Shown: positions 1-64,000 of the stretch, in pieces
Position numbering within the stretch: the first letter of the stretch is position 1
Layout of the letters: each line of letters starts with the position of its first letter
Source of the DNA: Gammaproteobacteria bacterium
Lineage (GTDB): Bacteria; Pseudomonadota; Gammaproteobacteria; Steroidobacterales; Rariloculaceae
Direction: 5' to 3'
Assembly (NCBI GenBank): GCA_050485645.1
Contig: JBJHBT010000012.1
Location: 2,597-66,596 of the forward strand
Length of the DNA: 64,000 nt
The notes under the pieces: model-generated
Database searches by the model: none
The model's input: only the letters and a program-made list of their open reading frames with translations
What the model was told of the DNA's origin: nothing
Made by a program: the position numbers and the translations under genes

Positions 1-228
1 CGGGTCGTGCAGCGTCTCAAGCTCGAACAGTGTCGGCAGGCGCCAGTCGCTGTGTCCGTCCAGTTCCAGCGTCGCACAGTACCGGTTTGCCTCCGCCCAG
101 ACGACGTCCTCACCATTGCTGCGTCCCGACCACATCAACTCGCCTATCGTGAAGGCCTGTTGCGTGGTCGCGGTATCCGATTGTGCACAGGCAACCGACA
201 GCCAGAGACAGCCGATGACGGCCAGCAT
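1..228 (-). CDS. Partial putative lipoprotein with DUF1566/Lcl-like domain (C-terminal part cut off by window edge)
   Basis: Own minus-strand translation from ATG at 228: MLAVIGCLWLSVACAQSDTATTQQAFTIGELMWSGRSNGEDVVWAEANRYCATLELDGHSDWRLPTLFELETLHDP... It has a lipobox-like LSVAC and a W..A..YC...DWRLPT..EL pattern typical of DUF1566. Alternative in-frame ATG at 291. Absent from the ORF track because it runs off the window. Confidence 0.5.
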   Translation of the reverse strand, partial: MLAVIGCLWLSVACAQSDTATTQQAFTIGELMWSGRSNGEDVVWAEANRYCATLELDGHSDWRLPTLFELETLHDP

Positions 229-305
229 CCTGGCGATTATCGATGCTGTCCGGGTGGATGCTGCCCACGTCGATGCGATACCGCCGGGCATTGTGGTGCT
301 GCCGT

Positions 306-1643
306 TCATCGCTGGTCGACAACCGCCTGCATGACGGCCATCTCGAAGTCTTCGCGCAGGTTCGCGAAATACGTCTGCGACATCACTATGCCAACCAGAT
401 TCTGTTCGGGATCCACCCAGAAATGTGTGCCGTAGATGCCACTCCAGCCAAAGCTGCCCCTGCTCACCGCCGTACGGCTGGCGGCCGGATCGGTCACGAC
501 CCGTACGCCCAGACCATGCGCCTCACCGGGCCGGCGGCCGGGCAGGGTGTCCGGGATCAGTGGTGAAGACATGATCTGCACACTGCGCGGACTGAGAATC
601 CGCGCGCCATCCAGCTCGCCGCCATTGGCCAGCATCAATGCAAAGCGCGCATAGTCCGAGGCCGTGCTCATCAGCCCGCCGGCCGCGGAGAAGTACACCG
701 GGCTGGACATCGAATCCGGATCGGGCCGCGGATCGAGGTTGCCATCGGACCGCACGTAAGACCCTGCCAGCCGTTCGCGCTGCGATTCATCAGGCCAGAA
801 GAAGGTGTCGTTCATGCGCAGGGGGCGGAAAATGCGTTCGCGCAGGAACTGGTCGAAGGACTGTCCGGAGACGACCTCGACGATGCGGCTGATGACGTCG
901 AAACCGGCCAGCGCACTGTAGGCCCAGCGTTCACCCGGCTGGAACTCCAGCGGTGCTTCGGCGAGTCCGTGAATCCATCGCAGGCCGTCTTCATGTCGTC
1001 GCGCCGAATGCACGGTGCCCTCCGCATTGCTGATCTGACCGCTCATGACGCCGGAGGTATGCGTCAGCAGATCGAATACGGTAACCGGGCGATTCGCGGG
1101 AACGCTGTCGAACGGTGGCGGCCCGCTGGGTGGTCCGCCAGCGCCGAATCCGGCGCCGCCATCGGCACCCGGGTTGGCGCGCGTATCGGACGCGTCGCCT
1201 TCACGGCGAACAGCCACCTGCATGGATTCATATTCGGGCAGAAATCGCGAAGCCGGGTCGTTCAGCCGTACCCTGCCTTCCTCGACGAGGATCATCAGCG
1301 CGACCGTCCCGACGGGCTTGGACATCGACGCAATGCGGAAGAGGGTATCGGTGCGCATCGGCGTGCGTGATTCCAGGTCCCGGTAGCCATGTGCCTGCAG
1401 ATGCGCAATCTGGCCGTCGCGCGCGACCAGCGTGACGGCACCGGCGAATTCGCCGGTGGCCACGGCGCGGTCGGCGAACTCACCGATGCGCGCCAGTCGC
1501 TCCGCCGACAGGCCGACGTGATCGGGTCGGACGGTGTTCTGTGCCGTCGCGACCAGGGGGAGGGCGAGCAGGGCGAGCAGGGCGAGCAGGCGTCGTGCCT
1601 GGGAACTGATGAAAGGCCGTTGCATCGGATGTCCCCCGGACAT
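306..1643 (-). CDS. Secreted serine hydrolase, beta-lactamase (class C / PBP4-like) family
   Basis: 445-aa ORF. Signal peptide RRLLALLALLALPLVATAQ and SxxK active-site motif in FRIASMSKPVG. Alternative start at 1625 (MQRPF). Confidence 0.85.
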   Translation of the reverse strand: MSGGHPMQRPFISSQARRLLALLALLALPLVATAQNTVRPDHVGLSAERLARIGEFADRAVATGEFAGAVTLVARDGQIAHLQAHGYRDLESRTPMRTDTLFRIASMSKPVGTVALMILVEEGRVRLNDPASRFLPEYESMQVAVRREGDASDTRANPGADGGAGFGAGGPPSGPPPFDSVPANRPVTVFDLLTHTSGVMSGQISNAEGTVHSARRHEDGLRWIHGLAEAPLEFQPGERWAYSALAGFDVISRIVEVVSGQSFDQFLRERIFRPLRMNDTFFWPDESQRERLAGSYVRSDGNLDPRPDPDSMSSPVYFSAAGGLMSTASDYARFALMLANGGELDGARILSPRSVQIMSSPLIPDTLPGRRPGEAHGLGVRVVTDPAASRTAVSRGSFGWSGIYGTHFWVDPEQNLVGIVMSQTYFANLREDFEMAVMQAVVDQR

Positions 1644-1730
1644 TACTGATCTCCGGGTCGGCGCCCGGCTTCGGTTCGGCCGCGCCGCTGCGGGCGCTGG
1701 CGCCTGGTTACCGAGTGTACACGGATCGGA

Positions 1731-2963
1731 TCACGGTCTGGCAGTGCGCACCCTGGTGATCGCGGCCAGAAGGCCGATGCCGGCCACGGACAGCATGACC
1801 AGGGCCACGCTGTAGGGTCCCATCGGCAGCAGCATGCCGACCAGCTGCGCCAGTGCCGCACCGGCCAGCAGATGCAGAAAACCGAACAGTCCCGAGGCGG
1901 TGCCGGACAAAGGTCCGGCGCTCACCAGCAGCCCGACCTGTGCGCTGGGCAGCACCGCGCCGATCACTGTTGACAGGATCGCCATCGGGATGAAGAACCG
2001 CCACGGTGAGAAGCCGCTTCCCAGCGCCAGTCCCAGTGCCAGTGCGCACAGCAGCACTGACATGACCGATGTGATCACCACCAGCCGCTCCCTGTCCCAG
2101 CCGCCGGCGAAGCGGCCCGCGATCAGGCTGCCGATCAGATAGCCCGTGGGCACGATCATGAAGTGCCAGCCGTAGGCACTCGCCGACAACCCGAAGTGAT
2201 CCATCGCGACATAGGGCGCGCCGGAAATGAATGACATGAATATGCCGAACATCATCGACCCGAACAGCGCATAGCGCACATAGGCGCCACGCAGCAGCAG
2301 GGCGCCGTAGTCGGCCAGTGGCAGCAGCGCGCCACGGCGGGCGGACGGGTCGAAAGGTGCCGTTTCCGGCAGCCGCAGCGCGAGCAGGCCGGTCAGCCAC
2401 AGCGCGATCAGTCCGACGGCAATGAACACGCTGCGCCATCCGAACGCATCGATGAGCTGGCCGCCGATGACGGGGCCGATCAGCGGCGCCAGCGCCATGG
2501 CGGCGGTGATGTAGCCGATCAGACTGCTCGCACGCTCGTCGCCATAGACATCGCGAACGATGACACGCGCCAGCACCAGGCCGGCGGTTGCACCTGCTGC
2601 CTGAATACCGCGTCCGGCGATGACGATCCACACGGAGGGCGCGGCCGCGCAGATGGCCGAGCCGATGACCGTCAGCACGATGCCCGCGAGCAGCACCGGC
2701 TTGCGTCCGTAGCGGTCGGCCAGCGTGCCGTACAACAGCGAACTCAGCGCCATGGTGATCAGTGACACCGTCAGAGTCAGCTGCGCGACCGCGGTGGACA
2801 CCGAGAATTCGCTCTGGATGACCGGGATCGCCGGGATGAACGAGGACATCGCCAGCGGACCCAGGGCGGTGGCGAGCACGAGCATCAGGATCAGCGTGGC
2901 CGATCCCGGCGGTCGGCGCGTATGGTGCGCGGCCGTCACGGTGTACTGGGCGTTGTCGTTCAT
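1731..2963 (-). CDS. MFS transporter, Bcr/CflA-type drug efflux family
   Basis: 410-aa polytopic ORF. GTLADRYGRKPVLLAG loop motif and RGIQAAGA are typical of Bcr/CflA MFS pumps. Confidence 0.85.
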   Translation of the reverse strand: MNDNAQYTVTAAHHTRRPPGSATLILMLVLATALGPLAMSSFIPAIPVIQSEFSVSTAVAQLTLTVSLITMALSSLLYGTLADRYGRKPVLLAGIVLTVIGSAICAAAPSVWIVIAGRGIQAAGATAGLVLARVIVRDVYGDERASSLIGYITAAMALAPLIGPVIGGQLIDAFGWRSVFIAVGLIALWLTGLLALRLPETAPFDPSARRGALLPLADYGALLLRGAYVRYALFGSMMFGIFMSFISGAPYVAMDHFGLSASAYGWHFMIVPTGYLIGSLIAGRFAGGWDRERLVVITSVMSVLLCALALGLALGSGFSPWRFFIPMAILSTVIGAVLPSAQVGLLVSAGPLSGTASGLFGFLHLLAGAALAQLVGMLLPMGPYSVALVMLSVAGIGLLAAITRVRTARP

Positions 2964-3002
2964 CGGGTTGTGCGGGTATCGGGCGGGCGTGGTGCGTGAT
3001 CG

Positions 3003-3905
3003 TCAGATCGGGTCGCGGGTGCTGAGCATGGCGATCTGGCCACGGCGTGCGTGACGGATCAGTTCACATGTGAACAGTATCAGTGCGATCCAGACCAGCG
3101 CAAACGCCACCAGCCGCGCAATCGGCATCGGCTCGCGGAATACGAAGACACCGATCAGAAACTGCAGCAGCGGCGCGATGTACTGCAGTATGCCCAGGGT
3201 GGTCAGTGCAACCCGGTTCGCGGCTGCGGCAAACAGCAGCAGCGGTACGGCGGTGATCGCGCCGGAAGCCACGAGCAGCATGGAGTGCATCGCACCCGCG
3301 GTGGCGAATGTGGCGCCGCTGCCGGCATGCAGCCAGTACAGAAACAGCAGTGCCGGCAGGGCGAGTACGGCAGCTTCCATCGTCAGGCCCTCGGTCGGCG
3401 GCAGGCCCAGGCGCTTCTTGATGAGTCCGTAGCTGCCGAAACTGAGTGCCAGGACCAGTGCGATGTAAGGCGGTTGTCCATGGTCGAGCGTCAGCAGCAT
3501 CACGCCGGCGGCGCCGAATCCCATCGCCACCCACTGCAGTGCGCGCAGTCGCTCGCCGAGCACGCAGACTCCCAGCAGCACGGTCACCAGCGGGGTGATG
3601 AAGTAACCCAGCGAGGTCTCCACGACACGGTCGGTGTGTACCCCATGGATGTAGGTGCCCCAGTTGATGGCGATGGCAAGCGCCGCGAACGCGATGCCCG
3701 GCAGCACGCCGCGTCTGCGCAGCATTGGCCGCAGCGATCCGATGCGCCGTATGGCGATCAGCGTCAGTACGAGAAAGGCGAGGGACCAGACGATCCGGTG
3801 TGCGAGCACCTCGAGTGGGCCGGCCGCCGCCAGCAGTCGGAAGTACAGCGGGAAAAAGCCCCACAGCAGGTAGGCGGCGATGCCGTAGAGGTATCCGGAT
3901 TGCAT
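3003..3905 (-). CDS. rarD: EamA/RarD family permease
   Basis: 300-aa membrane ORF starting MQSGYLYGIAAYLLWGFFPLYFRLL, the characteristic RarD N-terminus. About 10 predicted TM helices. Confidence 0.8.
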   Translation of the reverse strand: MQSGYLYGIAAYLLWGFFPLYFRLLAAAGPLEVLAHRIVWSLAFLVLTLIAIRRIGSLRPMLRRRGVLPGIAFAALAIAINWGTYIHGVHTDRVVETSLGYFITPLVTVLLGVCVLGERLRALQWVAMGFGAAGVMLLTLDHGQPPYIALVLALSFGSYGLIKKRLGLPPTEGLTMEAAVLALPALLFLYWLHAGSGATFATAGAMHSMLLVASGAITAVPLLLFAAAANRVALTTLGILQYIAPLLQFLIGVFVFREPMPIARLVAFALVWIALILFTCELIRHARRGQIAMLSTRDPI

Positions 3906-3933
3906 TGGCGAAGGCCCGGAAACGGGCGCAGGA

Positions 3934-5106
3934 TCAGCGTGCGCTCAGCGCGATCGGCTGAATGTCCCGAGGCGGGTCTTTCAGCAGGGCGGCCCAGAAC
4001 GACACCGTCAGCTCGCTGACGATATTGCTTTCCGCGTTGGTCAGAATGATGAGGCCCACATCGCGGTTGCGGGACATGGAAATGTCGGCACGAAAGCCCG
4101 ACACCCATCCACCATGATAGATCAGCGGCTCTTCGCCGAACCGATATACACGCCAGCCCAGTCCGTAATACGCGTCGGTGAGATGGCCGCGCCAGTGATT
4201 GCGGTTCATGTCGCTGCGGACGCGGATGGCCGGACTGGTGGCCAGTTCGACGACATCGGCAGGCAGCACATCCTCGCGGTGACCAAGCAGTGCGATCAGC
4301 CACTCGGCCATGTCCAGCGCGCTGGCGTTCACCCCTGCCGCGGGACTGACGCGATAGTAGTTCGGCGTAACGGCACTCTGTCGCCACAGCTTGGCGCGCA
4401 CCCGCACATGCGGTTCGGCGCGGTTCTGTGTCGCGATGAACGGCTCATAGCCGACGGACGCGTTGCGCATGCCCAGCGGCTCGAAGAATCGCTGCGTCAG
4501 CAGCTGCGAATATCCGATGCTCGTCACCGACTCCAGCACCGGCTCGATCAGGCTGAATGTTCCGTTCTGATAGGTGTAGCACGTGCCGGGCTGACACAGC
4601 GGGGCGATGGTCCGGAAATGCGGGATGATCTCGTCCAGCGTCTTGCCGGCCTCGATCAGGTTGTCGTAGGCGTTGGACACGAAGCCGGTGGTCTGCGCAA
4701 GCACATCCCGCACCGTGATGAGCTGATGCGGCCCCTGGAACTCGAAATCCGGCCGGAACCGCGTGATCGGGTCGTCGAACGCGAAACCGCCTTCGCGCGC
4801 GACCAGTGCCGCGACCGTGCCGGCGAAGCCCTTCGATACCGAAGCCAGGCGAAATACCGTCTCCGGGTCCACCGCTCGGCCACTGCCCAGGTCTGTGCGC
4901 CCGAAGCTGCCGATCCTCACCACGCGGCCATCGGCGACAACCGCATAGGCGCCGCCGGGAATGGCTTCTTCCGTGAGCATCTGGTGAAACTGGCGCTCGA
5001 AGGCGAGAACGTGATCCAGCATGCCGTTGAACGGGTCCGCGAGCACGGGCGTCCCGGACAGTGCGAACACGGCGGCCAGGGCGGCAGTCGGCGCGAATGG
5101 TCTCAT
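3934..5106 (-). CDS. Secreted serine hydrolase, beta-lactamase family (second copy in this flank)
   Basis: 390-aa ORF. Signal peptide MRPFAPTAALAAVFALSGTPVLA and SxxK motif in FRLASVSKGFAG. Confidence 0.85.
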   Translation of the reverse strand: MRPFAPTAALAAVFALSGTPVLADPFNGMLDHVLAFERQFHQMLTEEAIPGGAYAVVADGRVVRIGSFGRTDLGSGRAVDPETVFRLASVSKGFAGTVAALVAREGGFAFDDPITRFRPDFEFQGPHQLITVRDVLAQTTGFVSNAYDNLIEAGKTLDEIIPHFRTIAPLCQPGTCYTYQNGTFSLIEPVLESVTSIGYSQLLTQRFFEPLGMRNASVGYEPFIATQNRAEPHVRVRAKLWRQSAVTPNYYRVSPAAGVNASALDMAEWLIALLGHREDVLPADVVELATSPAIRVRSDMNRNHWRGHLTDAYYGLGWRVYRFGEEPLIYHGGWVSGFRADISMSRNRDVGLIILTNAESNIVSELTVSFWAALLKDPPRDIQPIALSAR

Positions 5107-5246
5107 CGGCTGTGGAACTGATTGACTGAACCCGCTGGGATTCTAAACCAGCTGACGGTGGTTATGTCTACCGACCGCGTCAGGGTATTGCCGCGAGGTC
5201 GCCGGCCGGTGTCTGCAGGTGGGCCGCCATGCGTGGGCGGGCATCG

Positions 5247-5876
5247 TCAGCGACGTCGTGATCGCATCAGGAAGTAGTACACGATGCCCGTTGCCGCGCC
5301 ACCCAGATGTGCGCCGTGGCCGATCGGCAGACCACCGCCCTCGTACTGGGCGAACAGGCCCCACAGGTCGATCGCGATGAACGCCAGCGCCGCGACCAGC
5401 GCCGGTACCGGAATCACACCGAACAGCAGGATCTTGTGGCGCGGAAAAATCATGGCGAACAGCAGCAGCAGACCGGCGACGGCACCGGATGCACCCAGTG
5501 CGGCCTGGTCGGGAGGCAGGTTGAGCAGGACGGTGGAGGTCACGACATGGGCCAGCGAGCTGACGACAGCGGCGATCAGATAGAACTGCAGGAACTGCCG
5601 CGTGCCCATCAGCTGTTCCATCGCCAGGCCGAAGCTCCACAGCACGAACATGTTGATCAGCAGATGAAACAGCATGTTGTGCGAAAACGCCGCGGTGATC
5701 AGCACCCAGTACCTGCCGGCGTCCAGAAGCTCTCGGCTGACCAGGAAATTGTCCAGCACCAGTTCGGGAGCAACCATGCCCCGGAAGGCGCCCTGCCAGA
5801 GCAGGAAGACCAGCAGATTCAGGCCGATGAGGACGTAGACGACGTTGATGGCGCGCGCGTTGTACTGATAGCTCAT
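5247..5876 (-). CDS. Rhomboid family intramembrane serine protease
   Basis: 209-aa ORF with 6 TM-like segments. Contains GASGAVAG (GxSG catalytic Ser) and a downstream HLGG catalytic His context. Confidence 0.85.
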   Translation of the reverse strand: MSYQYNARAINVVYVLIGLNLLVFLLWQGAFRGMVAPELVLDNFLVSRELLDAGRYWVLITAAFSHNMLFHLLINMFVLWSFGLAMEQLMGTRQFLQFYLIAAVVSSLAHVVTSTVLLNLPPDQAALGASGAVAGLLLLFAMIFPRHKILLFGVIPVPALVAALAFIAIDLWGLFAQYEGGGLPIGHGAHLGGAATGIVYYFLMRSRRR

Positions 5877-5964
5877 GGCGGCATCATAAGGCTTTCGGTC
5901 GCGACGGCGCCAACGGCATGGCTACTGCAGAGGCCACCGCAGGCTGCGTGCGACGACGCCCCGG

Positions 5965-6390
5965 TCAGCAGACGGCGTTGTGACGGCTGACCGGCCCCGC
6001 GGTGCACTGCCCGTGCGCCGAATACGCCACGGCGTGGCCGTGTCCGAGCAATGCCAGCGTGCCGGCAACCCGCTGTCCCAGCGTGGCGATTGCGGCGCCG
6101 GCGGCGGCATTGAGCGTGCGGCAGCGGTCGGTGATCGCAGCGAGTTCCTTCGCATGCGGTGCCGTGGGGTCCGACAGGGTGTTCGCGATGGCGTCGTTGC
6201 GGCGCCAGAAGCGGTCGACCCGGCCAAGCTGCGCGCGTTTGGTACTGGTGGCGGCGATCAGCGCCTCGTGATCGTGTTGAGCCAGCGCCTCGAGCTCGAG
6301 CTCGATGGCCCGCGCGAGTTCATCAAGCAGGTCGATCAACTGCTGCCGCGGTGGTGCGGCCGCGGCCCCTGTCGATGGATGGTCGGTCAT
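5965..6390 (-). CDS. flgN: Flagellar export chaperone FlgN-like protein
   Basis: 141-aa helical ORF directly downstream of flgM on the same strand. The coiled LIDLLDELARAIELELEALAQHDHEAL region resembles FlgN. Call rests on position plus weak similarity. Confidence 0.6.
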   Translation of the reverse strand: MTDHPSTGAAAAPPRQQLIDLLDELARAIELELEALAQHDHEALIAATSTKRAQLGRVDRFWRRNDAIANTLSDPTAPHAKELAAITDRCRTLNAAAGAAIATLGQRVAGTLALLGHGHAVAYSAHGQCTAGPVSRHNAVC

Positions 6391-6405
6391 TCGATCCTCC
6401 GGCGG

Positions 6406-6744
6406 TCAGCGCGGCAGTCCCGTCTCGAGCCGGATCAGACCGGCTGCGATACGTTCAGGATTCACCTGGTAGGTGCCATTGGCGATCGCGTCGCGGATGC
6501 TCTGGACGCGCTGGCTGTCCAGCGGCGCGCCGGCTTCATCGGCTGCCGCCAGGATGCTGCGGGCGGTGGGTGTCAGTGTGACCTGCTCACTGGCGGGTTC
6601 GCGCTGCGCGGCCTGCTGCCGTACTTCGCCTCGTCCGGTTTCCGGCTTGATCGCGTCGACCGGTTCGATTCTGGAAACGCCGTTGGTGTTCTTGATATCC
6701 ATCACTTCAGCCTTGTCAGGTACCCTGCGGACCCCGCAATCCAT
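6406..6744 (-). CDS. flgM: Anti-sigma-28 factor FlgM
   Basis: C-terminal SQRVQSIRDAIANGTYQVNPERIAAGLI matches the FlgM sigma-28-binding region. The likelier start may be the internal ATG at 6702 (MDIKNTNG, AAGG 9 nt upstream). It lies between flgA and flgN. Confidence 0.8.
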   Translation of the reverse strand: MDCGVRRVPDKAEVMDIKNTNGVSRIEPVDAIKPETGRGEVRQQAAQREPASEQVTLTPTARSILAAADEAGAPLDSQRVQSIRDAIANGTYQVNPERIAAGLIRLETGLPR

Positions 6745-6766
6745 GAATACAGGGGCTCCATAGGGA

Positions 6767-6794
6767 ACATCGGCAGCGGAATCCGGATCTTTAG
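6767..6794 (-). promoter_or_regulatory. Sigma-28 (FliA) type promoter for flgM-flgN
   Basis: Minus strand reads CTAAAG-N14-GCCGATGT (plus strand ACATCGGC-N15-TTTA). Consensus is TAAA-N15-GCCGATAA; the -10 matches 6/8 and the -35 TAAAG is exact. Confidence 0.6.
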
Positions 6795-6919
6795 GGCTCG
6801 GTCAGAAATAACTTGGCATTCCTGGCCGCCGATCCATCCCGTTCGGCTGCGTTGCTCGTCGCTTACACATCAACAATATGCGCGCTCCTCGCGCCCTGCC
6901 AGTCACTCTGCCGGTCGTG

Positions 6920-7762
6920 CTACCAGCCGGCGACCACCGTACCGTCCGCGTCGACCGTACCCTCGATGATCCGCCCGGAGCGGGTGTTGCGAACCCGCAG
7001 CCGCTGGCCCTCGGCCGCGTCGGCCAGCGCCTCGCCCTCGCCCTGTACCAGAAAGCTGTCCCGGCCCGAGCGGATGACCACGCGCTCGCCGCGTCGGACC
7101 AGTCGAGCCGGTTCCAGCATGTCGGGTGTGATGGCCGTGCCTGGCCTGACCGCGCGGCGCATCACCATGCCCTCGACGTCCGCGATCGTCGTCATGTAGC
7201 CACCGCCCAGCGTCGCGAGATTGCGTGATTCCATACCCAGATGCGTGGCCGTCAGCTGATCGCCGCGGTTCGCCGGCGCCACCAGCACCAGAACCTGCGC
7301 CAGCACCTCAACCCGCACCGGCACATACAGCGACCACGCGATCGCGCCGGTGCAGCGTACACCGACCGTCATGCTCGGCCCGGTGCGCTGGCCGGGCGGT
7401 TCGAATGCCACCGGCGTCGTCGGACATTGCGGCAGACGCAGCCTCGAATCCAGTACCGCGGTTTCGATGTTCACGGCGGCGTCCCGCGGCGCCGCAGCCC
7501 GTGCCTGCGCGAGCGCGTGTGCGCCGGCAACAGCGGTGATGCGTTCATGCGCCTCGAACGCCGGTGTCGCCGCCATCGCCGGTGTCGCCGCCATCGCACA
7601 GATCGCGGCCAGCGACAGCGCGTTTGTGCGTTTCAGAAGGGTGATGCATCGGGTCGGGCACCCACGCATCGGCCCTGTCGCCCGGTTCGTCCCGTTCGCC
7701 CGGCCGGCTGGCGGTTCATGGTCGGCTCCGGCCATCGCCTGTTCGCTGTTGCTGTGCTGCAT
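6920..7762 (-). CDS. flgA: Flagellar basal-body P-ring formation chaperone FlgA
   Basis: C-terminal SAF-like RVRNTRSGRIIEGTVDADGTVVAGW. Divergent from flgB. The true start is probably internal, giving the signal peptide LSLAAICAMAATPAMA. Confidence 0.8.
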   Translation of the reverse strand: MQHSNSEQAMAGADHEPPAGRANGTNRATGPMRGCPTRCITLLKRTNALSLAAICAMAATPAMAATPAFEAHERITAVAGAHALAQARAAAPRDAAVNIETAVLDSRLRLPQCPTTPVAFEPPGQRTGPSMTVGVRCTGAIAWSLYVPVRVEVLAQVLVLVAPANRGDQLTATHLGMESRNLATLGGGYMTTIADVEGMVMRRAVRPGTAITPDMLEPARLVRRGERVVIRSGRDSFLVQGEGEALADAAEGQRLRVRNTRSGRIIEGTVDADGTVVAGW

Positions 7763-8046
7763 GAGTCGCTGCCTGTCACCTGTTCATACTCAATCGCCAC
7801 AGGGTGTTGCAAGGCGCATGCCACCGGAAGCGGTTGATGCGCCGGTTGTCGCCCGTGGCTGCCTGCGCGTCCGTTGGCGTGGCCGATACCCATCCGTTCA
7901 ACGGCCCGCGCGGCGACAGCGGCAGCCTCTGTGGACGGTCTCTGTGGTCGATGTTTGCCGGAAAAGCGGCAACGGATTGCCGCTGCGATCCGCCGCCGCG
8001 GCCGGCTCAGCCGGCGTTGCCCGGACGCACCGCGCCTGTCGCGAGT

Positions 8047-8062
8047 TGGCATGGCTCTTGCT
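8047..8062 (+). promoter_or_regulatory. Sigma-54 promoter upstream of flgB
   Basis: TGGCAT-GGCTC-TTGCT versus consensus TGGCAC-N5-TTGCW. GG and GC are at the correct -24/-12 spacing, 38 nt upstream of the flgB GTG. Confidence 0.75.
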
Positions 8063-8099
8063 CAGAGGTCTGCACAGCGATGCTCACGGAAGCACAACG

Positions 8100-8504
8100 G
8101 TGAACAAACTTCTCGATGCCGCACTCGGCATACAGCCACAGGCCATGAGCCTCAATGCACAGCGTCTTGAGTTGCTGGCCGCCAACATGGCCAACGCCGA
8201 TACGCCGGGCTACAAGGCACGCGATATCGATTTTCGCGCTGCGCTGGATCGTGCCGTTTCGGCGACCGATGGCGCTGCGTCGCGACTGCGCGCCACGAAG
8301 GCCGGTCATCAGCATGCCGATGGCACCGTCGGTGGTGCGCAACTCAGGTATCGCGTACCGAACCATCCGTCGCTGGACGGCAATACGGTGGACAGCCAGC
8401 TGGAGCAGGCCGCGTTCGCCGAGGCCTCGGTGCGCTATCAGGCCAGCCTGGATTTTCTTGAAAGCCGTATCGCCGGCGTACGCAAGGCGCTGCGCGGCGA
8501 GTGA
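8100..8504 (+). CDS. flgB: Flagellar basal-body rod protein FlgB
   Basis: GTG at 8100 gives VNKLLDAALGIQPQAMSLNAQRLELLAANMANADTPGYKARD, the canonical FlgB N-terminus. The track ORF from 7350 is an upstream read-through artefact crossing the sigma-54 promoter. Confidence 0.9.
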   Translation: MNKLLDAALGIQPQAMSLNAQRLELLAANMANADTPGYKARDIDFRAALDRAVSATDGAASRLRATKAGHQHADGTVGGAQLRYRVPNHPSLDGNTVDSQLEQAAFAEASVRYQASLDFLESRIAGVRKALRGE

Positions 8505-8577
8505 TCAGGCGGCTAACCGAAGATGAAGCGAGTTTCGTGATGAGCAGTGGGCGATCAACCAGTTCCGGAGAGATTCA

Positions 8578-8994
8578 ATGAGTCTGTTCAATGTGTTCGA
8601 CCTGTCTGGCGGTGCGCTCAGTGCGCAGTCCGTACGGCTGAATACCGTAGCCAGCAACATAGCCAATGCCGAAGTCGCCAGTTCCACGGCGGAAGGCGCG
8701 TACCGCGCACGCCATCCGGTGTTCTCCGCGGTGCTTGAGCAGATGTCGGCGAAACCCGGGGTCGCCGGCGTGCGCGTCGATGGCATTGTCGAGAGCACGC
8801 TGCCGCCGCGCATGGAGCACATGCCCGGTCATCCGCTCGCCAACGAAGACGGCTACGTGTTCTTTCCATCGGTGAACGTGGTGGAGCAGATGGCCGACAT
8901 GATGTCCGCGTCGCGCGGTTACCAGAACAACGTTGAAGTCATGAACACCGTCAAACAGCTGATGCTGCGAACGCTGCAGCTTGGCCGGCCGTAA
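8578..8994 (+). CDS. flgC: Flagellar basal-body rod protein FlgC
   Basis: MSLFNVFDLSGGALSAQSVRLNTVASNIANAEV and C-terminal GYQNNVEVMNTVKQLMLRTLQLG. GGAG RBS. Confidence 0.95.
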   Translation: MSLFNVFDLSGGALSAQSVRLNTVASNIANAEVASSTAEGAYRARHPVFSAVLEQMSAKPGVAGVRVDGIVESTLPPRMEHMPGHPLANEDGYVFFPSVNVVEQMADMMSASRGYQNNVEVMNTVKQLMLRTLQLGRP

Positions 8995-9010
8995 TCGGAG
9001 CCCCTGAAGC

Positions 9011-9682
9011 ATGTCCACGAGCATAGACACATCGACCCTCAACCAGCTCGGCCTCGCTCAGCGGGCGCCGGAAGGGCCCCGGGACAAACTTGGCCAGGAT
9101 GATTTCATGCGCCTGATGATCACGCAGCTGCGCAACCAGGATCCGTTCGCGCCGATGGAAAGCGGCGAGTTCCTCGGCCAGCTGGCGCAGTTCGGCACCG
9201 TATCGGGCATCGATGACGTGCGGCGCGTGCTGGAAACGCTGTCCGGCGCACTCACCGCCAACCACGCGCTGCAGGCGGCCAGCCTCATCGAACGCGATGT
9301 GCTGGTGCCGTCGCATGAAGCCTGGCTGCCGCCGGAAGGCCAGGTCAGCGGCGCGGTAGCGGTGCCGCCCGGTGTGGCCGACGTGACGGTGAGCATTTAC
9401 GACCTCAACGGGCGACTGGTGGGCGCCGTGCCGGTCGGCGACGGCAGTGAAGGTCACAGCCGTTTCGAATGGGACGGCGTGTTGGCCGATGGCACGCAGG
9501 CGCCCGCGGGTTTTTATGAACTGCGAGCCAGCGGTCTTGCCGGCGGCCGCAGTGTCGCGCTGGAAGCGTTGGTGTCCGGTCGCGTCGAGAGCGTCAGCGT
9601 GGGCGCCGGCGACGGCCTGATCGCGCTCACGGTGACGGGTCTGGGTGTCGTCGACTTCAGCCGCATACGCGGCATCGGTTGA
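9011..9682 (+). CDS. flgD: Flagellar hook assembly (capping) protein FlgD
   Basis: DDFMRLMITQLRNQDPFAPMESGEFLGQLAQF is the FlgD signature. Position between flgC and flgE. Confidence 0.95.
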   Translation: MSTSIDTSTLNQLGLAQRAPEGPRDKLGQDDFMRLMITQLRNQDPFAPMESGEFLGQLAQFGTVSGIDDVRRVLETLSGALTANHALQAASLIERDVLVPSHEAWLPPEGQVSGAVAVPPGVADVTVSIYDLNGRLVGAVPVGDGSEGHSRFEWDGVLADGTQAPAGFYELRASGLAGGRSVALEALVSGRVESVSVGAGDGLIALTVTGLGVVDFSRIRGIG

Positions 9683-9754
9683 CGGCCGACGCAGCACCTC
9701 TGGAACGTACTTTTTCGGATCTGATGACCAGAATTTTCGATCGGGAGTTCAAAC

Positions 9755-10972
9755 ATGCCATTTCGCACAGCCCTGAGCGGACTCAACGCGGCATCCGCCG
9801 ACCTGCGGGTTACCGGGCACAATATCGCCAACGCCGGCACCACCGGCTTCAAACAGTCGCGTTCGGAATTTTCGGACGTGTTCGCAACTGCCTACGGCGG
9901 CATCAGTCAGACGGCCGTGGGCGCCGGCGTGCGCCTGTCGAGCGTTACCCAGCAGTTCACGCAGGGCAACATCGATTTCACCGGCAACAATCTGGACATG
10001 TCGCTGTCCGGGAAGGGCTTCTTCGTTCTCGAGGACTCCGGCGGCCGCAGCTACTCGCGCGATGGTTCCTTCCAGATCGATCGTGATGGCTACGTCGTCA
10101 ATGCGGCCGGCAAACGGCTGCAGTCCTACGCCGTGCAGGACAGTCTGTCCGGCGCCTTCAATATGGGCGGTCTGGCCGACCTGCGGCTGTCGACCACCGA
10201 ATCCAGTCCGCGCGCCAGCAGCCAGGTGGAGGCGGTGTTCAACCTGCCTTCCGGCGCTGAAGATGTGTCCGCGATTCCATTCAGCGCGTCCGACCCGTCG
10301 AGCTTCACGTTTTCCACGTCGATGACGCTGTACGACTCGCTCGGACAGTCGCATGTCGCCACCATGTTCTTCCGCAACACCGGCCAGCTGACATGGGATG
10401 CTCACCTGACCGTGGATGGCGATGATGTGGGCGACGCGCAGCCGCTGCAGTTCTCGGACGACGGCCTGCTGCAGTCGCCGGCATCGCCGTTCGGTTTTGG
10501 TGCATGGACGCCGCCGAACGGCGCCGGTCCGATCGACGTAGCGTTCGACTTCAGCAATGCCACCCAGTACGGCAATCATGGCAGCGTCACATCGCTGCGT
10601 CAGGATGGTTTTGCCAGCGGTCGTCTCAGCGGCGTGGATATCAGCGAGTCCGGCGTCGCCTACGCACGTTTCACCAACGGCCAGTCACAGCCGCTGGGAC
10701 AGGTGGCGGTGGCGAGTTTCGCCAACCCCCAGGGTCTTCAGCAGGCCGGTGACAACGCCTGGCTGGAAACCTTTGCGGCGGGCGATCCGGTTTTCGGCGT
10801 TGCCGGCAGCGGCGACCTCGGCACTGTGCAATCCGGCGGACTGGAATCTTCCAACGTCGATATCGCGGAGCAGCTTGTCAAGCTCATTACCGCACAGCGT
10901 AACTTCCAGGCGAACGCACAGGTGATCAGCACGGCGGACTCGATTACCCAGACCGTCATCAACCTCCGCTGA
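9755..10972 (+). CDS. flgE: Flagellar hook protein FlgE
   Basis: N-terminal MPFRTALSGLNAASADLRVTGHNIANAGTTGFK and C-terminal LESSNVDIAEQLVKLITAQRNFQANAQVISTADSITQTVINLR. Confidence 0.95.
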   Translation: MPFRTALSGLNAASADLRVTGHNIANAGTTGFKQSRSEFSDVFATAYGGISQTAVGAGVRLSSVTQQFTQGNIDFTGNNLDMSLSGKGFFVLEDSGGRSYSRDGSFQIDRDGYVVNAAGKRLQSYAVQDSLSGAFNMGGLADLRLSTTESSPRASSQVEAVFNLPSGAEDVSAIPFSASDPSSFTFSTSMTLYDSLGQSHVATMFFRNTGQLTWDAHLTVDGDDVGDAQPLQFSDDGLLQSPASPFGFGAWTPPNGAGPIDVAFDFSNATQYGNHGSVTSLRQDGFASGRLSGVDISESGVAYARFTNGQSQPLGQVAVASFANPQGLQQAGDNAWLETFAAGDPVFGVAGSGDLGTVQSGGLESSNVDIAEQLVKLITAQRNFQANAQVISTADSITQTVINLR

Positions 10973-11084
10973 TCATCCACGAGTCGCCGACAGACCTCAC
11001 CAAGGTGGTTGCCCGCATGAAACACGCCGCAGCTGATCACGACAGACAGCCGATACAAAGGCGCAGTCAGGGAGTTCGTTGCTG

Positions 11085-11828
11085 ATGGACAGAATGGTTT
11101 ACGTAGCGATGACCGGCGCGCGCGAAGCGCAGGTCGCCCAGGCGGTCACCAACCACAATCTCGCCAATGCCTCCACGGTCGGGTTTCGTGCCCAGCTGGC
11201 GGGCGCCATGCCTGTGCCGATCACCGGCCCCGGACACGCCCAAGCCAGGACGTACTCGGTAACGGCCGGTGGCGCGACGGACTTCACGCCCGGCGCGTTG
11301 ATCGCGACCGGCCGTGATCTGGACGTGGCGGTGGAAGGTGTCGGCTGGATCGCCGTGCAGGCCGCCGATGGTTCGGAAGCCTACACCCGCGCCGGCGATC
11401 TGCGCGTGGACGCGTTCGGCATCCTCACCAATGGCAGCGGACATCCGATCATGGGTGATGGCGGGCCGATTGCGTTGCCGCCCTACGAATCACTGGAAAT
11501 CGGCGGCGACGGCACGATCAGCATTCGTCCGCTCGGACAGGAGGCAACGGGTATGGCGGTCGTCGAACGCATCCGGCTGGTGAACCCGTCGGATGCCGAC
11601 ATGGTGCGCGGCGAGGATGGATTGATGCGGCTCGCCAATGGCGGCGCGGCCGAGATGGATGCCGGCGTGCGACTCGTTTCCGGGATGCTGGAAGGCAGCA
11701 ACGTGAACGTGGTGGGCGCGCTGGTGGAAATGATCCAACAGGCGCGCAGCTTCGAGCTGCACGTGAAGATGATGAGCGCGGCCGAAGACAACGACCGTGC
11801 GTCGGCCAATCTGATGCGGCTGGGCTGA
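11085..11828 (+). CDS. flgF: Flagellar basal-body rod protein FlgF
   Basis: [39 protein letters not shown] at 11085 is preferred over the track TTG at 11079 (AGGGAG RBS upstream). Confidence 0.9.
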
Positions 11829-11848
11829 CCGGTCGGGGAGTCAATATC

Positions 11849-12640
11849 GTGAATCAGGCATTGTGGATAGCGAAGACGGGACTGGATGCGCAGCAGACGC
11901 GCATGTCGGTGATCTCCAACAACCTCGCCAACGTCAACACCACCGGCTTCAAGAAGGGGCGTGCGGTGTTCGAGGATCTGGTCTACCAGAACATTCGTCA
12001 GCCTGGTGCGCAGAGCTCGCAGGGCACACAGCTGCCTTCGGGGCTGATGCTGGGTACCGGCGTGCGCACCGTGGCTACGGAAAAGACCTTCACCCAGGGC
12101 AATGTGGTGCAGACCGACCGGCAGCTCGACGTGGCCATCGAGGGTCGCGGGTTTCTTCAGGTGCTGATGCCCGACGGCACGCTGGCGTTCACGCGTGACG
12201 GCTCCATGCAGATCAACAGCGATGGCGAGATGGTCACGGCGGCCGGCTTCACCGTGCAGCCGGGCATCGTGATTCCCGACAACGCGCTGTCGGTGACGAT
12301 CAGTCGCGACGGCATCATCTCGGCCGCGGTGCCGGGCAGTGTCGGTGTGATGGAGGTCGGTTCGCTGCAGCTGGCGGACTTCGTGAATCCCGCCGGCCTG
12401 CAGGCCATCGGCGGCAATCTGCTCATCGAGACCGCGGCCAGCGGTGCGCCGCAGGTCGGCATGCCGGGCATGACGGGCCTGGGCACGCTGATTCAGGGGG
12501 CGCTGGAGAGTTCGAACGTCAACACCATCGAGGAACTCGTGAACATGATCGAAACGCAGCGTGCCTACGAGATCAATTCCAAGGCGATCAGCACGGCCGA
12601 TCGCATGCTCGAGTTCGCCAACAACAATCTCGGTCGCTGA
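11849..12640 (+). CDS. flgG: Flagellar distal rod protein FlgG
   Basis: [35 protein letters not shown] and C-terminal [39 protein letters not shown] start with GGGGAG RBS. Confidence 0.95.
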
Positions 12641-12676
12641 TTTCACGGCGACTGAATCCTGAAGGAGTATTCATTC

Positions 12677-13378
12677 ATGCATCGGTTCACATCACTCTGG
12701 CGCATCCCGGCCTGCACGATGCTGATCGTATTCGCGACCGGCTGCGCGACCGCACCGCCATCCATGCAGCGCGGCAACGACCAGCGTTTCGCCGCCACCG
12801 CGCCGCTGACGCCGGTCGCGCCGGTACTCAACCAGGGCGCCATCTACCAGCCGGCTTCGGCACAGTCGTTGTTCGAGGACTACAAGGCGCGGCGCGTCGG
12901 CGACGTGCTGACGGTGCTGTTGTCGGAAGAGACCAGCGCGCGCAAGTCGGCCAATGCATCGGCTTCTCGCGACGCCAATGCGCGGCTGCTGAATCCCACC
13001 ATCGCCGGTCGTTCGGTGACATCCAACGGCGTACCGATACTGAATACCGACGTGACCGGGTCGCAGGGCTTCGAAGGCCAGGGCGATGCCGCCCAGAGCA
13101 ATCAGCTGGAGGGCTCGATCACGGTCACGGTGGCCGACGTGCTGCCCAACGGCAATCTGCTGGTGCAGGGTGAGAAATGGATACGCATCAACCACGGCGA
13201 GGAATACATCCGCCTGCGCGGCATCGTGCGGCCGGTGGACATCAGTGCCGACAACACGGTGCTGTCACTGCAGGTGGCCGATGCCGAGCTCGCCTATGGC
13301 GGCACCGGCACGCTGGCGCGTTCATCCACACCCGGCTGGCTGAGCCGTTTCTTCATGAGTCCGCTATGGCCATTCTGA
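12677..13378 (+). CDS. flgH: Flagellar L-ring lipoprotein FlgH
   Basis: Lipobox LIVFATGC, then [20 protein letters not shown] and [35 protein letters not shown]. Confidence 0.95.
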
Positions 13379-14553
13379 ACCAACGTCTGTCACGCGTTGC
13401 GACGCGCCACAGGCTGGCTGTGCGCGGCATTCTGCGACGCAGAATCGCGGCGGCGGCGCTGCTGATGCTGATGCTGGCGGTGATGCCGATGAATTCACTG
13501 GTTTTCGCGCAGGAGCGAGTGAAGGACCTGGCCAGTGTCGCCGGTGTGCGCAGCAATCAGCTGATCGGCTACGGTCTGGTGGTTGGCCTGGATGGCACCG
13601 GCGACCAGACCACTCAGGCGCCGTTCACGTCGCAGAGCCTGCGCAACATGCTCGGCCAGCTTGGCGTGACCATACCGCCGGGCGTGAACCTGCAGCTGCG
13701 CAATGTGGCGGCGGTGATCGTGCATGCGGATCTGCCGCCCTTCGCCAAGCCCGGACAGACCATCGACGTGACCGTCTCGTCGATCGGCAACGCGGCGAGC
13801 CTGCGCGGCGGCAGTTTGTTGATGACGCCGATGCGCGGTGCCAACGGCGAGATCTATGCGGTTGCACAGGGCAATCTGGTGGTCGGCGGATTCGGTGCGT
13901 CCGGCCGCGATGGTTCGCGCATTTCCGTGAATGTGCCCAGTGCCGGGCGGATTCCTTCCGGCGCCACGGTGGAGCAGGAAGTGCCCAGCAGCTTCAATCA
14001 GGGCGACAGTCTGGTGCTGAACCTGAACCGCGGTGATTTCACGACTGCCCACCGCCTGGCCGAGGCCATCAACAACACATTCGGCGACGGGCTGGCGATG
14101 CCGTTCGATGCCACATCGGTGCGGGTGCGCGCACCGCTGGATCCGGCGCAGCGGGTGGCCTTCGTATCGGTGCTGGAGAATCTCACCGTGCAGCCTGGCA
14201 CGCCGGCGGCGCAGGTCATTGTCAACGCCCGTACCGGCACGATTGTCATGGGCGGCAATGTGCGCGTGCTGCCGGCGGCCGTGTCACACGGCAGTCTCAC
14301 GGTGTCGATCACCGAGAGCTTCGACGTGTCGCAGCCGTCATCGTTCGGACGCGGCAATACCGTGGTCACGCCGCGCAGCGATCTGGATGTCGATGCCGGC
14401 GGTTCGCGGATGTTTCCGTTCGGTCCGGGCACGACGCTCGACGAGATCGTGCGCGCGGTCAATGACGTGGGCGCTGCGCCGGGTGACCTCGTGGCGATAC
14501 TCGAGGCCCTGCATCACGCGGGCGCGTTGCGTGCCGAGCTGATTGTCATCTGA
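13366..14553 (+). CDS. flgI: Flagellar P-ring protein FlgI
   Basis: Internal ATG at 13366 (MAILNQRL..., signal peptide) overlaps the flgH stop. [30 protein letters not shown] is the canonical FlgI motif. The track start at 13177 lies inside flgH. Confidence 0.9.
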
Positions 14554-15584
14554 TGACCGCATCACTGGACGCCGCCTTCAACTTCACGGACATCGCGGGC
14601 CTTGCCGCGCTGCGCCGTGAAGCGAAGGCCGACACGCCCGAAGCACTGCATGCGGTCGCACAGCAGTTCGAGGCGATGTTCCTGAACATGATGCTTCAGC
14701 AGATGCGCTCGTCCGTGGGCGTGGACGGCGGACTCATCGATCGTGAACAGGTCGCTTTTCACGAGCAGATGTTCGATCAGCAGCTGTCGCTGACGCTGTC
14801 ACGTGGCAATGGCATCGGCATCGCCGAAGCCATCGTGCGTGATTTCGGCGGCCGGTCGGGTGTGACACCTGCCGTATCCGCAGGCATCGGCAGGGCGGAT
14901 CCGGGGCGGGCGCCGCGCGGTGTCACGGCGGGTGCGCTGGATGCGGTGGCCGCATCAGGTCCGGCGGCTGACCGGCGTACCGGTTCCACGGACGGTGCCC
15001 CGCCATCCGGACGGGCAGCCCGCGCCACGCCATCAGCTACCGGTGCCGATACGTCATTCCGGCCCCGCACTCAGGAAGAATTCGTGCAGGCGCTGTGGCC
15101 GCATGCCGAACGTGCGGCGGCCAGGCTGGGAATCGCGCCCGATGTGCTGGTGGCACAGGCCGCACTGGAATCCGGCTGGGGACAGCATCAGATACGTGGC
15201 GCACACGGCGAGCCATCGTTCAATCTGTTCGGCGTGAAGACAGGCAGTGTCTGGACCGGAGGGCGCGCCCAGGTCTCCACGCTGGAATTCATCGACGGCG
15301 TGCCGCAGCGGAAACGGGAAGCGTTTCGCATGTACGGCAGCATTCGTGAAAGTTTCGACGACTATGTTGCGCTGGTACGTGGCAATGCGCGCTACGCGCC
15401 GGCCGTGTCGGCCACCAGTGCCGAAGGCTATCTGCGCGGCCTGCAGGCCGGCGGCTATGCCACCGATCCGGACTACGCCGACAAGATTCTCGGCATTCTC
15501 GAGCGCGGCCTGCCCGGACGGCCGGTGCGCGCCAATCAGGCTGCGGTTGCGACACAGCCACAGGATCTGCGTGCCCTTTTCTGA
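14553..15584 (+). CDS. flgJ: Flagellar rod-assembly protein / peptidoglycan hydrolase FlgJ
   Basis: N-terminal rod-binding region (AVAQQFEAMFLNMMLQQMRSS) and C-terminal glucosaminidase region (LVAQAALESGWG...FNLFGVK...YATDPDYADKI). Start overlaps the flgI stop by 1 nt. Confidence 0.9.
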   Translation: MTASLDAAFNFTDIAGLAALRREAKADTPEALHAVAQQFEAMFLNMMLQQMRSSVGVDGGLIDREQVAFHEQMFDQQLSLTLSRGNGIGIAEAIVRDFGGRSGVTPAVSAGIGRADPGRAPRGVTAGALDAVAASGPAADRRTGSTDGAPPSGRAARATPSATGADTSFRPRTQEEFVQALWPHAERAAARLGIAPDVLVAQAALESGWGQHQIRGAHGEPSFNLFGVKTGSVWTGGRAQVSTLEFIDGVPQRKREAFRMYGSIRESFDDYVALVRGNARYAPAVSATSAEGYLRGLQAGGYATDPDYADKILGILERGLPGRPVRANQAAVATQPQDLRALF

Positions 15585-15597
15585 ATGAGGCTCTGCC

Positions 15598-17481
15598 ATG
15601 AGTGGTAACGGAATTTTCGGCATAGGCAGCTCAGCGCTGCTCGCCTATCAGCGTGCGCTGCAGGTGACTGGCCACAACATCGCCAATGTCGGCACCGAGG
15701 GTTACAGCCGTCAGCGCGTGGAGCTTGCCGCGCTGTCACCGGCCACGGCCGGTGCGGCGTCGCCCGGCAGCGGCGTCAGGCCGGTGGCCGTGAATCGTGT
15801 GATGGACGGCTTCGTTGAATCCTGGCTGGGCATGAACGCCTCGGCGGCCGCCTACGAACGCACCTATGCGCAGTTCGCCTCGCATCTGGACAACATTCTG
15901 GCCGATCCCGTCACCGGACTGACGCCGGCACTGAACAGTTTCTTCGCCGCCATGTCGGATGTCGCATCCGATCCGACCTCAACCGCGGCGAGGCAGAACC
16001 TGCTGGCCGAAGCCGAGTCGCTGCTCGATCGCTTTGCCCAGCTGGATCGGCGCATTGGCGAGCAGCGCGCGCTCGCCAATGGTGCAGCCACCGATACCGT
16101 CGAGGAAATCAATCAGCTCGCCGGGGGTATCGCCGCGCTCAATCGCCAGATCGTCGAAGCACGTGGTCGCGGCAATCTACCGGCGGACCTGCTCGACAGG
16201 CGCGATCAGCTGGTGCGTGATCTGGCCGACCGGGTGTCGGTGAACACGATGGAGGAGTCGGACGGCAGCCTCAATGTCTATGTCGGCCGGGGCCAGGGAC
16301 TGGTGGTCGGCACCCATGCGTCACAGCTGATCGCACGCAGTGCCGCGGGCGGCGATCGATTGGAGGTGGGAATCCGCAACGGCTCGACCTTCGTTCCGAT
16401 TACCGACTCGTTGAGCGGCGGACGTCTTGGCGCGCTGCTGGACCTGGGGCCGGACCTGCTGGATGAGTCGGCGAACGCGCTGGGACGCGTGGCGATCGCG
16501 CTCACCGATCAGTTCAACGAGCTGCATGCGGCCGGTATGGACCTGACCGGTGCGCTGGGCGGTGTGTTCTTTTCCCGTCCCGAGCCCCGGGTCTCCGGCA
16601 ATCCGTCGAATACCGCCACCGGTGTGCCGGCGTTGACGATCGCCGACATCGGTGAGCTCGGCACCAGCGACTATCAGCTGCGCTTCGATGGCAGCGCCTG
16701 GAATGTACGTCGCGTCGCCGATGGCGCGCTGGTGGCGACGGCCCCGGAAGGTGGCAGCGTCGACTTCGATGGTCTGACACTGAATCTTGCGTCGGTCACT
16801 GGCGCCGTGGCCGGCGACACCTTCGCACTGCAGCCAACGCGCGTGGCCCGCGATCTGGCCGTCGCCATCAGTGACCCGCGTGCGGTGGCCGCGGCGCTGC
16901 CGGTGCGGTCCTCGGCATCCGCCGACAATGCCGGCCAAGCGCATTTCGTTGATCTGTCGGTGACCGGTGCATCCGATCCGGCGCTGCTCACGGAGGTCAC
17001 CATCGTATTCAGCGGCGGCGAGTATCTGGTGAATGGCGATCCGGTTCCGCTGGATCCTTCCGGTGACACCACGATCAGTGTCAACGGCTGGACGGCGGTG
17101 CTGCGTGGCACGCCGGCGGACGGCGACACCTTCACGGTACGCGACAACATCGGCGGCGTCGGTGACAACCGCGGCGCCTTGGCGCTGGCCGGCCTTGCCG
17201 GCATGCGTGTGCTGTCGGGTGGCACGGCAACCCTGTCGGACAGCTACGCGGAACTGGTTGTCGACGTTGGCGTGAAAACCCGTCGTGCGCAGATCAACGC
17301 CGATGTACAGGAAAAGATGCTGCACGATGCGCGCGCGCATCGCGACAGCATCTCCGGCGTGAACCTCGATGAGGAGGCGGCGAATCTGCTTCGTTACCAG
17401 CAGGCCTATCAGGCGGCGGCTCAGGTGATCGCCGTGGCCGGCTCCATGTTCGACACGCTGATCGCCGCGGTGCGGCGGTGA
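15598..17481 (+). CDS. flgK: Flagellar hook-associated protein 1 FlgK
   Basis: 627 aa. N-terminal GIGSSALLAYQRALQVTGHNIANVGTEGYSRQ and C-terminal NLDEEAANLLRYQQAYQAAAQVIAVAGSMFDTLI. Confidence 0.95.
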   Translation: MSGNGIFGIGSSALLAYQRALQVTGHNIANVGTEGYSRQRVELAALSPATAGAASPGSGVRPVAVNRVMDGFVESWLGMNASAAAYERTYAQFASHLDNILADPVTGLTPALNSFFAAMSDVASDPTSTAARQNLLAEAESLLDRFAQLDRRIGEQRALANGAATDTVEEINQLAGGIAALNRQIVEARGRGNLPADLLDRRDQLVRDLADRVSVNTMEESDGSLNVYVGRGQGLVVGTHASQLIARSAAGGDRLEVGIRNGSTFVPITDSLSGGRLGALLDLGPDLLDESANALGRVAIALTDQFNELHAAGMDLTGALGGVFFSRPEPRVSGNPSNTATGVPALTIADIGELGTSDYQLRFDGSAWNVRRVADGALVATAPEGGSVDFDGLTLNLASVTGAVAGDTFALQPTRVARDLAVAISDPRAVAAALPVRSSASADNAGQAHFVDLSVTGASDPALLTEVTIVFSGGEYLVNGDPVPLDPSGDTTISVNGWTAVLRGTPADGDTFTVRDNIGGVGDNRGALALAGLAGMRVLSGGTATLSDSYAELVVDVGVKTRRAQINADVQEKMLHDARAHRDSISGVNLDEEAANLLRYQQAYQAAAQVIAVAGSMFDTLIAAVRR

Positions 17482-17563
17482 AAGTGCGCGGTTCTGTTGA
17501 TGGCAACACGGCCGGTGAGCGCGGACCTGGCGATGTGGAGACTTTGAGCGTGGAGAGACGGAA

Positions 17564-18544
17564 ATGAATGGCACACGAATGTCCACTTCCATGGTGTACG
17601 CCAACGGCATCAACAGCATCCAGCGCCAGCAGACGGAACTGGCGAGGCTTCAGCAACAGCTTGCCACCGGGCGCCGGATCCTGTCGCCTTCCGATGATCC
17701 GGCAGGGGCGGTGCAGTCGCTGAAGTTTCGCGAGGGCATTGCCGCGGTCGATCAGTACGCACGCAATGCGATGATGGCGAACACTCGCCTGGAACTCGAG
17801 GAGAGCGTGCTGGCGCAGTTCGGCGACGTGCTCCAGCGCGGCCGCGAGCTGGCATTGACCGCCGCCAACGGCACACAGACCAATGAGTCGCGGGCGGCGA
17901 TTGCCGTGGAGATCCGGCAGCTCGCGGACGCCCTGGTGGACCTGGGCAATACCCGTGATGCGAACGGCGAGTATCTGTTCGCCGGGTATCGTTCCACGGA
18001 ACCCCCGTTTGTGCGCAATGGCGGCGGCGAGGTGGTGTTTCAGGGCGATGGCGGGCAGCGCCGGGTGGCGATTTCGCCGGACCGCAGCGTTGCGGTGGGC
18101 GACAGCGGGGATGCCTTCATGCGGCTGACGATTCAGGGCGTTGCAGACCCGGACGACGATCCGCCCGTGGTGCCTGATGTGCGGGTTTCGATGTTCGGCG
18201 TGCTCGACGACATGGCCACTGCCCTGTCCACGCCGCGCACCACGCCGGCCGCCGTCGCGCAGCTTCACGATGAGATGAACCTGTCGTTGCAGGGGTTCGA
18301 TCAGGCGCTGGGCCGTGTTCTCGAGCTGCGTACCGGCGTCGGAACGCGCCTGAACACCATTGAACGCCAGTCCGTCGCCAACGATGACCACAGGCTGCAG
18401 CTGCAGACCGCACTGTCGCAGATCGAGGACCTGGACTACGCCGAGGCGATCAGCCGTTTCAACCTGCAACAGGTGGCCCTGGAAGCGGCGCAGACGACCT
18501 ACGTGCAGTTCGGCCGGCTGAGTCTGTTCGATTATCTGAAGTGA
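17564..18544 (+). CDS. flgL: Flagellar hook-associated protein 3 FlgL
   Basis: Flagellin-like N-terminus (LARLQQQLATGRRILSPSDDPAGA) and C-terminus (DLDYAEAISRFNLQQVALEAAQTTY). Follows flgK. Confidence 0.9.
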   Translation: MNGTRMSTSMVYANGINSIQRQQTELARLQQQLATGRRILSPSDDPAGAVQSLKFREGIAAVDQYARNAMMANTRLELEESVLAQFGDVLQRGRELALTAANGTQTNESRAAIAVEIRQLADALVDLGNTRDANGEYLFAGYRSTEPPFVRNGGGEVVFQGDGGQRRVAISPDRSVAVGDSGDAFMRLTIQGVADPDDDPPVVPDVRVSMFGVLDDMATALSTPRTTPAAVAQLHDEMNLSLQGFDQALGRVLELRTGVGTRLNTIERQSVANDDHRLQLQTALSQIEDLDYAEAISRFNLQQVALEAAQTTYVQFGRLSLFDYLK

Positions 18545-20178
18545 ACGGTGTGGTGAGCGGCAGGGCGATCCCGACGGCGGAAGAACCGCGCCATCGGCCA
18601 CTCCCAGCGGAGGCGGCAGAGGACGTGGGAGGGGCGGCTGATGTCCGGGCGACGCCGGTTCAGCAGGCCCAGGCGCGCAAGCGGGCTCAGGCGGCGCTGG
18701 CCGACGGGGAATGGCGCGTGGCGGAACGACTTTTCCGCGCGCTGCTGAGCGTGGATCCGGGAGACCGGCATGCGCTGAAGGGGATGGCGGCGATCTGTCT
18801 GTCGACACGACGTCACAATGAGGCCCTTGCGTTCGCAACGCGTCTGCGCGAGCTGGCGGATAGCGACGCGGAATCCTTCAATCTCCTGGGCGCGGTGTAC
18901 TACGAGCTGGGTCGACCGGATGCCGCCGCGGAGGCGCTGCGCGAGGCCTTGCGTCTGGACCCTTCCAGCGATGCGGCTCTGGACAACTACGCTCTGATAC
19001 TGCGGTCGCAGGGGCAACTGGAAACCGCATCCAGCATGTTCGGGGCGTTGCTGGCCAGACATCCGCGCAATCCGCGACTGTGGCAGCGCTATGCGGAGTC
19101 ACGTGCGTTCGCCGCCGACGCGCCCGAGGTGGAACTGCTGGACACGCTGCTCGCCGCGACCGAATCCGACACCACCCCTGGCACTGGCCAGGGTGATCGT
19201 GCGCTGCTGCTGTCATCCAGAGCCAAGATGCATCTGGATGCCGGTGACGCAGACGCCGCATTCGCCGCTTTCCGTCAAGCCAACGCCTTGCGCCGTCAGT
19301 GTCATGCCGACGCTTTCGAACCATTCCGCCGTGGTGAGCCGCTCGATCGGGCCGAGCGGTTGATCCGGGGGATCACGGCGGATGTGTGTGAGCACTGGCG
19401 CGGGCGGGTACGGCCAAGGCGCGGCGTCACCCTGCTCCTTGGGCCTCCACGATCAGGGAAATCACTGCTCGAAAGTGCGCTGGCCGCACACGCCGCGATC
19501 ACGACCTACGGCGAGATGGACACGCTGGACCTGTCGCTGAAGCAGCTCGGGCCGGTATTTGCCGGCCAGGATCCCGCCGCACTGGTCCGCATCGGCAAGG
19601 CGGAAGCCAGACGGGCAGCGGCCGTCGTGGATGCAAGCCTTGGCGATGCGTCGCAGCAGCAGGTGTGTACCCGCCTGTTGACAACGCCGGCGCTGAATCA
19701 GCATGCAGGTACCCTGATGCTGCTCAATCCGGCAATGCGCCTTGTGATCTGTCAGCGGGATCCGGTAGCGAATGCGATGGCGATCTATACGCGACATTTC
19801 GATCGGCCTCAGCCCTACGCCTGGCAGGTGGATACGGTAGCCGAGTATGTGGCGGTGTATCGACGTCTGGCGCGTCATTGGGCGGACCTGTTTCCGAATC
19901 GGGTGGTGTGCGTGGACTACGAGGACCTGGTTGCAGCGCCGGACGAGACCGTTGCGCGCGTGTTGGCATTTCACGACCTGCCGTGGCAGTCCGCCTGTGC
20001 CAATCGGCACGGCTTCGAGCTGTCGCCGGCAACGGTTGGTTATTCCGGCAGCGTCGACGGCCGGGCACGCATCAGTCCCGCGTTCAGCAACATCAAGGCG
20101 GTGTTCGGCAACCAGGTGCCCCTGTTCCGGGATGCGCTGGAACGGGCCTTCGATCGCGTGCGGAGGCGGCTCGGATGA
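18541..20178 (+). CDS. TPR-repeat protein fused to a sulfotransferase domain (putative flagellar modification enzyme)
   Basis: GTG at 18541 overlaps the flgL stop (GTGA). The N-terminal half has TPR-like repeats (NLLGAVYYELGRPDAAAEALREALRLDPSS). The C-terminal half has sulfotransferase PAPS-binding-like motifs LLLGPPRSGKSLLES and ICQRDPVANAMAIY. Confidence 0.7.
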   Translation: MNGVVSGRAIPTAEEPRHRPLPAEAAEDVGGAADVRATPVQQAQARKRAQAALADGEWRVAERLFRALLSVDPGDRHALKGMAAICLSTRRHNEALAFATRLRELADSDAESFNLLGAVYYELGRPDAAAEALREALRLDPSSDAALDNYALILRSQGQLETASSMFGALLARHPRNPRLWQRYAESRAFAADAPEVELLDTLLAATESDTTPGTGQGDRALLLSSRAKMHLDAGDADAAFAAFRQANALRRQCHADAFEPFRRGEPLDRAERLIRGITADVCEHWRGRVRPRRGVTLLLGPPRSGKSLLESALAAHAAITTYGEMDTLDLSLKQLGPVFAGQDPAALVRIGKAEARRAAAVVDASLGDASQQQVCTRLLTTPALNQHAGTLMLLNPAMRLVICQRDPVANAMAIYTRHFDRPQPYAWQVDTVAEYVAVYRRLARHWADLFPNRVVCVDYEDLVAAPDETVARVLAFHDLPWQSACANRHGFELSPATVGYSGSVDGRARISPAFSNIKAVFGNQVPLFRDALERAFDRVRRRLG

Positions 20179-20234
20179 CCACGACGCCAATGACCACGAC
20201 GCCGATGACCGCGGCAGGGATGACAGCGGCACGC
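20175..20234 (+). repeat. 15-bp tandem repeat x4 (ATGACCACGACGCCA-like)
   Basis: Units at 20175-20189, 20190-20204, 20205-20219 and 20220-20234. They read MTTTP MTTTP MTAAG MTAAR in the frame of a possible 78-aa ORF (20175-20411). Confidence 0.8.
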
Positions 20235-20325
20235 GTGAACGTGACCGGATTCACAGCCGTCGTCGTTGCGACTGTCGAATGCGTCACACCCTGCGCCGGA
20301 TCGGTGCGCGCATGCCATACCGGAC

Positions 20326-20352
20326 TAAAGGTCGGCGCACTCGGGTCGATAC
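20326..20352 (+). promoter_or_regulatory. Sigma-28 (FliA) promoter of fliC
   Basis: TAAAG-N14-GTCGATAC versus consensus TAAA-N15-GCCGATAA (-10 matches 6/8). About 100 nt upstream of the fliC ATG. Confidence 0.7.
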
Positions 20353-20450
20353 CTTGGTCGCAAGCGGTGCCTTCCGGCCGCCGGCACGGTGCCCGCCGCT
20401 GGCGGCAATGAAAGAATCGAACGCAATTGTAAAGAATCAGGAGTATCCAA

Positions 20451-21929
20451 ATGTCCCAGGTCATCAACACCAACGTGATGTCGCTGAATGCCCAGCGCAA
20501 TCTGGCGAACTCGGGTGGGCAGCTCGCAGTGTCGCTGCAGCGTCTGTCGTCGGGCCTGCGCATCAACAGCGCAAAGGACGACGCGGCAGGGCTCGCGATT
20601 TCCGAGCGGTTCACAACACAGATTCGCGGCCTGAATCAGGCGATCCGCAACTCCAACGACGGTATCTCACTGGCACAGACCGGTGAAGGCGCCCTGCAGG
20701 AGATTTCCAACAACCTGCAGCGCATCCGCGAGTTGGCCGTGCAGTCGGCGAACGCCACCAACAGTGCCTCCGACCGTGCGGCGCTGGATGCTGAAGTGCA
20801 GCAGCGGCTGGCGGAAGTGAACCGCATCGCCAACCAGACGTCGTTCAACGGCCAGAAAATTCTCGACGGCAGCTTCGGTTCGGCCGTGTTCCAGGTTGGC
20901 GCCAATGTTGGCGAAACGATTTCGCTGAGCCTTGGCACCAGCATGCGCACCACCGACATCGGTGCGATCGCCACGGCCACTTCGGTGGATCTGGGCACGC
21001 TGATCTCGGAAGCCGAGGATGCGGTGCCGACGACGTCCGTGGCGGCAGGCGCCTTCACCGACGCCACCGGCGCCACCGGATCGACGTTCACGCTGACGGT
21101 GGGTGGTGTACAGATCGTCGATCTGGCGACCACGGGAGCTGCCGTTCCGATCACCGCAGCGGATCTTGACGCCGACTTCGACGTCGCCGCTCAGGGAGCA
21201 CTGGCTGCCGCCGGGATTACGTTCTCAGGCAGCTTCGCCGACGGGACGATGACGTTCACCCGCGCCGACGGGCAGGATTTTGATGTTGCTCGTGGCGGTA
21301 CGGCGGCTGGCGGTACGTTTGCCGACGGCGCGTTTGTCGGTACGCACAGCAACGGTACCGAAGCTTCCCCGGCCGAGGCGCTGACGATTACCGACCTGAC
21401 TCTGCAGATCGGTGACGCCGAGGCGGTCGCGGTGACCGCCGACGACTATGATTCGGTGCAGGGCTTCATCGATGCACTGAACTCGGCGCTGGGCAGTGAC
21501 GGCACCGCTACGCTGAACGAGAACGGAACGGTCAGCATTCTGGCTTCGCAGCCGATCACCATCAGTGGCGCGGATCAGGCCACGGTGTTCAGTGCGGCGA
21601 GCTACGCGGCCTCGGGCGACCTGGCTGGTGTAACGGTGACATCGGTTTCGGCGGCCAATGATGCGATACAGCGTATCGACTCGGCGCTGACCGCCGTGAG
21701 CAGCCTGCGCAGCGATTTCGGCGCGGTGCAGAACCGCTTCGAATCGGTGATCGCGAACCTGAACACGGTATCCGAGAACCTGTCGGCCTCGCGGTCGCGC
21801 ATCATGGACGCGGACTTCGCGGCGGAAACCGCGAACCTGACCCGCGCCCAGGTGTTGCAGCAGGCCGGTGTCGCGATCCTGGCACAGGCCAACGCGATGC
21901 CGCAGAACGTTCTTGCGCTGCTGCGCTGA
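20451..21929 (+). CDS. fliC: Flagellin FliC
   Basis: 492 aa. N-terminal MSQVINTNVMSLNAQRNLANSGGQLAVSLQRLSSGLRINSAKDDAAGLAISERF and C-terminal AAETANLTRAQVLQQAGVAILAQANAMPQNVLALLR, with an Ala/Thr/Gly/Asp-rich central domain. Confidence 0.97.
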   Translation: MSQVINTNVMSLNAQRNLANSGGQLAVSLQRLSSGLRINSAKDDAAGLAISERFTTQIRGLNQAIRNSNDGISLAQTGEGALQEISNNLQRIRELAVQSANATNSASDRAALDAEVQQRLAEVNRIANQTSFNGQKILDGSFGSAVFQVGANVGETISLSLGTSMRTTDIGAIATATSVDLGTLISEAEDAVPTTSVAAGAFTDATGATGSTFTLTVGGVQIVDLATTGAAVPITAADLDADFDVAAQGALAAAGITFSGSFADGTMTFTRADGQDFDVARGGTAAGGTFADGAFVGTHSNGTEASPAEALTITDLTLQIGDAEAVAVTADDYDSVQGFIDALNSALGSDGTATLNENGTVSILASQPITISGADQATVFSAASYAASGDLAGVTVTSVSAANDAIQRIDSALTAVSSLRSDFGAVQNRFESVIANLNTVSENLSASRSRIMDADFAAETANLTRAQVLQQAGVAILAQANAMPQNVLALLR

Positions 21930-21945
21930 ACGGACGTTGACTGAC

Positions 21946-21975
21946 GATGGCGGCGGCCTTCCGGTCGCCGCCATC
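21946..21975 (+). terminator. Stem-loop downstream of fliC (candidate terminator)
   Basis: GATGGCGGCGGCC-TTCC-GGTCGCCGCCATC, a 13-bp stem with one mismatch, 17 nt after the stop. No T-tract follows, so intrinsic termination is uncertain. Confidence 0.45.
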
Positions 21976-22053
21976 CATGTCTGAAACGCGGTGCCGGCAC
22001 GATCAGAGGACCGGGAAAACATGAGACCAGGACCTTATGCGGAGTGATCGGCA

Positions 22054-23400
22054 ATGAGCGGTTTCAGCGGCCTTGGCATCGGTTCGGGCCTTGATCTGGG
22101 TACCCTGGTCGCCGGCCTGGTACGGGCCGAACGCGAGCCGGTGGAAAATCGCATCAATCGCAATCGCACCAGAACCCAGACGACACTGTCGGCCTTGGGC
22201 ACACTGAAGTCCGCGGTGGCCAGATTGGATGATTCGGTGGCCGCGCTGTCGGGTTTCACGCCTGGCATGCGGGCCAGCAGTTCCGATGCAACGGCCGTTG
22301 CCGTTGCGATATCCGGGCAGGCATCGCCATCGTCCTGGCAGGTGCGTGTGCTGGAACTTGCCAGTGCGCAGTCGCTGGCCAGCGCGCCATTCAGTGGCGC
22401 TGATGAAGTCATCGGTGCCGGTGCATTGACTGTTCAGATCGGCGGCGACGAGGTCACACTGGAGTTCGACGCCGATGCAACGCTGGCCGATGTCGCCGCC
22501 GCCATCAATTCAGGCGGGCTCGACGTTCAGGCGGCCATCGTGCGCGACGGTGATTCATCCCGGCTGCTGCTGACGTCCGGCCGCACCGGGAGTGATGGCG
22601 CCATGGTGCTGTCTGTCACCGGTGGACTTGATCCGCGTCTGGCATCAGCAGCAATGGACGAAACCGCCGCCGCCGGTGACGCCGTATTCGTCGTCAACGG
22701 CCTGCAGCTGAGCAGCGCATCGAACGTTGTTGATGACGTGCTGCCGGGTGTGACGCTGACGCTGCGCCGGCCTACCGAAGACGACATCGTCGCGGTGCGC
22801 GTGGAACCGGATCGGCAGGCGCTGAAATCGCGCCTGGACGCAATGCTCACCGCCTACAATGCACTGGTCGACAACATCCGCAGCAGTGGTCGTGCCGATC
22901 CCCAGGGAGGCAACAGCGGCCCGCTGGTCGGCGATGCCACGCTGCGTTCGTTGCAGACTGGCCTGTCGGGCATCTTCTCATCACGCGTGGACACCGGAGC
23001 GGAAGGCCCGGCACTGACCATGATGCTGGAGCTCGGAGTGAGCACCGACGTGAACGGTCGCGCGACACTGGATGCGGCCCGCTTCGAGGAAGCCTTCGCG
23101 GCGAACCGGGATGGCGTGGAATCACTGGTGATTGCCTTCGGTGATCGCGTCGCCGGAACGCTGGAACGATTCGCCGGCAACAGCGGAGTTCTCGGGTCGC
23201 GTTCCGACAGTCTCAACGCACAGCTGCTCACCCTGGCTCGTCAGCAGGAATCGCTGGACCGTCGTATGGAGCAGCTCGAGAACCGCCTGCGCGCGCAGTT
23301 CACCGCCCTGGATGGTCTGCTGGCGCAGTTCCAGAGCACCAGCACGTACCTGGCCCAGCAGCTGAGCGCGATCAGCAATCTCCAGCCCGGCGGGCGTTGA
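22054..23400 (+). CDS. fliD: Flagellar filament cap protein FliD
   Basis: 448 aa. N-terminal GLGIGSGLDLGTLVAGLVRAEREPVENRI and C-terminal RLRAQFTALDGLLAQFQSTSTYLAQQL. Confidence 0.95.
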   Translation: MSGFSGLGIGSGLDLGTLVAGLVRAEREPVENRINRNRTRTQTTLSALGTLKSAVARLDDSVAALSGFTPGMRASSSDATAVAVAISGQASPSSWQVRVLELASAQSLASAPFSGADEVIGAGALTVQIGGDEVTLEFDADATLADVAAAINSGGLDVQAAIVRDGDSSRLLLTSGRTGSDGAMVLSVTGGLDPRLASAAMDETAAAGDAVFVVNGLQLSSASNVVDDVLPGVTLTLRRPTEDDIVAVRVEPDRQALKSRLDAMLTAYNALVDNIRSSGRADPQGGNSGPLVGDATLRSLQTGLSGIFSSRVDTGAEGPALTMMLELGVSTDVNGRATLDAARFEEAFAANRDGVESLVIAFGDRVAGTLERFAGNSGVLGSRSDSLNAQLLTLARQQESLDRRMEQLENRLRAQFTALDGLLAQFQSTSTYLAQQLSAISNLQPGGR

Positions 23401-23504
23401 TCCGTTATTTCCGCGCTGTTCCGCCTTCAGTTTTTCCCGCTTGCGGTCGATAAACCGGTATCACGAACAGCGGCCTTGACGGCCAACCTCTGCAGGAGAC
23501 AACG

Positions 23505-23930
23505 GTGATGATGCGTGGCGGGATTCACAGTGGGGTGAAACAGTACCAGCAGGTGGGCATGCAGATGCCGGTGCACGATGCCTCTCCGCATCAGCTGATC
23601 CAGATGATGTTCGATGGCGCCCTGCAGGCACTGGCTGCCGCGCGGGGTGCACTTCAGGCCGGAGAAATCAGCGCCAGGGGCGAGCATATCGGCAAGGCCA
23701 TCGATCTTGTGGAGGGATTGCGCATCAGTCTGGATATGGAACGCGGTGGCGACCTGGCACAGAACCTCGCCGCGCTCTACGACTACATGGCGCGACGCCT
23801 GCTGGAAGCGAACATGCGCGGGGATGACAGCCTACTGGTGGAGGTCACCAGCCTGCTGCGCGAACTGAACACCGGCTGGCAGGAACTTGGCGAGCTGCTG
23901 GTCAGGCACGCGACGGACGAAGTTCGGTGA
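23505..23930 (+). CDS. fliS: Flagellin-specific export chaperone FliS
   Basis: ASPHQLIQMMFDGALQALAAARGAL...KAIDLVEGLRISLDMERGGDLAQNLAALYDYMARRL is a typical FliS core. Confidence 0.9.
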   Translation: MMMRGGIHSGVKQYQQVGMQMPVHDASPHQLIQMMFDGALQALAAARGALQAGEISARGEHIGKAIDLVEGLRISLDMERGGDLAQNLAALYDYMARRLLEANMRGDDSLLVEVTSLLRELNTGWQELGELLVRHATDEVR

Positions 23931-24340
23931 CCGGCGCGACGCTGACGCCTCCCGCTTGCAAGACGCTGCCACCGGGCGACGAGGCTGGCGAGGCCAGTCT
24001 CCACAAGGCACTGGTCGAGCGCGTGGATGCCTGCATCTCGGATGCCGCGCGGGCCGTTCAGGAACACGACTGGCAGGCGGCGGCAGAGGCCAATCAGGCG
24101 CTGCATCGCGTGCTGCTGGAGGTGGAGAAACTGGCCGGTGCGCATGCCGCCGGACAATGGAGTGCGCAGGATCTGTATCCGCTGCTGGCCTGCCTGCAGG
24201 CCGCCAGTGCCGGGCATCGGCGTCTGATCGCAACCCTGGACGCGCAGAAATCAGACACGCTGGAGCAGTTGCGCGGCGTTCGTGCCGGCCACAGACTGAT
24301 GGCCGGGTTTCCGGAGCCGATGGCACAGCCGCCACGATGA
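23927..24340 (+). CDS. Hypothetical helical protein, possibly FliT-like flagellar chaperone
   Basis: 137-aa all-helical ORF. Its GTG overlaps the fliS stop (GTGA) and it sits in the position fliT occupies in related clusters. No strong motif recognised. Confidence 0.35.
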   Translation: MTGATLTPPACKTLPPGDEAGEASLHKALVERVDACISDAARAVQEHDWQAAAEANQALHRVLLEVEKLAGAHAAGQWSAQDLYPLLACLQAASAGHRRLIATLDAQKSDTLEQLRGVRAGHRLMAGFPEPMAQPPR

Positions 24341-24963
24341 GCGATTCGACGACCAGCACGCAAGCACTGTCAGTGGCGCAGCTGCGCGCACTGGGAGATC
24401 ACGTGTACTGCGACGACGAGCTGCGTCTGGAATGGCGACGCATCGACGATCTTCCCCAGGAGCCGGTGCTGGCGCGTTGCAACGCGCGAAACGAGACGAT
24501 GCTGCGCGCATTCGCGATGCTCGAGGAACACGATGTCACCCAGGCCGACGGCGCGGAACGGGCCGAGTTTCACCGACTGGAAGGCAAGCTGGACCTGGCC
24601 CTGGAGCTGCTTGCGGATGTCGTGCGTGAACGCGAGCAGGACGTGTCGCCCGTGCCGGTGCGCTTCAATATGCGCGGTCTGTGCTGGAGCAGCCCGAAGC
24701 GTGCGGAGTCCGGCGAGCTGCTGCGTGTCGACTGCCATCTGCTGCCTCCCTGGCCGTTGCCGCTGCGCCTGTATGCGCAGGTGGTGGGTGTCGAGCGGCA
24801 AGCGGATCTCTGGCTTGTCTGTTCGCGACTGCAGGGCCTGACTCCGGGCGTCGAAGACTGGCTGGCCAAGCTGGTGTTCCGGCGCCATCGTCGCCAGGTT
24901 GCCCGACAGCGTTCGCGCAACCACCGCGCCGTGAGCGACCGGCACGCGGGGGATCCCGACTGA
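24337..24963 (+). CDS. Hypothetical protein, possibly atypical PilZ-like c-di-GMP receptor
   Basis: ATG at 24337 overlaps the upstream stop (ATGA). 208 aa with a beta-rich C-terminal half (VPVRFNMRGLCWSS...LLRVDCHLL...LRLYAQVVGVE) and an Arg-rich tail FRRHRRQVARQR. A PilZ-type gene is known at this position in Xanthomonas-type flagellar clusters. Assignment is tentative. Confidence 0.35.
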   Translation: MSDSTTSTQALSVAQLRALGDHVYCDDELRLEWRRIDDLPQEPVLARCNARNETMLRAFAMLEEHDVTQADGAERAEFHRLEGKLDLALELLADVVREREQDVSPVPVRFNMRGLCWSSPKRAESGELLRVDCHLLPPWPLPLRLYAQVVGVERQADLWLVCSRLQGLTPGVEDWLAKLVFRRHRRQVARQRSRNHRAVSDRHAGDPD

Positions 24964-25140
24964 AGCCGGGCCGCTGCCCGGAAAGAATTCGCAAGATTCA
25001 CGGGTTCCGACAGTGCGGAAAGCCGTCACTGGTGCCTGGTTCCGTGACTGAATACACTTGCGCGTATCGACATTCGGTTCATACTTCACCGGCATGAATG
25101 ACCTGTCCGTGGCTTCGGAAATGAAAATATCCGCTTATCC

Positions 25141-26493
25141 GTGCGCACGTGCATTCGGCGCATGCCGGCAAAGTGCCTCCCCTTCGGCGGTGAAAGGCGC
25201 TGCCGTCACCCGACATCCCGTACACCCATTGACTGTCCCGACGTGAGCAACCCGAACGACGTGAATGCCGGTGGCGCGTTGACCACCGAAGGCGATGCCT
25301 TGTTCAGATCGCTTGTCGGCGACAGCGCTGCGGTGAAGAAAGTGCGTGAGATGATCGCGCAGGTCGCACCGACCGACGCAACGGCGCTGATTCTTGGTGA
25401 GACCGGAACGGGCAAGGAAGTCGTCGCCCGCAATCTGCACTATTTCAGCACGCGTCGCAGCCAGCCATTCGTTGCCGTCAACTGTGGTGCGATTCCGGCT
25501 GAGTTGCTGGAAAGCGAACTGTTCGGCCACGAAAGGGGCGCCTTCACCGGAGCGCTCACCGCCCGCAAGGGGCGTTTCGAACTCGCATCCGGCGGCACGC
25601 TGTTTCTCGACGAGATCGGCGATATGCGGCTCGATATGCAGGTCAAGCTGCTGCGGGTTCTGCAGGAGCGGCGCTTCGACCGCGTCGGCGCGTCATCGAG
25701 CATGAATGTGGACGTGCGTGTGATTGCCGCCACGCACAGGGATCTGGAGCAGATGATCGCGGAGGGCACGTTCCGTGAGGATCTGTACTATCGGCTCAAC
25801 GTCGTGCCTATCGAGATGCCGCCGCTGCGGGACCGCCTCGAGGACATTCCACTGCTGATGGCGGAACTGAATTCGCGTCTGGAAGGACGCGGCCTGACGC
25901 CTTCACGCTTCAGCGACGAAGCCTTCGCCGCGCTGTTTCGCTATGGCTGGACGGGTAACGTCAGGGAACTGGCGAATCTGGTGGAGCGTTTCGCGATACT
26001 GGTACCGGGACGGGAAGTACGGCTGGCGGATCTGCCCGCCAAGATCACAGCCGCACAGAGGCCGGCAGCAAGTGTCGGGTCGCATCATCCTGTTCGGTCG
26101 GCAATACCGGGTGTGACATCGCACGGTTCTATCCCCCAGGGTTCAGCACCCCAGGGTTCACAGCTCCGGGGTTCATTGCCAGAAGGAACGGCCGCCCGTG
26201 GTTCGACGCCGGATCCACTGGCGGTTCCGGGCTCCGGAACGCTGCGCGAACCGGGTCTCCCGCCCGACATCGGCTTCGGTCACGAACCTATCGAGCTCAA
26301 AGGCGTGCTGGAAACCCTGGAGATCAGACTGATCTCGCAGGCACTGGATCGCTGCGGCGGCGTCGTTGCCCACGCGGCACGCAATCTCGGGCTGCGCCGC
26401 ACCACACTGGTGGAGAAGATCCGCAAGTTCGGTATCGAACGCGAAGGCGGTCTGGTCGAGAACGATCAGGCCTCGAGCGCCTCGCACGCCTGA
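25141..26493 (+). CDS. Sigma-54-dependent transcriptional activator without receiver domain (FleQ-like master regulator candidate)
   Basis: AAA+ core with Walker [15 protein letters not shown] loop (HERGAFTGA) and ESELFGH, plus a C-terminal Fis-type HTH ([21 protein letters not shown]). Only about 20-55 aa precede the AAA+ core. Start is uncertain (GTG 25141, ATG 25162 or GTG 25243). Confidence 0.85.
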
Positions 26494-26611
26494 CCCTGGC
26501 GTCGTTGCCGGTGACGGCTGGCCGTCACGGTGCCGTCGCATTGGCGTCGGGATTCCGGCGCCTGCCTGATGCGCTGCCCGCAATCCACTGAAATATGAAC
26601 ACTTTATCGAT

Positions 26612-26627
26612 TGGCACGCTCCTTGCT
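26612..26627 (+). promoter_or_regulatory. Sigma-54 promoter upstream of the second activator gene
   Basis: TGGCAC-GCTCC-TTGCT, an exact match to the -24/-12 consensus, 50 nt upstream of ATG 26678. It is preceded by an AT-rich tract (GAAATATGAACACTTTATCGAT). Confidence 0.8.
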
Positions 26628-26677
26628 TGTGTTCGCTGTGTAGTGAATTCGGCAGCAGAGTCAGGGAGTGCCGCGAT

Positions 26678-27688
26678 ATGCGGGAACAGCGCACCGAAGC
26701 ATCGAACGGATCGGACCATTCGCTGGTAGCGGACGATGCCGCCAGCCGCAATGTGCTGGCGCTGGCGCGGCGGGTTGCAGCGGCCGATGTCACCGTGATG
26801 CTCACGGGTGAATCCGGCGTCGGCAAGGAACTGTACGCGCGCTTCATTCACGAAAATTCCCCGCGCCGCTCACAGCCGTTCGTCGCCGTGAACTGTGCGG
26901 CGATACCGGCGTCGATGCTGGAAGCCACGCTTTTCGGTCACGACAAAGGCGCATTCACAGGCGCCGCCGATGCCCGCTCCGGAAAGTTCGAGCAGGCCGA
27001 TGGCGGCACGCTGCTGCTGGATGAAATAACCGAGATGGCGCTGGATCTCCAGGCCAAACTGCTGCGCGTTCTGCAGGAGCGTGAAGTGGAACGCCTTGGC
27101 GCGTCACGCGCGCGCCGCGTCGACGTGCGCGTCATCGCAACGTCGAATCGTGATCTGCGGCAGGCGGTGCGCGACGGCATCCTGCGCGAAGACATCTACT
27201 ATCGGCTGAACGTGTTTCCGTTGTCGATTCCACCGCTGCGGGAACGGCGCGCGGACATTGTCGTACTGGCGGAACATCTGATCGCCCGCCATGCGGGCGG
27301 TGACACGCTGCCGAAGCTCAGCGCGGGCGCCGCCCGCCACCTCGCCGACCATGACTGGCCCGGCAATGTGCGTGAGCTTGAGAATGTGATCCAGCGTGCG
27401 CTGATCCTTCAGCATGGCGGCAGCATCGAAATCGCCGATCTGCAGCTCGATGCGCTGCCGCTGCATCAGCAGCTGAACCCGGCTCAGGGCATGAATTCGG
27501 GTCAGCCGCAACACCGTGCCGATGACCTTGAGTCGTCGCTGCGCGAATCCGAGGAGCAGCTGATCCTGCATGCCCTGAAAGCCGAGTCCGGGCGCCGCGG
27601 CGCGGCCGCGCAGCGGCTTGGTATCAGCCCCAGGACGCTGCGTTACAAGCTTGCACGCATGCGCGACATGGGCGTCGCCTTGCCATAG
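26678..27688 (+). CDS. Second sigma-54-dependent activator without receiver domain (FleT-like position, first gene of the fliE operon)
   Basis: ATG 26678 with GGGAG RBS; the track TTG at 26627 lies inside the promoter. Walker [15 protein letters not shown] (HDKGAFTGA) and C-terminal [24 protein letters not shown]. About 25 aa precede the AAA+ core. Confidence 0.85.
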
Positions 27689-27761
27689 GGCGGCGGTCGG
27701 GGTGCATGAATCAGATGCGGGTTCGATCAGGTATCGCCGGATCGCAGAGGGAGAGTGAATC

Positions 27762-28073
27762 ATGAGCGACATGCGAATCGATCAGGTGATCGCGCAGATG
27801 CGCGAGCTCGCCGCGCGAACCGGCGCGCCGGAAACGACGCAGTCGAACGGCACACAGTTCGCCGGTCTGCTGAAGACCACGCTGGAGTCGGTGAATGCCG
27901 GCCAGCAGCAGGCCTCCGATCTGACGACGCGTTTTGTCAGCGGCGCGACGGACGCGAGCCTGCCGGATGTGGTCGTTGCGATCCAGAAGGCCAGTCTGCA
28001 GTTCGAGGCCGTCACCCAGGTGCGCAACCGGCTTGTGGCCGCTTATCAGGAAATCATGAACATGCCCGTGTAG
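27762..28073 (+). CDS. fliE: Flagellar hook-basal body protein FliE
   Basis: 103 aa. C-terminal VVVAIQKASLQFEAVTQVRNRLVAAYQEIMNMPV is the FliE signature. Confidence 0.95.
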   Translation: MSDMRIDQVIAQMRELAARTGAPETTQSNGTQFAGLLKTTLESVNAGQQQASDLTTRFVSGATDASLPDVVVAIQKASLQFEAVTQVRNRLVAAYQEIMNMPV

Positions 28074-28164
28074 ACGGCCACGCCGCATGGCGTGATCGCG
28101 GCACCGGCCGCCAACCGCAAGATAGAGAACAGTCGCAAGCAACCGATTCGGGGAGCCCGAGAGC

Positions 28165-29835
28165 ATGTCAGATACACTGCCTGCCGCATTGACCAGACAA
28201 CTGGCCGGACTGTCCCGGCTGCCCGCCCATCGTCAGTTCGGGCTGGTGCTGGGTCTTGCCGCCGTTGCCGCCATCGGGATCGCGCTGCTGCTGTGGGGGC
28301 TGCAGCCCCGCTACCAGACGCTGATGCACGATGCCGATGGTCGCGACGTGAGCGAAGCGATCGCCGTGCTCGATCGCAACGACATTCCGCATCGTCTCGA
28401 CCGACGCAGCGGCGCGCTGATGGTGCCCGCCAGCCTGGTCCCGCGCGCTCGTCTGAATCTCGCCAGCAGCGGTTTGCCGCGTGGTCAGGGCATGGGGTTC
28501 GAACTGCTGGAACAGGATACGCGGCTGGGTACCAGCCGCCAGCTGGAAAGCGCGCGGTTCCAGCGCGCTCTGGAAGGCGAGCTGGCACGATCCATCGTGA
28601 CGCTGGACAGCGTGGGCGCCGCCCGGGTGCATCTGGCCATGCCGCGTGAAACGGTGTTTCGCCGTGACCGCGCGCGTCCCAGTGCGTCGGTGCTGGTGAA
28701 TCTGCGTCCCGGCCGTCAGCTCGACGAGACACAGGTGGCCGGTATCGTCCACCTGGTGGCTGCCAGCGTCCCGGAACTGGAGGTGGAACAGGTGACCGTG
28801 GTCGATCAGCGCGGCCGCATGCTCAGCCAGGTGGCGGCGAGCAGTGGCGGCGCCATGCCGGCGCAGCAGCTGGAGTACACGCGGCGCATCGAAGACGCCT
28901 ATCGTCAGCGTGTCGAGGCTATTCTCGCGCCGCTGGTCGGCCCGGATGGACTGCGGGTTCAGATTACCGCCGAAGTCGATTTCACTCAGGTGGAAAGCAC
29001 GCGTGAAACCTTCGATTCCAGCAATCCGGCACTGCGCAGCGAACAGATCCGCGAGGAGGACGCCGTCGGCAGCAGCAATGGCGGGGTGCCGGGCTCGCTG
29101 ACCAATCAGCCCCCCGCGGCCGCCACGGTGGCTGCGGCGAACGGTGATCAGGACTCGGTGGCCGGTGAACCGGTTGCCGGCGCGCCAACCACCCGCAACC
29201 GTAGCAGCACACGCAACTTCGAGCTGGACAGAACCATTGATCACATCCGGCATGCACCCGCCACGCTGAAGCGTCTGTCCGTTGCCGTCGTCGTCGATCA
29301 TCGCATGGTGGCTGGCGAAGATGCGGCCGCCGCCACCCGGATGCCCTGGGATGCGGAAGGCCTTGCGCAGCTCAATGCGCTGGTGCGTGAAGCGGTGGGT
29401 CTTGACGAGCAGCGTGGCGATCGGCTCAACGTGGTCAACGCCTCGTTCCGCGATCTGGAGGTGGCCGATTCGCTGCCGGAAACACCCTTGTGGCAGATGC
29501 TCCGTCAGGAACCATGGGTGGCTGACGCGGCCCGCTATGCGCTCGCGACGCTGGGCTTTCTGATGCTGATCATGATGGTGCTGCGTCCTGCGCTGAAGTC
29601 TCTGGCGCAGCTGCCACCCGCGGCCCTGCCGGCAACCGCGGCAGCCGGCTCCCATGCCCAGGGCCTGCCGGCGCCGGCTGGCGCCGCGCTGACCCGGCAG
29701 GCGGATGCCTCGGCCAGGCAGGCGGCGGATGCGTCTGCCGAACAGGACCTTGGCAAGGCGCGCCAGCTGGCCACGCAGGATCCGCGCATGGTCGCGCAGG
29801 TGGTCCGTCAATGGATGAATGAAGATGGTCAATGA
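28165..29835 (+). CDS. fliF: Flagellar MS-ring protein FliF
   Basis: 556 aa with an N-terminal TM segment. GFELLEQDTRLGTSRQLESARFQRALEGELARSI and HLAMPRETVFRRDRARPSASVLVNL are typical FliF. Confidence 0.95.
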   Translation: MSDTLPAALTRQLAGLSRLPAHRQFGLVLGLAAVAAIGIALLLWGLQPRYQTLMHDADGRDVSEAIAVLDRNDIPHRLDRRSGALMVPASLVPRARLNLASSGLPRGQGMGFELLEQDTRLGTSRQLESARFQRALEGELARSIVTLDSVGAARVHLAMPRETVFRRDRARPSASVLVNLRPGRQLDETQVAGIVHLVAASVPELEVEQVTVVDQRGRMLSQVAASSGGAMPAQQLEYTRRIEDAYRQRVEAILAPLVGPDGLRVQITAEVDFTQVESTRETFDSSNPALRSEQIREEDAVGSSNGGVPGSLTNQPPAAATVAAANGDQDSVAGEPVAGAPTTRNRSSTRNFELDRTIDHIRHAPATLKRLSVAVVVDHRMVAGEDAAAATRMPWDAEGLAQLNALVREAVGLDEQRGDRLNVVNASFRDLEVADSLPETPLWQMLRQEPWVADAARYALATLGFLMLIMMVLRPALKSLAQLPPAALPATAAAGSHAQGLPAPAGAALTRQADASARQAADASAEQDLGKARQLATQDPRMVAQVVRQWMNEDGQ

Positions 29836-30826
29836 GGTTCTTAGCATGGATGGCGCAACGCGTGCCGCGGTGTTTCTGATGAGTCTGGGCGAGGACACTG
29901 CTTCGGCCGTGCTCAAGCACCTCGGTCCCAAGGAAGTACAGCAGATCGGGATGACCATGGCGACACTGCCATCGGTGTCGCGTACGGACATTCGCAAGGT
30001 GGTGACGGACTTCAATGCGGCTGTCGACGGCGGTGGCGGCATCAGCGTGCCGGGCGAGGAATACCTGCGCAAGGTGCTGACGCAGGCGGTTGGCGAACAG
30101 CAGGCACGCGGACTTGTGGATCGCATTCTGGCCGGTACGTCATCGGGTGGCCTGGAGTCGCTGAAGTGGATGGATGGCCGTTCGGTAGCCGACATGATCC
30201 GCAATGAGCATCCGCAGATCATCGCCATTGTGGTGTCCTATCTGAACAGCGACCGAGCGGCCGATGTGCTGACCCATCTGCCCGACGCGGTGCGCAGTGA
30301 CGTGATCATGCGTGTTGCGTCGCTCGAAAGTATCAATCCGAACGCGCTGCAGGAACTGGACAGGATTCTCGAACGGCAGTTCTCCGGCAGCACCACCAGC
30401 AACGCGGCTATCAGCGGTGGCCTCAAGCGTGCGGCCGACATACTGAACTTCATGGACAGCTCGGATGAGGAATCCATCCTCGCCACCATTCGCGGCAGTG
30501 ACGAAGTGCTCAGTACCAAGATCCAGGAGCTGATGTTCACGTTCGACAATCTGCTGGAGCTGGACGATCGCAGCATCCAGCGTGTGCTGCGTGAAGTTTC
30601 CAGCGAGCAGCTTGTGCCGGCCATGAAGGGTGCGACACCGGAAATCAGGGAGCTGCTGCTGAAGAATATGTCCAAGCGTGCCGCCGAGGCGCTGGTCGAA
30701 GATCTGGAACTGCGCGGTCCGATGCGTGTCTCGGATGTGGAAGCCGCGCAGAAGGACATTCTCGCCGTGGTGCGCAGGCTCGCGGACGAAGGCGAGATCG
30801 CGCTGGGTGGCGAGGCCTATGTCTGA
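29819..30826 (+). CDS. fliG: Flagellar motor switch protein FliG
   Basis: GATRAAVFLMSLGEDTASAVLKHLGPKEVQQIG and C-terminal MSKRAAEALVEDLELRGPMRVSDVEAAQKDIL. The start could be 29846 (GAGG RBS 8 nt upstream). Confidence 0.93.
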   Translation: MKMVNEVLSMDGATRAAVFLMSLGEDTASAVLKHLGPKEVQQIGMTMATLPSVSRTDIRKVVTDFNAAVDGGGGISVPGEEYLRKVLTQAVGEQQARGLVDRILAGTSSGGLESLKWMDGRSVADMIRNEHPQIIAIVVSYLNSDRAADVLTHLPDAVRSDVIMRVASLESINPNALQELDRILERQFSGSTTSNAAISGGLKRAADILNFMDSSDEESILATIRGSDEVLSTKIQELMFTFDNLLELDDRSIQRVLREVSSEQLVPAMKGATPEIRELLLKNMSKRAAEALVEDLELRGPMRVSDVEAAQKDILAVVRRLADEGEIALGGEAYV

Positions 30827-31559
30827 GGTCGGCGCACACACGCAACACCGCGCAGCGAACCGTGTCACCGGCATCGCCGATGTCACGGATGTCACGGATG
30901 TCAGCGACGTCACCGGCGCTGCCGGTGTCGCGGCAGGTGAGCCCGGGGTGGCACGCTGGCAGGCGCCGCCGATCACCGGCACCGCGGCGCGCGAAACGTC
31001 CGGCGGCGGTACGCAGCCGCTGACCGCACAGCGCCTGGCGCAGATCGAGGACGAAGCCCGACGCGAAGGTTACCGTGCGGGCCTGGAGGAGGGTCGGCAG
31101 GCCGGGGCCCATGAACTGGCGCATCAGGGACGACGTCTGGAACGTCTCATGGCCACTATCGATCCGCGCAGCAATGTGCTCGACGACGCGCTGCTCGATC
31201 AGCTCGGTGAACTGGTGCTGGTGATTGCCCGGCAGCTCATTCGCCGTGAGCTGAAGCGGGAGCCGGGCGAGATCGTTCAGGTCATCCGGGAAGCGCTGAC
31301 GGTGCTGCCGGTTTCCGATGCCGCCATCAGGCTGTATCTGCATCCGGATGATGCGGCGCTGGTTCGCAGTGTGCTGCGACCCGACGGCATGGAGCGGCCG
31401 CTGCACATCCAGGAGGAACTCACGATGACGCCGGGTGGCGCCAGGATCGAGACGGAAACGTCGCTGGTGGATGCCACCGTGGAAGCGCGCATCAACGCGA
31501 TCGCCGCACGGATTCTTGGCGACGAACGAGGCAATGGCGGTGGCGGCGAAGGTGATTGA
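30819..31559 (+). CDS. fliH: Flagellar export apparatus protein FliH
   Basis: ATG at 30819 overlaps the fliG stop. EARREGYRAGLEEGRQAG and LVLVIARQLIRRELKREPGEIVQVIREAL are FliH-like. The track start at 30678 lies inside fliG. Confidence 0.85.
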   Translation: MSEVGAHTQHRAANRVTGIADVTDVTDVSDVTGAAGVAAGEPGVARWQAPPITGTAARETSGGGTQPLTAQRLAQIEDEARREGYRAGLEEGRQAGAHELAHQGRRLERLMATIDPRSNVLDDALLDQLGELVLVIARQLIRRELKREPGEIVQVIREALTVLPVSDAAIRLYLHPDDAALVRSVLRPDGMERPLHIQEELTMTPGGARIETETSLVDATVEARINAIAARILGDERGNGGGGEGD

Positions 31560-32964
31560 GCTGGAAGACAGCCCCGGTCTGACGCACCGCAGGGCGCATG
31601 CCCTGGCGCGCGTGGCCGAATGGCGCGAAGCGGCGAATCAGCGTGTGCCGCTGATCGCCGAGGGCCGGCTGGTGTCGATGGTGGGCATGACGCTGGAAGC
31701 GGTGGGCTGTGAGGTGCCGGTCGGCGGGCGATGCCGGATCGTCGGGCACGATCGGCGCAGCATCGAAGCAGAGGCCGTCGGCTTTGCCGGCGACCGGCTG
31801 TACCTGATGCCGGTGGGCCGCATCGGCGGTCTGATGCCCAAATCCCGTGTCATTCCCACCTCTCTGCGGCATTCGGTGCCGGTGGGTGACGCGCTGCTCG
31901 GCAGGGTCGTCAATCCGTTCGGTGAGCCGCTGGATGATGGTGAGCCGCCGCGCTGCCCGGACAGGGCGCCGCTGGAAGGCCAGCGGATCAATCCGCTGGG
32001 CCGTGACCCGGTGCGACAGACACTGGATGTGGGTGTGCGCACCATCAACTCGCTGTTCACCATAGGTCGCGGGCAGCGTATCGGGCTGTTCGCCGGCAGT
32101 GGTGTCGGCAAGAGCGTGCTGCTGGGCATGATGGCGCGCTTCACATCGGCCGATGTGATTGTCGTCGGGCTGATTGGCGAGCGTGGCCGCGAAGTCAACG
32201 AATTCATCCGCGAAACGCTGGGCGCGGCCGGCCTTGCCCGGTCGGTCGTGGTGGTGGCACCGGCGGACGATCCGCCGCTGATGCGTCTGCAGGGCGCCAG
32301 GACCGCGACGGCGATCGCCGAACACTACCGCGATCGCGGCATGAACGTGCTGCTGCTGATGGATTCGCTGACCCGCTACGCCCAGGCACAGCGTGAGATC
32401 GGCCTGGCCATCGGCGAGCCGCCGGTGACGCGCGGGTACACGCCATCGGTTTTCGCGCGGCTGCCGCAGCTGCTGGAACGTGCCGGCAACGCGGGACCGG
32501 GCGGCGGCTCGATCACCGGCATCTACACCGTGCTCGCGGAAGGCGACGACGTGCAGGATCCGGTTGCCGATGCCGCACGCGCGGTGCTGGATGGTCACAT
32601 CGTGCTCACGCGTCGCATCGCCGAGAGCGGCCGCTATCCGGCCATCGATATCGAGGCCTCGGTGAGTCGTGTGATGCATTCCATCGTCTCCATGGAACAC
32701 CGCACGCTCGCACAGCAGTTCAGGCGGATCCATTCGTGTTACGAGCAGCACCGCGACCTGATCAGTGTCGGTGCGTATCGGCGCGGCAGCGATCCCGACG
32801 TGGATCGGGCGATCGCGCTGCGACCGGCAATGGAAAGCTTTCTCCAGCAACAGCCGGAAGCCGCTGTCGATGTGCAGCGCAGCATTGCGGAGCTGGCCGA
32901 TCTGCTGGCGGAGCCGGAAGCACCCGCTGCCGGGCCTGACGAAGGCCGCGAGGCCCGGTCATGA
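31534..32964 (+). CDS. fliI: Flagellum-specific ATPase FliI
   Basis: Walker A GSGVGKSVLLGMM and Walker B VLLLMDSLTRYAQAQREI; F1/T3SS-ATPase-like throughout. Start chosen at ATG 31534, overlapping the fliH end. Confidence 0.93.
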   Translation: MAVAAKVIELEDSPGLTHRRAHALARVAEWREAANQRVPLIAEGRLVSMVGMTLEAVGCEVPVGGRCRIVGHDRRSIEAEAVGFAGDRLYLMPVGRIGGLMPKSRVIPTSLRHSVPVGDALLGRVVNPFGEPLDDGEPPRCPDRAPLEGQRINPLGRDPVRQTLDVGVRTINSLFTIGRGQRIGLFAGSGVGKSVLLGMMARFTSADVIVVGLIGERGREVNEFIRETLGAAGLARSVVVVAPADDPPLMRLQGARTATAIAEHYRDRGMNVLLLMDSLTRYAQAQREIGLAIGEPPVTRGYTPSVFARLPQLLERAGNAGPGGGSITGIYTVLAEGDDVQDPVADAARAVLDGHIVLTRRIAESGRYPAIDIEASVSRVMHSIVSMEHRTLAQQFRRIHSCYEQHRDLISVGAYRRGSDPDVDRAIALRPAMESFLQQQPEAAVDVQRSIAELADLLAEPEAPAAGPDEGREARS

Positions 32965-33428
32965 AGCAGCGCGCCGATGCCGGTCTTGCCACGGTGCTGC
33001 GGCTCAAGACCGAGGAAGAACGGGTGGCGGCGGCCTCGCTGCGGGCCGCGCAGGCACGTCACGACGTGGAGGTTGCGCACCTGGAGACGGCACAACGTTA
33101 CCTGGATGACTATCGTCTGAGCGCGACGACTCTGAGCGCGACGACGCCGCAGTCGAATTCGCGCCTGCTGCGAGACGGTCACCGCTTTCTGCTGCAACTG
33201 GAACAGGCGCTGGTGACACAGCGTCAGGCGGTGGAAAACGAGCAGCGCAACGTCGAGTTTGCGCGCGCGCACTGGGTTGCCGCCCGCGTGCAGCGTGAGG
33301 CGATCGAGAAACTGATTGGTCGCCGCAGCGAACAGACCGAACGCGAGCAGCGCTGGCTGGAACAACGCCAGTCAGACGAACATGCCATGCAGGCGGCAGC
33401 GCGCGCGCGGGTTGTCAATCAGGGCTGA
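32961..33428 (+). CDS. fliJ: Flagellar export protein FliJ
   Basis: 155-aa coiled-coil ORF. ATGA overlap with the fliI stop. Position and heptad character fit FliJ. Confidence 0.8.
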   Translation: MKQRADAGLATVLRLKTEEERVAAASLRAAQARHDVEVAHLETAQRYLDDYRLSATTLSATTPQSNSRLLRDGHRFLLQLEQALVTQRQAVENEQRNVEFARAHWVAARVQREAIEKLIGRRSEQTEREQRWLEQRQSDEHAMQAAARARVVNQG

Positions 33429-33438
33429 GTGCGCCGGC

Positions 33439-33454
33439 TGGCACTGCGCTTGCA
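33439..33454 (+). promoter_or_regulatory. Sigma-54 promoter upstream of fliK
   Basis: TGGCAC-TGCGC-TTGCA, an exact consensus match. It starts 11 nt after the fliJ stop and about 108 nt upstream of the fliK ATG. Confidence 0.75.
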
Positions 33455-33561
33455 TAAGTTTCCGGATGAGACCCCTCGGTGGGTACCTGTGAGTACGCTC
33501 GAGCGCCGCATGGCGGCGCGCGGGCAGACGCGGATGTGACCAACACAACGGATCGGATGAC

Positions 33562-34599
33562 ATGCAGGCATTGAATACTGGCGTCGCGGACATGCTCGGC
33601 TCGGGCACTGCTGGCGCGGCGAAAGGTACCGCAGGCGGCGGGCAGGCGGTTGCCCGCCGCGGCGGTGACGACGACACACAGCCATCCGGCCGCGCCGCGC
33701 CGGCATCGGGCTGGGAAAGGGTGTGGCACGGTGCGGTCGATGGCCGGCCTTCGGGCGAGGCCGGTATGGAAGCCGGTGCCGGGTCGGCAGCGGCGACACT
33801 GACGCCCGAGGGCGCGCCGCCGCCGGCTGCGACGGATCCGGCACTGGCGGGCACGCAGCCGGACGCGCTGTGGCTGCATGCCTCACCAGTCGGCTGGGCC
33901 GCCGATATCGAAGCCGCCCTGGCCGACCCTGGCGGCGAGGAATTGCCGCTCACCGGCCGGCTGCTGCCGCCCGGCAGCCTGTATGCGCCATCCTGGCTGC
34001 TGGCCGGCCGGATGTCCGGGCACCTGGCGAATGATCCGCCGGCGTTGATGGCCGGTACGGGTCCGGCACCCGGGTCCGTATCGACCCCGACCGCTGCTGG
34101 TGTCGAAGGCGACATCCGGATCGCATTGTCCGTTCCGGGCAGCGAGCGGGGCATGCCTGCAACCCTCGAGATGCCGTCCGCCGCGCAGCCGGTTGCCGCC
34201 GGTCAGCCCGCCCGATCCATGTCGGACGCGATCGGCATGCGGTTGCAATGGATGGCACAGCACGGTCATCAGCAGGCCACTCTGCAGTTGCATCCCGAAC
34301 GGCTGGGCACACTCGACATCCGACTGCGGGTCGAGGGCGACACGGCGCACCTGCAGCTCAACGCCCATGCGCAGGCGCGGGAGTCGCTGGAGCAGGCGGC
34401 GCCACGTCTGCGCGAGATGCTCGCTGAACTCGGGCTGGCCGGTGCGCAGATTGATATTCAGACGCGTGCCGACCACCGCAACCAGCCCGGCGAAGAGCCG
34501 CAGCCGATGGCGCCCGGGTCGGCGTCGGACGACGTGCCCGAGGATGTAGCGCACGCCGTGGCCGTGGTGCCGGATCGGCTGCTCGACGTCTACGCCTGA
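33562..34599 (+). CDS. fliK: Flagellar hook-length control protein FliK
   Basis: Pro/Ala/Gly-rich N-terminal two-thirds. C-terminal Flg_hook-like domain ATLQLHPERLGTLDIRLRVEGDTAHLQLNAHAQARESLEQAAPRLREMLAELGL. Confidence 0.85.
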   Translation: MQALNTGVADMLGSGTAGAAKGTAGGGQAVARRGGDDDTQPSGRAAPASGWERVWHGAVDGRPSGEAGMEAGAGSAAATLTPEGAPPPAATDPALAGTQPDALWLHASPVGWAADIEAALADPGGEELPLTGRLLPPGSLYAPSWLLAGRMSGHLANDPPALMAGTGPAPGSVSTPTAAGVEGDIRIALSVPGSERGMPATLEMPSAAQPVAAGQPARSMSDAIGMRLQWMAQHGHQQATLQLHPERLGTLDIRLRVEGDTAHLQLNAHAQARESLEQAAPRLREMLAELGLAGAQIDIQTRADHRNQPGEEPQPMAPGSASDDVPEDVAHAVAVVPDRLLDVYA

Positions 34600-34789
34600 C
34601 TTCGAGCGGGTTGCACGGCCCGCACGTCCACCGTCGCCGTTCCGTCGCCGGCGCGTCAAGCCCTTGACGCGGCACCTCGAAATTCCCGCCGGCATGCGCC
34701 GGATGCGCTTCCCGCCGGCGCTTCGCCGAAAGTAAAAAATATCGATAAAACATCGATATACGATGCCCCGCGACGATGATCCGCGCGGC

Positions 34790-34805
34790 TGGCACGGCTC
34801 TTGCT
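34790..34805 (+). promoter_or_regulatory. Sigma-54 promoter upstream of fliL
   Basis: TGGCAC-GGCTC-TTGCT, an exact consensus match with the same spacer as the flgB promoter. About 57 nt upstream of ATG 34862, with an AT-rich island at 34728-34765 upstream. Confidence 0.8.
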
Positions 34806-34861
34806 CTGGAGACGCCATGACCGCCGCATCGGCGGTCGAGCAGGTTTTTCGGGGACACGTG

Positions 34862-35362
34862 ATGAGCGATGAACAATCCATGGCAGCTGCGCCGTCGACA
34901 GGCGGCTCGAAGTCCAGCCGCATGACTGTGGTGATCGCGGTGCTGGCGATTGCCGTCGCGGGCGGCGGCGGGGCCGTGTGGTATCTCGGCCTGGCCGGCA
35001 ATGCCGCCGACAGCGCCGCGCCGGTGGTAGCCACACCGGCGCGGCCACCGATCTATTACACGCTGGACGACAACTTCATCGTGAATTTCAGCGCCGGCAG
35101 CGGCGCCCGCTATCTGCAACTGGGCATCGATCTGATGGCGCGCGACCCGCGCACCATCGACGCGCTGCGTGCCCATGCGCCGGTCCTGCGCAACCGCCTG
35201 ATCCTGTTGCTCAGCGATCAGTCCGCGGCGGAGCTGGAAACCCGCGACGGCAAGGAGGCGCTGCAGGTTGCGGCGCTGGCCGAAGTCCATGCGGTGATGA
35301 GCGAGCTGCACAGCGGACCGCCTGTCGAGTCGCTGTACTTCACCACTTTCGTGATGCAGTGA
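34862..35362 (+). CDS. fliL: Flagellar basal body-associated protein FliL
   Basis: MSDEQS... with a single TM (MTVVIAVLAIAVAGGGGAVWYL). YYTLDDNFIVNF...RYLQLGIDLMARD is typical FliL. The track start at 34763 lies upstream of the sigma-54 promoter and is rejected. Confidence 0.88.
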   Translation: MSDEQSMAAAPSTGGSKSSRMTVVIAVLAIAVAGGGGAVWYLGLAGNAADSAAPVVATPARPPIYYTLDDNFIVNFSAGSGARYLQLGIDLMARDPRTIDALRAHAPVLRNRLILLLSDQSAAELETRDGKEALQVAALAEVHAVMSELHSGPPVESLYFTTFVMQ

Positions 35363-35372
35363 GGGCGACACG

Positions 35373-36446
35373 ATGACCCGTCAGGATGTCCTGTCACAGG
35401 ATGAGCTGGACACGCTGCTGGAAGGCGTGGAGAACGGCAACGTCGACACGCGGTCGTCGCTGCGACTGCGCGATGGGATCGCCCGCGCGGTCGATCTCAC
35501 GGCCAACGACCGCATCGTTCGCGGACGCATGCCGACACTGGAAATGATCGGAAACCGCTTCTGCCGCAATCTGCGGGTCAGCCTGTTCAATCTGCTGCAC
35601 CGTTACGTGAACGTGTCATTCGGGGCCGTACGGGTACTGAAGCTGTCCGAATACATGGCCACCCTGACGGCGCCGACCAGTCTGAACATGGTGCGCATGG
35701 CGCCGCTGCATGGCAACGGCCTGTTTCTGTTTGATTGCGGCCTCGTGTACTCACTGGTGGAGACCTACTTCGGTGGTGAGGGACGCCCCTACAGCAGCAA
35801 TGACAGCCGCGAGTTCACGGCGACGGAAACGCGCGTCGTGCAGCTGGCGCTGGATCGCTGCCTGGAAGCCATGAACGACGCCTGGTCGCCGGTGTCGGCC
35901 ATCGAATTCGAGTATGTGAGTTCGGAAGTCAACCCGCAGTTCGCGACCATTGTCAGCCCGACGGAGATGGTGGTCGTGCTCACTTTCACGCTGCAGCTGG
36001 ACGCGGTGGGTGGCGAACTGCACGTGGCGCTGCCGTACGCATCGCTGGAGCCGATACGCGATCTGCTCGACGCTGGCGTGCAGAGCGATCGTGACGTACG
36101 CGATGACCGCTGGCTGAAGTCGATTCTCGCCGAACTCGAATGCGCCGAAGTGGAACTGCATTCCACCCTGCTGCGCACCCAGCTCAGCCTCAGCCGACTG
36201 CTGGCGCTCAAGCCCGGCGACGTGATTCCGATCGAACTGCCGGATCAGGTTTCGCTGTGCGCCGAAGGCGTACCGCTGTACCGGGGTCGTTTTGGTGTGG
36301 CGAACGGCAGCAATGCGATCGAGCTGACCGAGCGGGTGGTACTGGACGGCGCGACCACGATCAACGCCGACTCCCGAACCGTGAAGCAGAGTGCCAGCCG
36401 CCGCCTGGCCACGACGGCGACGGTCGAGCCCGACAGCGCCCCGTAA
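35373..36446 (+). CDS. fliM: Flagellar motor switch protein FliM
   Basis: N-terminal VLSQDELDTLL (CheY-P binding-like LSQxEIDxLL motif) and a middle domain with GGEGRPY. 357 aa. Confidence 0.95.
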   Translation: MTRQDVLSQDELDTLLEGVENGNVDTRSSLRLRDGIARAVDLTANDRIVRGRMPTLEMIGNRFCRNLRVSLFNLLHRYVNVSFGAVRVLKLSEYMATLTAPTSLNMVRMAPLHGNGLFLFDCGLVYSLVETYFGGEGRPYSSNDSREFTATETRVVQLALDRCLEAMNDAWSPVSAIEFEYVSSEVNPQFATIVSPTEMVVVLTFTLQLDAVGGELHVALPYASLEPIRDLLDAGVQSDRDVRDDRWLKSILAELECAEVELHSTLLRTQLSLSRLLALKPGDVIPIELPDQVSLCAEGVPLYRGRFGVANGSNAIELTERVVLDGATTINADSRTVKQSASRRLATTATVEPDSAP

Positions 36447-36487
36447 CGAAACGTCCCAGGACAACGTCAACTGCAAGGAACCCCGAC

Positions 36488-36850
36488 ATGAGCGAAACCA
36501 AACAGGCCGCCGCCGCGACAGGCGGCGCCAGCGAGGCGGTGAAGATGCCGGAACTGAAGTCCGGTACGGCGACCGCCGGCGATGCGTCCGATCGCAATCT
36601 CGACATGCTGCTGGACATACCGGTGACGATCTCGATGGAAATCGGCCGCACGCGAGTGCCGATCCGCAATCTTCTTCAGCTCACCCAGGGTTCGGTGGTG
36701 GAACTGGATCGTCTCGCCGGTGAACCGCTGGATGTGACCGTGAACGGCACGCTGATCGCACACGGCGAAGTCGTGGTGGTGAACGAGCGCTATGGCATTC
36801 GTTTCACCGACGTGGTCAGCGCCGCTGAGCGCGTACAGAACCTGCGCTGA
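36488..36850 (+). CDS. fliN: Flagellar motor switch protein FliN
   Basis: ATG 36488 with AAGGAA RBS. NLDMLLDIPVTISMEIGRTRVPIRNLLQLTQGSVVELDRLAGEPLDVTVNGTLIAHGEVVVVNERYGIRFTDVV is the SpoA/FliN domain. Confidence 0.95.
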   Translation: MSETKQAAAATGGASEAVKMPELKSGTATAGDASDRNLDMLLDIPVTISMEIGRTRVPIRNLLQLTQGSVVELDRLAGEPLDVTVNGTLIAHGEVVVVNERYGIRFTDVVSAAERVQNLR

Positions 36851-36858
36851 CCGGGAAC

Positions 36859-37299
36859 ATGAAGATGTGTGCCAGAGGCTGGATCCTGTGCGCCGTGATG
36901 GCGACGGCGGCCGTCGCAGCGCTTGCGCTGCTGCCCGCTGTCGCCGAGGGATCGTCGGGTATATCGCCCGCGGCATCGCTGGCGCGCCTCGTGATCGGCC
37001 TGGCCGTGGTCATCGGCGTGCTGCTGGTGGTTGCAAGACTGCTGCCGCGTCTGAACGGCGCGACCCTGGCAGGCGGAGAATCGTTTCGCGTGGTGGCGGC
37101 ACTGCCGGTGGGACAGAGGGAGCGGGTGCTGGTCCTGCAGGTGGGTGACACGCAGGTGCTGATCGGCGTCGCGGCCGGCAACGTGCGGTTGCTGCAGACG
37201 CTGGATCGCCCTCTGGCGCTGCGTGACAGCCGCACCGGTGGTGGCGCGGAGACGCGCAACGCCCATTGGCTGCGACGCGTTCTGGCCGGGGGACGATGA
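36859..37299 (+). CDS. fliO: Flagellar biosynthesis protein FliO
   Basis: 146 aa with a TM helix LVIGLAVVIGVLLVVARLL, then FRVVAALPVGQRERVLVLQVGDTQVLIGV. Confidence 0.85.
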   Translation: MKMCARGWILCAVMATAAVAALALLPAVAEGSSGISPAASLARLVIGLAVVIGVLLVVARLLPRLNGATLAGGESFRVVAALPVGQRERVLVLQVGDTQVLIGVAAGNVRLLQTLDRPLALRDSRTGGGAETRNAHWLRRVLAGGR

Positions 37300-38063
37300 T
37301 GACTCGCCGGCCACTGTTTCGCCCTCTGATCGCGTTGCTCGCCTGCATGCTGCCGCTGCTGGCGGCGCCGCTCGCCCACGCACAGACGGGCCTGGATCTG
37401 GTGACCATCACCGATGCGGACGGGGTGGCGCAGTCCTGGTCGGTGAGCCTGCAGGTGCTGCTGTTCATGACCCTGCTGTCGGTGCTGCCGGCACTGCTGA
37501 TCACGATGACCTCGTTTACACGCATCGTCATCGTACTGGCGATCCTGCGCCAGGGACTTGGCACCCAGCAGACACCGTCGAACCAGATTCTGGTCGGCAT
37601 CGCGCTGTTTCTGACGGCATTCGTGATGGCGCCGGTTGGCAGTGAGGTGCACGCGCGCGCCGTGCAACCGTATCTGGAGCAGAGCCTGGCCCCTGATCAG
37701 GCGCTGGTGGAGGCCATCGGCCCGCTGCGCGGTTTCATGCTGGAGCAGACCCGTGAGACGGATCTGGCGCTGTTCGCCGGACTGTCCGGTCACGACGGCT
37801 ACGACACCGTGGACGACGTGCCGCTGTCGGTGCTGCTGCCGGCTTTCGTGACCAGTGAACTCAAGACGGCCTTCCAGATCGGCTTCCTGCTGCTGGTGCC
37901 GTTTCTCATTATCGATCTGATCGTCGCCAGCGTACTGATGTCGGTGGGCATGGTCATGCTGTCGCCGCTGATCATCTCGCTGCCGTTCAAGATCATGCTG
38001 TTCGTGCTCGTTGACGGTTGGTCGCTGGTGATGACCACGTTGGTTGGCAGCTTTTTCCGATGA
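37296..38063 (+). CDS. fliP: Flagellar export gate protein FliP
   Basis: Start at MMTRRPL overlaps the fliO stop. SFTRIVIVLAILRQGLGTQQTPSNQILVGIALFLTAFVMAP and AFVTSELKTAFQIGFLL are canonical FliP. Confidence 0.95.
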   Translation: MMTRRPLFRPLIALLACMLPLLAAPLAHAQTGLDLVTITDADGVAQSWSVSLQVLLFMTLLSVLPALLITMTSFTRIVIVLAILRQGLGTQQTPSNQILVGIALFLTAFVMAPVGSEVHARAVQPYLEQSLAPDQALVEAIGPLRGFMLEQTRETDLALFAGLSGHDGYDTVDDVPLSVLLPAFVTSELKTAFQIGFLLLVPFLIIDLIVASVLMSVGMVMLSPLIISLPFKIMLFVLVDGWSLVMTTLVGSFFR

Positions 38064-38118
38064 TGGTTGCGCACCCCATGGCTACGACACGTGATGACAG
38101 TCGACAGGGAGCCTCTTC

Positions 38119-38388
38119 ATGACGGCGGATGACGTCCTGCAGGTGGGCTATGGCGCACTGTCGGTGGCGATGATGGTCGCGGCGCCGGTGCTGCTGACCG
38201 CGCTGGCGATCGGTCTGTTCGTGGGCATCATTCAGGCGGCCACGCAGATTCAGGAAATGACGCTGTCGTTCATTCCGAAGCTGATCGGTATCGCCGTCGT
38301 GCTGCTGCTGGCCGGCCAGTGGATGCTGACGCTGATGGTCGACTGGTTCCAGGAACTGGTCACCGGCATTCCGGCCCTGCTCGGATGA
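38119..38388 (+). CDS. fliQ: Flagellar export gate protein FliQ
   Basis: 89 aa. GLFVGIIQAATQIQEMTLSFIPKLIGIAVVLLL is the FliQ signature. Confidence 0.95.
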   Translation: MTADDVLQVGYGALSVAMMVAAPVLLTALAIGLFVGIIQAATQIQEMTLSFIPKLIGIAVVLLLAGQWMLTLMVDWFQELVTGIPALLG

Positions 38389-38407
38389 TGGATCGGTCGG
38401 CACGGTA

Positions 38408-39196
38408 ATGGCATTGATGAATTTCACCGAAGGCGAACTGATGAGCTGGCTGAGCAGCCTGCTGTATCCGTTCGTTCGTATCGGGGCGCTGCTGCTGGCG
38501 GCGCCGATGTTCGGCGCCCGAACCGTGCCGGTTCGCGTGCGTCTGGTGCTGGCGATGCTGCTTGCCATCATCGTGTTTCCCCATGTCAGTGCGCCGGCCG
38601 ACGTGCAGCCGCTGTCGCTGTCCGGCGGGCTGCTGTTGCTGCGCGAAGTACTGATCGGCGTGTCCATCGGCCTGCTCATGCAGATGATGTTCGCTGCCGT
38701 TGCGATTGCCGGCGAGGTCATCGCGCTGTCGATGGGTCTGGCCTTCGCCAGCATGGTCGACCCGGAACGCGGCGGCAGTGTGCCCCTCGTCGGTCAGCAT
38801 TTCGTGGTTTACGCGACGCTGCTGTTCCTGGCCTTCGACGGTCATCTGGCACTGCTGATGCTGTTGATTGAAAGCTTCGAATGGCTGCCGCCCGCCTCGT
38901 CGGGGCTTGGTGCCCTCGGGTTCCGCGAGCTGGCGGGCTGGGGCAGTCGGATGTTCGAGGCGGCCATTCTGGTTGCGCTGCCGGCGTCAGCCGCATTGCT
39001 GGTGGCCAGCGTGTCGATGGGACTGATCGCGCGCAGCGCACCGCAGCTCAACATTTTCGCCGTCGGGTTTCCAATGACGCTGATGCTGGGTATCGCCGCG
39101 CTGCTGTTCAGCATGCCGCTGCTCGTCGGGCAGGTGGAGCTGGTGCTGAGCGCCGTGCTCGATCATGCGCGCACGGTGTTCGGAGGCTGGCAGTGA
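38408..39196 (+). CDS. fliR: Flagellar export gate protein FliR
   Basis: 262-aa polytopic ORF. LLYPFVRIGALLLAAPMFG and IGVSIGLLMQMMFAAV are typical FliR. Confidence 0.93.
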   Translation: MALMNFTEGELMSWLSSLLYPFVRIGALLLAAPMFGARTVPVRVRLVLAMLLAIIVFPHVSAPADVQPLSLSGGLLLLREVLIGVSIGLLMQMMFAAVAIAGEVIALSMGLAFASMVDPERGGSVPLVGQHFVVYATLLFLAFDGHLALLMLLIESFEWLPPASSGLGALGFRELAGWGSRMFEAAILVALPASAALLVASVSMGLIARSAPQLNIFAVGFPMTLMLGIAALLFSMPLLVGQVELVLSAVLDHARTVFGGWQ

Positions 39197-40335
39197 GCGA
39201 ACAGCAGGCCCAGGAACGCACCGAGCAACCCACGCCCAAGCGCTTGCAGAAGGCTCGGGAGAAGGGCCAGGTGCCGCGCTCCCGTGAGCTGAACACGATG
39301 GCGGTGGCACTGGCCGGTGCCGCTGCGCTGGTGATGTTCGGCGGCTGGATGGTCGAAGGTATGCGGCAGGTGATGGTGACTGCGCTGTCCGCACCCGCCA
39401 CGGCGGGACAGGAACACAGCATCGTGGTCGAGGCGCTGGCTGGCGCGATGATCGACGCGCTGTTCGTGATCACGCCGATTCTGGTGGTTGCGTTTGTCGC
39501 GGCCCTCGCCGGACCGGTGATGATCGGCGGCATGAATTTCAGTTTCGCCGCGGCCCGTCCGAAATTCGATCGCCTGAATCCCGTCAGCGGCCTGAAACGG
39601 ATTTTCTCGGCGCAGGGTGCGATGGAACTGGTCAAGACGGTGTTGAAGTTCACCGTGCTCACCAGCGTCGCCATCGTACTGCTGTGGATGGTCAGCGATG
39701 AACTGCTGGCGCTGGGACGCGGCTCGGTCGAGGCGGGCATGGTCAATGGTGCAAGGATCGTGCAGCGCGCTGCGCTGCTGCTGGCCGGCGGGCTGGTGCT
39801 GATCGCCGCCATCGACGCGCCGTTTCAGCTGTGGAATCACCTGCGCCAGCTGCGCATGACGCGCCAGGAAATCAAGGACGAACTGAAGGAAAGCGACGGC
39901 AATCCGGAGATGCGCGGGCGACTGCGTCGCGCGCAGCGTGCCGCCGCCAATGCGCGCATGATGCACGAAGTGCCGGATGCCGATATCGTGATCACCAATC
40001 CGGTGCATTTCGCCGTGGCGCTGCGCTACACCGATCGCCCGGACCGCGCGCCGCGCGTGGTGGCCAAGGGACGCGATCTGGTTGCCGCGCGCATCCGCGA
40101 TCTTGCCGCCGAGCATTCCGTGGTGACCTGTCAGTCGCCGGCGCTGGCGCGCGCCATCTATTTCCATACCGAGCTTGGTCACGAGATTCCCGCGGGGCTG
40201 TATCTGGCCGTTGCCCGCGTGCTTGCGTGGGTCATGCAGGTGAATGCGGCCATGAAGGGCGGCACGCCGACGCCGGCGTTCCCGCAGGGACTGGTGGTGC
40301 CGGATGAGTTCTTTGTCGGCGAGGTGGCGCGATGA
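39193..40335 (+). CDS. flhB: Flagellar export switch protein FlhB
   Basis: GTG 39193 overlaps the fliR stop. VSEQQAQERTEQPTPKRLQKAREKGQVPRSREL is the canonical N-terminus, and the NPVH autocleavage site (ITNPVHFAVALRY) is present. Confidence 0.93.
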   Translation: MSEQQAQERTEQPTPKRLQKAREKGQVPRSRELNTMAVALAGAAALVMFGGWMVEGMRQVMVTALSAPATAGQEHSIVVEALAGAMIDALFVITPILVVAFVAALAGPVMIGGMNFSFAAARPKFDRLNPVSGLKRIFSAQGAMELVKTVLKFTVLTSVAIVLLWMVSDELLALGRGSVEAGMVNGARIVQRAALLLAGGLVLIAAIDAPFQLWNHLRQLRMTRQEIKDELKESDGNPEMRGRLRRAQRAAANARMMHEVPDADIVITNPVHFAVALRYTDRPDRAPRVVAKGRDLVAARIRDLAAEHSVVTCQSPALARAIYFHTELGHEIPAGLYLAVARVLAWVMQVNAAMKGGTPTPAFPQGLVVPDEFFVGEVAR

Positions 40336-42446
40336 GCGCGATCAGTACACCGGTGAATCGCTGGCAGGTGCTGAGTCTGGGTACGCCGCTGCTGGTGCTG
40401 GCCCTGCTGGGCATGATCGTCATGCCCGTGCCGCCGCTGGTGCTGGACGTGTTCTTCACCTTCAACATCGCGCTGGCGCTGATCGTCATTCTCATGACCG
40501 TCTATACGCAGCGGCCGCTGGAATTCAGCATCTTCCCGAGCGTGCTGCTGGTGGCGACGCTGCTCAGGCTGGCGCTGAACATTGCCTCCACACGGGTGAT
40601 TCTGCTCAACGGACACTCCGGCACGGGCTCGGCAGGGCGGGTGATCGAGTCGTTCGGCGAGTTTGTGATGGGCGGCAATTTCGCCGTGGGCCTGGCGGTG
40701 TTCGCGATTCTCGTCATCATCAACTTCGTGGTCGTGACCAAGGGTGCCGGCCGCGTCTCGGAAGTCAGCGCCCGCTTCACGCTCGACGCCATGCCCGGCA
40801 AGCAGATGGCCATCGACGCCGATCTGAATGCCGGCATCCTCACCCAGGACGAAGCCAGACGGCGGCGCGAGGAAGTGTCGCAGGAAGCGGATTTCTACGG
40901 CTCCATGGACGGCGCCAGCAAGTTTGTGCGCGGTGATGCCATCGCCGGCATCCTGATCCTGTTCATCAACATTCTCGGCGGCCTTGCCATCGGCATGGCA
41001 TCGCACGGCCTCAGCCTGGCGGATGCGGCAACCAACTACGTGCTGCTCACGGTGGGTGACGGCCTGGTCGCGCAGATTCCGTCACTGGTGCTGTCCACGG
41101 CAACGGCCATCATTGTCACGCGTGTGTCCGCGGCCCGTGACATGGGCGAGCAGGTGGGTGAACAGCTGCTCAGCAATCCGCGGGCGTTCTTTACCGTGGC
41201 CGGCGTGATCGGTGTGCTGGGTCTGGTGCCGGGTATGCCCAGCGGCGTGTTCCTGCTGCTGGCCGCACTGTTCGTGGCCGTCGGCTGGGTGATACGCGCG
41301 CGTGCCACGCAGCAGGACGCGGAGGAGACGCCCGAGGTCGGCAAGCCGGCGGTTGACCAGGAGCGCGATCTGTCCTGGGACGACGTACCGCCGGTGGATC
41401 TGATCGGGCTGGAGCTGGGTTATCGGCTGATTCCGCTGATCGACACGAAGCAGGGCGGCAGCCTGCTCGGGCGCGTCAAAGGCGTGCGGCGCAAGCTGTC
41501 GCAGGAGCTGGGCTTCCTGCTGCAGGCCGTGCACATACGCGACAACCTGGAACTGGCGCCCACGGGTTACCGGATCAATCTGCTCGGCGTTCCAGTGGGT
41601 GACGGTGAGGTCATTCCGGACCGCGAACTGGCCATCAATCCCGGGCGTGTGTACGGCACCATCGGCGGCCAGGAAACCCGCGATCCGGCTTTCGGCCTGG
41701 AAGCGGTGTGGATCGAGCCGGCGCAGCGCGAGAAAGCCCAGCAGCTGGGTTACACGGTGGTGGACGCGGGCACGGTGATCGCAACGCATCTCAGTCGCGT
41801 GCTGAAGGAGCACGCACACGAACTGCTGGGTCACGAGGAAGCGCAGGCACTGCTCGACATGCTGGCGCGCACACATCCGAAGCTGGTGGAGAACCTCGTG
41901 CCCAAGGCACTGGAACTGGGTGTGGTGCTGCGCGTGCTGCAGAACCTGCTCGCCGAACAGGTACCGGTGCGTGACATGCGCAGTATCGCCGAAGCGCTCG
42001 CGCAGCAGGCAGGCAGAACACAGGATGCGGATGCGCTGACCGCGACGGCACGTGCAGCGCTTGGACGTTCGATCGTGCAGTGCATCGCCGGCGGCAGCGG
42101 AGAGCTGCCGCTGATTGCACTGGATCCGGCGCTGGAGCAGTTGCTGCACAAGGCGTTCGGGCAGGGTGGCGGTGGTGCGATCGAACCTGGTCTGGCCGCC
42201 CGGTTGCAGCAGTCGCTGCGCGATCTGGTGCAGCGTCAGGAAGTGGAAGGTCAGCCCTCGGTGCTGGTGGTGGGTCCGGAGATCCGCACGCTGGTTTCGC
42301 GCTGGCTCAGGCCTTCGATCTATGGCCTGCATGTGATGGCCTATACGGAAATTCCGGACAACCGGGCGGTGAAGATCGTCGCGAGTGTGGGTGGAGATAA
42401 CGGCGCCGGCCTGTTGCCGGCAGGTTCGGGCGGTGCAACCGCCTGA
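40332..42446 (+). CDS. flhA: Flagellar export gate protein FlhA
   Basis: 704 aa. ATGA overlap with flhB. FPSVLLVATLLRLALNIASTRVIL, VVTKGAGRVSEVSARFTLDAMPGKQMAIDADLNAG and a conserved cytoplasmic domain. Confidence 0.97.
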   Translation: MSAISTPVNRWQVLSLGTPLLVLALLGMIVMPVPPLVLDVFFTFNIALALIVILMTVYTQRPLEFSIFPSVLLVATLLRLALNIASTRVILLNGHSGTGSAGRVIESFGEFVMGGNFAVGLAVFAILVIINFVVVTKGAGRVSEVSARFTLDAMPGKQMAIDADLNAGILTQDEARRRREEVSQEADFYGSMDGASKFVRGDAIAGILILFINILGGLAIGMASHGLSLADAATNYVLLTVGDGLVAQIPSLVLSTATAIIVTRVSAARDMGEQVGEQLLSNPRAFFTVAGVIGVLGLVPGMPSGVFLLLAALFVAVGWVIRARATQQDAEETPEVGKPAVDQERDLSWDDVPPVDLIGLELGYRLIPLIDTKQGGSLLGRVKGVRRKLSQELGFLLQAVHIRDNLELAPTGYRINLLGVPVGDGEVIPDRELAINPGRVYGTIGGQETRDPAFGLEAVWIEPAQREKAQQLGYTVVDAGTVIATHLSRVLKEHAHELLGHEEAQALLDMLARTHPKLVENLVPKALELGVVLRVLQNLLAEQVPVRDMRSIAEALAQQAGRTQDADALTATARAALGRSIVQCIAGGSGELPLIALDPALEQLLHKAFGQGGGGAIEPGLAARLQQSLRDLVQRQEVEGQPSVLVVGPEIRTLVSRWLRPSIYGLHVMAYTEIPDNRAVKIVASVGGDNGAGLLPAGSGGATA

Positions 42447-42462
42447 CAGGAGCAGATGATTC

Positions 42463-43851
42463 ATGAACGTTAAACGATTCCTGGCGCCGGACATGCGCCG
42501 TGCGATCAATCAGGTCAGGGCCGTTCATGGTCCGGACGCGGTGATCCTGTCGAGTCGTTCGGTGGGCGAGGGCGTGGAGATCGTCGCGGCCATCGACTAC
42601 GACCCGGAGCTGCTGGCCGCGCTGTCGCGCGAGTCGGCGTCGCAGGAGGAATCGGATCAGGCGCAGTCCCGCGCCACCGCCACCGCCACCGCCGACAGAC
42701 CGGGTGACAGCAGCCCCGATAGCGGGCCGGATGCCGGCGTGGGTGCCAACGCCCGGACCGAATCGCGGGGCGACGCACCGCTCGACGTACAGGCCGACGT
42801 ACAGGCCGACGCACAGGCCGACGCACGGGGAGAGAAGGGGTCGGCCGACATGGCATCGACAGCGCTGGCTCAGGATGCGTCCGCGGCGCCAGCGACGGAG
42901 ACGGTGACCACCGGTGCCGCAGGTGGCGTGAAGGGCGTTGTGGTTGACACATCGGATCCGGCGCTGGCAACCCTGGAGCTGGAGGTGAAGGCACTGAAGA
43001 ACATGCTGCGGGAGCAGTTCGCGCGGCTGAGCTGGGCCGACATGAAAACCTTCGATCCCGAGCGTGCGGCACTGCTGCGCAGAGTCGAATCCATCGGCAT
43101 TGCCCCGGCGCTGGCCGCGACACTGGTGGCGGAGGTGGCGAACATCAACGAGCCGGACAGGGCGTGGCGCGAGGTGCTGTATGCCCTGACGCGGCGTGTG
43201 CAGGTGCTGCGTGACGATCCGCTGGAGCAGGAAGGCGCGATCGCGCTGATCGGTCCCACCGGCGTCGGCAAGACGACCACGATCGCCAAGCTCGCCGCGC
43301 GGCATTGCCTGCGCTACGGCCGCGATTCGCTGGCACTGATCACCACGGACAATTTCCGCGTCGGCGCGCAGCGGCAGCTGGATGCCTTCGGCGCCATTCT
43401 CGGTGTACCGGTGCGTCGTGCCGACACCGGAGAAGAACTGACCGTGCTGCTGGACGAGTATCGCAGCAGGCGACTGGTGCTGATCGACACCGCCGGCATC
43501 GCGCCGCGCGACGCCCGGCTTGCAGCGACGATGAAGCCGCTCGAGACGGCACCCGGACTGCGCCGTTTCCTCGTCCTGTCGGCCAACCTTCAGGAATCGG
43601 TGATGCGCGATGCGTTGCGGTGCTTTGGCGGCGCGTCGCTGTCGGGCGTGGTGCTGAGCAAACTGGACGAAGCCAATGGTCTGGGTGCCGCATTGTCGGC
43701 GCTGGTTGATGAGCGGTTGCCGGTTGCGTGGCTCAGCGATGGTCAGCGGGTTCCGGAAGACCTGCGACTGGCACGCATCGCCAATCTGATCGGCTGGGCG
43801 ACCCGGCCGGTCGATGATGTGGAAAAGGATGTGCGGCATGCGGCAGCCTGA
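42463..43851 (+). CDS. flhF: Flagellar biosynthesis SRP-type GTPase FlhF
   Basis: N-terminal MNVKRFLAPDMRRAINQVRAVHGPDAVILS. G-domain motifs LIGPTGVGKTTTIAKLA, LIDTAG and LSKLDE. Confidence 0.93.
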   Translation: MNVKRFLAPDMRRAINQVRAVHGPDAVILSSRSVGEGVEIVAAIDYDPELLAALSRESASQEESDQAQSRATATATADRPGDSSPDSGPDAGVGANARTESRGDAPLDVQADVQADAQADARGEKGSADMASTALAQDASAAPATETVTTGAAGGVKGVVVDTSDPALATLELEVKALKNMLREQFARLSWADMKTFDPERAALLRRVESIGIAPALAATLVAEVANINEPDRAWREVLYALTRRVQVLRDDPLEQEGAIALIGPTGVGKTTTIAKLAARHCLRYGRDSLALITTDNFRVGAQRQLDAFGAILGVPVRRADTGEELTVLLDEYRSRRLVLIDTAGIAPRDARLAATMKPLETAPGLRRFLVLSANLQESVMRDALRCFGGASLSGVVLSKLDEANGLGAALSALVDERLPVAWLSDGQRVPEDLRLARIANLIGWATRPVDDVEKDVRHAAA

Positions 43852-44719
43852 AGACCAGGCCGCCGGCCTGCGGCGGCTCTATGCACCTTCGCAACTGAAA
43901 GTAATCGCAGTGGCCAGCGGTAAGGGCGGCGTGGGCAAGACCACGGTGGCCATCAATCTGGCCGTGGCGCTGGCGAAGCAGGGCAGGGGAACGCTGCTCA
44001 TGGACGCCGACCTGGGGCTTGCCAACGTCGATGTGATGCTCGGTCTGAAGCCCGTCGCGACCGTGGAACAGGTGTTGTCCGGCGAGCATCGACTCGAGGA
44101 CGTCATGCTCGAAGGTCCGGCGGGGCTGAAGATTCTGCCTGGTGCTTCGGGCGTGTCGGCGCTGGCGCGTCTGGATTCCAGTGTTCAGCACGGCCTCATC
44201 AGTGCGTTTTCGACGCTGCCCTATACACCGGATGCGATGGTCATCGATGTGGCCACCGGCATCGATGCGTCCGTGCTCGGCTTCTGCGGTGCCGCGCACG
44301 AAGTCGTCGTCGTGGTCTGCGACGATGCGGCATCGATCACCGATGCCTATGCGCTGATCAAGCTGCTGTCGCGCGAGCGCGGCGTGAAGTGCTTCCGGAT
44401 TTTGTGCAACCGCGTGAATCACGCGACTCAGGGAATGGCGCTGTTCCGCCGACTGGAAAAAGTCTGTGATCGCTTTCTCAGCATCACCCTGCACCACTTC
44501 GGTTCCGTACCCGACGACCCGGCCGTGGCGTTCTCGGCGCGTATCCGGCGCTCGGTGGTGGAGTCGCTGCCCACAAGCCCTGCCGGCCGGACATTCAAGG
44601 ATCTGGCCGCCCGTGCCGATAAATGGGCAGTACCTCGGTCATCGAGTGCCAGGCCGCTGTTCTTTCTGGAGCGACTGCTGCGGAACGGTGAGGCCTCGGC
44701 CATGACGGCGGGGGGCTGA
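43838..44719 (+). CDS. flhG: MinD-type ATPase FlhG/FleN (flagellar number regulator)
   Basis: ATG 43838 overlaps the flhF end. Deviant Walker A VASGKGGVGKTTVAINLA. Follows flhF and precedes fliA. Confidence 0.9.
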   Translation: MRQPEDQAAGLRRLYAPSQLKVIAVASGKGGVGKTTVAINLAVALAKQGRGTLLMDADLGLANVDVMLGLKPVATVEQVLSGEHRLEDVMLEGPAGLKILPGASGVSALARLDSSVQHGLISAFSTLPYTPDAMVIDVATGIDASVLGFCGAAHEVVVVVCDDAASITDAYALIKLLSRERGVKCFRILCNRVNHATQGMALFRRLEKVCDRFLSITLHHFGSVPDDPAVAFSARIRRSVVESLPTSPAGRTFKDLAARADKWAVPRSSSARPLFFLERLLRNGEASAMTAGG

Positions 44720-44720
44720 C

Positions 44721-45440
44721 ATGTACGCCGCGAACGCTTCGGAAGAGTGGGGACGCCTGGTCGAGTGCCACATGGAGCTGGTGCGGCGTATCGCGTTTCA
44801 TCTGCTCGGGAGGTTGCCACCCGCGGTGCAAGTGGAGGATCTGATACAGGCCGGTGCCATCGGATTGCTGGACGCGGCGAAGCACTACGACAGCAGCCAT
44901 GGCGCGAGCTTCGAGACCTACGCCGGTCTGCGCATACGCGGCGCCATGCTCGACGAACTGCGCCGCAGCGACTGGTCGCCGCGCTCGGCCAATCGCCTTG
45001 CGCGTCAGATCAGCCAGGCCATGCAGGCGGTGGAAGCGAGCACCGGCAGCGCGGCGGGTTCGGCCGATGTGGCTGCGGCACTGGGCGTGGATGTGGAGAG
45101 TTATCACGACATGGTGCGTCGTGCGAGTCAGGCGAGGGTGTTCAGCCTGGAGGAAATCTACGGGCCGGACGATGGCGCCGACGTGCTCGGCGGCGGTGAT
45201 GACCCGGCCGGCGAAGTGCTGCGCGGTGACTTCGGCGAAGCACTGCAGGCGGCGATTGCCGAACTGCCGGAACGGGAGCAGCTGGTGATGTCGCTGTACT
45301 ACGACGATGAGCTGACGCTGAAGGAAATCGGCGCCGTGCTCGGCGTAACCGAATCGCGTGTGTGCCAGCTGCACGGGCAGGCACTGATCAGGCTGCGATC
45401 GAAGCTGAGTGAATGGGAATACGACGAGATATCGGTCTGA
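44721..45440 (+). CDS. fliA: Flagellar sigma factor FliA (sigma-28)
   Basis: Region 2 (DLIQAGAIGLLDAAKHYD) and region 4 HTH (LTLKEIGAVLGVTESRVCQLHGQALIRLR). 239 aa. Confidence 0.95.
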   Translation: MYAANASEEWGRLVECHMELVRRIAFHLLGRLPPAVQVEDLIQAGAIGLLDAAKHYDSSHGASFETYAGLRIRGAMLDELRRSDWSPRSANRLARQISQAMQAVEASTGSAAGSADVAAALGVDVESYHDMVRRASQARVFSLEEIYGPDDGADVLGGGDDPAGEVLRGDFGEALQAAIAELPEREQLVMSLYYDDELTLKEIGAVLGVTESRVCQLHGQALIRLRSKLSEWEYDEISV

Positions 45441-45464
45441 GGACCAACCTGCGGAACGGGATTT

Positions 45465-46205
45465 ATGGACGTACTTAGCCTGCTTGGAGTCGTACTCGCG
45501 ATCGTCGCCATCCTTGGTGGCAGCGTGCTCAAGGGCAGCGGAGTGGCCGCGCTGTGGAACGGAGCCGCGTTCCTGATCGTTGTCGTGGGCACATTCGCTT
45601 CGGTGTTCATCCAGGTGCGCATGCAGGTGTTCACGCACGGACTTCGCATTCTGCCGTGGATATTCAAGTCGCCGACCGCTGATGCGGAGCGGCTGATCGA
45701 GCAGGTGGTGGGCTGGAGTCAGGTGGCGCGCAAGGACGGCCTGCTGGGTCTGGAGAGCATCGCCGAACAGGAAACCGATCAGTTCGTGCGCAAGGGTCTG
45801 CAGCTGCTGGTGGACGGGGCCGAGCCGGAAACGATCCGCCATGTCATGGATGTGGAAATCGAAAGCCGCGAGCACTTCGATCAGCAGGGCGCGAAGGTGT
45901 TCGAGAGCCTGGGCATCTATGCGCCGACGCTGGGCATCATCGGCGCGGTAATGGGCCTGATCAGCGTCATGCAGAACCTCGCCGAGCCGGAAAAGCTGGG
46001 TCCGGGTATCGCCACCGCATTCGTGGCGACAATCTACGGCATTGCATCGGCCAATCTGCTGTTTCTGCCCATCGGCAACAAGCTCAAGGGGCTGATACAG
46101 GCAACCGTGCAGCAGCGTGAACTCGTTCTGGAAGGCCTGGTCAGCATTGCCCGCGGTGACAATCCGCGCGGTATCGAAACCAAGCTGCGCGGCTTTCTGG
46201 TCTGA
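45465..46205 (+). CDS. motA: Flagellar stator protein MotA (MotC/PomA-like size)
   Basis: 246 aa with 4 TM segments. GIYAPTLGIIGAVMGLI and TAFVATIYGIASANLLFLPIG are MotA/ExbB-family motifs. Confidence 0.9.
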   Translation: MDVLSLLGVVLAIVAILGGSVLKGSGVAALWNGAAFLIVVVGTFASVFIQVRMQVFTHGLRILPWIFKSPTADAERLIEQVVGWSQVARKDGLLGLESIAEQETDQFVRKGLQLLVDGAEPETIRHVMDVEIESREHFDQQGAKVFESLGIYAPTLGIIGAVMGLISVMQNLAEPEKLGPGIATAFVATIYGIASANLLFLPIGNKLKGLIQATVQQRELVLEGLVSIARGDNPRGIETKLRGFLV

Positions 46206-46215
46206 AGTCTTCGCG

Positions 46216-47169
46216 ATGGCACGGCGCAAGCGGCATGAAGATCACGTGAACCACGAGGCGTGGGCCATTCCCTACGGCGACCTGATCACGCTGCTGCTGG
46301 CCTTCTTCGTCGTGATGTATGCGCTGTCATCGGTCAACGAGGGCAAGTACAGAATCCTCTCCGACTCCCTGATAGCCGCGTTCCGTTCCCAGCCGAAGTC
46401 GCTGGAGCCGATCCAGGTGGGTCAGCCATCGCGCTCCGCATCGGTGCCGGATGTTCGTCAGCAGCGCACGCTGGTGCCTCTGGAAATCGACAGCTACCTC
46501 GCCACACAGATGGCACGGATGCCCGAAGGCGGGCGCCACGAACTGGCCATGATGCGTACCGCGGGCCTCACGCCGGACGAAATCGATGCGGCGATGGCAC
46601 TGATCGAGGACATCACCACGCAGATCGCCGACGAACTGTCCGAGTTGATCGACGCCGACATGGTGCGGCTGCGGCCGGAACGTTTCTGGCTGGAAGTGGA
46701 AATCAACACCAGCGTGCTGTTTGCGACGGCCAGCGCGGAACTGGCCGCGGATGCGGAGCCGATCGTGCGGCGGCTGGGCGACATCCTCGCGCACACGCCC
46801 ACACGCGTGCAGGTGGAGGGCCACACGGATTCGCTGCCGATCAGTACGGCAACCTATCCGTCGAACTGGGAGCTGTCCGCAGGCCGGGCCGCCACGGTCG
46901 TCAGGCTGTTTGCCGGTGGTGGCGTGAATCCCGCGCAGCTGTCGGCGGTCGGTTTCTCCGAGTTTCGCCCGGTGGACGACAACGAATCCGCTGCCGGGCG
47001 CGCGCGCAACCGGCGGGTTGTGATCGTGATCATGGCCGGGCGTGATGATCACGCGGGAAAAGTCTGGACCGAAGCTGAAATGGGCGAACGCGGATGGACA
47101 ATGGGTGAACCCTCCGCTTCTTTTACACTCGATGGAGCTGGCTATGGAATTCAATATCACGACCACTGA
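46216..47169 (+). CDS. motB: Flagellar stator protein MotB (OmpA-like peptidoglycan-binding domain)
   Basis: MARRKRHEDHVNHEAWAIPYGDLITLLLAFFVVMYALS includes the conserved plug/TM Asp. OmpA-like VEGHTDSLPI...SNWELSAGRAATVVRLF...NRRVVIVI. Confidence 0.92.
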   Translation: MARRKRHEDHVNHEAWAIPYGDLITLLLAFFVVMYALSSVNEGKYRILSDSLIAAFRSQPKSLEPIQVGQPSRSASVPDVRQQRTLVPLEIDSYLATQMARMPEGGRHELAMMRTAGLTPDEIDAAMALIEDITTQIADELSELIDADMVRLRPERFWLEVEINTSVLFATASAELAADAEPIVRRLGDILAHTPTRVQVEGHTDSLPISTATYPSNWELSAGRAATVVRLFAGGGVNPAQLSAVGFSEFRPVDDNESAAGRARNRRVVIVIMAGRDDHAGKVWTEAEMGERGWTMGEPSASFTLDGAGYGIQYHDH

Positions 47170-47587
47170 TCTCATCTATCTGGTGCTCGGGCCTGGCGCC
47201 CTGTTGATCGGCGCGTTGCTGCTGCGGAGCGATCTGCGACTGCAGCGTCGTCATGACGCGCTGCAGGTCGAGCATGCCGGACTGCGGGAGAGCTGTGCGG
47301 GACTGACGGGGAAACTGGACGAACTGCGTGACGAATGTCATGCGGTTGCCGAACGCGAACGGCAGCTGCGCGAGCGGGTCGAGCAGTTGCATCGGGATCT
47401 TCAGCATGTGCTGCTCAAGGATGCCGAGACGGGCCCGTATTTTCGTGCCGTGCGTCAGGCCGAGAGTGGTGTCGGAGTGGATTCCCTGGTGGAACGTACC
47501 GGCATCACGCGCGCCGAGGCGGCGCTGATCGTGCAGCTGCATGGCAGCTCCACAGTCAGCCCGGCGCCGATGCAGGCCAGTGCCTGA
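47144..47587 (+). CDS. Small membrane-anchored protein, DUF2802-like (flagellar-cluster associated)
   Basis: ATG 47144 with GGAG RBS, overlapping the motB 3' end. N-terminal TM (LIYLVLGPGALLIGALLL), a coiled coil, and a C-terminal GITRAEAALIVQLHG helix-turn-helix-like tail as recalled for DUF2802. Not verified by search. Confidence 0.5.
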   Translation: MEFNITTTDLIYLVLGPGALLIGALLLRSDLRLQRRHDALQVEHAGLRESCAGLTGKLDELRDECHAVAERERQLRERVEQLHRDLQHVLLKDAETGPYFRAVRQAESGVGVDSLVERTGITRAEAALIVQLHGSSTVSPAPMQASA

Positions 47588-47670
47588 TCCCGAAGTCCGC
47601 TGACGCTGACGACCGCTTCCGGTGACATCCGCCGATCATCGGCACGGCACCGAACAGCAGAGCCGCTGAA

Positions 47671-48546
47671 TCAGGACAGGGTCGCTTCCAGTTCCTCGGT
47701 GACGCCGGCAAGCGTCGCCGCGATCTGTTCGACATCGTCATTATCCAGGCCGAGCGCGGACAGTGCCGGACGCTGCAGCTGCTGCGCCTGCGGGTCGCGC
47801 ACGAAGCCGATGTGCTGTTTGTGAGCCAGCACATCGGCCAGATGCACCACACAGCGTTGCGGCAGGGTGGCCGCGGGGCCGGTGGCGGGATCATGGTGGG
47901 AGCCGATGGCATCGGCGATTGAATCGGGCAGTCGCCAGTTGCGTGCGAGGCTGTAGCCATAGTCGTGATGGCCCACTGCCAGGGCGCTGAGTTCACCGAG
48001 CAGCTCGACCAGTTGCGCATCGGCCGCTGCCGCGGACTCGCGCGCATGTGAAACCTGAAGTTCGATCACGAAGCCGATGTCGTGCAACAGGCCGGCCAGA
48101 AAGGCTTCGTCACCGTTGATCCTGCCCGACACCGTCGCGGCCAGGCGCGCGGCGCCGGCAACCGCCAGCGAGTGTCGCCACAACGCCCGCGGAGAAGCTT
48201 CGCCGCGCCAGACCTTGCCGCGCAGCATGGCGCCGACACTGGTGGCGATGGCGATATTGCGGATTGCCGGTCCGCCGAGAACGATGACCGCGCGCTGTAT
48301 CGTGCCGATGCGTCCGGCTGTGCCATAGAACGCCGAGTTGACGACCTTGAGAATACGCAGGCACAGGGCGGGATCCGTCGATACAAGTTTTTCCAGTTCA
48401 TGGCTGGTGTAATCGTGATCCTGCATCAGTTCGATGATGCGCAGCGTCACGTCCGGCAGCATGGCCACGCGCCGGACACGCCGGATCGCGCTGTCGGCCA
48501 GCTCCGCTCTGCGAGCGCCGTCGTTCGCGGATACCGCATTCAGCAT
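47671..48546 (-). CDS. HDOD domain protein
   Basis: MLPDVTLRIIELMQD...STDPALCLRILKVVNSAFYG...IQRAVIVLG...LWRHSLAVA...EAFLAGLLHDIGFVI is a typical HDOD pattern. Start overlaps the upstream gene stop. Confidence 0.85.
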   Translation of the reverse strand: MLNAVSANDGARRAELADSAIRRVRRVAMLPDVTLRIIELMQDHDYTSHELEKLVSTDPALCLRILKVVNSAFYGTAGRIGTIQRAVIVLGGPAIRNIAIATSVGAMLRGKVWRGEASPRALWRHSLAVAGAARLAATVSGRINGDEAFLAGLLHDIGFVIELQVSHARESAAAADAQLVELLGELSALAVGHHDYGYSLARNWRLPDSIADAIGSHHDPATGPAATLPQRCVVHLADVLAHKQHIGFVRDPQAQQLQRPALSALGLDNDDVEQIAATLAGVTEELEATLS

Positions 48547-50324
48547 CGGGCGCCGCCAGTCGGCAATGCCGCGAGCTGTCCGGCCGGTGAGCCGTTACAC
48601 AGATTGAACAGTGCCCGCGCCGGTAGCGGTCGCGACAGGTAGAAGCCCTGCGCGTAGTCGCAGCCCAGCGCCTGCAGTGTGATCAGCTGGTCGCTGGACT
48701 CCACGCCCTCGGCGATGGTGTCGATGCCAAGGTCATGTGCCAGTTCGATGATGGCATTCAGCACCGCGACCAGATCCCGGCTGTTGCCGATGTCGGTAAC
48801 GAAGGCCGGCGCGATCTTGGCGATGCTCAGCGGGAACTGACGCAGGCAGGCCAGCGACGAATAGCCGCTGCCGAAGTCGTCCATTGCGATACGCACACCC
48901 AGCTCCGCCAGTTCGCGCAGTGCATTGCGCGATACGTCGGTGTCGCGCATCAGGCTGGCTTCGGGCACCTCGACGACCAGATCGGTCGGTTCAAGTCCGG
49001 AGTCGGCGAGGATGTCGGTGTAGCGTCGGGCGTTTTTCCGTGCCAGCAGCTGCTGCACGGCGATGTTGACGGCCAGTGTCGCGGGCGCGCGTTCTGCCAG
49101 CAGCATGCGCCAGTCCTTCATCTGCCGGCACGCCTCGCCCAGCACCCATTCCCCGATAGGCACGATGAGGCCGGTGTCCTCGGCGACGGACATGAAAGCA
49201 GCCGGCGACAGCAGGCCGTAGTCCGGATGCTGCCAGCGCAGCAGTGCTTCCACCGATGTGATCTGTCCGCCGTGCAGCGAAAACACCGGCTGATAGACGA
49301 GCAGGAACTGTTCCCGGTCCAGCGCACGGTGCAGGTCGCGCTCCATGGACAGGCGCTGTCTGGCCACTTCGCGCATCCGGCCATCGAAGACCACGTGGTG
49401 CCCCTTGCCGGCAGCCTTGGCCGAATACATGGCCGTGTCCGCATCGCGCAGCAGTTCGTCCACTGAATCGTGACCCAGTTCGCTGGTGACGATGCCGACA
49501 CTGGCGGTGGAGCATATTTCATGCCCGTCGATGAGATGAGGCTTCTCGAACGCCGCCAGCAGCCGCTCGGTGACACGCGCCGCGTCCTCCGGTCTGCTCA
49601 GTCCGGTGAGCAGCACGACGAACTCGTCACCGCCCACCCGCGCGACGGTGGTCTGGTTGGTGGCGGTCTGACCGACGGTATCGTGCACGCGCAGATTGTT
49701 GCGGAACCGTAACGCGATTTCGCGCAGCAGTTTGTCACCGACATCGTGACCAAGACTGTCGTTGATGGCCTTGAAGCGGTCGAAGTCGAAGTAAAGCACC
49801 GCGAAGCAGAAGTCCGGCATGGCCTGACTCTGCTCGATGGCGCGGGTGATACGGTCTCCGAGCAGATGGCGATTCGGCAGACCCGTCAGGTTGTCGTGCA
49901 GAGCCTGCTGCTGAAGACGTTGCAGCAGACTCTGGGTCTTGATCGCGGCGCCGACCCTGGCGCGCACCTCGGCCGCGCAGAATGGCTTGCGGATGTAGTC
50001 GCAGGCGCCGAGTGTGAATGCCTCGGACACCGTGTTCGAATCGGCAGCCGACGTGACCATCATCACCGGAATACGTGCCGTGGCGGTGTCATCCTTGAGC
50101 TGTCGCAATACCGACAGGCCGTCCATGTCGGGCATCTGATAGTCGAGCAGGATCAGCGCCGGATCAGCACGCGTGGCAAGCTCCAGGCCTTCCTGCCCGG
50201 ACGTGGCGCGCAGCAGCTCCAGCGGCAGCGAGCGCAGCTGTGCGGCGAGCAGGTCGTGTATCTGCGGTGTATCGTCGATGGCCAGTATGCGTTTCACAGC
50301 CGACTCCTTCTCCACTGCCGTCAT
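48540..50324 (-). CDS. Response regulator with REC-GGDEF-EAL domains (c-di-GMP turnover)
   Basis: REC (ILAIDDTPQIHDLL...LILLDYQMPDMDG...KPF). Intact GGDEF (VARVGGDEFVVLL). Intact EAL (VEALLRW...DDFGSGYSSL...KIAPAF). Confidence 0.92.
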   Translation of the reverse strand: MTAVEKESAVKRILAIDDTPQIHDLLAAQLRSLPLELLRATSGQEGLELATRADPALILLDYQMPDMDGLSVLRQLKDDTATARIPVMMVTSAADSNTVSEAFTLGACDYIRKPFCAAEVRARVGAAIKTQSLLQRLQQQALHDNLTGLPNRHLLGDRITRAIEQSQAMPDFCFAVLYFDFDRFKAINDSLGHDVGDKLLREIALRFRNNLRVHDTVGQTATNQTTVARVGGDEFVVLLTGLSRPEDAARVTERLLAAFEKPHLIDGHEICSTASVGIVTSELGHDSVDELLRDADTAMYSAKAAGKGHHVVFDGRMREVARQRLSMERDLHRALDREQFLLVYQPVFSLHGGQITSVEALLRWQHPDYGLLSPAAFMSVAEDTGLIVPIGEWVLGEACRQMKDWRMLLAERAPATLAVNIAVQQLLARKNARRYTDILADSGLEPTDLVVEVPEASLMRDTDVSRNALRELAELGVRIAMDDFGSGYSSLACLRQFPLSIAKIAPAFVTDIGNSRDLVAVLNAIIELAHDLGIDTIAEGVESSDQLITLQALGCDYAQGFYLSRPLPARALFNLCNGSPAGQLAALPTGGARC

Positions 50325-50427
50325 CGCCGCAACTTCCCTGGCAACCAGACCGATCCCCGTGTCACGACACCCGGTGCCGTGTCACTACGCTTGTGGCACC
50401 AGCATCATCCGGCTGATGCCACGGCTG

Positions 50428-51273
50428 TCATCCCAACCCCAGACTGTCGCGGAGTTCGTCGCGCTCGGCGATGAGACTGTCCAGCTTCGACCTCGCGATG
50501 CCCAGACGCTGAAGGTCGGGGCGGCCGTCCAGCAGCGCCAGTGTTTCGTCGGCAACCGGGGTGGAGATCCGCGACACCAGGATTCCCAGCGTCAGCACGT
50601 CGATCATCGGTTCGCGCTCTTCGACGTCGGGTTCGCACTGACGTTCTATCGCCGTCGCGGCGTCGTCCGGCAGGCGCCAGTACTCGGCGATGGCCTTGCC
50701 AACGCTCGGGTGCCAGGTGCGGATGAGTTCTTCCGCGGATTCGGCGTCGGCGAACAGTTCCGGATACTGCGGCGCCCTGCTGTAAAGGTAGATCACGCCG
50801 ATGTTGTGCAGCAGGCCAACCACCAGTGATTCGTCCGCGGAAACCCTGCCGCTGCCGCGGGCGATCAGGTAGCACGATGCCGCGGTGCGGGCGGCATCGG
50901 CCCACGCCGGCCGCAGCAGATGTTCAACCTGGCGGTACTCCTCGCGCTCGCGCAGCTGGCGCATCGCGAATGTCATTGTGGCGGACTGCACGGCGCTGGC
51001 ACCCAGACGCGAGATGGCGGCTGAGATGTCCGTCGTTGGTTTGCCGTTGCGTCGGAAGGTGAAGGAGTTGGCCATGGTCAGTATGGTGCCGACAAGGGCC
51101 GGTTCACTGCGCAGCACCCGGGCGAGCCTGTCGATGGAATAGTCCGGGTCCGCGAGTGCACTGCGAATGTTCATGACCGATTCTGAAAGCGCGGGCAGAT
51201 GCAGATCGCCCGCAGACAACTCGTCCGCCAGCCCCTGGACCAGCGAGTAGGCATCAGCTTGATTGACAGACAC
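50428..51273 (-). CDS. HDOD domain protein
   Basis: LPALSESVMNIRSALADPDYSIDRLARVLRSEPALVGTILTMANS...ISRLGASAV...LVVGLLHNIGVIYL is the HDOD pattern. First gene after the sigma-28 promoter at 51320-51346. Confidence 0.85.
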   Translation of the reverse strand: MSVNQADAYSLVQGLADELSAGDLHLPALSESVMNIRSALADPDYSIDRLARVLRSEPALVGTILTMANSFTFRRNGKPTTDISAAISRLGASAVQSATMTFAMRQLREREEYRQVEHLLRPAWADAARTAASCYLIARGSGRVSADESLVVGLLHNIGVIYLYSRAPQYPELFADAESAEELIRTWHPSVGKAIAEYWRLPDDAATAIERQCEPDVEEREPMIDVLTLGILVSRISTPVADETLALLDGRPDLQRLGIARSKLDSLIAERDELRDSLGLG

Positions 51274-51319
51274 GGGATCTCCTGTTCGAAGGCGGCACGG
51301 CGCCGTGGTCTCGGTCCCG

Positions 51320-51346
51320 TTATCGGCCGATTCAGCGCGGCCTTTA
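51320..51346 (-). promoter_or_regulatory. Sigma-28 (FliA) promoter for the HDOD / REC-GGDEF-EAL / HDOD operon
   Basis: Minus strand reads TAAAG-GCCGCGCTGAATCG-GCCGATAA (plus strand TTATCGGC-N15-TTTA). The -10 matches 8/8, the -35 is exact and the spacing is consensus. About 47 nt upstream of ATG 51273. Confidence 0.8.
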
Positions 51347-51382
51347 GCGCGGCCTTTAGCGCGGCCTTTAGCGCGGCCCTTA
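51335..51382. repeat. 12-bp tandem repeat x4 (GCGCGGCCTTTA), each unit carrying a TAAAG element on the minus strand
   Basis: Units at 51335-46, 51347-58, 51359-70 and 51371-82 (last unit CCCTTA). The promoter-proximal unit supplies the -35 of the sigma-28 promoter. Confidence 0.9.
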
Positions 51383-51460
51383 GCGCGACATGGCGCCGCG
51401 GACCAGGTTCAGCGCGAACGAAGCTGCGGACGCCGGTTCGCCGCGCGCCGGGTGGATCAT

Positions 51461-52711
51461 CTAGCCGATCCGGTGCGACAACAGGCCATCGACGAGCTTG
51501 GGTTCGAACCAGGTGGATTTCGGCGGCATCGCAAGCCCGGCGTCGGCCACGGCCATCAGCTGGTCCATGCGCGTGGCGAACATCGAGAACGCGACGGCCG
51601 CCCGCCCGCCGTCCACGCGTCGCTCCAGCTCCGACAGACCGCGTATGCCGCCGACGAAGTCGATGCGAGCATCGGTGCGCGGGTTGTCTATGCCCAGCAC
51701 CGGTCGCAGCAGCAGTTCCTGAAGCAGGCTCACGTCCAGACTTGCCACCGGATCGTTCCGCGGCCGTGTCTTCGGTGGCAGTGTCAGACGGTACCAGCGA
51801 TCGGCCATGTACATGCCGAAGGTGCCCGGCTGGTCGGGCGCCACGGCTGCGGATTCCGGGTGAACGTGAAACTCGCCGGCAATGCGCGTCAGCAGCTGAT
51901 CGGGCGACAGGCCGTTGAGATCACGCACCACGCGGTTGTAGTCGAGTATGCGCATCTGGTCGTCGGGGAACGCGACGACGAGAAAGTATTCGCTGTCACC
52001 GCCGCGCTCGCGTGCGACGCGCGCGGCCGCCGCGGCGCGATGATGGCCGTCGGCGATGTAGATCGCCTCATGGCGATCCAGCGCATCCTGCAGGGCCTGC
52101 ATGTTTGCCGCATCGCTGATGCGCCAGATCCGGTGCCGCACATCGTTCGGGCCGATGGCGTCGAGCAGCGGTGCCGACGCCGTGGTTTCGGCCAGCGGCT
52201 GATCCAGAGCCGGATCGGCCCGGTAGGCACACAGCACGGGGCCGGTCTGCGCGTTCAGCGCCAGAATGTTGCGTACCCGGTCGTTTTCCTTGTTTGGCCG
52301 CGTGAATTCGTGTTTGCGGACGCGGTTCGCGTCGTAGGCCTGCGTGGACGCGGTGAAGGCGATGCCGGTTTGCACATGATCGCCGTCGTTCATGCGGTAC
52401 ACGTAGAAGCACGGGGATGCTTCGCGCACAAGTACGCGCTGTTCGATCATGCGCTGCAGCTGCGCGGCGCCGGCCGCATATACCTGATCTGAATAGGGAT
52501 CGACGCCGTCAGGCAGGTCGATTTCCGGTCGTGAGATATGCAGGAACGACCATGGACGGTTCGCGGCCAGACCGCGCGCTTCGGCAGTGTCGATCACGTC
52601 GTAGGGCGGTGCAATGACATCCGCGGCCTGGGCGGCGTCGGGCCTGAGCGCGGCGAACGGCCGCGCAAGCGGTTGGTGTTTCTGGTTCATCGCGCCATTA
52701 TAAGGGTACAC
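51461..52711 (-). CDS. DUF1015 family protein
   Basis: 416 aa. N-terminal ARPFAALRPDAAQAADVIAPPYDVIDTAEAR matches my recollection of the DUF1015 N-terminal signature. Function unknown. Confidence 0.65.
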   Translation of the reverse strand: MYPYNGAMNQKHQPLARPFAALRPDAAQAADVIAPPYDVIDTAEARGLAANRPWSFLHISRPEIDLPDGVDPYSDQVYAAGAAQLQRMIEQRVLVREASPCFYVYRMNDGDHVQTGIAFTASTQAYDANRVRKHEFTRPNKENDRVRNILALNAQTGPVLCAYRADPALDQPLAETTASAPLLDAIGPNDVRHRIWRISDAANMQALQDALDRHEAIYIADGHHRAAAAARVARERGGDSEYFLVVAFPDDQMRILDYNRVVRDLNGLSPDQLLTRIAGEFHVHPESAAVAPDQPGTFGMYMADRWYRLTLPPKTRPRNDPVASLDVSLLQELLLRPVLGIDNPRTDARIDFVGGIRGLSELERRVDGGRAAVAFSMFATRMDQLMAVADAGLAMPPKSTWFEPKLVDGLLSHRIG

Positions 52712-52777
52712 AGGGCACTTCGTTGGGTGTGCTCCGCCCGTAGACAGACCATCAGCACGATGTCAGGAGAATGCGCG

Positions 52778-53239
52778 ATGCAGCGAACCGTTACGCGAGA
52801 GCAGCTGGATGCGTTGACCGGCCAGCGGCTGGGCGTGTCTGATTGGCTGGAAGTCGATCAGAAGCGCATCAACGAATTCGCCGATGTCACCGACGATCAT
52901 CAGTACATCCATGTCGACGCCGAGCGCGCACGGCAGTCGCCGTTCGGTACGACCATTGCGCATGGGTTGCTCACGCTGTCACTGATCGTGCGGCTGTGCC
53001 TGCCACTGGTGCCGCGACTCGATACGATGACCATGGTGCTGAACTACGGCTTCGACAGGGTGCGGTTTCCTGCGCCGCTGAAGTGCGGCAGCCGCATTCG
53101 CGCCGTCGTGGATCTGGATTCGGTGGAGCAGCGTCAGCCCGGACAGGTTCTGATCCGCCTTGGCGTCGTTGTCGAGATCGAGCATGAGTCCAGACCAGCC
53201 CTGGCCGCTGAGTGGCTGGCACTGCAGCTGACCGGCTGA
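52778..53239 (+). CDS. MaoC-like (R)-specific enoyl-CoA hydratase / hot-dog fold dehydratase
   Basis: ATG 52778 with AGGAGA RBS. INEFADVTDDHQYIHVDAERARQSPFGTTIAHGLLTLSL is the MaoC dehydratase motif. Confidence 0.85.
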   Translation: MQRTVTREQLDALTGQRLGVSDWLEVDQKRINEFADVTDDHQYIHVDAERARQSPFGTTIAHGLLTLSLIVRLCLPLVPRLDTMTMVLNYGFDRVRFPAPLKCGSRIRAVVDLDSVEQRQPGQVLIRLGVVVEIEHESRPALAAEWLALQLTG

Positions 53240-53268
53240 GCTTTCCGTGCCGCACACGTTTGCTGTTG

Positions 53269-53294
53269 CCGGCCACCACCCGGGCGGTGGCCGG
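53269..53294 (+). terminator. Stem-loop after the MaoC-like gene (candidate terminator)
   Basis: CCGGCCACC-ACCCGGGC-GGTGGCCGG, a 9-bp perfect stem 30 nt after the stop. No T-tract. Confidence 0.4.
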
Positions 53295-53329
53295 GACGTG
53301 TACTGAGTCCGCAAATCGGCCGTGCCGGC

Positions 53330-54817
53330 GTGACAGGGCTCACAGCCGTGGCCACTTGCCTGCGTCACAATCACCAAGTTCAGGATGGTTCTCTTCTGGT
53401 TAAGGTCGCAGTGGTGTTGCAGGACGACGATTTTCTCTCGACGGCCGGTTCGGATACCGGCAACAGGACTCGTGCCAGTGCGAGCCTGCGGTTCATGGAG
53501 CACTATCTGCGAGGAGACGGTGGGCGAGGAGACGGTGGGCGAGAAGACGGTGCGCGAGGCGAGGGCGGCAACCGTCTGACCGGGCTCCTCCTCGGTCAGC
53601 TGGACGCGTTCAATCGCATCAGCACCACGTTCGGCCACGATGCCTCCAGCGCCTTCTGCGCACGCTATACCACCGGACTTCGAGACCTGCTGCCCGAAGG
53701 CACGCCGGTAATACGCCTGTCGGAACGCCGGTTCGCGATCCTGCTGCGACTGGACAGTGTCTCGGCGGTCGTCGATGTGGCCGCCGGCCTGGCGGATCGC
53801 AGTCAGCCATACATGGAACACGGCGACGATCGCTTCATCGTCGACCTGACCCTCGGTATCGCCGTGTACCCGACGCATGCCGACGATGCGGCCACTCTGT
53901 TCAGGCGTGCCGAACTGGCGCTCAAGGAGGCCCGCGACCAGGAACTGACGTTCGACATGTATCAGCCGGAGTCGACACAGCAGCACGCCGCGCTGTGGAA
54001 GCTGGAAAGCGACCTGGACAGCGCGGTGCGCGAGGGACAGCTGGAGGTTTTCTATCAGCCGCAGCTGGAGCTCGGGCGTCCCCATGTCGGGGGACTCGAG
54101 GCGCTGGTGAGATGGCGACGCAGGTCCGGCCAGTTCGTGCCGCCGGAGGAATTCATTCCGATCGCCGAACGCGGTGGCAGCATCGTGCCGATCACCTGGT
54201 TCGTGTTCGACTCGGTGGCCGCGCACGCGGCCTCCTGGGCGGCCCTGCCGAAACCGTTAAATGTGGCGGTGAACCTTTCACCGTCGGTGCTCGGCCATCG
54301 CGAGCTGGATTCGCGGCTCGACCGGCTGCGGCGGACGCTGGCAGGCCACGGGATCGGTCTGTCGGTGGAGATTACCGAAGACAGCCTGGTGCAGAACTCG
54401 GAAGCCACTCCGGCGAGCCTGAAACGACTGCGCGATGCCGGGATCGGACTTGCGATCGACGATTTCGGCAAGGGTTACTCGTCACTTACCTACCTCAAAC
54501 AGATACCGGCGACAGAGATCAAGATCGACCGACACTTCGTGTCGTCGATCGCGAAAGACGACACGGACAGGGAGATCGTGCGCAGTGTGGTCGATCTGGC
54601 ACATGCATTGAACATGCGCGTCGTTGCCGAGGGCGTGGACAGCAGTGACAACCTTGAAGTCGTCACCCGTCTGGGGTGTGAGGTGGCACAGGGGTTCTTC
54701 ATCGCCCGTCCGATGCGGGCGGATCTCGTGTACGACTGGATCAACAGCCACGCGGTGGCGACCAGGAGCCTCGAAGCGAAAACGCGCGCCGCGGCTGCGT
54801 TGCGTCCCGACACCTAG
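53330..54817 (+). CDS. Degenerate-GGDEF / EAL domain protein (probable c-di-GMP phosphodiesterase)
   Basis: The GGDEF-like domain lacks the motif (SERRFAILL sits where GG[DE]EF is expected). The EAL domain is intact (LEALVRW, DDFGKGYSSLTYLK, EIKIDRHF). Start is uncertain (GTG 53330, GTG 53411 with AAGG RBS, or ATG 53495). Confidence 0.85.
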   Translation: MTGLTAVATCLRHNHQVQDGSLLVKVAVVLQDDDFLSTAGSDTGNRTRASASLRFMEHYLRGDGGRGDGGREDGARGEGGNRLTGLLLGQLDAFNRISTTFGHDASSAFCARYTTGLRDLLPEGTPVIRLSERRFAILLRLDSVSAVVDVAAGLADRSQPYMEHGDDRFIVDLTLGIAVYPTHADDAATLFRRAELALKEARDQELTFDMYQPESTQQHAALWKLESDLDSAVREGQLEVFYQPQLELGRPHVGGLEALVRWRRRSGQFVPPEEFIPIAERGGSIVPITWFVFDSVAAHAASWAALPKPLNVAVNLSPSVLGHRELDSRLDRLRRTLAGHGIGLSVEITEDSLVQNSEATPASLKRLRDAGIGLAIDDFGKGYSSLTYLKQIPATEIKIDRHFVSSIAKDDTDREIVRSVVDLAHALNMRVVAEGVDSSDNLEVVTRLGCEVAQGFFIARPMRADLVYDWINSHAVATRSLEAKTRAAAALRPDT

Positions 54818-54841
54818 CCGTTCGCCGCGTCCGCTGCGCGT

Positions 54842-56206
54842 CTATGGCATCGGCAGGAAACTCGACGCTATCGCGAAGTAGATCAGCACACCGGCGATGT
54901 CGGCTATGGATGTGATCAGCGGCGCGCTGGCGGTGGCGGGATCGAAGCCCAGCCGCGTGAGTATGAATGGCAGGGTCATGCCGATCGTACTGCCGGTGAT
55001 GACGATAAGTATCATTGCCGACGAAACGACCAGCGCGATCTCGGGTCCACCACGCACCACGCCGATCAGTGACACGGCCAGCGCCATCGACAGCCCCAGC
55101 AGCGCGGCCACGAACAGTTCGCGGCCGATCAGGCTGCCCCAGTCCTTCATCTGTACATCGCCGGTGGCCAATGCGCGCACCATCAGTGTCGCCGACTGTG
55201 AGCCGGCATTGCCGCCGGATGCGATCAGAATCGGCAGGAAGAACAGCAGCGCCAGGTAGGCGGCGATCGTCTCCTCGTACGCCGCGATGCCGGCGCCGGA
55301 AAAAATATTGCCGAACACCAGAACAACGAGCCAGACGATGCGCGCGCGATACAGCATGAACACACCGGCGTCGCGCACATTCGTTACCAGTTTGGAAACG
55401 GTACCGGCTTTCTGGAAGTCTTCCGTCGCTTCTTCCTGGAGGACGTCCAGCGCGTCGTCGTGCGTGACGATGCCGACAAGGCGGTTCTCGCTGTCGACAA
55501 CCGGAATGGCCAGTACGTCGTACTTGGCGATCTTGCCGGCCACGTCTTCCTGGTCGTCGTCGACGTGCACGGCAATGGGATTGCGTTCCATCAGTCGACC
55601 GACCGTTGCCTTGGACGGGGCGAGTATCAGGTCCTGAAGGCGAACCGACCCGATCAGCCGCCGTTCGTCATCGATCACATAGGCGCGGTAGATCGTTTCC
55701 TTGTCCGGTGCCTCGCGCCGCAGTTTTTCGATGGCTTCCGCGGCGGTCTGAGGCTGGGCCACGGTTGCGTAGTCCGAGGTCATGATCGCGCCGGCGGTAT
55801 CTTCCTCGTACGACGACAGGCGGCGTATGTCCTCGCGCTCCGCCTGGGCCAGCGCCGGCAGCAACGCCTCCCTCTGTTCGCCGGACAGTTCGTTCAGCAG
55901 GTCGGCGCGTTCGTCGGAATTCATTTCTGTGACGATGCGGGCAAGCTCCGCACGGGTCAGCACCGTGGCCGCGTCCACCTGATTGTCTGGTTCCAGGTAA
56001 CCGAATACACCGGCCTTGCGCCGGTCCGGCAGCAGCCGCAGGACCTCAGCGGTTTCCTCAGGCGTCATTTCGGCAATGCACGCGGCGATGTCCGCGGCAT
56101 GCACCTCGCTCAATGCCAGCCGTATGCCTTCGAGATTGTTCTGTTGCAGGCGTTCGCGCAGTGCTTCGGTGGAGATGTTGGCGGTCATGGCAGAACTTCC
56201 TTGCAA
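54842..56206 (-). CDS. mgtE: Magnesium transporter MgtE
   Basis: 454 aa. MgtE N-domain, CBS pair (IGSVRLQDLI..., LVGIVTHDDALDVL) and C-terminal TM domain with GGNAGSQSATLMVRALA. Confidence 0.93.
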   Translation of the reverse strand: MQGSSAMTANISTEALRERLQQNNLEGIRLALSEVHAADIAACIAEMTPEETAEVLRLLPDRRKAGVFGYLEPDNQVDAATVLTRAELARIVTEMNSDERADLLNELSGEQREALLPALAQAEREDIRRLSSYEEDTAGAIMTSDYATVAQPQTAAEAIEKLRREAPDKETIYRAYVIDDERRLIGSVRLQDLILAPSKATVGRLMERNPIAVHVDDDQEDVAGKIAKYDVLAIPVVDSENRLVGIVTHDDALDVLQEEATEDFQKAGTVSKLVTNVRDAGVFMLYRARIVWLVVLVFGNIFSGAGIAAYEETIAAYLALLFFLPILIASGGNAGSQSATLMVRALATGDVQMKDWGSLIGRELFVAALLGLSMALAVSLIGVVRGGPEIALVVSSAMILIVITGSTIGMTLPFILTRLGFDPATASAPLITSIADIAGVLIYFAIASSFLPMP

Positions 56207-56436
56207 GGGATCCGGGGACGTAGCCGGTTACGGGCGGCGCGGGCCGGTGACAGGCATCGTCCCGCAGGCGGGAGTGGCCGTACCTGTCGCGGAGCGCGAA
56301 GTTGGCCTGGGGCCGGACGCTGCGGATGCCCGGTCCGCCTGCCAGGTCGACGGCGAGCAGTTTACGTCAGAACCTCGGCGCGATGCATCGTGCAATAATG
56401 GCCAAATCGACCGCAGCTTTTCCGGAGTCAACTCAC

Positions 56437-56751
56437 ATGGCGTACAACCGCAACCATGCCCGTGCATTGTGTAATGCCAATGAACTGGCGCTCTTCGAGG
56501 CCAGTCTCGCTGACAGCATCGAGGCGCATTCGGCCGCCGCACTCAGGGACAAAATCAAGCGGGCGCGAACATTGCGCGACAAGTACCGTGATCTGTACAA
56601 GCGTCAGCGTCTGGCCACGCGTGATCGCACCGGAACGAAAAAAGGTGTGCGGTCCGACAGCAACGCGCGCACCGACAGCAAGGCCAGACTTTTCGACGAA
56701 GTCCTCAAGCGCTTCCAGACGCGGGCCGACGCGCTGGCGAAGCGGCAGTAG
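56437..56751 (+). CDS. Hypothetical small basic protein
   Basis: 104-aa Lys/Arg-rich ORF (MAYNRNHARALCNANELALFEASL...) upstream of and co-oriented with the Kdo-type operon. No motif recognised. Confidence 0.4.
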   Translation: MAYNRNHARALCNANELALFEASLADSIEAHSAAALRDKIKRARTLRDKYRDLYKRQRLATRDRTGTKKGVRSDSNARTDSKARLFDEVLKRFQTRADALAKRQ

Positions 56752-56818
56752 TTCCCGTATCGACGGGGGCGGCACCACCAGCCGCGTGACGTCGGCCGGG
56801 CCGCTGAGGCAGCGGGGT

Positions 56819-58156
56819 ATGAGGTTCGTCGTTGATCTGATCTGGCTGCTGTTCGGGCTGCTGGCTTCGCCTTGGCTGCTGTACAGGGCGGTCGTGACTG
56901 GCGGGTGGCGGCGTCTGCCGGCGAGGCTGGGATCGGAGGTTTCCAGCCCCGCGCCTGCCGGTATCTGGCTGCACGGTGCGTCCGTGGGTGAGGTGACGCT
57001 GCTCAGGCCGCTGGTGGCACGCTTGGAGCGTGAGCTGCCGCATCTGCCGCTGACCATTTCGGCGGTGACCTCCACCGGCGCCGCCGCCGCCCACAAGCTC
57101 TGGCCGCAACACCACGTCGTGCTGCTGCCGCTCGATCTGTCGTTTATCGTGCGCCGCGTGATGGGTCGCATGGCGCCGCGCATGATCGTGATCGTCGAGG
57201 CGGATTTCTGGCCCAACTTTCTGCTGGCCGCCGACGCACGCCGCATACCGGTTGTGGTGGTGAATGCGCGCGTATCGGAGCGATCGGCGCGCCGGCTGCT
57301 GCGCACGCGCGTCGTTCCCGGCGTTCTGCGTCGCACGGCCATGATCGCGGCGCAGAACGAGACGTTCCGGCAGCGGTTCGTGTCGCTTGGCATCCCGGTG
57401 CGGCAGACCCTGGTGACCGGCAACATGAAGTACGATCAGGTTGCCACTTCCGCCGAACCCGGGCGCGACGGACTGCGAATGTCGCTGGGCTACGCGCGCG
57501 ACGAACTGATCCTGATCGGTGGCAGTCTGCATGCCGGCGAGGACGAAGTCGTGCTGGAAGCCTTTCGGAATCTGCGTCGCGTGCAGCCGGTCAGACTGAT
57601 TCTGGTGCCGCGATATCCCGTGGAGGCCGCCGCGATCGCGGCGCGTATCGCGGCGACCGGTGACAGCGTCACGCTCAGAAGCCAGCCCGGCGGCGCGGCG
57701 CCGCCGGATGTCCTGGTGGTGGACACGCTGGGTGAGCTGGCCGGCCTGTATGCGCTGGCGGACATCGCGTTTGTCGGCGGCAGTCTGTATTTCCGCGGCG
57801 GCAACAAGGGCGGACACAACCTGATGGAACCGGCGGTTGCCGGCCTGCCGGTGCTGTTCGGGCCCCACCACTACAGTTTTCGCGATACCGTGGCGGATCT
57901 GCTCGCGGCCGGAGGCGGCATGCAGGTGCATGACAGCGTGGAACTGACGCAGGCGCTGGTCGCGCTGGGTACCGATCCGGAGCGGCGCAGGGCAGTCGGA
58001 GCGGCGGCCCGTCGGGTTGTGACTGACGGTCAGGGCGCCACGCAGCGCAACTTCGAGCTGCTTCGCGAACTGCTGGTGGAGCCGGGCGATGGCTTGCGAC
58101 CGCAGGGCTTTGACATCACAATGCTTCGCACGACACCCGGCACGGATACAGGATGA
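56819..58156 (+). CDS. 3-deoxy-D-manno-octulosonic acid (Kdo) transferase family protein, divergent paralog
   Basis: ATG 56819. GT30 N-domain pattern IWLHGASVGEV...ISAVTSTG...VEADFWPNFLL...VVVVNARVSERS and C-domain GGSL...GGHNLMEPAVAGLPVLFGPHHYSFRD. The track ORF start at 56456 is an upstream extension. Confidence 0.8.
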   Translation: MRFVVDLIWLLFGLLASPWLLYRAVVTGGWRRLPARLGSEVSSPAPAGIWLHGASVGEVTLLRPLVARLERELPHLPLTISAVTSTGAAAAHKLWPQHHVVLLPLDLSFIVRRVMGRMAPRMIVIVEADFWPNFLLAADARRIPVVVVNARVSERSARRLLRTRVVPGVLRRTAMIAAQNETFRQRFVSLGIPVRQTLVTGNMKYDQVATSAEPGRDGLRMSLGYARDELILIGGSLHAGEDEVVLEAFRNLRRVQPVRLILVPRYPVEAAAIAARIAATGDSVTLRSQPGGAAPPDVLVVDTLGELAGLYALADIAFVGGSLYFRGGNKGGHNLMEPAVAGLPVLFGPHHYSFRDTVADLLAAGGGMQVHDSVELTQALVALGTDPERRRAVGAAARRVVTDGQGATQRNFELLRELLVEPGDGLRPQGFDITMLRTTPGTDTG

Positions 58157-58989
58157 CCAAGAAACACGTACAGGTTGGCGATATCGACTGCGGTTCGGAT
58201 CAGCTTTTCCTGATTTCCGGGCCCTGCGTGATCGAAGCCGAGTCGATGATGATGAACACGGCGGAGCGGCTCAAGAAGATCGCCGAATCGCTGGGTGTTC
58301 CGCTGGTGTTCAAGTCGTCCTTTTCCAAGGACAACCGCAGCTCGCTGGACTACTACCAGGGGCCGGGCCTCGACGAAGGGCTGAAAATCCTGGAGAAGGT
58401 CAAACGCGAGTTCGACCTGCCGGTACTCACCGACATCCACTATCCGAACCAGGCCGCGCCCGCGGCTGACGTGGTCGACATACTGCAGATTCCCGCCTAT
58501 CTGTGCATGCAGACCGAACTTGTGGTCGCCGCAGCGAAGACCGGCAAGGTGGTGAATATCAAGCATGGCCAGTTCATCGCACCGGACAACATGGCCAAAC
58601 CGGTGAAGAAGATCGAGGCGGTGGGCAATGAGCAGATCATCGTCACCGAACGCGGCTATACCTTTGGTTACAACGATCTGATCGTGGATCCGCGTGCCTT
58701 TCTGCTGTTGAACCAGATCGGTTATCCGGTGGTGTTCGACATCACGCATACCATTCGCAAGTACGGCATCCCCAGCAAGGATCCGCGTGGCGGCACTCGT
58801 GAGTTTCTGGCGGTACTGGCGCGCGCCGGTGTCGCGGCCGGCATCGACGGCATCTTCATCGAAGCGCATCCCAACCCGCCGGAAGCACTTTGCGACGCCG
58901 CGAGTCAGTACTACCTCGATCAGCTGGCCGAATTCGTCAAGCCGCTGCTCGAAATACACAATCTGGTCCGATCTCAGCAGAAGATCTGA
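58153..58989 (+). CDS. kdsA: 3-deoxy-8-phosphooctulonate (Kdo8P) synthase KdsA, Cys-type (metal-dependent-like) variant
   Basis: ATGA overlap with the upstream stop. Collinear with E. coli KdsA as I recall it (FKSSFSKDNRSS, LQIPAYLCMQT, FDITHT, FIEAHPNP). Cys25 in GPCVIE sits where E. coli has Asn (GMNVLE). Confidence 0.92.
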   Translation: MTKKHVQVGDIDCGSDQLFLISGPCVIEAESMMMNTAERLKKIAESLGVPLVFKSSFSKDNRSSLDYYQGPGLDEGLKILEKVKREFDLPVLTDIHYPNQAAPAADVVDILQIPAYLCMQTELVVAAAKTGKVVNIKHGQFIAPDNMAKPVKKIEAVGNEQIIVTERGYTFGYNDLIVDPRAFLLLNQIGYPVVFDITHTIRKYGIPSKDPRGGTREFLAVLARAGVAAGIDGIFIEAHPNPPEALCDAASQYYLDQLAEFVKPLLEIHNLVRSQQKI

Positions 58990-59015
58990 ATCCGGCTCAA
59001 CCTGAAGGTTATTCC

Positions 59016-60053
59016 ATGGAACTGTATCTGGACTCCGTCGATTTCAAGGAGATCGAAACCGCGTTCGAATTCGGCTTTCTGAAAGGGCTGACAACCACGC
59101 CGACATTCATGCATCGTCACGGCATCACGGATGTCGACGGTGCCATCGTGAAGCTGTCCGGCATGGTGCCTGAGCTACAGGTTGAGGCGCTTGGCGATAC
59201 GCCCGACGAGATTCTTCGTGAAGCCGAACGTATTCTGGCGCTTCCCGGCCTCCAGCAGGCACCGGTATTCAAGGTGCCGATTTCCAACGCCGGTGTGAAA
59301 GCCTGTGATCGGCTGACGAGGAAGGGTTATCGGGTCAACGTGCACCTGATCTATACGTTGAACCAGGCCTACATGGCGATGGCGGCGGGCGCTGCGTTCG
59401 TGTGTCCGCTGGCGGGGCGCCTCCAGGACCAGGGCCATGACGCGATCAAGCTGTTTGAGCAATGCGTCGATGTGATCGTTACCCATGGCTATGATGCCAA
59501 GGTCATGTTCTCGTCCGTGCGTCATGCCGAGCATGTGCGTCAGGCGCTGTTGTGCGGCGTGCATGTGTGCACCGTGCCTTTCGGCGTCATCAATAATCTA
59601 TGCGAGAACTCGTTGACGACCGTGGGTACCGCCCAGTTCCGCGAGCACACGCAGCTGATGACGCTCAAGGTCCGCGACCTGATGGGCAGCGTCAATCCGG
59701 TATGTGAAGCGTCCGAGACGCTGAGCTCGGCGATGGTGAAAATGACGGAATCCAGGCTCGGTATCGTCAATCTCGTCGACGGCGAAGGCCGCATGGCGGG
59801 TGTGTTCACCGATGGCGATCTGCGCCGCAAACTGCAGGAAGGCGGACGCCGGATTCTCGACAAGACGCTTGCGGAGATCGGCTTCTCGCCGAGCCCGGTC
59901 AGCATACCGAAAGACAGCCTGCTCAACGAAGCGGTGAAACTGTTCAAGGAGTTCAAGGTCGACAGCATCGTGGTTCTGGACGGCGAACGTCCGGCCGGCG
60001 TGCTCGACATCCAGGACCTGGTGAAGCTGGGCCTGCTCGGCCCGCAGCGCTGA
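59016..60053 (+). CDS. Fusion protein: fructose-6-phosphate-aldolase/TalC-type TIM barrel plus KdsD/KpsF-type CBS pair
   Basis: The N-terminal 215 aa resemble E. coli FSA (MELYLDS.D, GLTTTP, Schiff-base Lys context VFKVPIS..G.KA). The C-terminal 125 aa is a CBS pair with GVFTDGDLRRKL, nearly identical to the KdsD motif GIFTDGDLRR. No SIS domain. Confidence 0.75.
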   Translation: MELYLDSVDFKEIETAFEFGFLKGLTTTPTFMHRHGITDVDGAIVKLSGMVPELQVEALGDTPDEILREAERILALPGLQQAPVFKVPISNAGVKACDRLTRKGYRVNVHLIYTLNQAYMAMAAGAAFVCPLAGRLQDQGHDAIKLFEQCVDVIVTHGYDAKVMFSSVRHAEHVRQALLCGVHVCTVPFGVINNLCENSLTTVGTAQFREHTQLMTLKVRDLMGSVNPVCEASETLSSAMVKMTESRLGIVNLVDGEGRMAGVFTDGDLRRKLQEGGRRILDKTLAEIGFSPSPVSIPKDSLLNEAVKLFKEFKVDSIVVLDGERPAGVLDIQDLVKLGLLGPQR

Positions 60054-60057
60054 TCTC

Positions 60058-60741
60058 ATGTTTGAGCCGGCAGAGCTGCAGGCTCGCTACACGGCATCCG
60101 GCGCTTCGTTCCTGACGCCCGCCACGACGCTGGCGGCGCGGGTCGCGTCGCTGCGCGGCATCGTGTTCGACTGGGACGGCGTATTCAATGCCGGCGTCAA
60201 GGGCGAACACATGCCCAGTCCGTTCAGCGAGCCCGATTCCATGGGAACCAACCTGTTGCGGTACGGGCTGTGGCTGCGCGAACAGCGGCTGCCCGTCGCG
60301 GCAATCGTGTCCGGCGCGGCCAACCCCGACGCGGTGGCGTTCGCCAGACGCGAGCATTTTCAGGCGGTGTATCCCGGCGTGCGTAACAAGGCGGACGCGG
60401 TGGCGGCCCTGTGCGCCGTCCATGGCGTGGACGCGTCACAGCTGGCGGTGGTGTTCGATGATGTCAATGATCTGCCGATGGCCGCCGAATGTGGCATGCG
60501 CTTTCTGGTGCGTCGCGCTAGCAGTCCACTGCTTGCGGAGTTCGCGGCGCGCGAGGGACTGTGCGACTACGTTACAGCCTGCGAGGGGGGGCGCCATGCA
60601 GTGCGTGAAGTCACGGAACTGCTGCTTGGTCTCACCGGCCGGTTCGAGCAGGTGATCCGCTCCCGGATAGCCTCCGATGATGCCTATGTGCGCTACTTCA
60701 ATGCGCGCCAGGCACTTGAAACCCGGCTTGAAAGCCACTGA
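60058..60741 (+). CDS. HAD-superfamily phosphatase, KdsC (Kdo8P phosphatase)-like with extended termini
   Basis: DxDGV motif (IVFDWDGVFNAG), RNKADAV...VVFDDVNDLPMAAECGM and GGRHAVREVTELLLG parallel the KdsC motifs. 227 aa versus about 180 for typical KdsC. Confidence 0.65.
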   Translation: MFEPAELQARYTASGASFLTPATTLAARVASLRGIVFDWDGVFNAGVKGEHMPSPFSEPDSMGTNLLRYGLWLREQRLPVAAIVSGAANPDAVAFARREHFQAVYPGVRNKADAVAALCAVHGVDASQLAVVFDDVNDLPMAAECGMRFLVRRASSPLLAEFAAREGLCDYVTACEGGRHAVREVTELLLGLTGRFEQVIRSRIASDDAYVRYFNARQALETRLESH

Positions 60742-60762
60742 TCCGCGTTACGGACGAGACAT

Positions 60763-62052
60763 GTGACTGTCTGGGGTGTCGTCGCTTATCTGCTGCTGCC
60801 ATACGCGATACTCAAGCTGTTGTGGCGCGGCTTTCGTTATCGTGCCTACTGGTATCGCTGGCCGGAGCGCTTCGGCTTCATCGACCCGCCTTCCGACGAA
60901 CACGTGATCTGGATTCATGCGGTTTCGGTGGGCGAGGTGCGTTCCTGCGTGGTGCTCGTTGACGCATTCGCGGAGCGCTTTCCCGATCACCGCATTCTCA
61001 TCACGACGATGACCCCGACCGGATCGGCGCAGGTCCGCGAACTGTTTGCCGATCGGGTCAGCCATGCCTATGTGCCATACGACGTGCCGTTTGCGGTGGA
61101 GCGTTTTCTGAATCGGGCCCGGCCCGCGTTCGCGGTGATAGCCGAGACGGAGTTCTGGCCCAATATATTCCGTGCCTGCAATCACCGCGACATTCCGCTG
61201 CTGCTGGTCAATGTGCGGATATCCCAGACCTCGCTGCGCGGCTACTCGCTGGTACCGCGCACGTTTCGCGCCATGCTGGGTCACGCCGACATGATCTGCG
61301 CTCAGACACGCACCGACGCTTATCGGCTGCGCACGCTCGGTGCACCGGAGGGTCGCATCCACATCACGGGTAATCTGAAGTTCGACGTGGAAACGCCGGC
61401 TCGCCTGCTGGAGGAATCAGCCGCCCTGCGCGCCTCATGGGGGCGCGATCGTCCGGTGTTCATCGCCGCGAGTACGCATCGCGGTGAGGAGAGAATTCTG
61501 CTCAGGGCCTTCGGCGAGTTGCGGCAGCACTACCCGTCCATGCTGCTCGTGGTGGTGCCAAGGCACCCGGAGCGTTTCGAACCGGTGGCCAGACAGAGCG
61601 AACGGGCCGGATACCAGATCGCCCTGCGCAGTGAAACGCGCGGCAGTCTGCCAGAAGGCACCGACGTGCTGGTGGGCGACACCATGGGAGAGCTTCAGCG
61701 TCTGTATGCGGCATCCGATGTGGCATTCATCGGCGGCAGTCTGGTGCGCAAGGGTGGACAGAATCTGCTCGAGGCCTGTGCCGTTGGCGTGCCGGCGCTG
61801 TTCGGCCCGCATATGTTTCATTTCGAGGAGATCAGCGTCATGGCGCTGGAACGTGGCGCCGGACGTCAGGTGCACGGGGTTGCGGATCTGGTCGAGGCGG
61901 TGTCGGACTACCTTCAGAATCCGCCGGCGCGTCAGGCGGCCGGTGCTGCCGGCCGCCGGCTGGTGGCCGACAACCGCGGCGCGCTGGACAAGACCATGAA
62001 GCTGATGACCGATACGCTCAAGGAACGCGGTCGCGTCAGTCGCGCCACTTGA
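60763..62052 (+). CDS. waaA: Kdo transferase WaaA (KdtA)
   Basis: GTG start. LLLPYAILKLLWRGFRYRAYWYRWPERFG, IWIHAVSVGEV, ITTMTPTG, ETEFWPN and GGSLVRKGGQNLLEACAVGVPALFGPHMFHFEE are canonical WaaA. Confidence 0.9.
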   Translation: MTVWGVVAYLLLPYAILKLLWRGFRYRAYWYRWPERFGFIDPPSDEHVIWIHAVSVGEVRSCVVLVDAFAERFPDHRILITTMTPTGSAQVRELFADRVSHAYVPYDVPFAVERFLNRARPAFAVIAETEFWPNIFRACNHRDIPLLLVNVRISQTSLRGYSLVPRTFRAMLGHADMICAQTRTDAYRLRTLGAPEGRIHITGNLKFDVETPARLLEESAALRASWGRDRPVFIAASTHRGEERILLRAFGELRQHYPSMLLVVVPRHPERFEPVARQSERAGYQIALRSETRGSLPEGTDVLVGDTMGELQRLYAASDVAFIGGSLVRKGGQNLLEACAVGVPALFGPHMFHFEEISVMALERGAGRQVHGVADLVEAVSDYLQNPPARQAAGAAGRRLVADNRGALDKTMKLMTDTLKERGRVSRAT

Positions 62053-62204
62053 TGCGGCAGCCGATGCTCGCGGTCTGGTCGGCGGCCGGCGACCTCCCCT
62101 GCAGAACCGCATCCGCGGCCGTCCTGCGATCCGGATCGGGGTGCCCGCGCGCGTAAATCCGCCGCTTGCGGACCTGTATGGCCTGTTCGCGTAGCATCGA
62201 CGGT

Positions 62205-63008
62205 ATGAGGTTTGCCATCGCATCCCGCCCGTTCGCGTTTCTCGTCGCCCTGTCGGCGTGCGCTGCGCCGCCGACGGCGCTGGCGTACGGCGCCGACGGC
62301 CACAGGATTGCCGGCCTGGTGGCGGAGCGGATGCTGTGTGCCGATGCGGCACAGGCCGTGGAGGACCTGGGCCGTGGCGAAGGGCTGGCGGAGCTGGGAT
62401 TGTGGCCCGACCGCATCCGGTCGCAGGCACGCTGGTCGCATACCGGGCCGTGGCACTATATGAACATTCCCGACGACATCGCCATCGACGACTATGTGAC
62501 GCCGCCGGAGCGCGACATTCTCTGGGCCATCGACGATGCCTCCGAGGCGCTGCGCAACACCCGTCTACCGCACAATGATCGCCGCGATGCGCTGCGGTTT
62601 CTCGTGCACTTCATCGTCGATCTGCATCAGCCGCTGCATGTGGGTCGTGCCGGGGATCGTGGCGGCAATCGCATCGATGTGCGGCTGGATCGGCGGATGC
62701 TGAACCTGCACCGCTTCTGGGATACCGAGGTCGTCACGCTGACCGGTCTGACACCGGCCCGGTACGCCGAACGCCTGCTGCCTGTGGTGGACGAGCACCG
62801 TGAATCGTGGTCCGCGGGAACGCCGCGGGACTGGGCCGCCGAAAGCCAGGCGCTGCGCGGAGACGTCTATGCCTTCGATGGTCCCGGCACGAGGCTGTCC
62901 GACCACTATATCGCCGAGGCCATACGTGTCACCGCAACCCGGCTGGCGCAGTCCGCCGTCCGCCTGGCGGCGACACTGAACGACATTTTCTGCGCCGCGC
63001 CTGATTGA
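62205..63008 (+). CDS. Secreted S1/P1-family nuclease
   Basis: Signal peptide MRFAIASRPFAFLVALSACAAPPTALA. YGADGHRIAG, GPWHYMNIP, LRFLVHFIVDLHQPLHVG and GGN are the zinc-ligand motifs of S1/P1 nucleases. Confidence 0.85.
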   Translation: MRFAIASRPFAFLVALSACAAPPTALAYGADGHRIAGLVAERMLCADAAQAVEDLGRGEGLAELGLWPDRIRSQARWSHTGPWHYMNIPDDIAIDDYVTPPERDILWAIDDASEALRNTRLPHNDRRDALRFLVHFIVDLHQPLHVGRAGDRGGNRIDVRLDRRMLNLHRFWDTEVVTLTGLTPARYAERLLPVVDEHRESWSAGTPRDWAAESQALRGDVYAFDGPGTRLSDHYIAEAIRVTATRLAQSAVRLAATLNDIFCAAPD

Positions 63009-63035
63009 TCGGCACGCTGCCTCGACTCCGTCGAA

Positions 63036-63053
63036 GCCGGGCCAGGACCCGGC
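63036..63053. terminator. Short stem-loop between convergent nuclease and trxB genes
   Basis: GCCGGG-CCAGGA-CCCGGC, a 6-bp stem. Weak candidate for a bidirectional terminator. Confidence 0.25.
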
Positions 63054-63073
63054 GTATCACGGCGATCGGCCGC

Positions 63074-64000
<927 letters not shown>

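Follow-up and report, generated by a model that had tools for sequence, protein, structure and literature searches.

What does a sulfotransferase do between flgL, the gene of a hook-filament junction protein, and fliC, the gene of flagellin? Bacterial flagellins are known to be modified by glycosylation, by lysine methylation and by phosphorylation. The literature searched gave no account of a bacterial flagellin, or a glycan on it, being sulfated, in line with what the original prediction had supposed; on record, sulfated motility filaments are confined to archaea. The gene lies in a stretch of 64,000 nucleotides, referred to here as the window. Its product had been predicted to be built like FlmG, with TPR repeats followed by a transferase that sulfates flagellin or a glycan attached to it. 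This locus raises two questions. First, is the protein a sulfotransferase acting on flagellin? Second, which group on the flagellin would accept the sulfate?

The features of the locus are collected in Table 1. The GTG start codon of the TPR‒sulfotransferase (TPR‒ST) gene (18541-18543) overlaps the TGA stop codon of flgL (18542-18544) in the tetranucleotide GTGA, in agreement with the coordinates first proposed, and a start/stop overlap likewise of 4 nt, ATGA, is found in loci L002 and L061. GTG is a plausible start codon, less than certain because the N-terminal ~34 residues are disordered in the structural model and are kept only in P0002, a relative with 76% identity. From the stop codon of the ST gene to the start of fliC the gap is 272 nt, as against the 270 nt originally given. 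The regular expression TAAAGTTT-N11-GCCGATAA for a sigma-28-type promoter finds a match at the equivalent position in 8/8 loci tested, a count that comes from the expression alone, without a shuffled control.

Table 1. Features of the flgL‒ST‒fliC locus, in window coordinates.
Feature	Position	Strand	Basis
flgL (hook-filament junction protein 3)	17564..18544	+	TIGR02550 312 bits, cut-off 127
TPR-sulfotransferase gene, feature under study, 545 aa	18541..20178	+	ORF; Pfam TPR + Sulfotransfer_3; AF2 model
Predicted disordered, poorly conserved N-terminal ~34 residues	18541..18642	+	pLDDT<50, residues 1-34
TPR / helical-repeat domain, aa ~39-290, proposed substrate-docking module	18655..19410	+	Pfam TPR families; AF2 helices
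Sulfotransferase domain, aa ~296-545	19426..20178	+	PF13469; TPST1/2 in PDB profile search; Foldseek
5'-phosphosulfate-binding loop GPPRSGKS, aa 301-308, clade-specific Walker-A-like variant	19441..19464	+	alignment, n=14
Glu325, candidate catalytic base (YGE)	19513..19515	+	invariant 14/14 incl. outgroups; alignment to TPST2
3'-phosphate-binding motif RDPVANAMAIY, aa 406-416	19756..19788	+	alignment to TPST2 RDGRASVHSM
Predicted sigma-28-type promoter of fliC, TAAAGGTC-N11-GTCGATAC	20326..20352	+	regex match
fliC, flagellin, 492 aa, proposed substrate	20451..21929	+	Flagellin_N 7e-46, Flagellin_C 2e-28
Tyr333 codon, ADDYDS context (DDYD = 21441-21452)	21447..21449	+	FliC sequence
Tyr385 codon, SAASYAAS context	21603..21605	+	FliC sequence

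The protein does combine the two modules in one polypeptide, TPR at residues ~39-290 and transferase at ~296-545, and both are matched in the profile searches. More than 10 Pfam TPR families match residues ~40-190 (TPR_14 2.5e-15, TPR_19 5e-14), and in the AF2 model (pLDDT 77, pTM 0.78) residues 39-286 are all-helical, with 15 helices. The best natural PDB sequence matches of this region are the TPR domains of OGT and SPINDLY; profiles of SycD/LcrH-class TPR chaperones match the protein weakly (43 bits, cut-off 105). The C-terminal half matches Sulfotransfer_3 (PF13469) far above the cut-off (E=2.1e-22, 80.9 bits vs 27, residues 299-483, profile positions 4-215 of 216), and Sulfotransfer_1 at 23.3 vs 22; the Pfam search of the protein gave no glycosyltransferase family. 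In a profile search against the PDB, TPST1/2 match across the whole ST domain at E~3e-5 and heparan 3-OST at E~0.3. With the AF2 model, Foldseek finds the sulfotransferase fold (TPST2 3ap3, E=1.3e-5, TM 0.55; also the olefin-synthase ST 4gox and Stf1 2zq5). By sequence and by fold alike, TPST1/2 give the best PDB matches over the whole domain.

Two segments resemble PAPS-binding motifs, GPPRSGKSLLES (residues 301-312) and QRDPVANAMAIY (residues 405-416). Across 14 aligned sequences, G301, G306, H317, E325 and R406 are invariant; R304 is nearly so, with a Gly in P0036, and K307 occurs in every clade member, with Thr in both outgroups. The clade loop, GPPR[SA]GK[ST], is of the PxxGTT / PRSGTT type with Lys for the first Thr, and its K[ST] pair is found in 11/11 clade loops, whereas 189/192 loops of the wider family (PRSG[ST][ST]) carry [ST][ST]. 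In the PDB profile alignment Glu325 falls on the second Glu of the TPST2 'CGEE', which we take to be Glu99, the catalytic base. The loop glycines and Arg406 of the predicted PAPS site are conserved, but the 3'-phosphate-binding Ser, usual eight residues after the Arg, is replaced by Ala414; at this position the core clade has Ala or Val, and P0122 and the outgroups have Ser. The profile alignment has nothing opposite Lys158 of TPST2, which sits in an insert. S504, nearly invariant and located in a low-confidence loop (pLDDT<50), may or may not be the counterpart of TPST2 Ser285. We infer PAPS to be the sulfate donor; given the Ser to Ala/Val exchange, the Walker-A-like loop and the absence of the loop Arg in P0036, its use, and activity itself, are not assured. 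No cysC/cysN or other PAPS-synthesis gene was found in the 64-kb window, and the literature searched gave nothing on how the organism is supplied with PAPS (APS kinase).

The same departures could mean that the donor has been switched, either to APS or to ATP, in which case the reaction would be flagellin phosphorylation. The clade-specific loop with its Walker-A-like form GxxxxGK[ST], the confinement of the Ser to Ala/Val exchange to the core clade and weak matches of P-loop ATPases at the GPPRSGKS loop in the PDB profile search (E~0.1-0.3) would fit such a switch. We nevertheless regard it as very improbable, since the domain as a whole resembles sulfotransferases only, Arg406 and the TPST-type catalytic Glu are kept, and no kinase family is matched in the Pfam search at E<=0.01.

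The link to flagellin comes from gene order. In 12/12 core-clade loci with readable context, fliC lies directly downstream of the ST gene, at 122-272 nt and on the same strand, with ST identities down to 37%. These loci are the window, MAG JTS-RE254 (L002), L061, L063, L064/L008, L065, L066 and five from Thioalkalivibrio (ALJ1, ALE10, ALJ16, ALJT and ALJ7; L004, L007 and L009-L011). This recurrence, together with the decisive domain E-values, makes the arrangement more than chance. The gene of the most divergent member, P0122, adjoins FleQ, likewise an association with the flagellar regulon. The gene flgL is found upstream, coupled or tightly linked, in six loci; in Thioalkalivibrio ALJ1 its place is taken by Yip1/cobalamin (cob) genes, and fliC is still downstream. 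Because the upstream context varies and fliC is constant, the conserved pair is ST‒fliC rather than ST‒flgL. The gene had been assigned to the hook-filament junction operon; the overlap with flgL in the window bears this out, but the conserved partner turns out to be fliC, not flgKL.

It might be argued that the protein serves the flagellum in another way, by acting on a different substrate (FlgK/L, FliD, FlaG or a polar envelope molecule), or, with its nucleotide-binding domain degenerate, as a non-catalytic TPR protein that chaperones or regulates flagellin. The linkage to flgL in six loci, the atypical PAPS site with its Ala for Ser and the P0036 loop without Arg, the weak SycD/LcrH matches, and the most divergent member, P0122, which adjoins FleQ and not fliC, all point that way. 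Yet in Thioalkalivibrio the ST gene has parted from flgL and kept fliC, and the catalytic Glu, the 3'-phosphate-binding Arg and the P-loop glycines are invariant despite deep divergence, which argues for retained catalysis; we consider both variants quite unlikely. As to the first question, we lean towards the view, reached from sequence comparison, that the TPR‒ST protein sulfates flagellin or something attached to flagellin. Within this claim, direct transfer to Ser/Thr takes the larger share, a glycan a smaller though substantial one, and Tyr alone a small one.

For the second question, tyrosine had been the group first suggested. The window FliC has exactly two Tyr, both between Flagellin_N (5-141) and Flagellin_C (406-491) and in the contexts predicted, DDYD and SAASYAAS. 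An enzyme of the TPST/RaxST kind, acting on flagellin Tyr in acidic context, would agree with TPST1/2 being the nearest solved homologues and with the aligned catalytic Glu, and RaxST is an established case of Tyr sulfation in bacteria (PMC4646787, PMC4892823). Acidic neighbours are also frequent where partner flagellins have Tyr (ADDY in the window, DEDY and GDDY in L063, TSEY in L066), against a background of 1-3% for acidic residues at both -1 and -2. However, window Y333 and L063 Y346 (VTLDEDYGSLAGLVDAI) are one homologous site, so that this count is inflated, and it is post hoc; the V-T..D-Y.S..G..DA pattern around them looks structural. More decisively, Tyr is absent from 3/6 complete partner flagellins, those of L002 (389 aa), L061 (391 aa) and L007a (414 aa), as it is from the nearly complete flagellin of L065 and from all partial Thioalkalivibrio fragments. 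Tyr sulfation thus cannot be what maintains the ST‒fliC pair, and the rationale originally offered for it fails, across the family, on the same Tyr-less partners. Tyr is an unlikely conserved target across the family, and with the TPST2 Lys158 also lacking a counterpart, we give a dedicated flagellin tyrosine sulfotransferase the least credence of all, as extremely improbable.

Dispensable Tyr would be explained equally well if the protein docked on flagellin and sulfated a sugar hydroxyl of an O-glycan added by a transferase encoded elsewhere. O-glycosylation of flagellin is common among polar-flagellated proteobacteria, the flgL‒fliC interval is reportedly a classic site of glycosylation islands, and sulfotransferases routinely use the hydroxyls of sugars and other aliphatic hydroxyls as acceptors. 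Sulfated archaellin glycans, moreover, are documented: the archaellin of Halobacterium salinarum carries a sulfated N-linked tetrasaccharide, the sulfotransferases VNG1056C/VNG1057C have been identified, and the negative charge has been discussed with regard to filament bundling (PMC11980604). This sulfated motility filament of a halophilic host is the only documented case found; it differs from the present one in being archaeal, with archaellins unrelated to flagellin, enzymes that belong to a glycosylation pathway and no mention of TPR. Against a glycan acceptor, neither the window flagellar regulon (~5.9-47 kb) nor what has been sequenced of the L002, L061 and L066 flagellar clusters contains a glycosyltransferase, Maf or nonulosonate gene; all four consist of canonical flagellar genes and the TPR‒ST gene only. 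Apart from a Kdo/WaaA cluster ~35 kb off, which looks LPS-related, the window has no sugar genes. An enzyme that tailors a glycan would also not normally be expected next to fliC when the glycosyltransferase and sugar pathway lie elsewhere, and among solved structures the nearest relatives are protein sulfotransferases (TPST) rather than enzymes acting on carbohydrate (heparan 3-OST). A glycosyltransferase gene may lie beyond the regions covered; on balance, glycan sulfation seems to us rather unlikely.

Since no glycosylation gene appears in the flagellar regions covered, the balance tips slightly towards transfer to the protein itself, at Ser/Thr, and away from a glycan. To our knowledge no enzyme is dedicated to protein Ser/Thr O-sulfation, and the literature searches found none, so that such an acceptor starts from a lower prior. 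A further point against flagellin as the substrate is that the variable regions compared have no acceptor motif in common. In its full form, the proposal of a first dedicated protein Ser/Thr O-sulfotransferase, TPST-related, with a TPR adaptor and acting on flagellin hydroxyls through no glycan intermediate, is accordingly put forward as tentative and open to considerable doubt.

The course of events that we favour is as follows. The TPR‒ST gene of the window would be co-transcribed and translationally coupled with flgK-flgL, an arrangement seen in the window itself, and because fliC has a predicted sigma-28-type promoter of its own, the enzyme would presumably be made before flagellin. The TPR superhelix would then dock new flagellin in the cytoplasm prior to export, by analogy with the TPR domain of FlmG. 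As the conserved motifs suggest, the TPST-like domain would move sulfate from PAPS to hydroxyls in the variable, surface-exposed region of flagellin, with Glu325 serving as base while the donor is held by Arg406 and the GPPRSGK[ST] loop. In the weakest step of the scheme, the acceptors would most likely be Ser/Thr side chains, with Tyr merely where present, and not a glycan. Such transfer would add negative charge to the surface of the filament. Thioalkalivibrio, to which the cultured carriers belong, is haloalkaliphilic and lives in soda lakes; that the modification keeps filaments soluble, prevents their bundling or helps to evade phages or predators at high salt is speculation.

Flagellin modification by a non-glycan enzyme encoded directly beside fliC has a precedent in FliB of Salmonella, a flagellin lysine N-methyltransferase. 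Unlike the protein studied here, FliB transfers methyl from SAM to Lys, has an unrelated fold and lacks TPR. The major features of TPR‒ST and FlmG of Caulobacter crescentus, a flagellin O-glycosyltransferase, resemble each other well: in FlmG, TPR residues 1-313 by themselves bind flagellins and give specificity, followed by a glycosyltransferase at 309-596 (PMC7591256). FlmG, of 596 residues, and the present protein, of 545, share the order TPR then transferase, are cytoplasmic and belong to flagellar gene sets; FlmG is made before the export chaperone, and the TPR‒ST gene precedes fliC with its predicted sigma-28-type promoter. They differ in that FlmG has a GT-B domain with a nonulosonate donor whereas a P-loop sulfotransferase (PF13469) is present here, and in that the window has no pseudaminic-acid (Pse/Leg) pathway. 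OGT and SPINDLY (TPR + GT41), the top full-length matches in structure and sequence by virtue of the TPR superhelix, likewise recruit proteins to a C-terminal transferase for modification at Ser/Thr, but their catalytic fold and donor are unrelated, and they are regulators of eukaryote type with many substrates, as against one inferred here. With TPST1/2 (PDB 3AP1, 5WRI) and RaxST the likeness lies in the PRSG of the 5'-phosphosulfate-binding loop, the catalytic Glu and the 3'-phosphate-binding Arg. Identity to TPST is ~15-18% and TM ~0.5; the present protein has GK[ST] for GTT, Ala for the 3'-phosphate-binding Ser, no counterpart of Lys158, a TPR fusion and presumed substrates of which half are Tyr-less.

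The plan itself descends not from FlmG but from a large TPR‒ST superfamily. The end-to-end family has ~8 cluster representatives among 1.84 billion proteins; the enclosing superfamily has 9,635 at E<1e-30. Its wider members, which go under the name 'tetratricopeptide repeat-containing sulfotransferase family protein' (P0013 from Marivita, P0017; tandem arrays L012-L014 and L024), show the same TPR-linker-ST plan at 23-28% identity and share H317, E325, R400, R406, H446 and W447 with the clade. They have the 3'-phosphate-binding Ser and a C-terminal R-T-A-S-x-x-Q-V-R-x-P-I-Y motif, and their genes are not beside flagellin; they cluster with genes for a TonB receptor, a TPR-methyltransferase, a Cupin_8 protein and an S8 protease. 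As the plan is inherited from this huge superfamily of unknown function, flagellin binding by the TPR domain is not given by homology and is proposed by analogy.

The position of a TPR‒ST fusion directly upstream of flagellin in every one of these loci suggests that bacteria may sulfate their flagellar filament. The ST‒fliC pair is present in six or more cultured strains of Thioalkalivibrio, which makes the idea directly testable. If true, it would be a new chemistry for tailoring the flagellar surface, with consequences for how filaments are charged and stay soluble when salt and pH are high and for their recognition by phages or the immune system, and would give a functional foothold in a very large uncharacterised superfamily. 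Should the acceptor be Ser/Thr, a modification without a known transferase in any organism would gain its first enzyme, haloalkaliphilic Gammaproteobacteria would have a sulfated filament, and the TPR‒ST superfamily, with its more than 9,000 cluster representatives, would by implication consist of protein sulfotransferases.

The TPR-ST gene lies between flgL and fliC, and its coordinates, its length and the overlap of its GTG start with the flgL stop codon are all as the original prediction described them. As judged from its TIGR02550 score, the product of the gene upstream is a bona fide FlgL. The region around TPR-ST is a complete canonical polar-flagellum regulon, in the order flgN, flgM, flgA, a group of ORFs at 8.6-12.6 kb, flgI-L, TPR-ST, fliC, fliD, fliS, an atypical PilZ protein, two sigma-54 activators, fliE-R, flhB, flhA, flhF, a ParA/MinD-type ATPase, fliA and motB. 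The ORFs at 8.6-12.6 kb are presumably flgB-G, and the ATPase following flhF is presumably FlhG. The 137-aa ORF, the PilZ protein and the two activators behind fliS occur in identical order in two related loci, L002 and L061. A dense signalling block adjoins the regulon downstream; it encodes two HDOD-domain proteins, two GGDEF-EAL proteins, one of them fused to a response regulator, and a DUF1015 protein, and it plausibly serves c-di-GMP control of motility.

Coordinates of TPR-ST and of the other features discussed, as positions in the window
Feature	Position	Strand	Remarks
flgL	17564-18544		312 bits against TIGR02550; stop TGA 18542-18544 overlaps the TPR-ST GTG
TPR-ST	18541-20178	+	545 aa; GTG start 18541-18543
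Small ORF (rejected)	20175-20411		probably not a gene
fliC leader hairpin	20376-20409		GCCGCCG...CGGCGGC
fliC	20451-21929		492 aa; start 272 nt past the TPR-ST stop
137-aa ORF after fliS	23927-24340		no family match; weak FliT match in that place in L066
Atypical PilZ (tPilZ) c-di-GMP receptor	24370-24963
First sigma-54 activator	25141-26493		FleQ type
Second sigma-54 activator	26627-27688		FleQ type; consecutive with the first
Signalling block	47671-54817		adjoins the flagellar regulon
Divergent Kdo-transferase (WaaA) paralogue	56456-58156		301 bits (NCBIfam cut-off 438); N-terminus may be over-extended
kdsA	58153-58989		one operon with the divergent WaaA paralogue
KdsC-like phosphatase	60058-60741		after kdsA
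Bona fide WaaA	60763-62052		476 bits

The synteny survey proposed with the original prediction was carried out on the 12 core-clade loci with recovered genomic context, namely the window, L002 (=L006; MAG JTS-RE254), L061 (GCA_020832005.1), L063 (Logan contig, SRR30985848), L064 (=L008; MAG PLM2.Bin7), L065 (Logan contig, SRR32456869), L066 (ENA contig, ERZ27301263) and five Thioalkalivibrio loci, L004 (ALJ1), L007 (ALE10), L009 (ALJ16), L010 (ALJT) and L011 (ALJ7). A flagellin gene follows the sulfotransferase (ST) gene shortly downstream on the same strand in all 12 loci, at a distance of 122-272 nt in the eight measured, with ST identities to the window protein going down to 37%. The upstream neighbour is flgL in six; the two genes overlap by 4 nt in the window, L002 and L061, and are separated by 24-36 nt in L063 and L065. 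In Thioalkalivibrio ALJ1, Yip1-family and cobalamin-biosynthesis genes are located upstream. Since the upstream context varies and flagellin is always found downstream, the conserved unit is ST-fliC. The most divergent relative, P0122, is encoded beside FleQ in a flagellar cluster and not beside fliC, and paralogues at 24-27% identity never adjoin flagellin.

In all five Thioalkalivibrio assemblies, the contig ends in or just past the flagellin gene behind ST, and in L007 one flagellin gene (9781-11025) is followed in tandem by another (from 11372 onwards). The breaks are probably due to repeated flagellin paralogues, and therefore several flagellins are likely to lie downstream of ST in these strains.

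Both halves of the predicted fusion were recognized by profile searches. More than 10 Pfam TPR families match the N-terminal half, and the C-terminal half places the protein in Sulfotransfer_3 (PF13469, E=2.1e-22) over nearly the whole profile, with the two proposed PAPS-binding-like motifs located at aa 301-312 and aa 405-416. An AlphaFold2 model, for which seven homologues were used, reaches moderate to good quality (mean pLDDT 77, pTM 0.78). In this model, residues 39-286 form 15 helices, composed of a TPR superhelix and linker helices, residues 296-545 fold into an alpha/beta domain, and residues 1-34 and 490-511 are predicted to be disordered. The fold is sulfotransferase-like, with TPST2 (3ap3; E=1.3e-5, TM 0.55) ranked first by Foldseek, followed by TPST1, an olefin-synthase ST and Stf1; at full length the top matches are SPINDLY and OGT, both of them TPR-plus-transferase proteins. 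In a PDB profile search with the full-length alignment, TPR repeats of designed proteins and of OGT crowded out other matches, and the search was rerun with the catalytic domain alone. Whole-domain matches were then obtained only with human and tick protein-tyrosine sulfotransferases (E~3e-5). The CurM and olefin-synthase sulfotransferases match at the P-loop only, and matches to carbohydrate sulfotransferases are much poorer (E~0.3).

The HMM alignment sets the family-invariant Y-G-E (E325) against the 'CGEE' motif of TPST2, which contains the catalytic base Glu99, and the 5'-phosphosulfate-binding (PSB) loop (PRSG) and Arg406 of the 3'-phosphate-binding motif also align. Eight residues (G301, G306, H317, E325, R400, R406, H446 and W447) do not vary in the alignment of 14 sequences, two of them canonical outgroups, which argues for a functional active site. 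It might instead be that the protein is associated with the flagellum but either does not have flagellin as its substrate or is not catalytic; given the conserved ST-fliC unit and these invariant residues, we regard this as unlikely.

The PSB loop of the clade, GPPR[SA]GK[ST], is a perfect Walker-A consensus in 11 of 11 loops, whereas 189 of 192 loops from the wider family have [ST][ST] at the K[ST] positions. The Ser of the 3'-phosphate-binding motif normally contacts the 3'-phosphate of PAPS; it is replaced by Ala in the clade (Val in P0036) and kept in the basal P0122 and the outgroups. With such a loop and the Ser lost, PAPS may be inferred as the sulfate donor but not securely assigned. 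The same two features would suit a changed chemistry with APS or ATP as the donor, which we consider improbable.

What, then, would be the acceptor? The original prediction drew attention to two tyrosines in the window flagellin, and exactly two are present, Y333 (ADDYDS) and Y385 (SAASYAAS), both between Flagellin_N and Flagellin_C. Tyrosines were counted in every flagellin adjoining a TPR-ST orthologue. Two are also found in the complete flagellins of L063 (601 aa) and L066 (419 aa), and none in those of L002 (389 aa, complete), L061 (391 aa, complete), L007a (414 aa, complete) and L065 (389 aa, cut just short of its end); the incomplete Thioalkalivibrio fragments all lack Tyr. Half of the partner flagellins being devoid of Tyr, the function that preserves the ST-fliC pair cannot depend on it, and the tyrosine rationale finds no support. 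Acidic neighbours, the preference of TPST and RaxST, are frequent at the tyrosines that do exist (ADDY, DEDY, GDDY and TSEY), and window Y333 is homologous to Y346 of L063 in a conserved V-T..D-Y.S..G..DA pattern. This apparent fit is intriguing, in a tiny sample considered post hoc in which Y333 and Y346 represent one site; sulfation of flagellin on Tyr only seems very improbable.

Flagellin glycosylation genes usually adjoin flagellin genes. No glycosyltransferase, Maf or nonulosonate-pathway gene was found in the window regulon or in those parts of the L002, L061 and L066 clusters that are sequenced; TPR-ST is the sole non-canonical enzyme there. The only sugar genes of the window lie ~35 kb off, beyond c-di-GMP and MgtE genes. 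This cluster with a Kdo-transferase paralogue (56456-62052) was rejected as a flagellin glycosylation system, being LPS-related in appearance and too distant, and it probably belongs to the LPS core, a reading that leaves the duplicated WaaA unexplained. The lack of glycosylation genes in these regions, the protein-docking TPR and the TPST-like catalytic domain together tilt the choice towards direct sulfation of protein, on Ser/Thr, over that of a glycan, which would need a glycosyltransferase encoded elsewhere.

We consider it slightly better than an even chance that TPR-ST is dedicated to flagellin, sulfating it or something attached to it. The TPR domain would dock flagellin in the cytoplasm, and the ST domain would sulfate hydroxyl groups in its variable region ahead of export. 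Within this general claim, direct Ser/Thr modification takes somewhat over half of the weight, a glycan about a third, and Tyr alone the small remainder. The general prediction of a FlmG-like adaptor-enzyme that sulfates flagellin, or a glycan on it, is supported, and synteny strengthens it considerably.

A match to a sigma-28-type promoter (TAAAG...-N11-..CGATAA-like) lies in the ST-fliC spacer of 8 of 8 loci tested, ~100-125 nt ahead of the fliC ATG, and no terminator or sigma-70 promoter was detected on the + strand from flgK to fliC in the window. The simplest reading would be a flgK-flgL-ST transcript and then a separate late fliC transcript, in which case the enzyme would be made ahead of its proposed substrate. 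A FlmG study raises a similar point on timing (PMC7591256). Upstream of ST in Thioalkalivibrio, a search for sigma-28 and sigma-54 promoters gave one weak sigma-28-like match (L007). A GC-rich hairpin follows the sigma-28 promoter, ahead of the Shine-Dalgarno sequence, and is conserved in the window, L002, L061, L063 and L064; because its stem is nearly invariant, covariation is almost nil (1 of 14 pairs). An Rfam scan of the spacer gave no credible match, for the hairpin or otherwise. Post-transcriptional control of flagellin could act at this hairpin. A small ORF here (MTTTPMTTTPMT..., beginning MTTTPMTTTPMTAAGMT), whose ATG overlaps the ST stop, was discarded as it overlaps the fliC promoter and leader; so does a 68-aa ORF in the same place in L061 (7563-7769), and the two share no similarity.

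Among 5.8 billion proteins, a word-indexed search yielded only seven close relatives, labelled just 'sulfotransferase' in public records, and a metagenome scan added distant paralogues only. An exhaustive HMMER search of 1.84 billion cluster representatives revealed a very large TPR-ST superfamily, with 9,635 representatives at E<1e-30, in which the clade aligning end to end in a single stretch has only ~8 members (P0001, P0004, P0031, P0032, P0034, P0035, P0036 and, at a greater distance, P0122). The window TPR-ST is a specialised offshoot of this vast uncharacterised group. Distant TPR-ST paralogues, at 24-27% identity, form tandem arrays of 3-4 genes (L024, 360-14028; L013, 53-16450; L012, 545-13167). 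The gene neighbourhood of these arrays is shared between taxa (two gammaproteobacterial MAGs and one from Natronospirales) and also encodes a TonB-dependent receptor, a UDP-glucose dehydrogenase, a TylF-type O-methyltransferase fused to TPR, an S8 subtilase carrying a PKD domain and a Cupin_8/JmjC-like protein. TPR appears to serve several tailoring enzymes as a recruiting module that can be reused.

FlmG, whose TPR binds flagellin and whose C-terminal domain modifies it, is closest to TPR-ST in proposed function, and OGT and SPINDLY are alike in logic; with a sulfotransferase as its catalytic domain, TPR-ST belongs to none of the three families. The TPSTs are nearest, yet TPR-ST differs from them in its presumed substrate. 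In the full-text literature we found neither a sulfated bacterial flagellin or flagellin glycan nor a sulfotransferase in a flagellin locus, and searches on sulfotransferases of flagellin glycosylation islands, on the flagellin of Thioalkalivibrio and on PAPS supply yielded no pertinent precedent. The one sulfated motility filament found is that of Halobacterium, an archaellum on which VNG1056C and VNG1057C sulfate the N-glycan (PMC11980604); it is evolutionarily unrelated, and likewise comes from a high-salt organism. TPR-ST would be a modifying enzyme encoded next to flagellin and guided by its TPR domain, and its chemistry would be new; this prediction, drawn from genomes only, is a surprising and specific one that cultured strains make testable.

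What the first reader, a model, noticed from the sequence alone, without database searches (positions are those of the whole stretch)
25141..27688. Two adjacent sigma-54 activators that both lack receiver/sensor domains, the second heading the fliE operon
Both ORFs consist essentially of an AAA+ sigma-54 activation core (Walker A, GAFTGA) plus a C-terminal Fis-type HTH. Only about 20-55 residues precede the AAA+ domain. No histidine kinase or REC-type FleR/FlrC is present anywhere in the cluster. The second gene has its own perfect sigma-54 promoter (26612-26627) and is followed after 73 nt by fliEFGHIJ with no promoter motif in between.

The textbook gammaproteobacterial cascades (FleQ then FleS/FleR, or FlrA then FlrB/FlrC) differ from this. 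It resembles the Rhodobacter sphaeroides fla1 FleQ/FleT system, where fleT is the first gene of the fliE operon and the two domain-less activators act together. That system is thought to have come from a gammaproteobacterium. Unlike my recollection of FleT, the second protein here keeps a clear HTH.

Inference: a two-tier activator cascade in which activator 1 turns on activator 2.
Basis: partly seen in the sequence, partly recalled or inferred. Interest (0 to 1): 0.55.

Follow-up and report, generated by a model that had tools for sequence, protein, structure and literature searches.

The report
Domain-stripped FleQ and FleR flagellar activators
Two neighbouring flagellar gene switches are orthologues of the well-known FleQ and FleR/FlrC regulators that have lost their input domains and their kinase, so the second tier is probably controlled by when it is made rather than by phosphorylation; this is a natural variant of a known cascade, not a new kind of system.

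Summary
Window 25162/25243-26493 (EBP1) and 26678-27688 (EBP2) each encode only a sigma-54 AAA+ core, a lid and a Fis-type HTH. An exact sigma-54 promoter sits at 26612. fliE starts 73 nt after EBP2 with no promoter or terminator between. The window has no histidine kinase and no REC-type activator.

EBP1 is an orthologue of FleQ/FlrA that lacks the N-terminal FleQ (REC-like) domain. EBP2 is an orthologue of FleR/FlrC that lacks REC, and fleS/flrB is absent. No remnants of the lost parts are detectable.

REC-less FlrC with no kinase is widespread: 91 of the 120 best database hits, including Ectothiorhodospira and Thioalkalivibrio sp. XN279. N-less FleQ is confined to a small nested clade of uncultured gammaproteobacteria that includes this one.

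The EBP2 promoter sits where the fleSR promoter sits in canonical loci. A FleQ-box-like palindrome lies at a similar distance upstream of it in the three closest loci. Each protein keeps the recognition helix of its own orthologue.

Best reading: a FleQ-to-FleR cascade stripped of its input domains, with EBP2 gated by synthesis. The Rhodobacter FleQ/FleT resemblance is real but partial, because EBP2 keeps its HTH. I could not obtain FleT, so that orthology is untested. This is a new variant of a known kind, of moderate interest.

The parts
7808..7823 (-). sigma-54 promoter-like site upstream of flgA (TGGCATGCGCCTTGCA)
   Evidence: 10/11 consensus positions. It lies in the divergent flgA/flgB intergenic region.
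8047..8062 (+). sigma-54 promoter-like site upstream of flgB (TGGCATGGCTCTTGCT)
   Evidence: 10/11 consensus positions. It lies upstream of the flgBCDEFGHIJKL genes.
23927..24340 (+). small ORF in the position of fliT
   Evidence: No Pfam hit. It has the same position as the FliT or FliT-weak genes in L083 and L087.
24337..24963 (+). atypical PilZ (tPilZ) gene immediately upstream of EBP1
   Evidence: PF16823, E 4e-14. A homologue sits at this place in all seven related REC-less loci: L001-3, L082, L083, L086 and L087. It is also present in three canonical loci.
25162..26493 (+). EBP1: FleQ/FlrA orthologue without the N-terminal FleQ (REC-like) domain. The start may be as late as GTG 25243.
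   Evidence: Pfam. Best PDB match is P. aeruginosa FleQ, E 8.6e-122, with the alignment starting at the LFRS linker. It scores 369 bits to PaFleQ against 230 to PaFleR. It falls in a clade of 19 N-less FleQ sequences. The catalytic and c-di-GMP/ATP contact residues are conserved.
26523..26562 (+). candidate enhancer: three CGTC repeats phased 11 bp apart, ending in the palindrome GGCGTCGGGATTCCGGCGCC
   Evidence: CGTC-N7-CGTC-N7-CGTC occurs twice in 64 kb against 0.06 expected. Both copies lie upstream of sigma-54 promoters. The palindrome lies at a similar distance from the promoter in L001, L002 and L003. That it binds EBP1 is inferred.
26612..26627 (+). sigma-54 promoter of the EBP2-fliEFGHIJ transcription unit
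   Evidence: Exact TGGCAC-N5-TTGC. A sigma-54 site is found in L001-3, L082 and L083, and it is positionally equivalent to the fleSR promoter of canonical loci.
26678..27688 (+). EBP2: FleR/FlrC orthologue without a REC domain and without a cognate kinase
   Evidence: Pfam. Best PDB match is the V. cholerae FlrC AAA+ domain, E 1.7e-89. It scores 339 bits to PaFleR against 253 to PaFleQ, and its HTH helix is of the FleR type. It is a member of a large REC-less clade.
27762..33428 (+). fliE fliF fliG fliH fliI fliJ, probably co-transcribed with EBP2
   Evidence: Pfam. The gap is 73 nt with no promoter or terminator. The gaps are 12-62 nt in the related REC-less loci whose genes were called.
33439..33454 (+). 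sigma-54 promoter upstream of fliK
   Evidence: Exact match. A corresponding site is found just after fliJ in L001-3, L082, L086 and L087.
34632..34669 (+). second CGTC x3 array, ending in the FleQ box GTCAAGCCCTTGAC, 135 nt upstream of the fliL promoter
   Evidence: GTCAA-N4-TTGAC-like sites are found upstream of the fliL promoter in L001, L002 and L083. It matches the published P. aeruginosa FleQ box GTCAAT-N2-ATTGAC (PMC10723142).
34790..34805 (+). sigma-54 promoter of fliLMNOPQR (fliL probably starts at ATG 34862)
   Evidence: Exact match. Sequence read. Corresponding sites are present in relatives.
43814..44719 (+). fleN/flhG-type ATPase, the likely anti-activator of EBP1
   Evidence: ParA/MinD-family domains, located between flhF and fliA. 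FleN binds the AAA+ domain of FleQ, not its REC domain (PMC8528422).
44721..45440 (+). fliA (sigma-28), the late tier of the hierarchy
   Evidence: Sigma70_r2, r3 and r4 domains.

Best explanation
This is a FleQ -> FleR/FlrC flagellar cascade of the Pseudomonas/Vibrio type that has lost its input domains.

EBP1 is the FleQ/FlrA master activator minus its N-terminal REC-like domain. It is presumably made from its own promoter, which I did not identify. It would bind FleQ-box-like sites (GTC-N8-GAC) upstream of the sigma-54 promoters at 26612 and 34790. It would remain open to control by FleN and perhaps c-di-GMP, because in P. aeruginosa FleQ both act on the AAA+ core.

The 26612 promoter drives one transcript that carries EBP2 and fliEFGHIJ. 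EBP2 is FleR/FlrC minus its receiver domain, and the kinase gene is gone. It cannot be switched by phosphorylation, so it is probably active as soon as it is made. It would bind its own enhancers through its retained FleR-type HTH and activate the remaining sigma-54 promoters (flgB, flgA, fliK). FliA/FlgM then run the late genes.

Shown here: domain content, orthology, absence of kinase, REC and FleQ N-domain, the promoter and its recurrence in related loci, and recurrence of the arrangement. Inferred: who binds where, co-transcription, constitutive activity of EBP2, and the FleN and c-di-GMP inputs.
For: - Domain content and N-terminal limits.
- Orthology: the PDB best hits are FleQ and FlrC. 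Reciprocal BLAST to P. aeruginosa FleQ and FleR, and recognition helices [13 protein letters not shown] (FleQ type) and [16 protein letters not shown] (FleR type), agree.
- Canonical loci carry fleQ, a gap of about 1.1-1.5 kb (fleS in the annotated P. aeruginosa locus), REC-fleR and fliE at the same place. Here the kinase, REC and FleQ N-domain are absent with no remnants.
- The same gene order (fliS, fliT-like, tPilZ, fleQ, REC-less flrC, fliEFGHIJ) occurs in seven other loci. Four have an N-less FleQ and three have a full FleQ.
- 91 of the 120 best EBP2 hits have a short N-terminus. In an NJ tree, 83 of 89 REC-less sequences form one clade.
- N-less FleQ forms a pure clade of 19, nested among full-length FleQs.
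- A sigma-54 promoter precedes EBP2 in all five REC-less loci examined and is positionally equivalent to PfleSR.
- Candidate FleQ sites lie upstream of two promoters (expected 0.06, found 2). The fliL FleQ box recurs in relatives.
- There is no promoter or terminator between EBP2 and fliE.
- The isolated FlrC AAA+ domain crystallised with seven chains per entry. The JBC 2015 title cited calls it heptameric. This suggests it can oligomerise without REC.
- FleN binds the AAA+ domain of FleQ, and c-di-GMP is held by R144, R185, R334 and E330. These residues are conserved in EBP1 and its clade.
Against: - There is no experimental or expression evidence of any kind.
- The palindrome before the EBP2 promoter matches the P. 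aeruginosa FleQ box in only 5 of 12 positions. Only the outer GTC/G(A/G)C triplets and their spacing are shared.
- I found no candidate EBP2 binding sites.
- In P. aeruginosa the FleQ REC-like domain is described as essential for activity (PMC10723142), and FleQ AAA+ alone has weak ATPase (PMC8528422). An N-less FleQ acting alone is therefore not a given.
- R144, R185 and R334 also coordinate ATP, so their conservation does not prove c-di-GMP binding.
- Whether a REC-less FlrC is constitutively active depends on whether REC acts negatively or positively in this lineage. That is unknown.
- The trees are NJ without support values, on a sample biased toward the query.
Confidence: 0.62

Rival explanations
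1. The pair works like Rhodobacter sphaeroides FleQ/FleT. EBP1 alone activates only the EBP2-fliE operon. EBP1 and EBP2 then form mixed AAA+ rings, and only the mixed rings activate the later sigma-54 promoters. The switch between classes would therefore be set by subunit composition.
For: - Three features match the published R. sphaeroides system: both activators lack N-terminal regulatory domains, the second is the first gene of a sigma-54-dependent fliE operon, and no kinase is present.
- The AAA+ cores of EBP1 and EBP2 are 54.5% identical.
- The P. aeruginosa FleQ REC-like domain is needed for dimerisation and activity. An N-less FleQ might therefore lean on a partner.
- One MAG encodes a single 717-aa protein that joins FleQ (N-domain plus AAA+, no HTH) to a REC-less FlrC, inside a flagellar locus (L088). 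If real, this fusion hints at co-assembly.
Against: - EBP2 keeps a well-scoring HTH_8 with the FleR/FlrC recognition helix. All 120 closest relatives keep HTH_8 too. FleT has none.
- In Ectothiorhodospira, Thioalkalivibrio sp. XN279 and a gammaproteobacterial MAG (L087), REC-less FlrC is paired with a full-length FleQ. REC loss therefore did not depend on FleQ truncation.
- The fusion protein is a singleton cluster and may be an artefact.
- FleT orthology could not be tested.
Confidence: 0.2
2. EBP2 is not constitutive. Control by phosphorylation has been replaced by a protein partner or ligand that acts on the AAA+ core. Candidates are the conserved neighbouring tPilZ protein, FleN/FlhG, or a structural flagellar protein encoded in the same operon.
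For: - A tPilZ gene sits directly upstream of fleQ in every REC-less locus examined.
- A REC-GGDEF-EAL gene and two HDOD genes flank the cluster.
- Regulation of N-less activators by anti-activators has precedent in PspF/PspA, HrpS/HrpV and FleQ/FleN.
Against: tPilZ also occurs in three canonical loci that keep kinase and REC, so it is not a specific replacement. There is no direct evidence for any partner. This reading can coexist with the best explanation.
Confidence: 0.13
3. One of the two genes is a decaying or unexpressed paralogue, and the truncations are recent damage in this genome or assembly.
For: Only the unusual domain content. EBP1 in this window also carries a G/S/P-rich linker of about 60-80 residues that is absent from relatives.
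Against: - Both ORFs are intact, with Walker A, GAFTGA, Walker B and arginine fingers conserved.
- The same truncated forms recur in many independent genomes and metagenomes: 19 N-less FleQ and about 90 REC-less FlrC clusters.
- There are no pseudogene remnants.
- The promoter and a ribosome-binding site are present.
Confidence: 0.03

Closest known systems
Pseudomonas aeruginosa FleQ - FleS/FleR (equivalent to Vibrio cholerae FlrA - FlrB/FlrC) four-tier flagellar hierarchy
   Same: - EBP1 and EBP2 are the orthologues of FleQ and FleR by reciprocal best match, and each keeps the matching HTH recognition helix.
- The chromosomal position is the same, between fliS and fliE.
- A sigma-54 promoter precedes the second-tier gene.
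- FleN, FlhF, FliA and FlgM are present.
- A FleQ-box-like site precedes the fliL promoter.
   Different: - FleQ lacks its N-terminal REC-like domain.
- The kinase FleS/FlrB is absent.
- FleR/FlrC lacks its receiver domain, so the phosphorylation step cannot exist.
- A tPilZ gene precedes fleQ.
Rhodobacter (Cereibacter) sphaeroides fla1 FleQ/FleT
   Same: - Two adjacent-tier sigma-54 activators, both without N-terminal regulatory domains.
- The second is the first gene of a sigma-54-dependent operon continuing into fliEFGHIJ.
- No two-component kinase.
- Sources: PMC7277832, PMC9542535 and PMC11999139.
   Different: FleT lacks a DNA-binding domain and works only in a hetero-oligomer with FleQ. 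EBP2 keeps a FleR-type HTH. Sequence-level orthology was not tested because the R. sphaeroides sequences could not be obtained.
REC-less FlrC with full-length FleQ in Ectothiorhodospira spp., Thioalkalivibrio sp. XN279 and gammaproteobacterial MAGs (annotated only; I found no study of it)
   Same: Same gene order tPilZ - fleQ - REC-less flrC - fliE, no kinase, and a sigma-54 promoter before flrC. These FlrC proteins are 60-65% identical to EBP2.
   Different: FleQ there retains PF06490 (473-504 aa). The window's lineage has lost it as well.
Other N-less sigma-54 activators: LafK, PspF, HrpR/HrpS
   Same: They consist of an AAA+ core plus HTH with no sensory domain (PMC3162934). HrpR/HrpS are a co-dependent adjacent pair.
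   Different: They are different orthologous groups and regulons. HrpR/HrpS are recent paralogues, whereas EBP1 and EBP2 are FleQ-type and FleR-type orthologues respectively.
Erythrobacteraceae (Qipengyuania, Croceicoccus, Citromicrobium) FlrC-like activator directly upstream of fliE
   Same: An activator with no Pfam REC domain immediately precedes fliE, with a PilZ gene nearby.
   Different: Only one activator was seen in the stretch examined. The protein is about 417-428 aa in database records, with a roughly 100-aa N-terminal region of unknown nature. It is basal in the NJ tree.

Membership tests
FleQ/FlrA master regulator | Central sigma-54 AAA+ domain closest to FleQ/FlrA | tested here: met
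   Best PDB hit is P. aeruginosa FleQ 8p53, E 8.6e-122. EBP1 scores 369 bits to PaFleQ against 230 to PaFleR. JGI names for homologues read 'sigma-54 specific flagellar transcriptional regulator A'.
FleQ/FlrA master regulator | N-terminal FleQ (REC-like, non-phosphorylatable) domain PF06490 | tested here: not met
   No Pfam hit. At most about 55 residues precede the AAA+ core. There is no remnant anywhere in the window.
FleQ/FlrA master regulator | C-terminal HTH with the FleQ recognition helix, and FleQ boxes at target promoters | tested here: met
   HTH_8, E 2.4e-12. The helix [13 protein letters not shown] compares with PaFle[14 protein letters not shown]. GTCAAGCCCTTGAC lies upstream of the fliL promoter and recurs in relatives. 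Binding itself was not tested.
FleQ/FlrA master regulator | c-di-GMP/ATP contact residues R144, R185, N186, E330 and R334, and a FleN partner | tested here: met
   The residues are conserved in EBP1 and in 16 of the other 18 members of its clade. A fleN-type gene lies at 43814-44719. Ligand and FleN binding were not tested, and the arginines also serve ATP binding.
FleS/FleR (FlrB/FlrC) two-component system | AAA+ and HTH closest to FleR/FlrC | tested here: met
   Best PDB hit is V. cholerae FlrC 4qhs, E 1.7e-89. EBP2 scores 339 bits to PaFleR against 253 to PaFleQ, and its helix is [16 protein letters not shown].
FleS/FleR (FlrB/FlrC) two-component system | Receiver (REC) domain with a phospho-acceptor aspartate | tested here: not met
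   No PF00072 hit. Sixteen residues precede the AAA+ core.
FleS/FleR (FlrB/FlrC) two-component system | Cognate histidine kinase gene between fleQ and fleR | tested here: not met
   The intergenic gap is 184 nt. tblastn with PaFleS finds nothing better than E 0.026 in the window. The gap is about 1.1-1.5 kb in most canonical loci, and fleS fills it in the annotated P. aeruginosa locus.
FleS/FleR (FlrB/FlrC) two-component system | Sigma-54 promoter upstream of the second-tier gene | tested here: met
   An exact site at 26612, found in all five REC-less loci examined, matches the position of sigma-54 sites before fleS in nine canonical loci.
R. sphaeroides FleQ/FleT system | Both activators lack N-terminal regulatory domains | tested here: met
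   for the window. PMC9542535 for R. sphaeroides.
R. sphaeroides FleQ/FleT system | The second activator is the first gene of a sigma-54-dependent operon with fliEFGHIJ | tested here: met
   Promoter at 26612, a 73-nt gap, and no promoter or terminator. PMC7277832 for R. sphaeroides. Co-transcription is inferred, not measured.
R. sphaeroides FleQ/FleT system | The second activator lacks a DNA-binding domain | tested here: not met
   EBP2 has HTH_8, E 3.8e-12. FleT lacks an HTH.
R. sphaeroides FleQ/FleT system | The hetero-oligomer is the active species at later promoters | not testable with these tools
   This needs two-hybrid, co-purification or reporter assays.
R. sphaeroides FleQ/FleT system | Orthology of EBP1/EBP2 with R. 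sphaeroides FleQ/FleT | not tested
   None of the collections reachable here yielded the R. sphaeroides sequences.

The most novel reading that the evidence does not exclude
The REC-less FlrC lineages (tPilZ - fleQ - flrC - fliE, no kinase), of which this window is the most reduced form, may be the natural intermediate between the FleQ/FleS/FleR cascade and the R. sphaeroides FleQ/FleT system. In these bacteria the class II to class III transition would be set by mixed FleQ/FlrC rings, or simply by co-expression of FlrC with the MS-ring, C-ring and export genes, rather than by a phosphorylation checkpoint. That would make the supposedly essential FlrB/FleS checkpoint and the FleQ REC-like domain dispensable in a wide range of polar flagellates.
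Probability: 0.2. Interest if true: 0.6.

Novelty: new variant of a known kind. Interest (0 to 1): 0.42.

Why it matters
In Pseudomonas and Vibrio, two features are treated as central to polar flagellar gene control. One is phosphorylation of FleR/FlrC by FleS/FlrB. The other is the REC-like domain of FleQ, which recent FleQ-FleN structural work calls essential for activity.

Here a whole lineage has dropped the kinase and receiver, and a nested clade has dropped the FleQ N-domain as well. Catalytic motifs, DNA-binding helices, promoters and gene order are all kept.

This gives natural minimal versions of both regulators for asking three questions:
- What do the lost domains contribute?
- Is timing achieved by transcriptional coupling to fliEFGHIJ or by mixed rings?
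- How did the R. sphaeroides FleQ/FleT arrangement arise?

The finding bears on comparative and evolutionary questions. It does not reveal a new mechanism.

Tried and rejected
- R. sphaeroides FleQ/FleT sequences for a joint phylogeny. None of these approaches yielded them:
  - tblastn of EBP2 and FliF against plasmids found no Rhodobacterales fla cluster.
  - The representative search plus cluster look-ups named only Ectothiorhodospira, Croceicoccus, Steroidobacteraceae and Pseudomonadales.
  - The last homologue search, with the Qipengyuania activator, returned only Erythrobacteraceae.
  - Poggio 2007 and Matsuyama 2016 are not held in the library.
- Source organism. The exact fliE and EBP2 proteins are not in the contig index. 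Cluster look-up gives only 'NCBI, 104,927-bp contig'. The nearest named relatives are an uncultured gammaproteobacterium and a Candidatus Rariloculaceae MAG.
- EBP2 binding sites. Shared 9-mers among the flgA/B, fliK, EBP2 and fliL regulatory regions, and inspection of fliK promoter regions in five loci, gave nothing convincing.
- Promoter for EBP1. Aligning the tPilZ-EBP1 intergenic regions of four loci showed no clearly conserved element. The sigma-70 scan found none on the + strand.
- tPilZ as a specific replacement for the kinase. Rejected, because three canonical loci also carry it.
- Tandem repeat in the EBP1 linker. TRF found none.
- Degenerate palindrome CGTCR-N6-YGACG. It is too frequent in this GC-rich DNA to be useful alone (50 hits against 30 expected). 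Only the phased triple repeat and the strict FleQ box were informative.


Full report
**The observation**

The window is a 65% G+C gammaproteobacterial flagellar cluster. Pfam scans of the ORFs give this order:
- flgN flgM flgA on the minus strand
- flgB to flgL
- a TPR-sulfotransferase gene
- fliC, fliD, fliS, a fliT-position ORF and an atypical PilZ (tPilZ) gene
- the two activators
- fliEFGHIJ and fliK
- fliLMNOPQR, flhB, flhA, flhF, a fleN-type ATPase, fliA and motAB
- HDOD, REC-GGDEF-EAL and HDOD genes on the other strand

Both reported ORFs exist. Each consists only of Sigma54_activat, AAA_lid_14 and HTH_8.

An in-frame stop limits EBP1 to about 55 residues ahead of the AAA+ core. The public protein with 100% identity starts at 25162 and is 443 aa.

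EBP2 starts at ATG 26678 behind an AGGGAG ribosome-binding site. It matches a public 336-aa protein exactly, which leaves 16 residues ahead of the core.

TGGCACGCTCCTTGCT at 26612 is an exact sigma-54 consensus. fliE begins 73 nt after the EBP2 stop. There is no sigma-70-like promoter, terminator or sigma-54 motif between them.

No kinase was found, and the only receiver domain belongs to the REC-GGDEF-EAL gene.

**What the two proteins are**

EBP1's best solved relative is P. aeruginosa FleQ (E 8.6e-122). The alignment begins exactly at the LFRS linker that opens the FleQ AAA+ domain, and picks up again at the HTH.

EBP2's best solved relative is the AAA+ domain of V. cholerae FlrC (E 1.7e-89).

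Against the P. aeruginosa proteins taken from an annotated record, EBP1 scores 369 bits to FleQ and 230 to FleR. EBP2 scores 339 bits to FleR and 253 to FleQ.

The HTH recognition helices are of the matching type. EBP1 has [13 protein letters not shown] against Fle[17 protein letters not shown]2 has [16 protein letters not shown] against Fle[17 protein letters not shown].

So these are FleQ/FlrA and FleR/FlrC orthologues that have lost their N-terminal domains. tblastn with FleQ N-domains, FleS and the FleR receiver finds no remnants near them. The losses are therefore clean and not recent decay.

**How common this is**

Of the 120 best database hits to EBP2, 91 have a short N-terminus. They are 311-374 aa proteins without PF00072. 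They come from Ectothiorhodospira species, Thioalkalivibrio sp. XN279 and many uncultured gammaproteobacteria. The next-best hits are ordinary 445-460-aa FlrC proteins with REC, at about 60% identity.

In an NJ tree, 83 of 89 REC-less sequences form one clade. The six Ectothiorhodospira sequences sit next to a small REC-containing group, so there were one or two losses.

For EBP1, only about 20 of the 120 best hits lack PF06490. Nineteen of them, including the window's protein, form a pure clade nested among full-length FleQs.

Eight loci, the window included, have the order tPilZ, fleQ, REC-less flrC, fliEFGHIJ:
- Five have an N-less FleQ: the window, L001, L002, L003 and L086.
- Three have a full-length FleQ: L082 (Ectothiorhodospira shaposhnikovii), L083 (Thioalkalivibrio sp. 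XN279) and L087.

Canonical loci at the same chromosomal place carry fleQ, in most cases a gap of about 1.1-1.5 kb, REC-fleR and fliE. In the annotated P. aeruginosa locus that gap is fleS.

The likely order of events is loss of the kinase and receiver first, then loss of the FleQ N-domain in a narrower lineage. The closest named relatives of the window are an uncultured gammaproteobacterium and a Candidatus Rariloculaceae MAG. The source organism itself could not be named.

**Regulatory DNA**

A sigma-54 site precedes the REC-less flrC in all five REC-less loci examined. It sits where canonical loci, including P. aeruginosa, have the sigma-54 site before fleS.

About 60 nt upstream of it lies the palindrome GGCGTCGGGATTCCGGCGCC. 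Similar palindromes lie at a similar distance in L001, L002 and L003; L003 has GCGTCAGAATTCTGACGC.

In the window this palindrome ends an array of three CGTC repeats phased 11 bp apart. That phased pattern occurs only twice in 64 kb, against 0.06 expected. The other copy lies upstream of the fliL sigma-54 promoter. There it ends in GTCAAGCCCTTGAC.

That sequence matches the published P. aeruginosa FleQ box, GTCAAT-N2-ATTGAC (PMC10723142), in 10 of 12 positions. Similar boxes lie upstream of the fliL promoter in L001, L002 and L083.

Together with the conserved FleQ-type helix, this supports EBP1 acting at the EBP2 and fliL promoters. In Pseudomonas the corresponding promoters belong to the FleQ-dependent class (own knowledge). 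The support is inference only, and the EBP2-promoter site is a weak match to the Pseudomonas box.

The sigma-54 site before fliK recurs across relatives. I found no candidate FlrC sites.

**Mechanism**

The best-supported reading is a FleQ-to-FleR cascade without input domains. EBP1 activates the EBP2-fliEFGHIJ and fliL operons. EBP2 has no receiver and no kinase, so it cannot be phosphorylated and is probably active on synthesis. It would use its own FleR-type HTH at the remaining sigma-54 promoters.

Two published points make this plausible. The isolated FlrC AAA+ domain crystallised with seven chains per entry, and the JBC 2015 title calls it heptameric. From my own knowledge, and not checked here, deleting the receiver of Campylobacter FlgR gives kinase-independent activity.

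Losing sensor domains does not remove all input to EBP1. FleN binds the AAA+ domain of FleQ, not its REC or DNA-binding domains (PMC8528422). c-di-GMP is held by R144, R185, R334 and E330 of the AAA+ region (PMC10723142).

All of these residues, plus N186, are conserved in EBP1 and in 16 of the other 18 members of its clade. A fleN-type gene is present. The arginines also serve ATP binding, so this is permissive evidence only.

One point counts against a simple picture. The same structural paper calls the FleQ REC-like domain essential for activity, and FleQ AAA+ alone is a weak ATPase. How an N-less FleQ assembles is therefore open.

**The Rhodobacter comparison**

The literature confirms the following for R. 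sphaeroides:
- FleQ activates the fleT-fliEFGHIJ operon.
- A FleQ/FleT hetero-oligomer activates the next class.
- Both proteins lack N-terminal regulatory domains.
- FleT also lacks an HTH.

The window shares the first-gene-of-the-fliE-operon arrangement, the sigma-54 dependence and the missing N-domains. It fails the 'no DNA-binding domain' feature.

Mixed rings cannot be excluded. One MAG encodes a single 717-aa protein that joins FleQ (N-domain plus AAA+, no HTH) to a REC-less FlrC within a flagellar locus. This would be a fusion-type hint of co-assembly, but it is a singleton.

I could not obtain the R. sphaeroides sequences, so orthology with FleT is untested.

**Verdict**

The finding is real and correctly described. 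It is best filed as a domain-reduced variant of the FleQ-FleS/FleR cascade, architecturally part-way to FleQ/FleT. The REC-less FlrC state is widespread, and I found no study of it in the held literature. The doubly reduced state is confined to a small uncultured clade.

It is a new variant of a known kind and moderately interesting. Its value is as a natural experiment on what the kinase, the receiver and the FleQ N-domain are for.

Noticed in passing
L088 5001-7154 (NCBI MAG GCA_054043545.1, contig JBPKTA010000124.1): A single 717-aa protein (P0243) joins a FleQ N-domain plus AAA+ (matching PaFleQ 7-390, no HTH) to a REC-less FlrC AAA+ plus HTH (49.5% identical to EBP2 residues 16-336). It sits after flhA-flhF-fleN-fliA-DUF2802. 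It is a singleton cluster. It is either an assembly or deletion artefact or a natural fusion of the two flagellar activators.
   Followed up: partly
window 26060-26260 (inside EBP1): The linker between the AAA+ lid and the HTH of EBP1 carries about 60-80 extra G/S/P/Q-rich residues (for example [26 protein letters not shown]). The roughly 360-aa relatives lack them. No DNA tandem repeat was detected.
   Followed up: partly
window 24337-24963; L001, L002, L003, L082, L083, L086, L087: An atypical PilZ gene (PF16823) with a conserved C-terminal KxVFRRHRRxxAxxR motif sits directly upstream of fleQ in every REC-less locus. It is also present in three canonical loci (L016, L017, L021). Its role is unknown.
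   Followed up: partly
window 18541-20178: A TPR plus sulfotransferase-family gene lies between flgL and fliC. It may be a flagellin-modifying enzyme.
   Followed up: no
window 51346 (- strand), 6793 (- strand), 47671-51273: A sigma-28-like motif, TAAAG-N15-GCCGATA, lies upstream of an HDOD gene (50428-51273). A looser one lies upstream of flgM. HDOD, REC-GGDEF-EAL and HDOD genes sit next to motAB, which suggests c-di-GMP genes wired into the late flagellar tier.
   Followed up: no
L086 4668-5780 (P0154) and P0142: A second, separate small group of N-less FleQ proteins has R334 replaced by Q. The LFRS motif is LFRP in P0154 and APQP in P0142. In P. aeruginosa FleQ, R334 and R144 of the LFRS motif are needed for both ATP and c-di-GMP handling.
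   Followed up: no
Search of protein representatives output (P0244-P0260 and others): Many 560-1030-aa proteins with two, and in one case three, tandem sigma-54 AAA+ modules outrank single-domain FlrC proteins. This looks like a class of double-AAA+ enhancer-binding proteins. Most are singletons from metagenomes.
   Followed up: partly
L084 8746-9912 (Qipengyuania citrea plasmid NZ_CP098495.1) and P0397-P0516: Erythrobacteraceae carry a FlrC-like activator with no Pfam REC domain whose gene overlaps the start of fliE. A PilZ gene and a flagellin gene lie divergently upstream. In this strain the cluster is on a 270-kb plasmid.
   Followed up: partly
L001 about 8330-8480: The relative's tPilZ-fleQ intergenic region contains a run of about 17-nt repeats (GCCGGAATGAGCCATCT-like) that the window and L002/L003 lack.
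   Followed up: no
window 56456-58156 and 60763-62052: There are two genes with the Kdo-transferase N-terminal domain (PF04413) about 2.6 kb apart. The first is unusually long at 566 aa.
   Followed up: no

Follow-up and report, generated by a model that had tools for sequence, protein, structure and literature searches.

An operon of three minus-strand genes, in the order HDOD1 (a single-domain HDOD protein), REC-GGDEF-EAL response regulator and HDOD2 (another HDOD protein), is preceded by what is quite probably a genuine, conserved sigma-28 (FliA) promoter, which would place this c-di-GMP/HDOD operon in the late flagellar regulon. The promoter (minus strand, 51346..51320) reads TAAAG-N14-GCCGATAA and is the only sigma-28 match without a mismatch in the window (the whole 64-kb stretch of DNA that was analysed). 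About 4e-4 perfect matches would be expected by chance, by our own estimate from base composition (65% GC, 128 kb on both strands). The operon and its control region comprise the following features.

51342..51346, minus strand: -35 element TAAAG, the promoter-proximal copy within a tandem repeat, 14 nt 5' of the -10 box
51320..51327, minus strand: -10 element GCCGATAA, the exact sigma-28 consensus
51274..51319, minus strand: region from the -10 box to the HDOD1 start, with the predicted 5' UTR; nearly identical in the related locus L081
50428..51273, minus strand: HDOD1, 281 aa, GTG start, single HDOD domain (Pfam HDOD 2.4e-33)
50325..50427, minus strand: gap of 103 nt between HDOD1 and the regulator gene, with a 19-nt insertion relative to L081
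48540..50324, minus strand: REC-GGDEF-EAL response regulator, 594 aa (Pfam, above threshold)
47671..48546, minus strand: HDOD2, 291 aa (Pfam HDOD 1.1e-44, HD 4.6e-11)

The promoter and its flagellar context

The initial annotation had ranked this site as the best sigma-28 match in the window, ahead of the fliC promoter, and had placed it about 47 nt before the first HDOD gene. Both points hold: the site has 0 mismatches as compared to 2 at fliC, and 46 nt separate the end of the -10 box from the GTG at 51273, which is preceded by a Shine-Dalgarno sequence (AGGAG, 51283-51279). Transcription would start near 51312. No significant RNA structure was found in the 51274..51319 region (z = +0.51), nor did it give an Rfam match above the gathering score. 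Upstream, a DUF1015 gene in the same orientation ends 187 nt before HDOD1; this intergenic region holds no sigma-70-like site, and a search for a terminator between the DUF1015 gene and the sigma-28 promoter returned none, so that read-through could contribute to expression.

Of all sigma-28 matches in the window, the best four lie upstream of flgM, fliC, fliA and the HDOD operon, the first three being the only others with two mismatches or fewer. The sigma factor, its anti-sigma factor and the end of the flagellar cluster are all encoded here, on a metagenome-assembled contig from an uncultured gammaproteobacterium.

6406..6744, minus strand: flgM, anti-sigma-28 factor (TIGR03824, 59.7 bits against a cut-off of 40.75)
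6793..6767, minus strand: sigma-28-like site TAAAG-N14-GCCGATGT, preceding flgM
20326..20352, plus strand: sigma-28-like site TAAAG-N14-GTCGATAC upstream of fliC, 2 mismatches, an internal positive control
20451-21929, plus strand: fliC, with flagellin N- and C-terminal domains
44595..44622, plus strand: sigma-28-like site TCAAG-N15-GCCGATAA in the 3' end of fleN, 98 nt before fliA
44721..45440, plus strand: fliA, sigma-28 factor (NCBIfam NF005413, 275.7 bits against a cut-off of 201)
45465-46205, plus strand: motA (Pfam), at the flagellar cluster end
46117-47169, plus strand: motB (Pfam), at the flagellar cluster end
47042-47587, plus strand: DUF2802 gene (Pfam), convergent with the HDOD operon
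47588..47670, no strand: gap of 83 nt between the convergent HDOD2 and DUF2802 genes

FliA contains Pfam sigma-70 regions 2, 3 and 4, and the site within fleN occupies the same position in L082, L096, L097, L100 and L105. The motA-motB-DUF2802 neighbourhood recurs in L082, L084, L085, L096, L097, L100, L105 and L108. Transcripts from the HDOD2 and DUF2802 sides presumably both end in the 83-nt gap between them, which contains no canonical intrinsic terminator.

In the established model, completion of the hook-basal body leads to export of FlgM, which frees FliA. The same order of events would apply in the present host: upon FlgM export, sigma-28 RNA polymerase would bind the site at 51346..51320, and the resulting transcript would run through HDOD1, across the terminator-free 103-nt gap, into the regulator gene and on to a translationally coupled HDOD2. 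The annotation's proposal of a FliA-dependent, late-class c-di-GMP module is thus supported, as a reading of sequence, by the presence of both fliA and flgM, by the company of the best sites and by conservation in relatives.

Conservation of the promoter and extent of the transcript

An association of promoter and gene was sought in related uncultured bacteria, and a site of the form T[A/C]AAG-N14/15-[G/A]CCGATAA was found 22-75 nt before HDOD1 orthologues (32-96% identity) in about ten independent lineages, some with loci outside flagellar clusters. The background for comparable sites in unrelated loci is about 0.006 per 150 nt. Distances below are to the HDOD1 start.

L081: TAAAG-N14-ACCGATAA, 53 nt
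L082: TCAAG-N14-ACCGATAA, 53 nt
L105: TCAAG-N14-ACCGATAA, 51 nt
L108: TCAAG-N14-ACCGATAA, 51 nt
L085: TCAAG-N14-GCCGATAA, 22 nt
L086: TCAAG-N14-ACCGATAA, 43 nt
L096: TCAAG-N14-GTCGATAA, 22 nt
L097-99: TCAAG-N15-ACCGATAA, 51 nt
L093/94: TCAAG-N14-GCCGATAA, 75 nt
L104: TAAAA-N14-GCCGATAA, 33 nt
L110: TAAAG-N14-GCCGATAA, a perfect match, 55 nt

The [G/A]CCGATAA core stands at the equivalent place in L081, L082, L085, L086, L093/94, L097, L104, L105, L108 and L110, and the -35 element reads TAAAG or TCAAG (TAAAA in L104) and keeps its spacing (N15 in L097-99). The site is kept in L104 and L110 though these loci lie outside flagellar clusters. In L096, L097 and L105 the gene upstream is divergent, and HDOD1 therefore requires a promoter of its own. 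No site was found directly upstream of HDOD1 in L083, L084, L091, L100, L089 and L090; the L091/L100 group has only a weaker TCAAG-N14-GCCGTCAA ahead of an upstream kinase-HDOD gene. In L103, the HDOD gene is the last, overlapping member of a flhB...fliA-motAB-DUF2802 string.

Were the sigma-28 match fortuitous, the operon would depend on an unrecognised promoter or on read-through from the co-oriented DUF1015 gene, which lacks a terminator; given the chance expectation and the retention of the site in about ten lineages whose upstream genes differ, several of them divergent, we regard this as extremely improbable. The extent of the transcript deserves closer weighing. The annotation had described three tightly packed genes with the last two overlapping; the overlap is confirmed (7 nt, ATGCTGA, 48540-48546, joining the HDOD2 start to the regulator stop), but HDOD1 is followed by the 103-nt gap. 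The sigma-28 promoter might then serve HDOD1 alone, with the regulator and HDOD2 forming a separate unit transcribed from within the gap, in which case the c-di-GMP enzyme would not be a late flagellar gene. The gap measures 83-131 nt in the window, L081, L082 and L105, and its region includes a weak sigma-70-like match (ATGACA-16-GATGAT, 50431..50404, 9/12), from which the regulator and HDOD2 might additionally be transcribed; moreover, HDOD1 stands alone in many relatives, and L001 has the regulator-HDOD2 pair without HDOD1 or a sigma-28 site, behind a REC-Hpt gene. Against a separate unit, the gap has no terminator-like structure, the sigma-70-like match is no better than chance (about 0.7 expected) and is not kept in L082, the gap shrinks to 30 nt in L108, and gene order and orientation are constant across five genomes. 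In the window and in L082, L105 and L108, HDOD1-regulator-HDOD2 converges on DUF2802-motB-motA; L081, a short contig, covers only HDOD1 and the beginning of the regulator gene. On balance, we judge the separate unit unlikely and retain the three-gene transcript. Within it, we propose that HDOD1 is the ancestral sigma-28-driven gene, and that the regulator-HDOD2 pair joined it on the downstream side, as a cassette, in some lineages.

The 12-bp repeat over the -35 box

The -35 box lies within a 12-bp tandem repeat (51334..51387, minus strand) which Tandem Repeats Finder reports with period 12, 4.5 copies, 97% matches and a score of 101, the highest in the window. It consists of three perfect units TAAAGGCCGCGC (51335-51370, plus-strand coordinates), one imperfect unit TAAGGGCCGCGC (51371-51382) and partial ends. 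Of the three additional TAAAG copies originally counted upstream, two are exact and the third is TAAGG. GCGC short direct repeats flank the unit here, as they do the single TAAAG unit of L081, and provide a ready substrate for slippage. The simplest reading is that the fourfold repeat, known from this genome only, probably arose recently when the -35 segment expanded by strand slippage, and is probably harmless: neutral, or at most mildly modulatory.

The repeat could instead be functional, whether as an array (UP-like or for recruitment) or as a holoenzyme decoy, with copy number tuning promoter strength. It is positioned exactly over the -35 box, and with a start near 51312 the extra A-rich boxes would fall at about -46..-42 and -58..-54, roughly the zone in which the alpha-subunit C-terminal domain contacts UP elements; a pseudo -10 box CGCGCTAA, with 3 mismatches, lies 14 nt downstream of each upstream TAAAG. 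However, neither L081, which is 96% identical and carries one TAAAG, nor any of the 18 orthologous upstream regions examined shows the repeat; the pseudo -10 box lacks the CGA core, the 12-bp period shifts successive copies by about 51 degrees in helical orientation, and a GC-rich unit with three A's makes a poor UP element. A functional array is very unlikely on these grounds, and the suggestion that the repeat could titrate or recruit sigma-28 holoenzyme is not supported, in view of its absence in relatives, its poor pseudo -10 box and a 12-bp spacing that is out of phase with the helix. The argument against classical phase variation, on the other hand, is correct by geometry: whatever number of whole units is gained or lost, one TAAAG stays 14 nt upstream of the -10 box, so that the -35/-10 spacing is unaltered. 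Contingency promoters (Haemophilus hif, Neisseria porA and opc) likewise carry a short tandem repeat in the core promoter, but there the repeat number shifts the spacing and switches expression.

The encoded proteins and known systems

The receiver pocket of the regulator is canonical (D17, D18, D61, T91, K113). Its kinase gene is not adjacent in this genome. Its GGDEF (231-235) and EAL (359-361) motifs are intact, as first described; the RxxD I-site is absent. The EAL site is essentially intact, with N420, E452/E455, D482-D483, K503, E539/E542 and Q559 retained along with loop 6 (DFGSGYSS); in the window protein alone, K-I-A replaces the K-(M/V)-D of orthologues, so that Ala takes the place of a conserved Asp two positions beyond the catalytic Lys. 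Taken together, these features suggest a phosphorylation-gated c-di-GMP enzyme. By analogy with PdeH and BifA, its net role would be that of a phosphodiesterase that keeps c-di-GMP low in newly flagellated cells. Alternatively, the regulator could act chiefly as a diguanylate cyclase, its late expression supplying c-di-GMP for a motor brake or for surface commitment. The intact GGDEF of every orthologue, the missing inhibitory I-site and the Ala substitution speak for this, as do the nearest structural matches for residues 132-571, the solved GGDEF-EAL tandems of MucR (5m3c, E = 2.5e-102) and MorA (4rnh, 2.5e-95). Both are bifunctional; they are also membrane-bound sensors that are not known to have a receiver domain or to be under sigma-28 control. 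A cyclase role is nonetheless unlikely, given that the EAL residues and loop 6 are all present, that the best NCBIfam similarities are to the phosphodiesterases DibA and PRK10060 (all under equivalog cut-offs), and that the FliA-controlled c-di-GMP enzymes known so far are phosphodiesterases (PMC4866697).

HDOD1 has 65 homologues, and its closest solved structure is 3i7a. In its subfamily His-Asn replaces His-Asp, H156 and N157 being invariant, and HDOD1 would probably serve as a sensor or adaptor without catalytic activity. HDOD2 exceeds the cut-off for HDIG (TIGR00277, 32.4 bits against 27.6), and its family invariants (H125, H155, D156, H193, H217, H218, D238) complete the HD/HDIG metal-ligand set. 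With all seven HD-type ligands retained, HDOD2 is the better candidate for a partner to the EAL domain, whether catalytic or nucleotide-binding; action on pGpG would be one speculative example. To our knowledge, no function of the HDOD domain has ever been demonstrated.

The sigma-28 promoter of pdeH couples low c-di-GMP with completion of the flagellum. BifA has a degenerate GGDEF motif and is not known to have a receiver domain or flanking HDOD genes; its gene is located elsewhere in the genome. FliA-controlled c-di-GMP phosphodiesterases are thus already known: PdeH (YhjH; E. coli and Salmonella), whose class 3 flagellar gene has a sigma-28 promoter, as is proposed here, and BifA (PA4367; P. 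aeruginosa and P. putida), a FliA-dependent GGDEF-EAL protein like the regulator, which lowers c-di-GMP and thereby permits motility; FliA control is described for yhjH in E. coli and for bifA in P. aeruginosa (PMC4866697). Unlike the regulator, PdeH is a stand-alone EAL protein without receiver, GGDEF or HDOD neighbours, and is not encoded beside stator genes.

HDOD proteins also influence flagellar motility: mutants in GsmR and HdpA (Xanthomonas campestris), SadB (Pseudomonas), Cj0248 (Campylobacter), and PFL_0554 and PFL_5871 (P. protegens) alter motility or flagellar gene expression (PMC11004494, PMC6543031), and c-di-GMP binding has been reported for SadB (PMC6543031). These motility-linked proteins have other architectures (REC-HDOD, YbaK-HDOD), whereas HDOD1 belongs to a distinct small HN subfamily, and the searchable literature reports no sigma-28 promoter for any of the six. 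A small HDOD subfamily, with HN for HD, that carries a sigma-28 promoter is modestly new, though six relatives lack a direct site. Fusions of EAL and HDOD domains are common, with 128 proteins recorded (PMC2952852).

Predicted promoter of the operon and its conservation

The predicted operon lies on the minus strand and encodes an HDOD protein of 281 aa (HDOD1), a REC-GGDEF-EAL response regulator of 594 aa (the regulator), and a second HDOD protein of 291 aa (HDOD2). The window was scanned for sigma-28 sites with spacers of 13-15 nt and up to two mismatches, and only four were found: before flgM, fliC, fliA, and the operon. This distribution suggests that in this genome the motif has predictive value. 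The elements of the operon promoter and the other three sites are as follows:

51346-51342, minus strand: -35 element TAAAG, promoter-proximal copy, 14 nt from the -10 element GCCGATAA
51327-51320, minus strand: -10 element GCCGATAA, its end 46 nt before the GTG start codon of HDOD1 at 51273
6793..6767, minus strand: sigma-28-like site just upstream of flgM
20326-20352, plus strand: sigma-28-like site upstream of fliC
44595-44622, plus strand: sigma-28-like site within the 3' end of fleN, 98 nt before fliA

The initial annotation had placed the best sigma-28 match of the window just upstream of the first HDOD gene, and both parts of that claim were upheld. The operon site, TAAAG-N14-GCCGATAA, headed the four with no mismatches and was the sole such match in a motif scan of the window, where approximately 4e-4 perfect matches would be expected by chance on both strands (calculated from 65% GC). 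AGGAG precedes the start codon. Both FliA (NF005413, 275.7 bits against a cut-off of 201) and FlgM (TIGR03824, 59.7 bits against 40.75) were recognized in the same genome by NCBIfam models. The intergenic region between DUF1015 (stop at 51461) and HDOD1 spans 187 nt and, read on the minus strand, contains cgcgc-TAAGGG-ccgcgc-TAAAGG-ccgcgc-TAAAGG-ccgcgc-TAAAGG-ccgcgc-tgaatcg-GCCGATAA. No sigma-70-like promoter was found in these 187 nt, the predicted RNA fold was no better than that of shuffled sequences (z = +0.51), and no Rfam family matched above threshold; a SAM_alpha hit on the repeat (22.3 bits against a cut-off of 36) was taken as a chance match.

Only 65 homologues of HDOD1 were detectable, nearly all of them metagenomic, and the loci of relatives were gathered from metagenome contigs and exact-protein look-ups. 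The pairing of promoter and gene was looked for in these relatives, where its absence would have counted against the initial annotation, and was present in about ten lineages. Sites of the form T[A/C]AAG-N14/15-[G/A]CCGATAA were observed 22-75 nt upstream of HDOD1 orthologues that are 32-96% identical to the protein of the window (loci L081, L082, L085, L086, L093/94, L096, L097-99, L104, L105, L108, and L110), against a background of 0.006 per 150 nt in 1.79 Mb of unrelated loci, both strands. The site is kept in L104, which lies outside a flagellar cluster, and has the perfect consensus in L110 although the HDOD gene there stands among unrelated genes. The upstream neighbour is divergent in L096, L097, and L105, so that the HDOD1 site is the sole candidate promoter at these loci. 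When whole loci of relatives were scanned, any other site with two or fewer mismatches was usually just the conserved one before fliA. Taken together, the motif in the window and its conservation across relatives argue that the predicted sigma-28-type promoter of the operon is real.

Exceptions were also observed. A gene for a Ser/Thr-kinase-HDOD fusion protein of 606 aa is located 43 nt upstream of HDOD1 in L083, L084, L091, L100, and L101, and is itself preceded by a conserved, weaker site, TCAAG-N14-GCCGTCAA. Its positions are as follows:

L100, 8138-9958: kinase-HDOD fusion gene
L101, 3827-5647: kinase-HDOD fusion gene
L091, about 3140-4960: kinase-HDOD fusion gene

The HDOD gene of L103 is the final, overlapping gene of a flagellar operon, and no sigma-28 site was found before HDOD1 in L089, L090, or L095. 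At L085 (852-1415, minus strand, and 1498-1579), two divergent HDOD genes have back-to-back sigma-28-like sites on opposite strands, TCAAT-N14-GCCGATAA and TCAAG-N14-GCCGATAA.

The site within fleN, T[C/A]AAG-N15-GCCGATA[A/C/G] approximately 100 nt before fliA, was kept in five relatives and could reflect either positive autoregulation of fliA or merely conserved FleN codons (…R-A-D-K…):

L082, 16844..16817: fleN-internal sigma-28-like site
L096, 5701..5674: fleN-internal sigma-28-like site
L097, 11151..11124: fleN-internal sigma-28-like site
L100, 13857..13830: fleN-internal sigma-28-like site
L105, 13144..13117: fleN-internal sigma-28-like site

The repeated -35 element

The -35 element is part of a tandem repeat (51334-51387; period 12, 4.5 copies, 97% matches) whose score of 101 was the highest among the 55 rows returned by Tandem Repeats Finder for the window. 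Of the four 12-bp units described initially, three are perfect (TAAAGGCCGCGC), but the farthest upstream is imperfect and reads TAAGGG. L081 was the only close relative in the collections, with 96% identity in HDOD1 and approximately 88% in the flanking DNA; the exact HDOD1 protein was found on a single contig. The corresponding sequence of L081, ggcgc-TAAAG-aacgcgccggatcg-ACCGATAA, has a single -35 box at unchanged spacing and no repeat. A comparable repeat was found in none of 18 orthologous upstream regions. Direct GCGC repeats, 12 nt apart, flank the single TAAAG unit of L081 and every unit of the window, and are a natural substrate for slippage. A 19-nt insertion relative to L081, which duplicates GTGACACGG, was observed in the gap between HDOD1 and the regulator (50325-50427, minus strand). 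It adds a second small intergenic duplication to this operon and suggests, alongside the -35 repeat, that small duplications build up in this lineage.

We conclude from these comparisons that the repeat is best regarded as a recent, lineage-specific expansion and not as evidence of a device for titrating or recruiting sigma-28. That role, proposed in the initial annotation, is disfavoured by the absence of the repeat from L081 and the 18 orthologous upstream regions and by the spacing of the copies, which puts them out of phase on the helix. For the upstream TAAAG copies, the only partner is a pseudo -10 element, CGCGCTAA, with three mismatches. The array could still be a working part of the promoter, its extra TAAAG units drawing sigma-28 holoenzyme or alpha subunits or acting as a local decoy, with slippage then serving as a graded, heritable dial. 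Late flagellar c-di-GMP signalling would in that case be tuned in grades by unit number, unlike on/off phase variation, but we consider this very improbable. A phase-variable (contingency) promoter was rejected. As initially argued, a change in repeat number spares the -35/-10 spacing, given that any state of at least one unit keeps TAAAG 14 nt from GCCGATAA; gain or loss of whole units leaves spacing and core intact, and single-copy L081 is spaced alike. A shared or mobile element was likewise rejected, since the window contains no further occurrence of the 12-mer and the relatives lack any repeat like it. The promoter repeat is unusual, finds no comparative support, and is probably inconsequential; we regard the repeated -35 box as a curiosity.

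Two other repeats were noted in the window. A 12-bp tandem repeat of 4.7 copies, CGACGCACAGGC (score 77; 42771-42826), falls within the 5' part of flhF (42463-43851), whose product presumably has a tetrapeptide repeat in its N-terminal region. A 15-bp repeat of 2.4 copies (20175-20210) is located at the end of a TPR-sulfotransferase gene (18541-20178, plus strand; Sulfotransfer_3, 2.1e-22) immediately upstream of fliC, the product of which may be a flagellin-modifying enzyme.

Arrangement and evolution of the module

The three genes of the operon are located as follows:

50428-51273, minus strand: HDOD1, HDOD
48540-50324, minus strand: regulator, REC-GGDEF-EAL
47671-48546, minus strand: HDOD2, HDOD, also matching HD

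The tight packing initially described for all three applies to the regulator and HDOD2, which overlap by 7 nt, but not to HDOD1 and the regulator, which are 103 nt apart. On the minus strand, the DUF1015-HDOD1 and HDOD1-regulator intervals and the region following HDOD2 were searched for intrinsic terminators, and none was found. A separate promoter in the HDOD1-regulator gap was considered and rejected, the one sigma-70-like match being at chance level only; no sigma-54 GG-N10-GC element was seen there by eye. Convergent with the operon is the series DUF2802-motB-motA-fliA-fleN-flhF-flhA. The FlhA protein shares 74-78% identity with proteins from gammaproteobacterial metagenome-assembled genomes and about 70% with its counterparts in Thioalkalivibrio and Ectothiorhodospira. 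A near-identity DNA search of a plasmid collection returned no match.

In many relatives (L096, L097, and L100 among them) HDOD1 stands alone, convergent on DUF2802-motB-motA. The three-gene form was observed in the window, L082, L105, and L108; the short contig of L081 covers no more than HDOD1 and the beginning of the regulator. At L001, a regulator-HDOD2 pair occurs without HDOD1 and without a sigma-28 site, in a non-flagellar setting behind a REC-Hpt gene. These two arrangements point to HDOD1 as the ancestral sigma-28-driven gene, and the regulator-HDOD2 pair appears to be a cassette put downstream of it in one sub-lineage. When the genome collection was scanned with the regulator protein, almost only paralogues of 32-45% identity were recovered, L001 (57%) being the sole likely orthologue. 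A second HDOD-domain protein often accompanies HDOD1, in the form of HDOD2 (window), the kinase-HDOD fusion, a tandem HDOD (L093/94), or, in L085, a divergently encoded HDOD that has a sigma-28-like site of its own. The regulator of the window has no adjacent kinase; a HisKA/HATPase kinase is encoded directly upstream of HDOD1 in L082 (8553-9686), and the REC-Hpt protein of L001 directly upstream of the regulator (4791-5669).

Encoded proteins and proposed role

The GGDEF and EAL motifs of the regulator are intact, as initially reported. GGDEF occupies residues 231-235 and is invariant in four orthologues; no RxxD I-site was found in the protein. Every catalytic and metal-binding signature position of the EAL domain is present (E359/R363, N420, E452/E455, D482/D483, K503, E539/E542, and Q559), as is loop 6 (DDFGSGYSS). 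Following the catalytic Lys, the window has K-I-A where three orthologues have K-M-D or K-V-D, such that Ala takes the place of the conserved Asp two positions beyond the Lys; over residues 503-508, K-I-A-P-A-F compares with K-(M/V)-D-R-S-F, such that three adjacent, otherwise conserved residues of the domain differ in the window genome only. The REC pocket is complete (D17, D18, D61, T91, K113; Pfam Response_reg, 9e-23) and is partly degenerate in the orthologues of L082 and L105. The closest solved structures were MucR and MorA, and no NCBIfam equivalog cut-off was reached.

Both HDOD proteins matched solved HDOD structures and the HDOD model PF08668 (HDOD1 at 115.7 bits and HDOD2 at 152.8, cut-off 22.9). 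HDOD2 likely holds a metal site, considering that seven His/Asp ligands in the pattern H...HD...H...HH...D (H125, H155-D156, H193, H217-H218, D238) are invariant across 38 homologues and that it passes the HD (43.5 bits against 22) and HDIG (32.4 against 27.6) models. HDOD1 departs from the HD-superfamily ligand set (H156-N157 is invariant across 30 family members), matched neither HD nor HDIG model, and is probably non-catalytic.

HDOD is, to our knowledge, a widespread signalling domain without a demonstrated biochemical function, and we know of no demonstration that it processes pGpG. It has been described as without known activity but possibly c-di-GMP-binding (PMC6543031), and HDOD proteins have repeatedly been linked to motility (PMC11004494; PMC6543031). 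Published comparative genomics lists 128 EAL-HDOD fusion proteins and suggested pGpG processing by HDOD (PMC2952852).

What was observed here comprises the conserved sigma-28-type promoter, the genes present and their order, and the integrity of the motifs; the steps of the mechanism are less certain. The established flagellar hierarchy would place expression of the operon after FlgM export, and the missing terminator and conserved order suggest that all three genes are co-transcribed. The regulator would then be a phosphorylation-gated enzyme with a net lowering of c-di-GMP in newly flagellated cells, a role suggested by the intact EAL residues and the precedents of PdeH and BifA, which are established FliA-controlled c-di-GMP phosphodiesterases (PMC4866697). 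More speculatively, HDOD2 might act on c-di-GMP or pGpG in concert with the EAL domain, and HDOD1 might be a non-catalytic adaptor near the motor.

The locus would be a well-supported further example of direct control of c-di-GMP turnover genes by the flagellar sigma factor, here in an uncultured lineage of Gammaproteobacteria. The more useful by-product is the small HDOD1 subfamily, which has a predicted sigma-28 promoter in about ten lineages, whether within flagellar clusters or outside them, and usually abuts stator genes; no HDOD gene behind a sigma-28 promoter was found in open-access papers. With late flagellar expression predicted for it, this subfamily, together with the translationally coupled pair of EAL and HDIG-type HDOD proteins, offers concrete candidates for tests of HDOD function.

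The HDOD2 family (noted from its match list and from L106 and L107) has a very wide distribution, with 526 matches at E < 1e-20, and its next-nearest relatives, at approximately 40% identity, are mostly from Planctomycetota/Phycisphaerales; the single such locus inspected had no GGDEF/EAL neighbour. The second and third best genome matches to the regulator were likewise from Planctomycetota.
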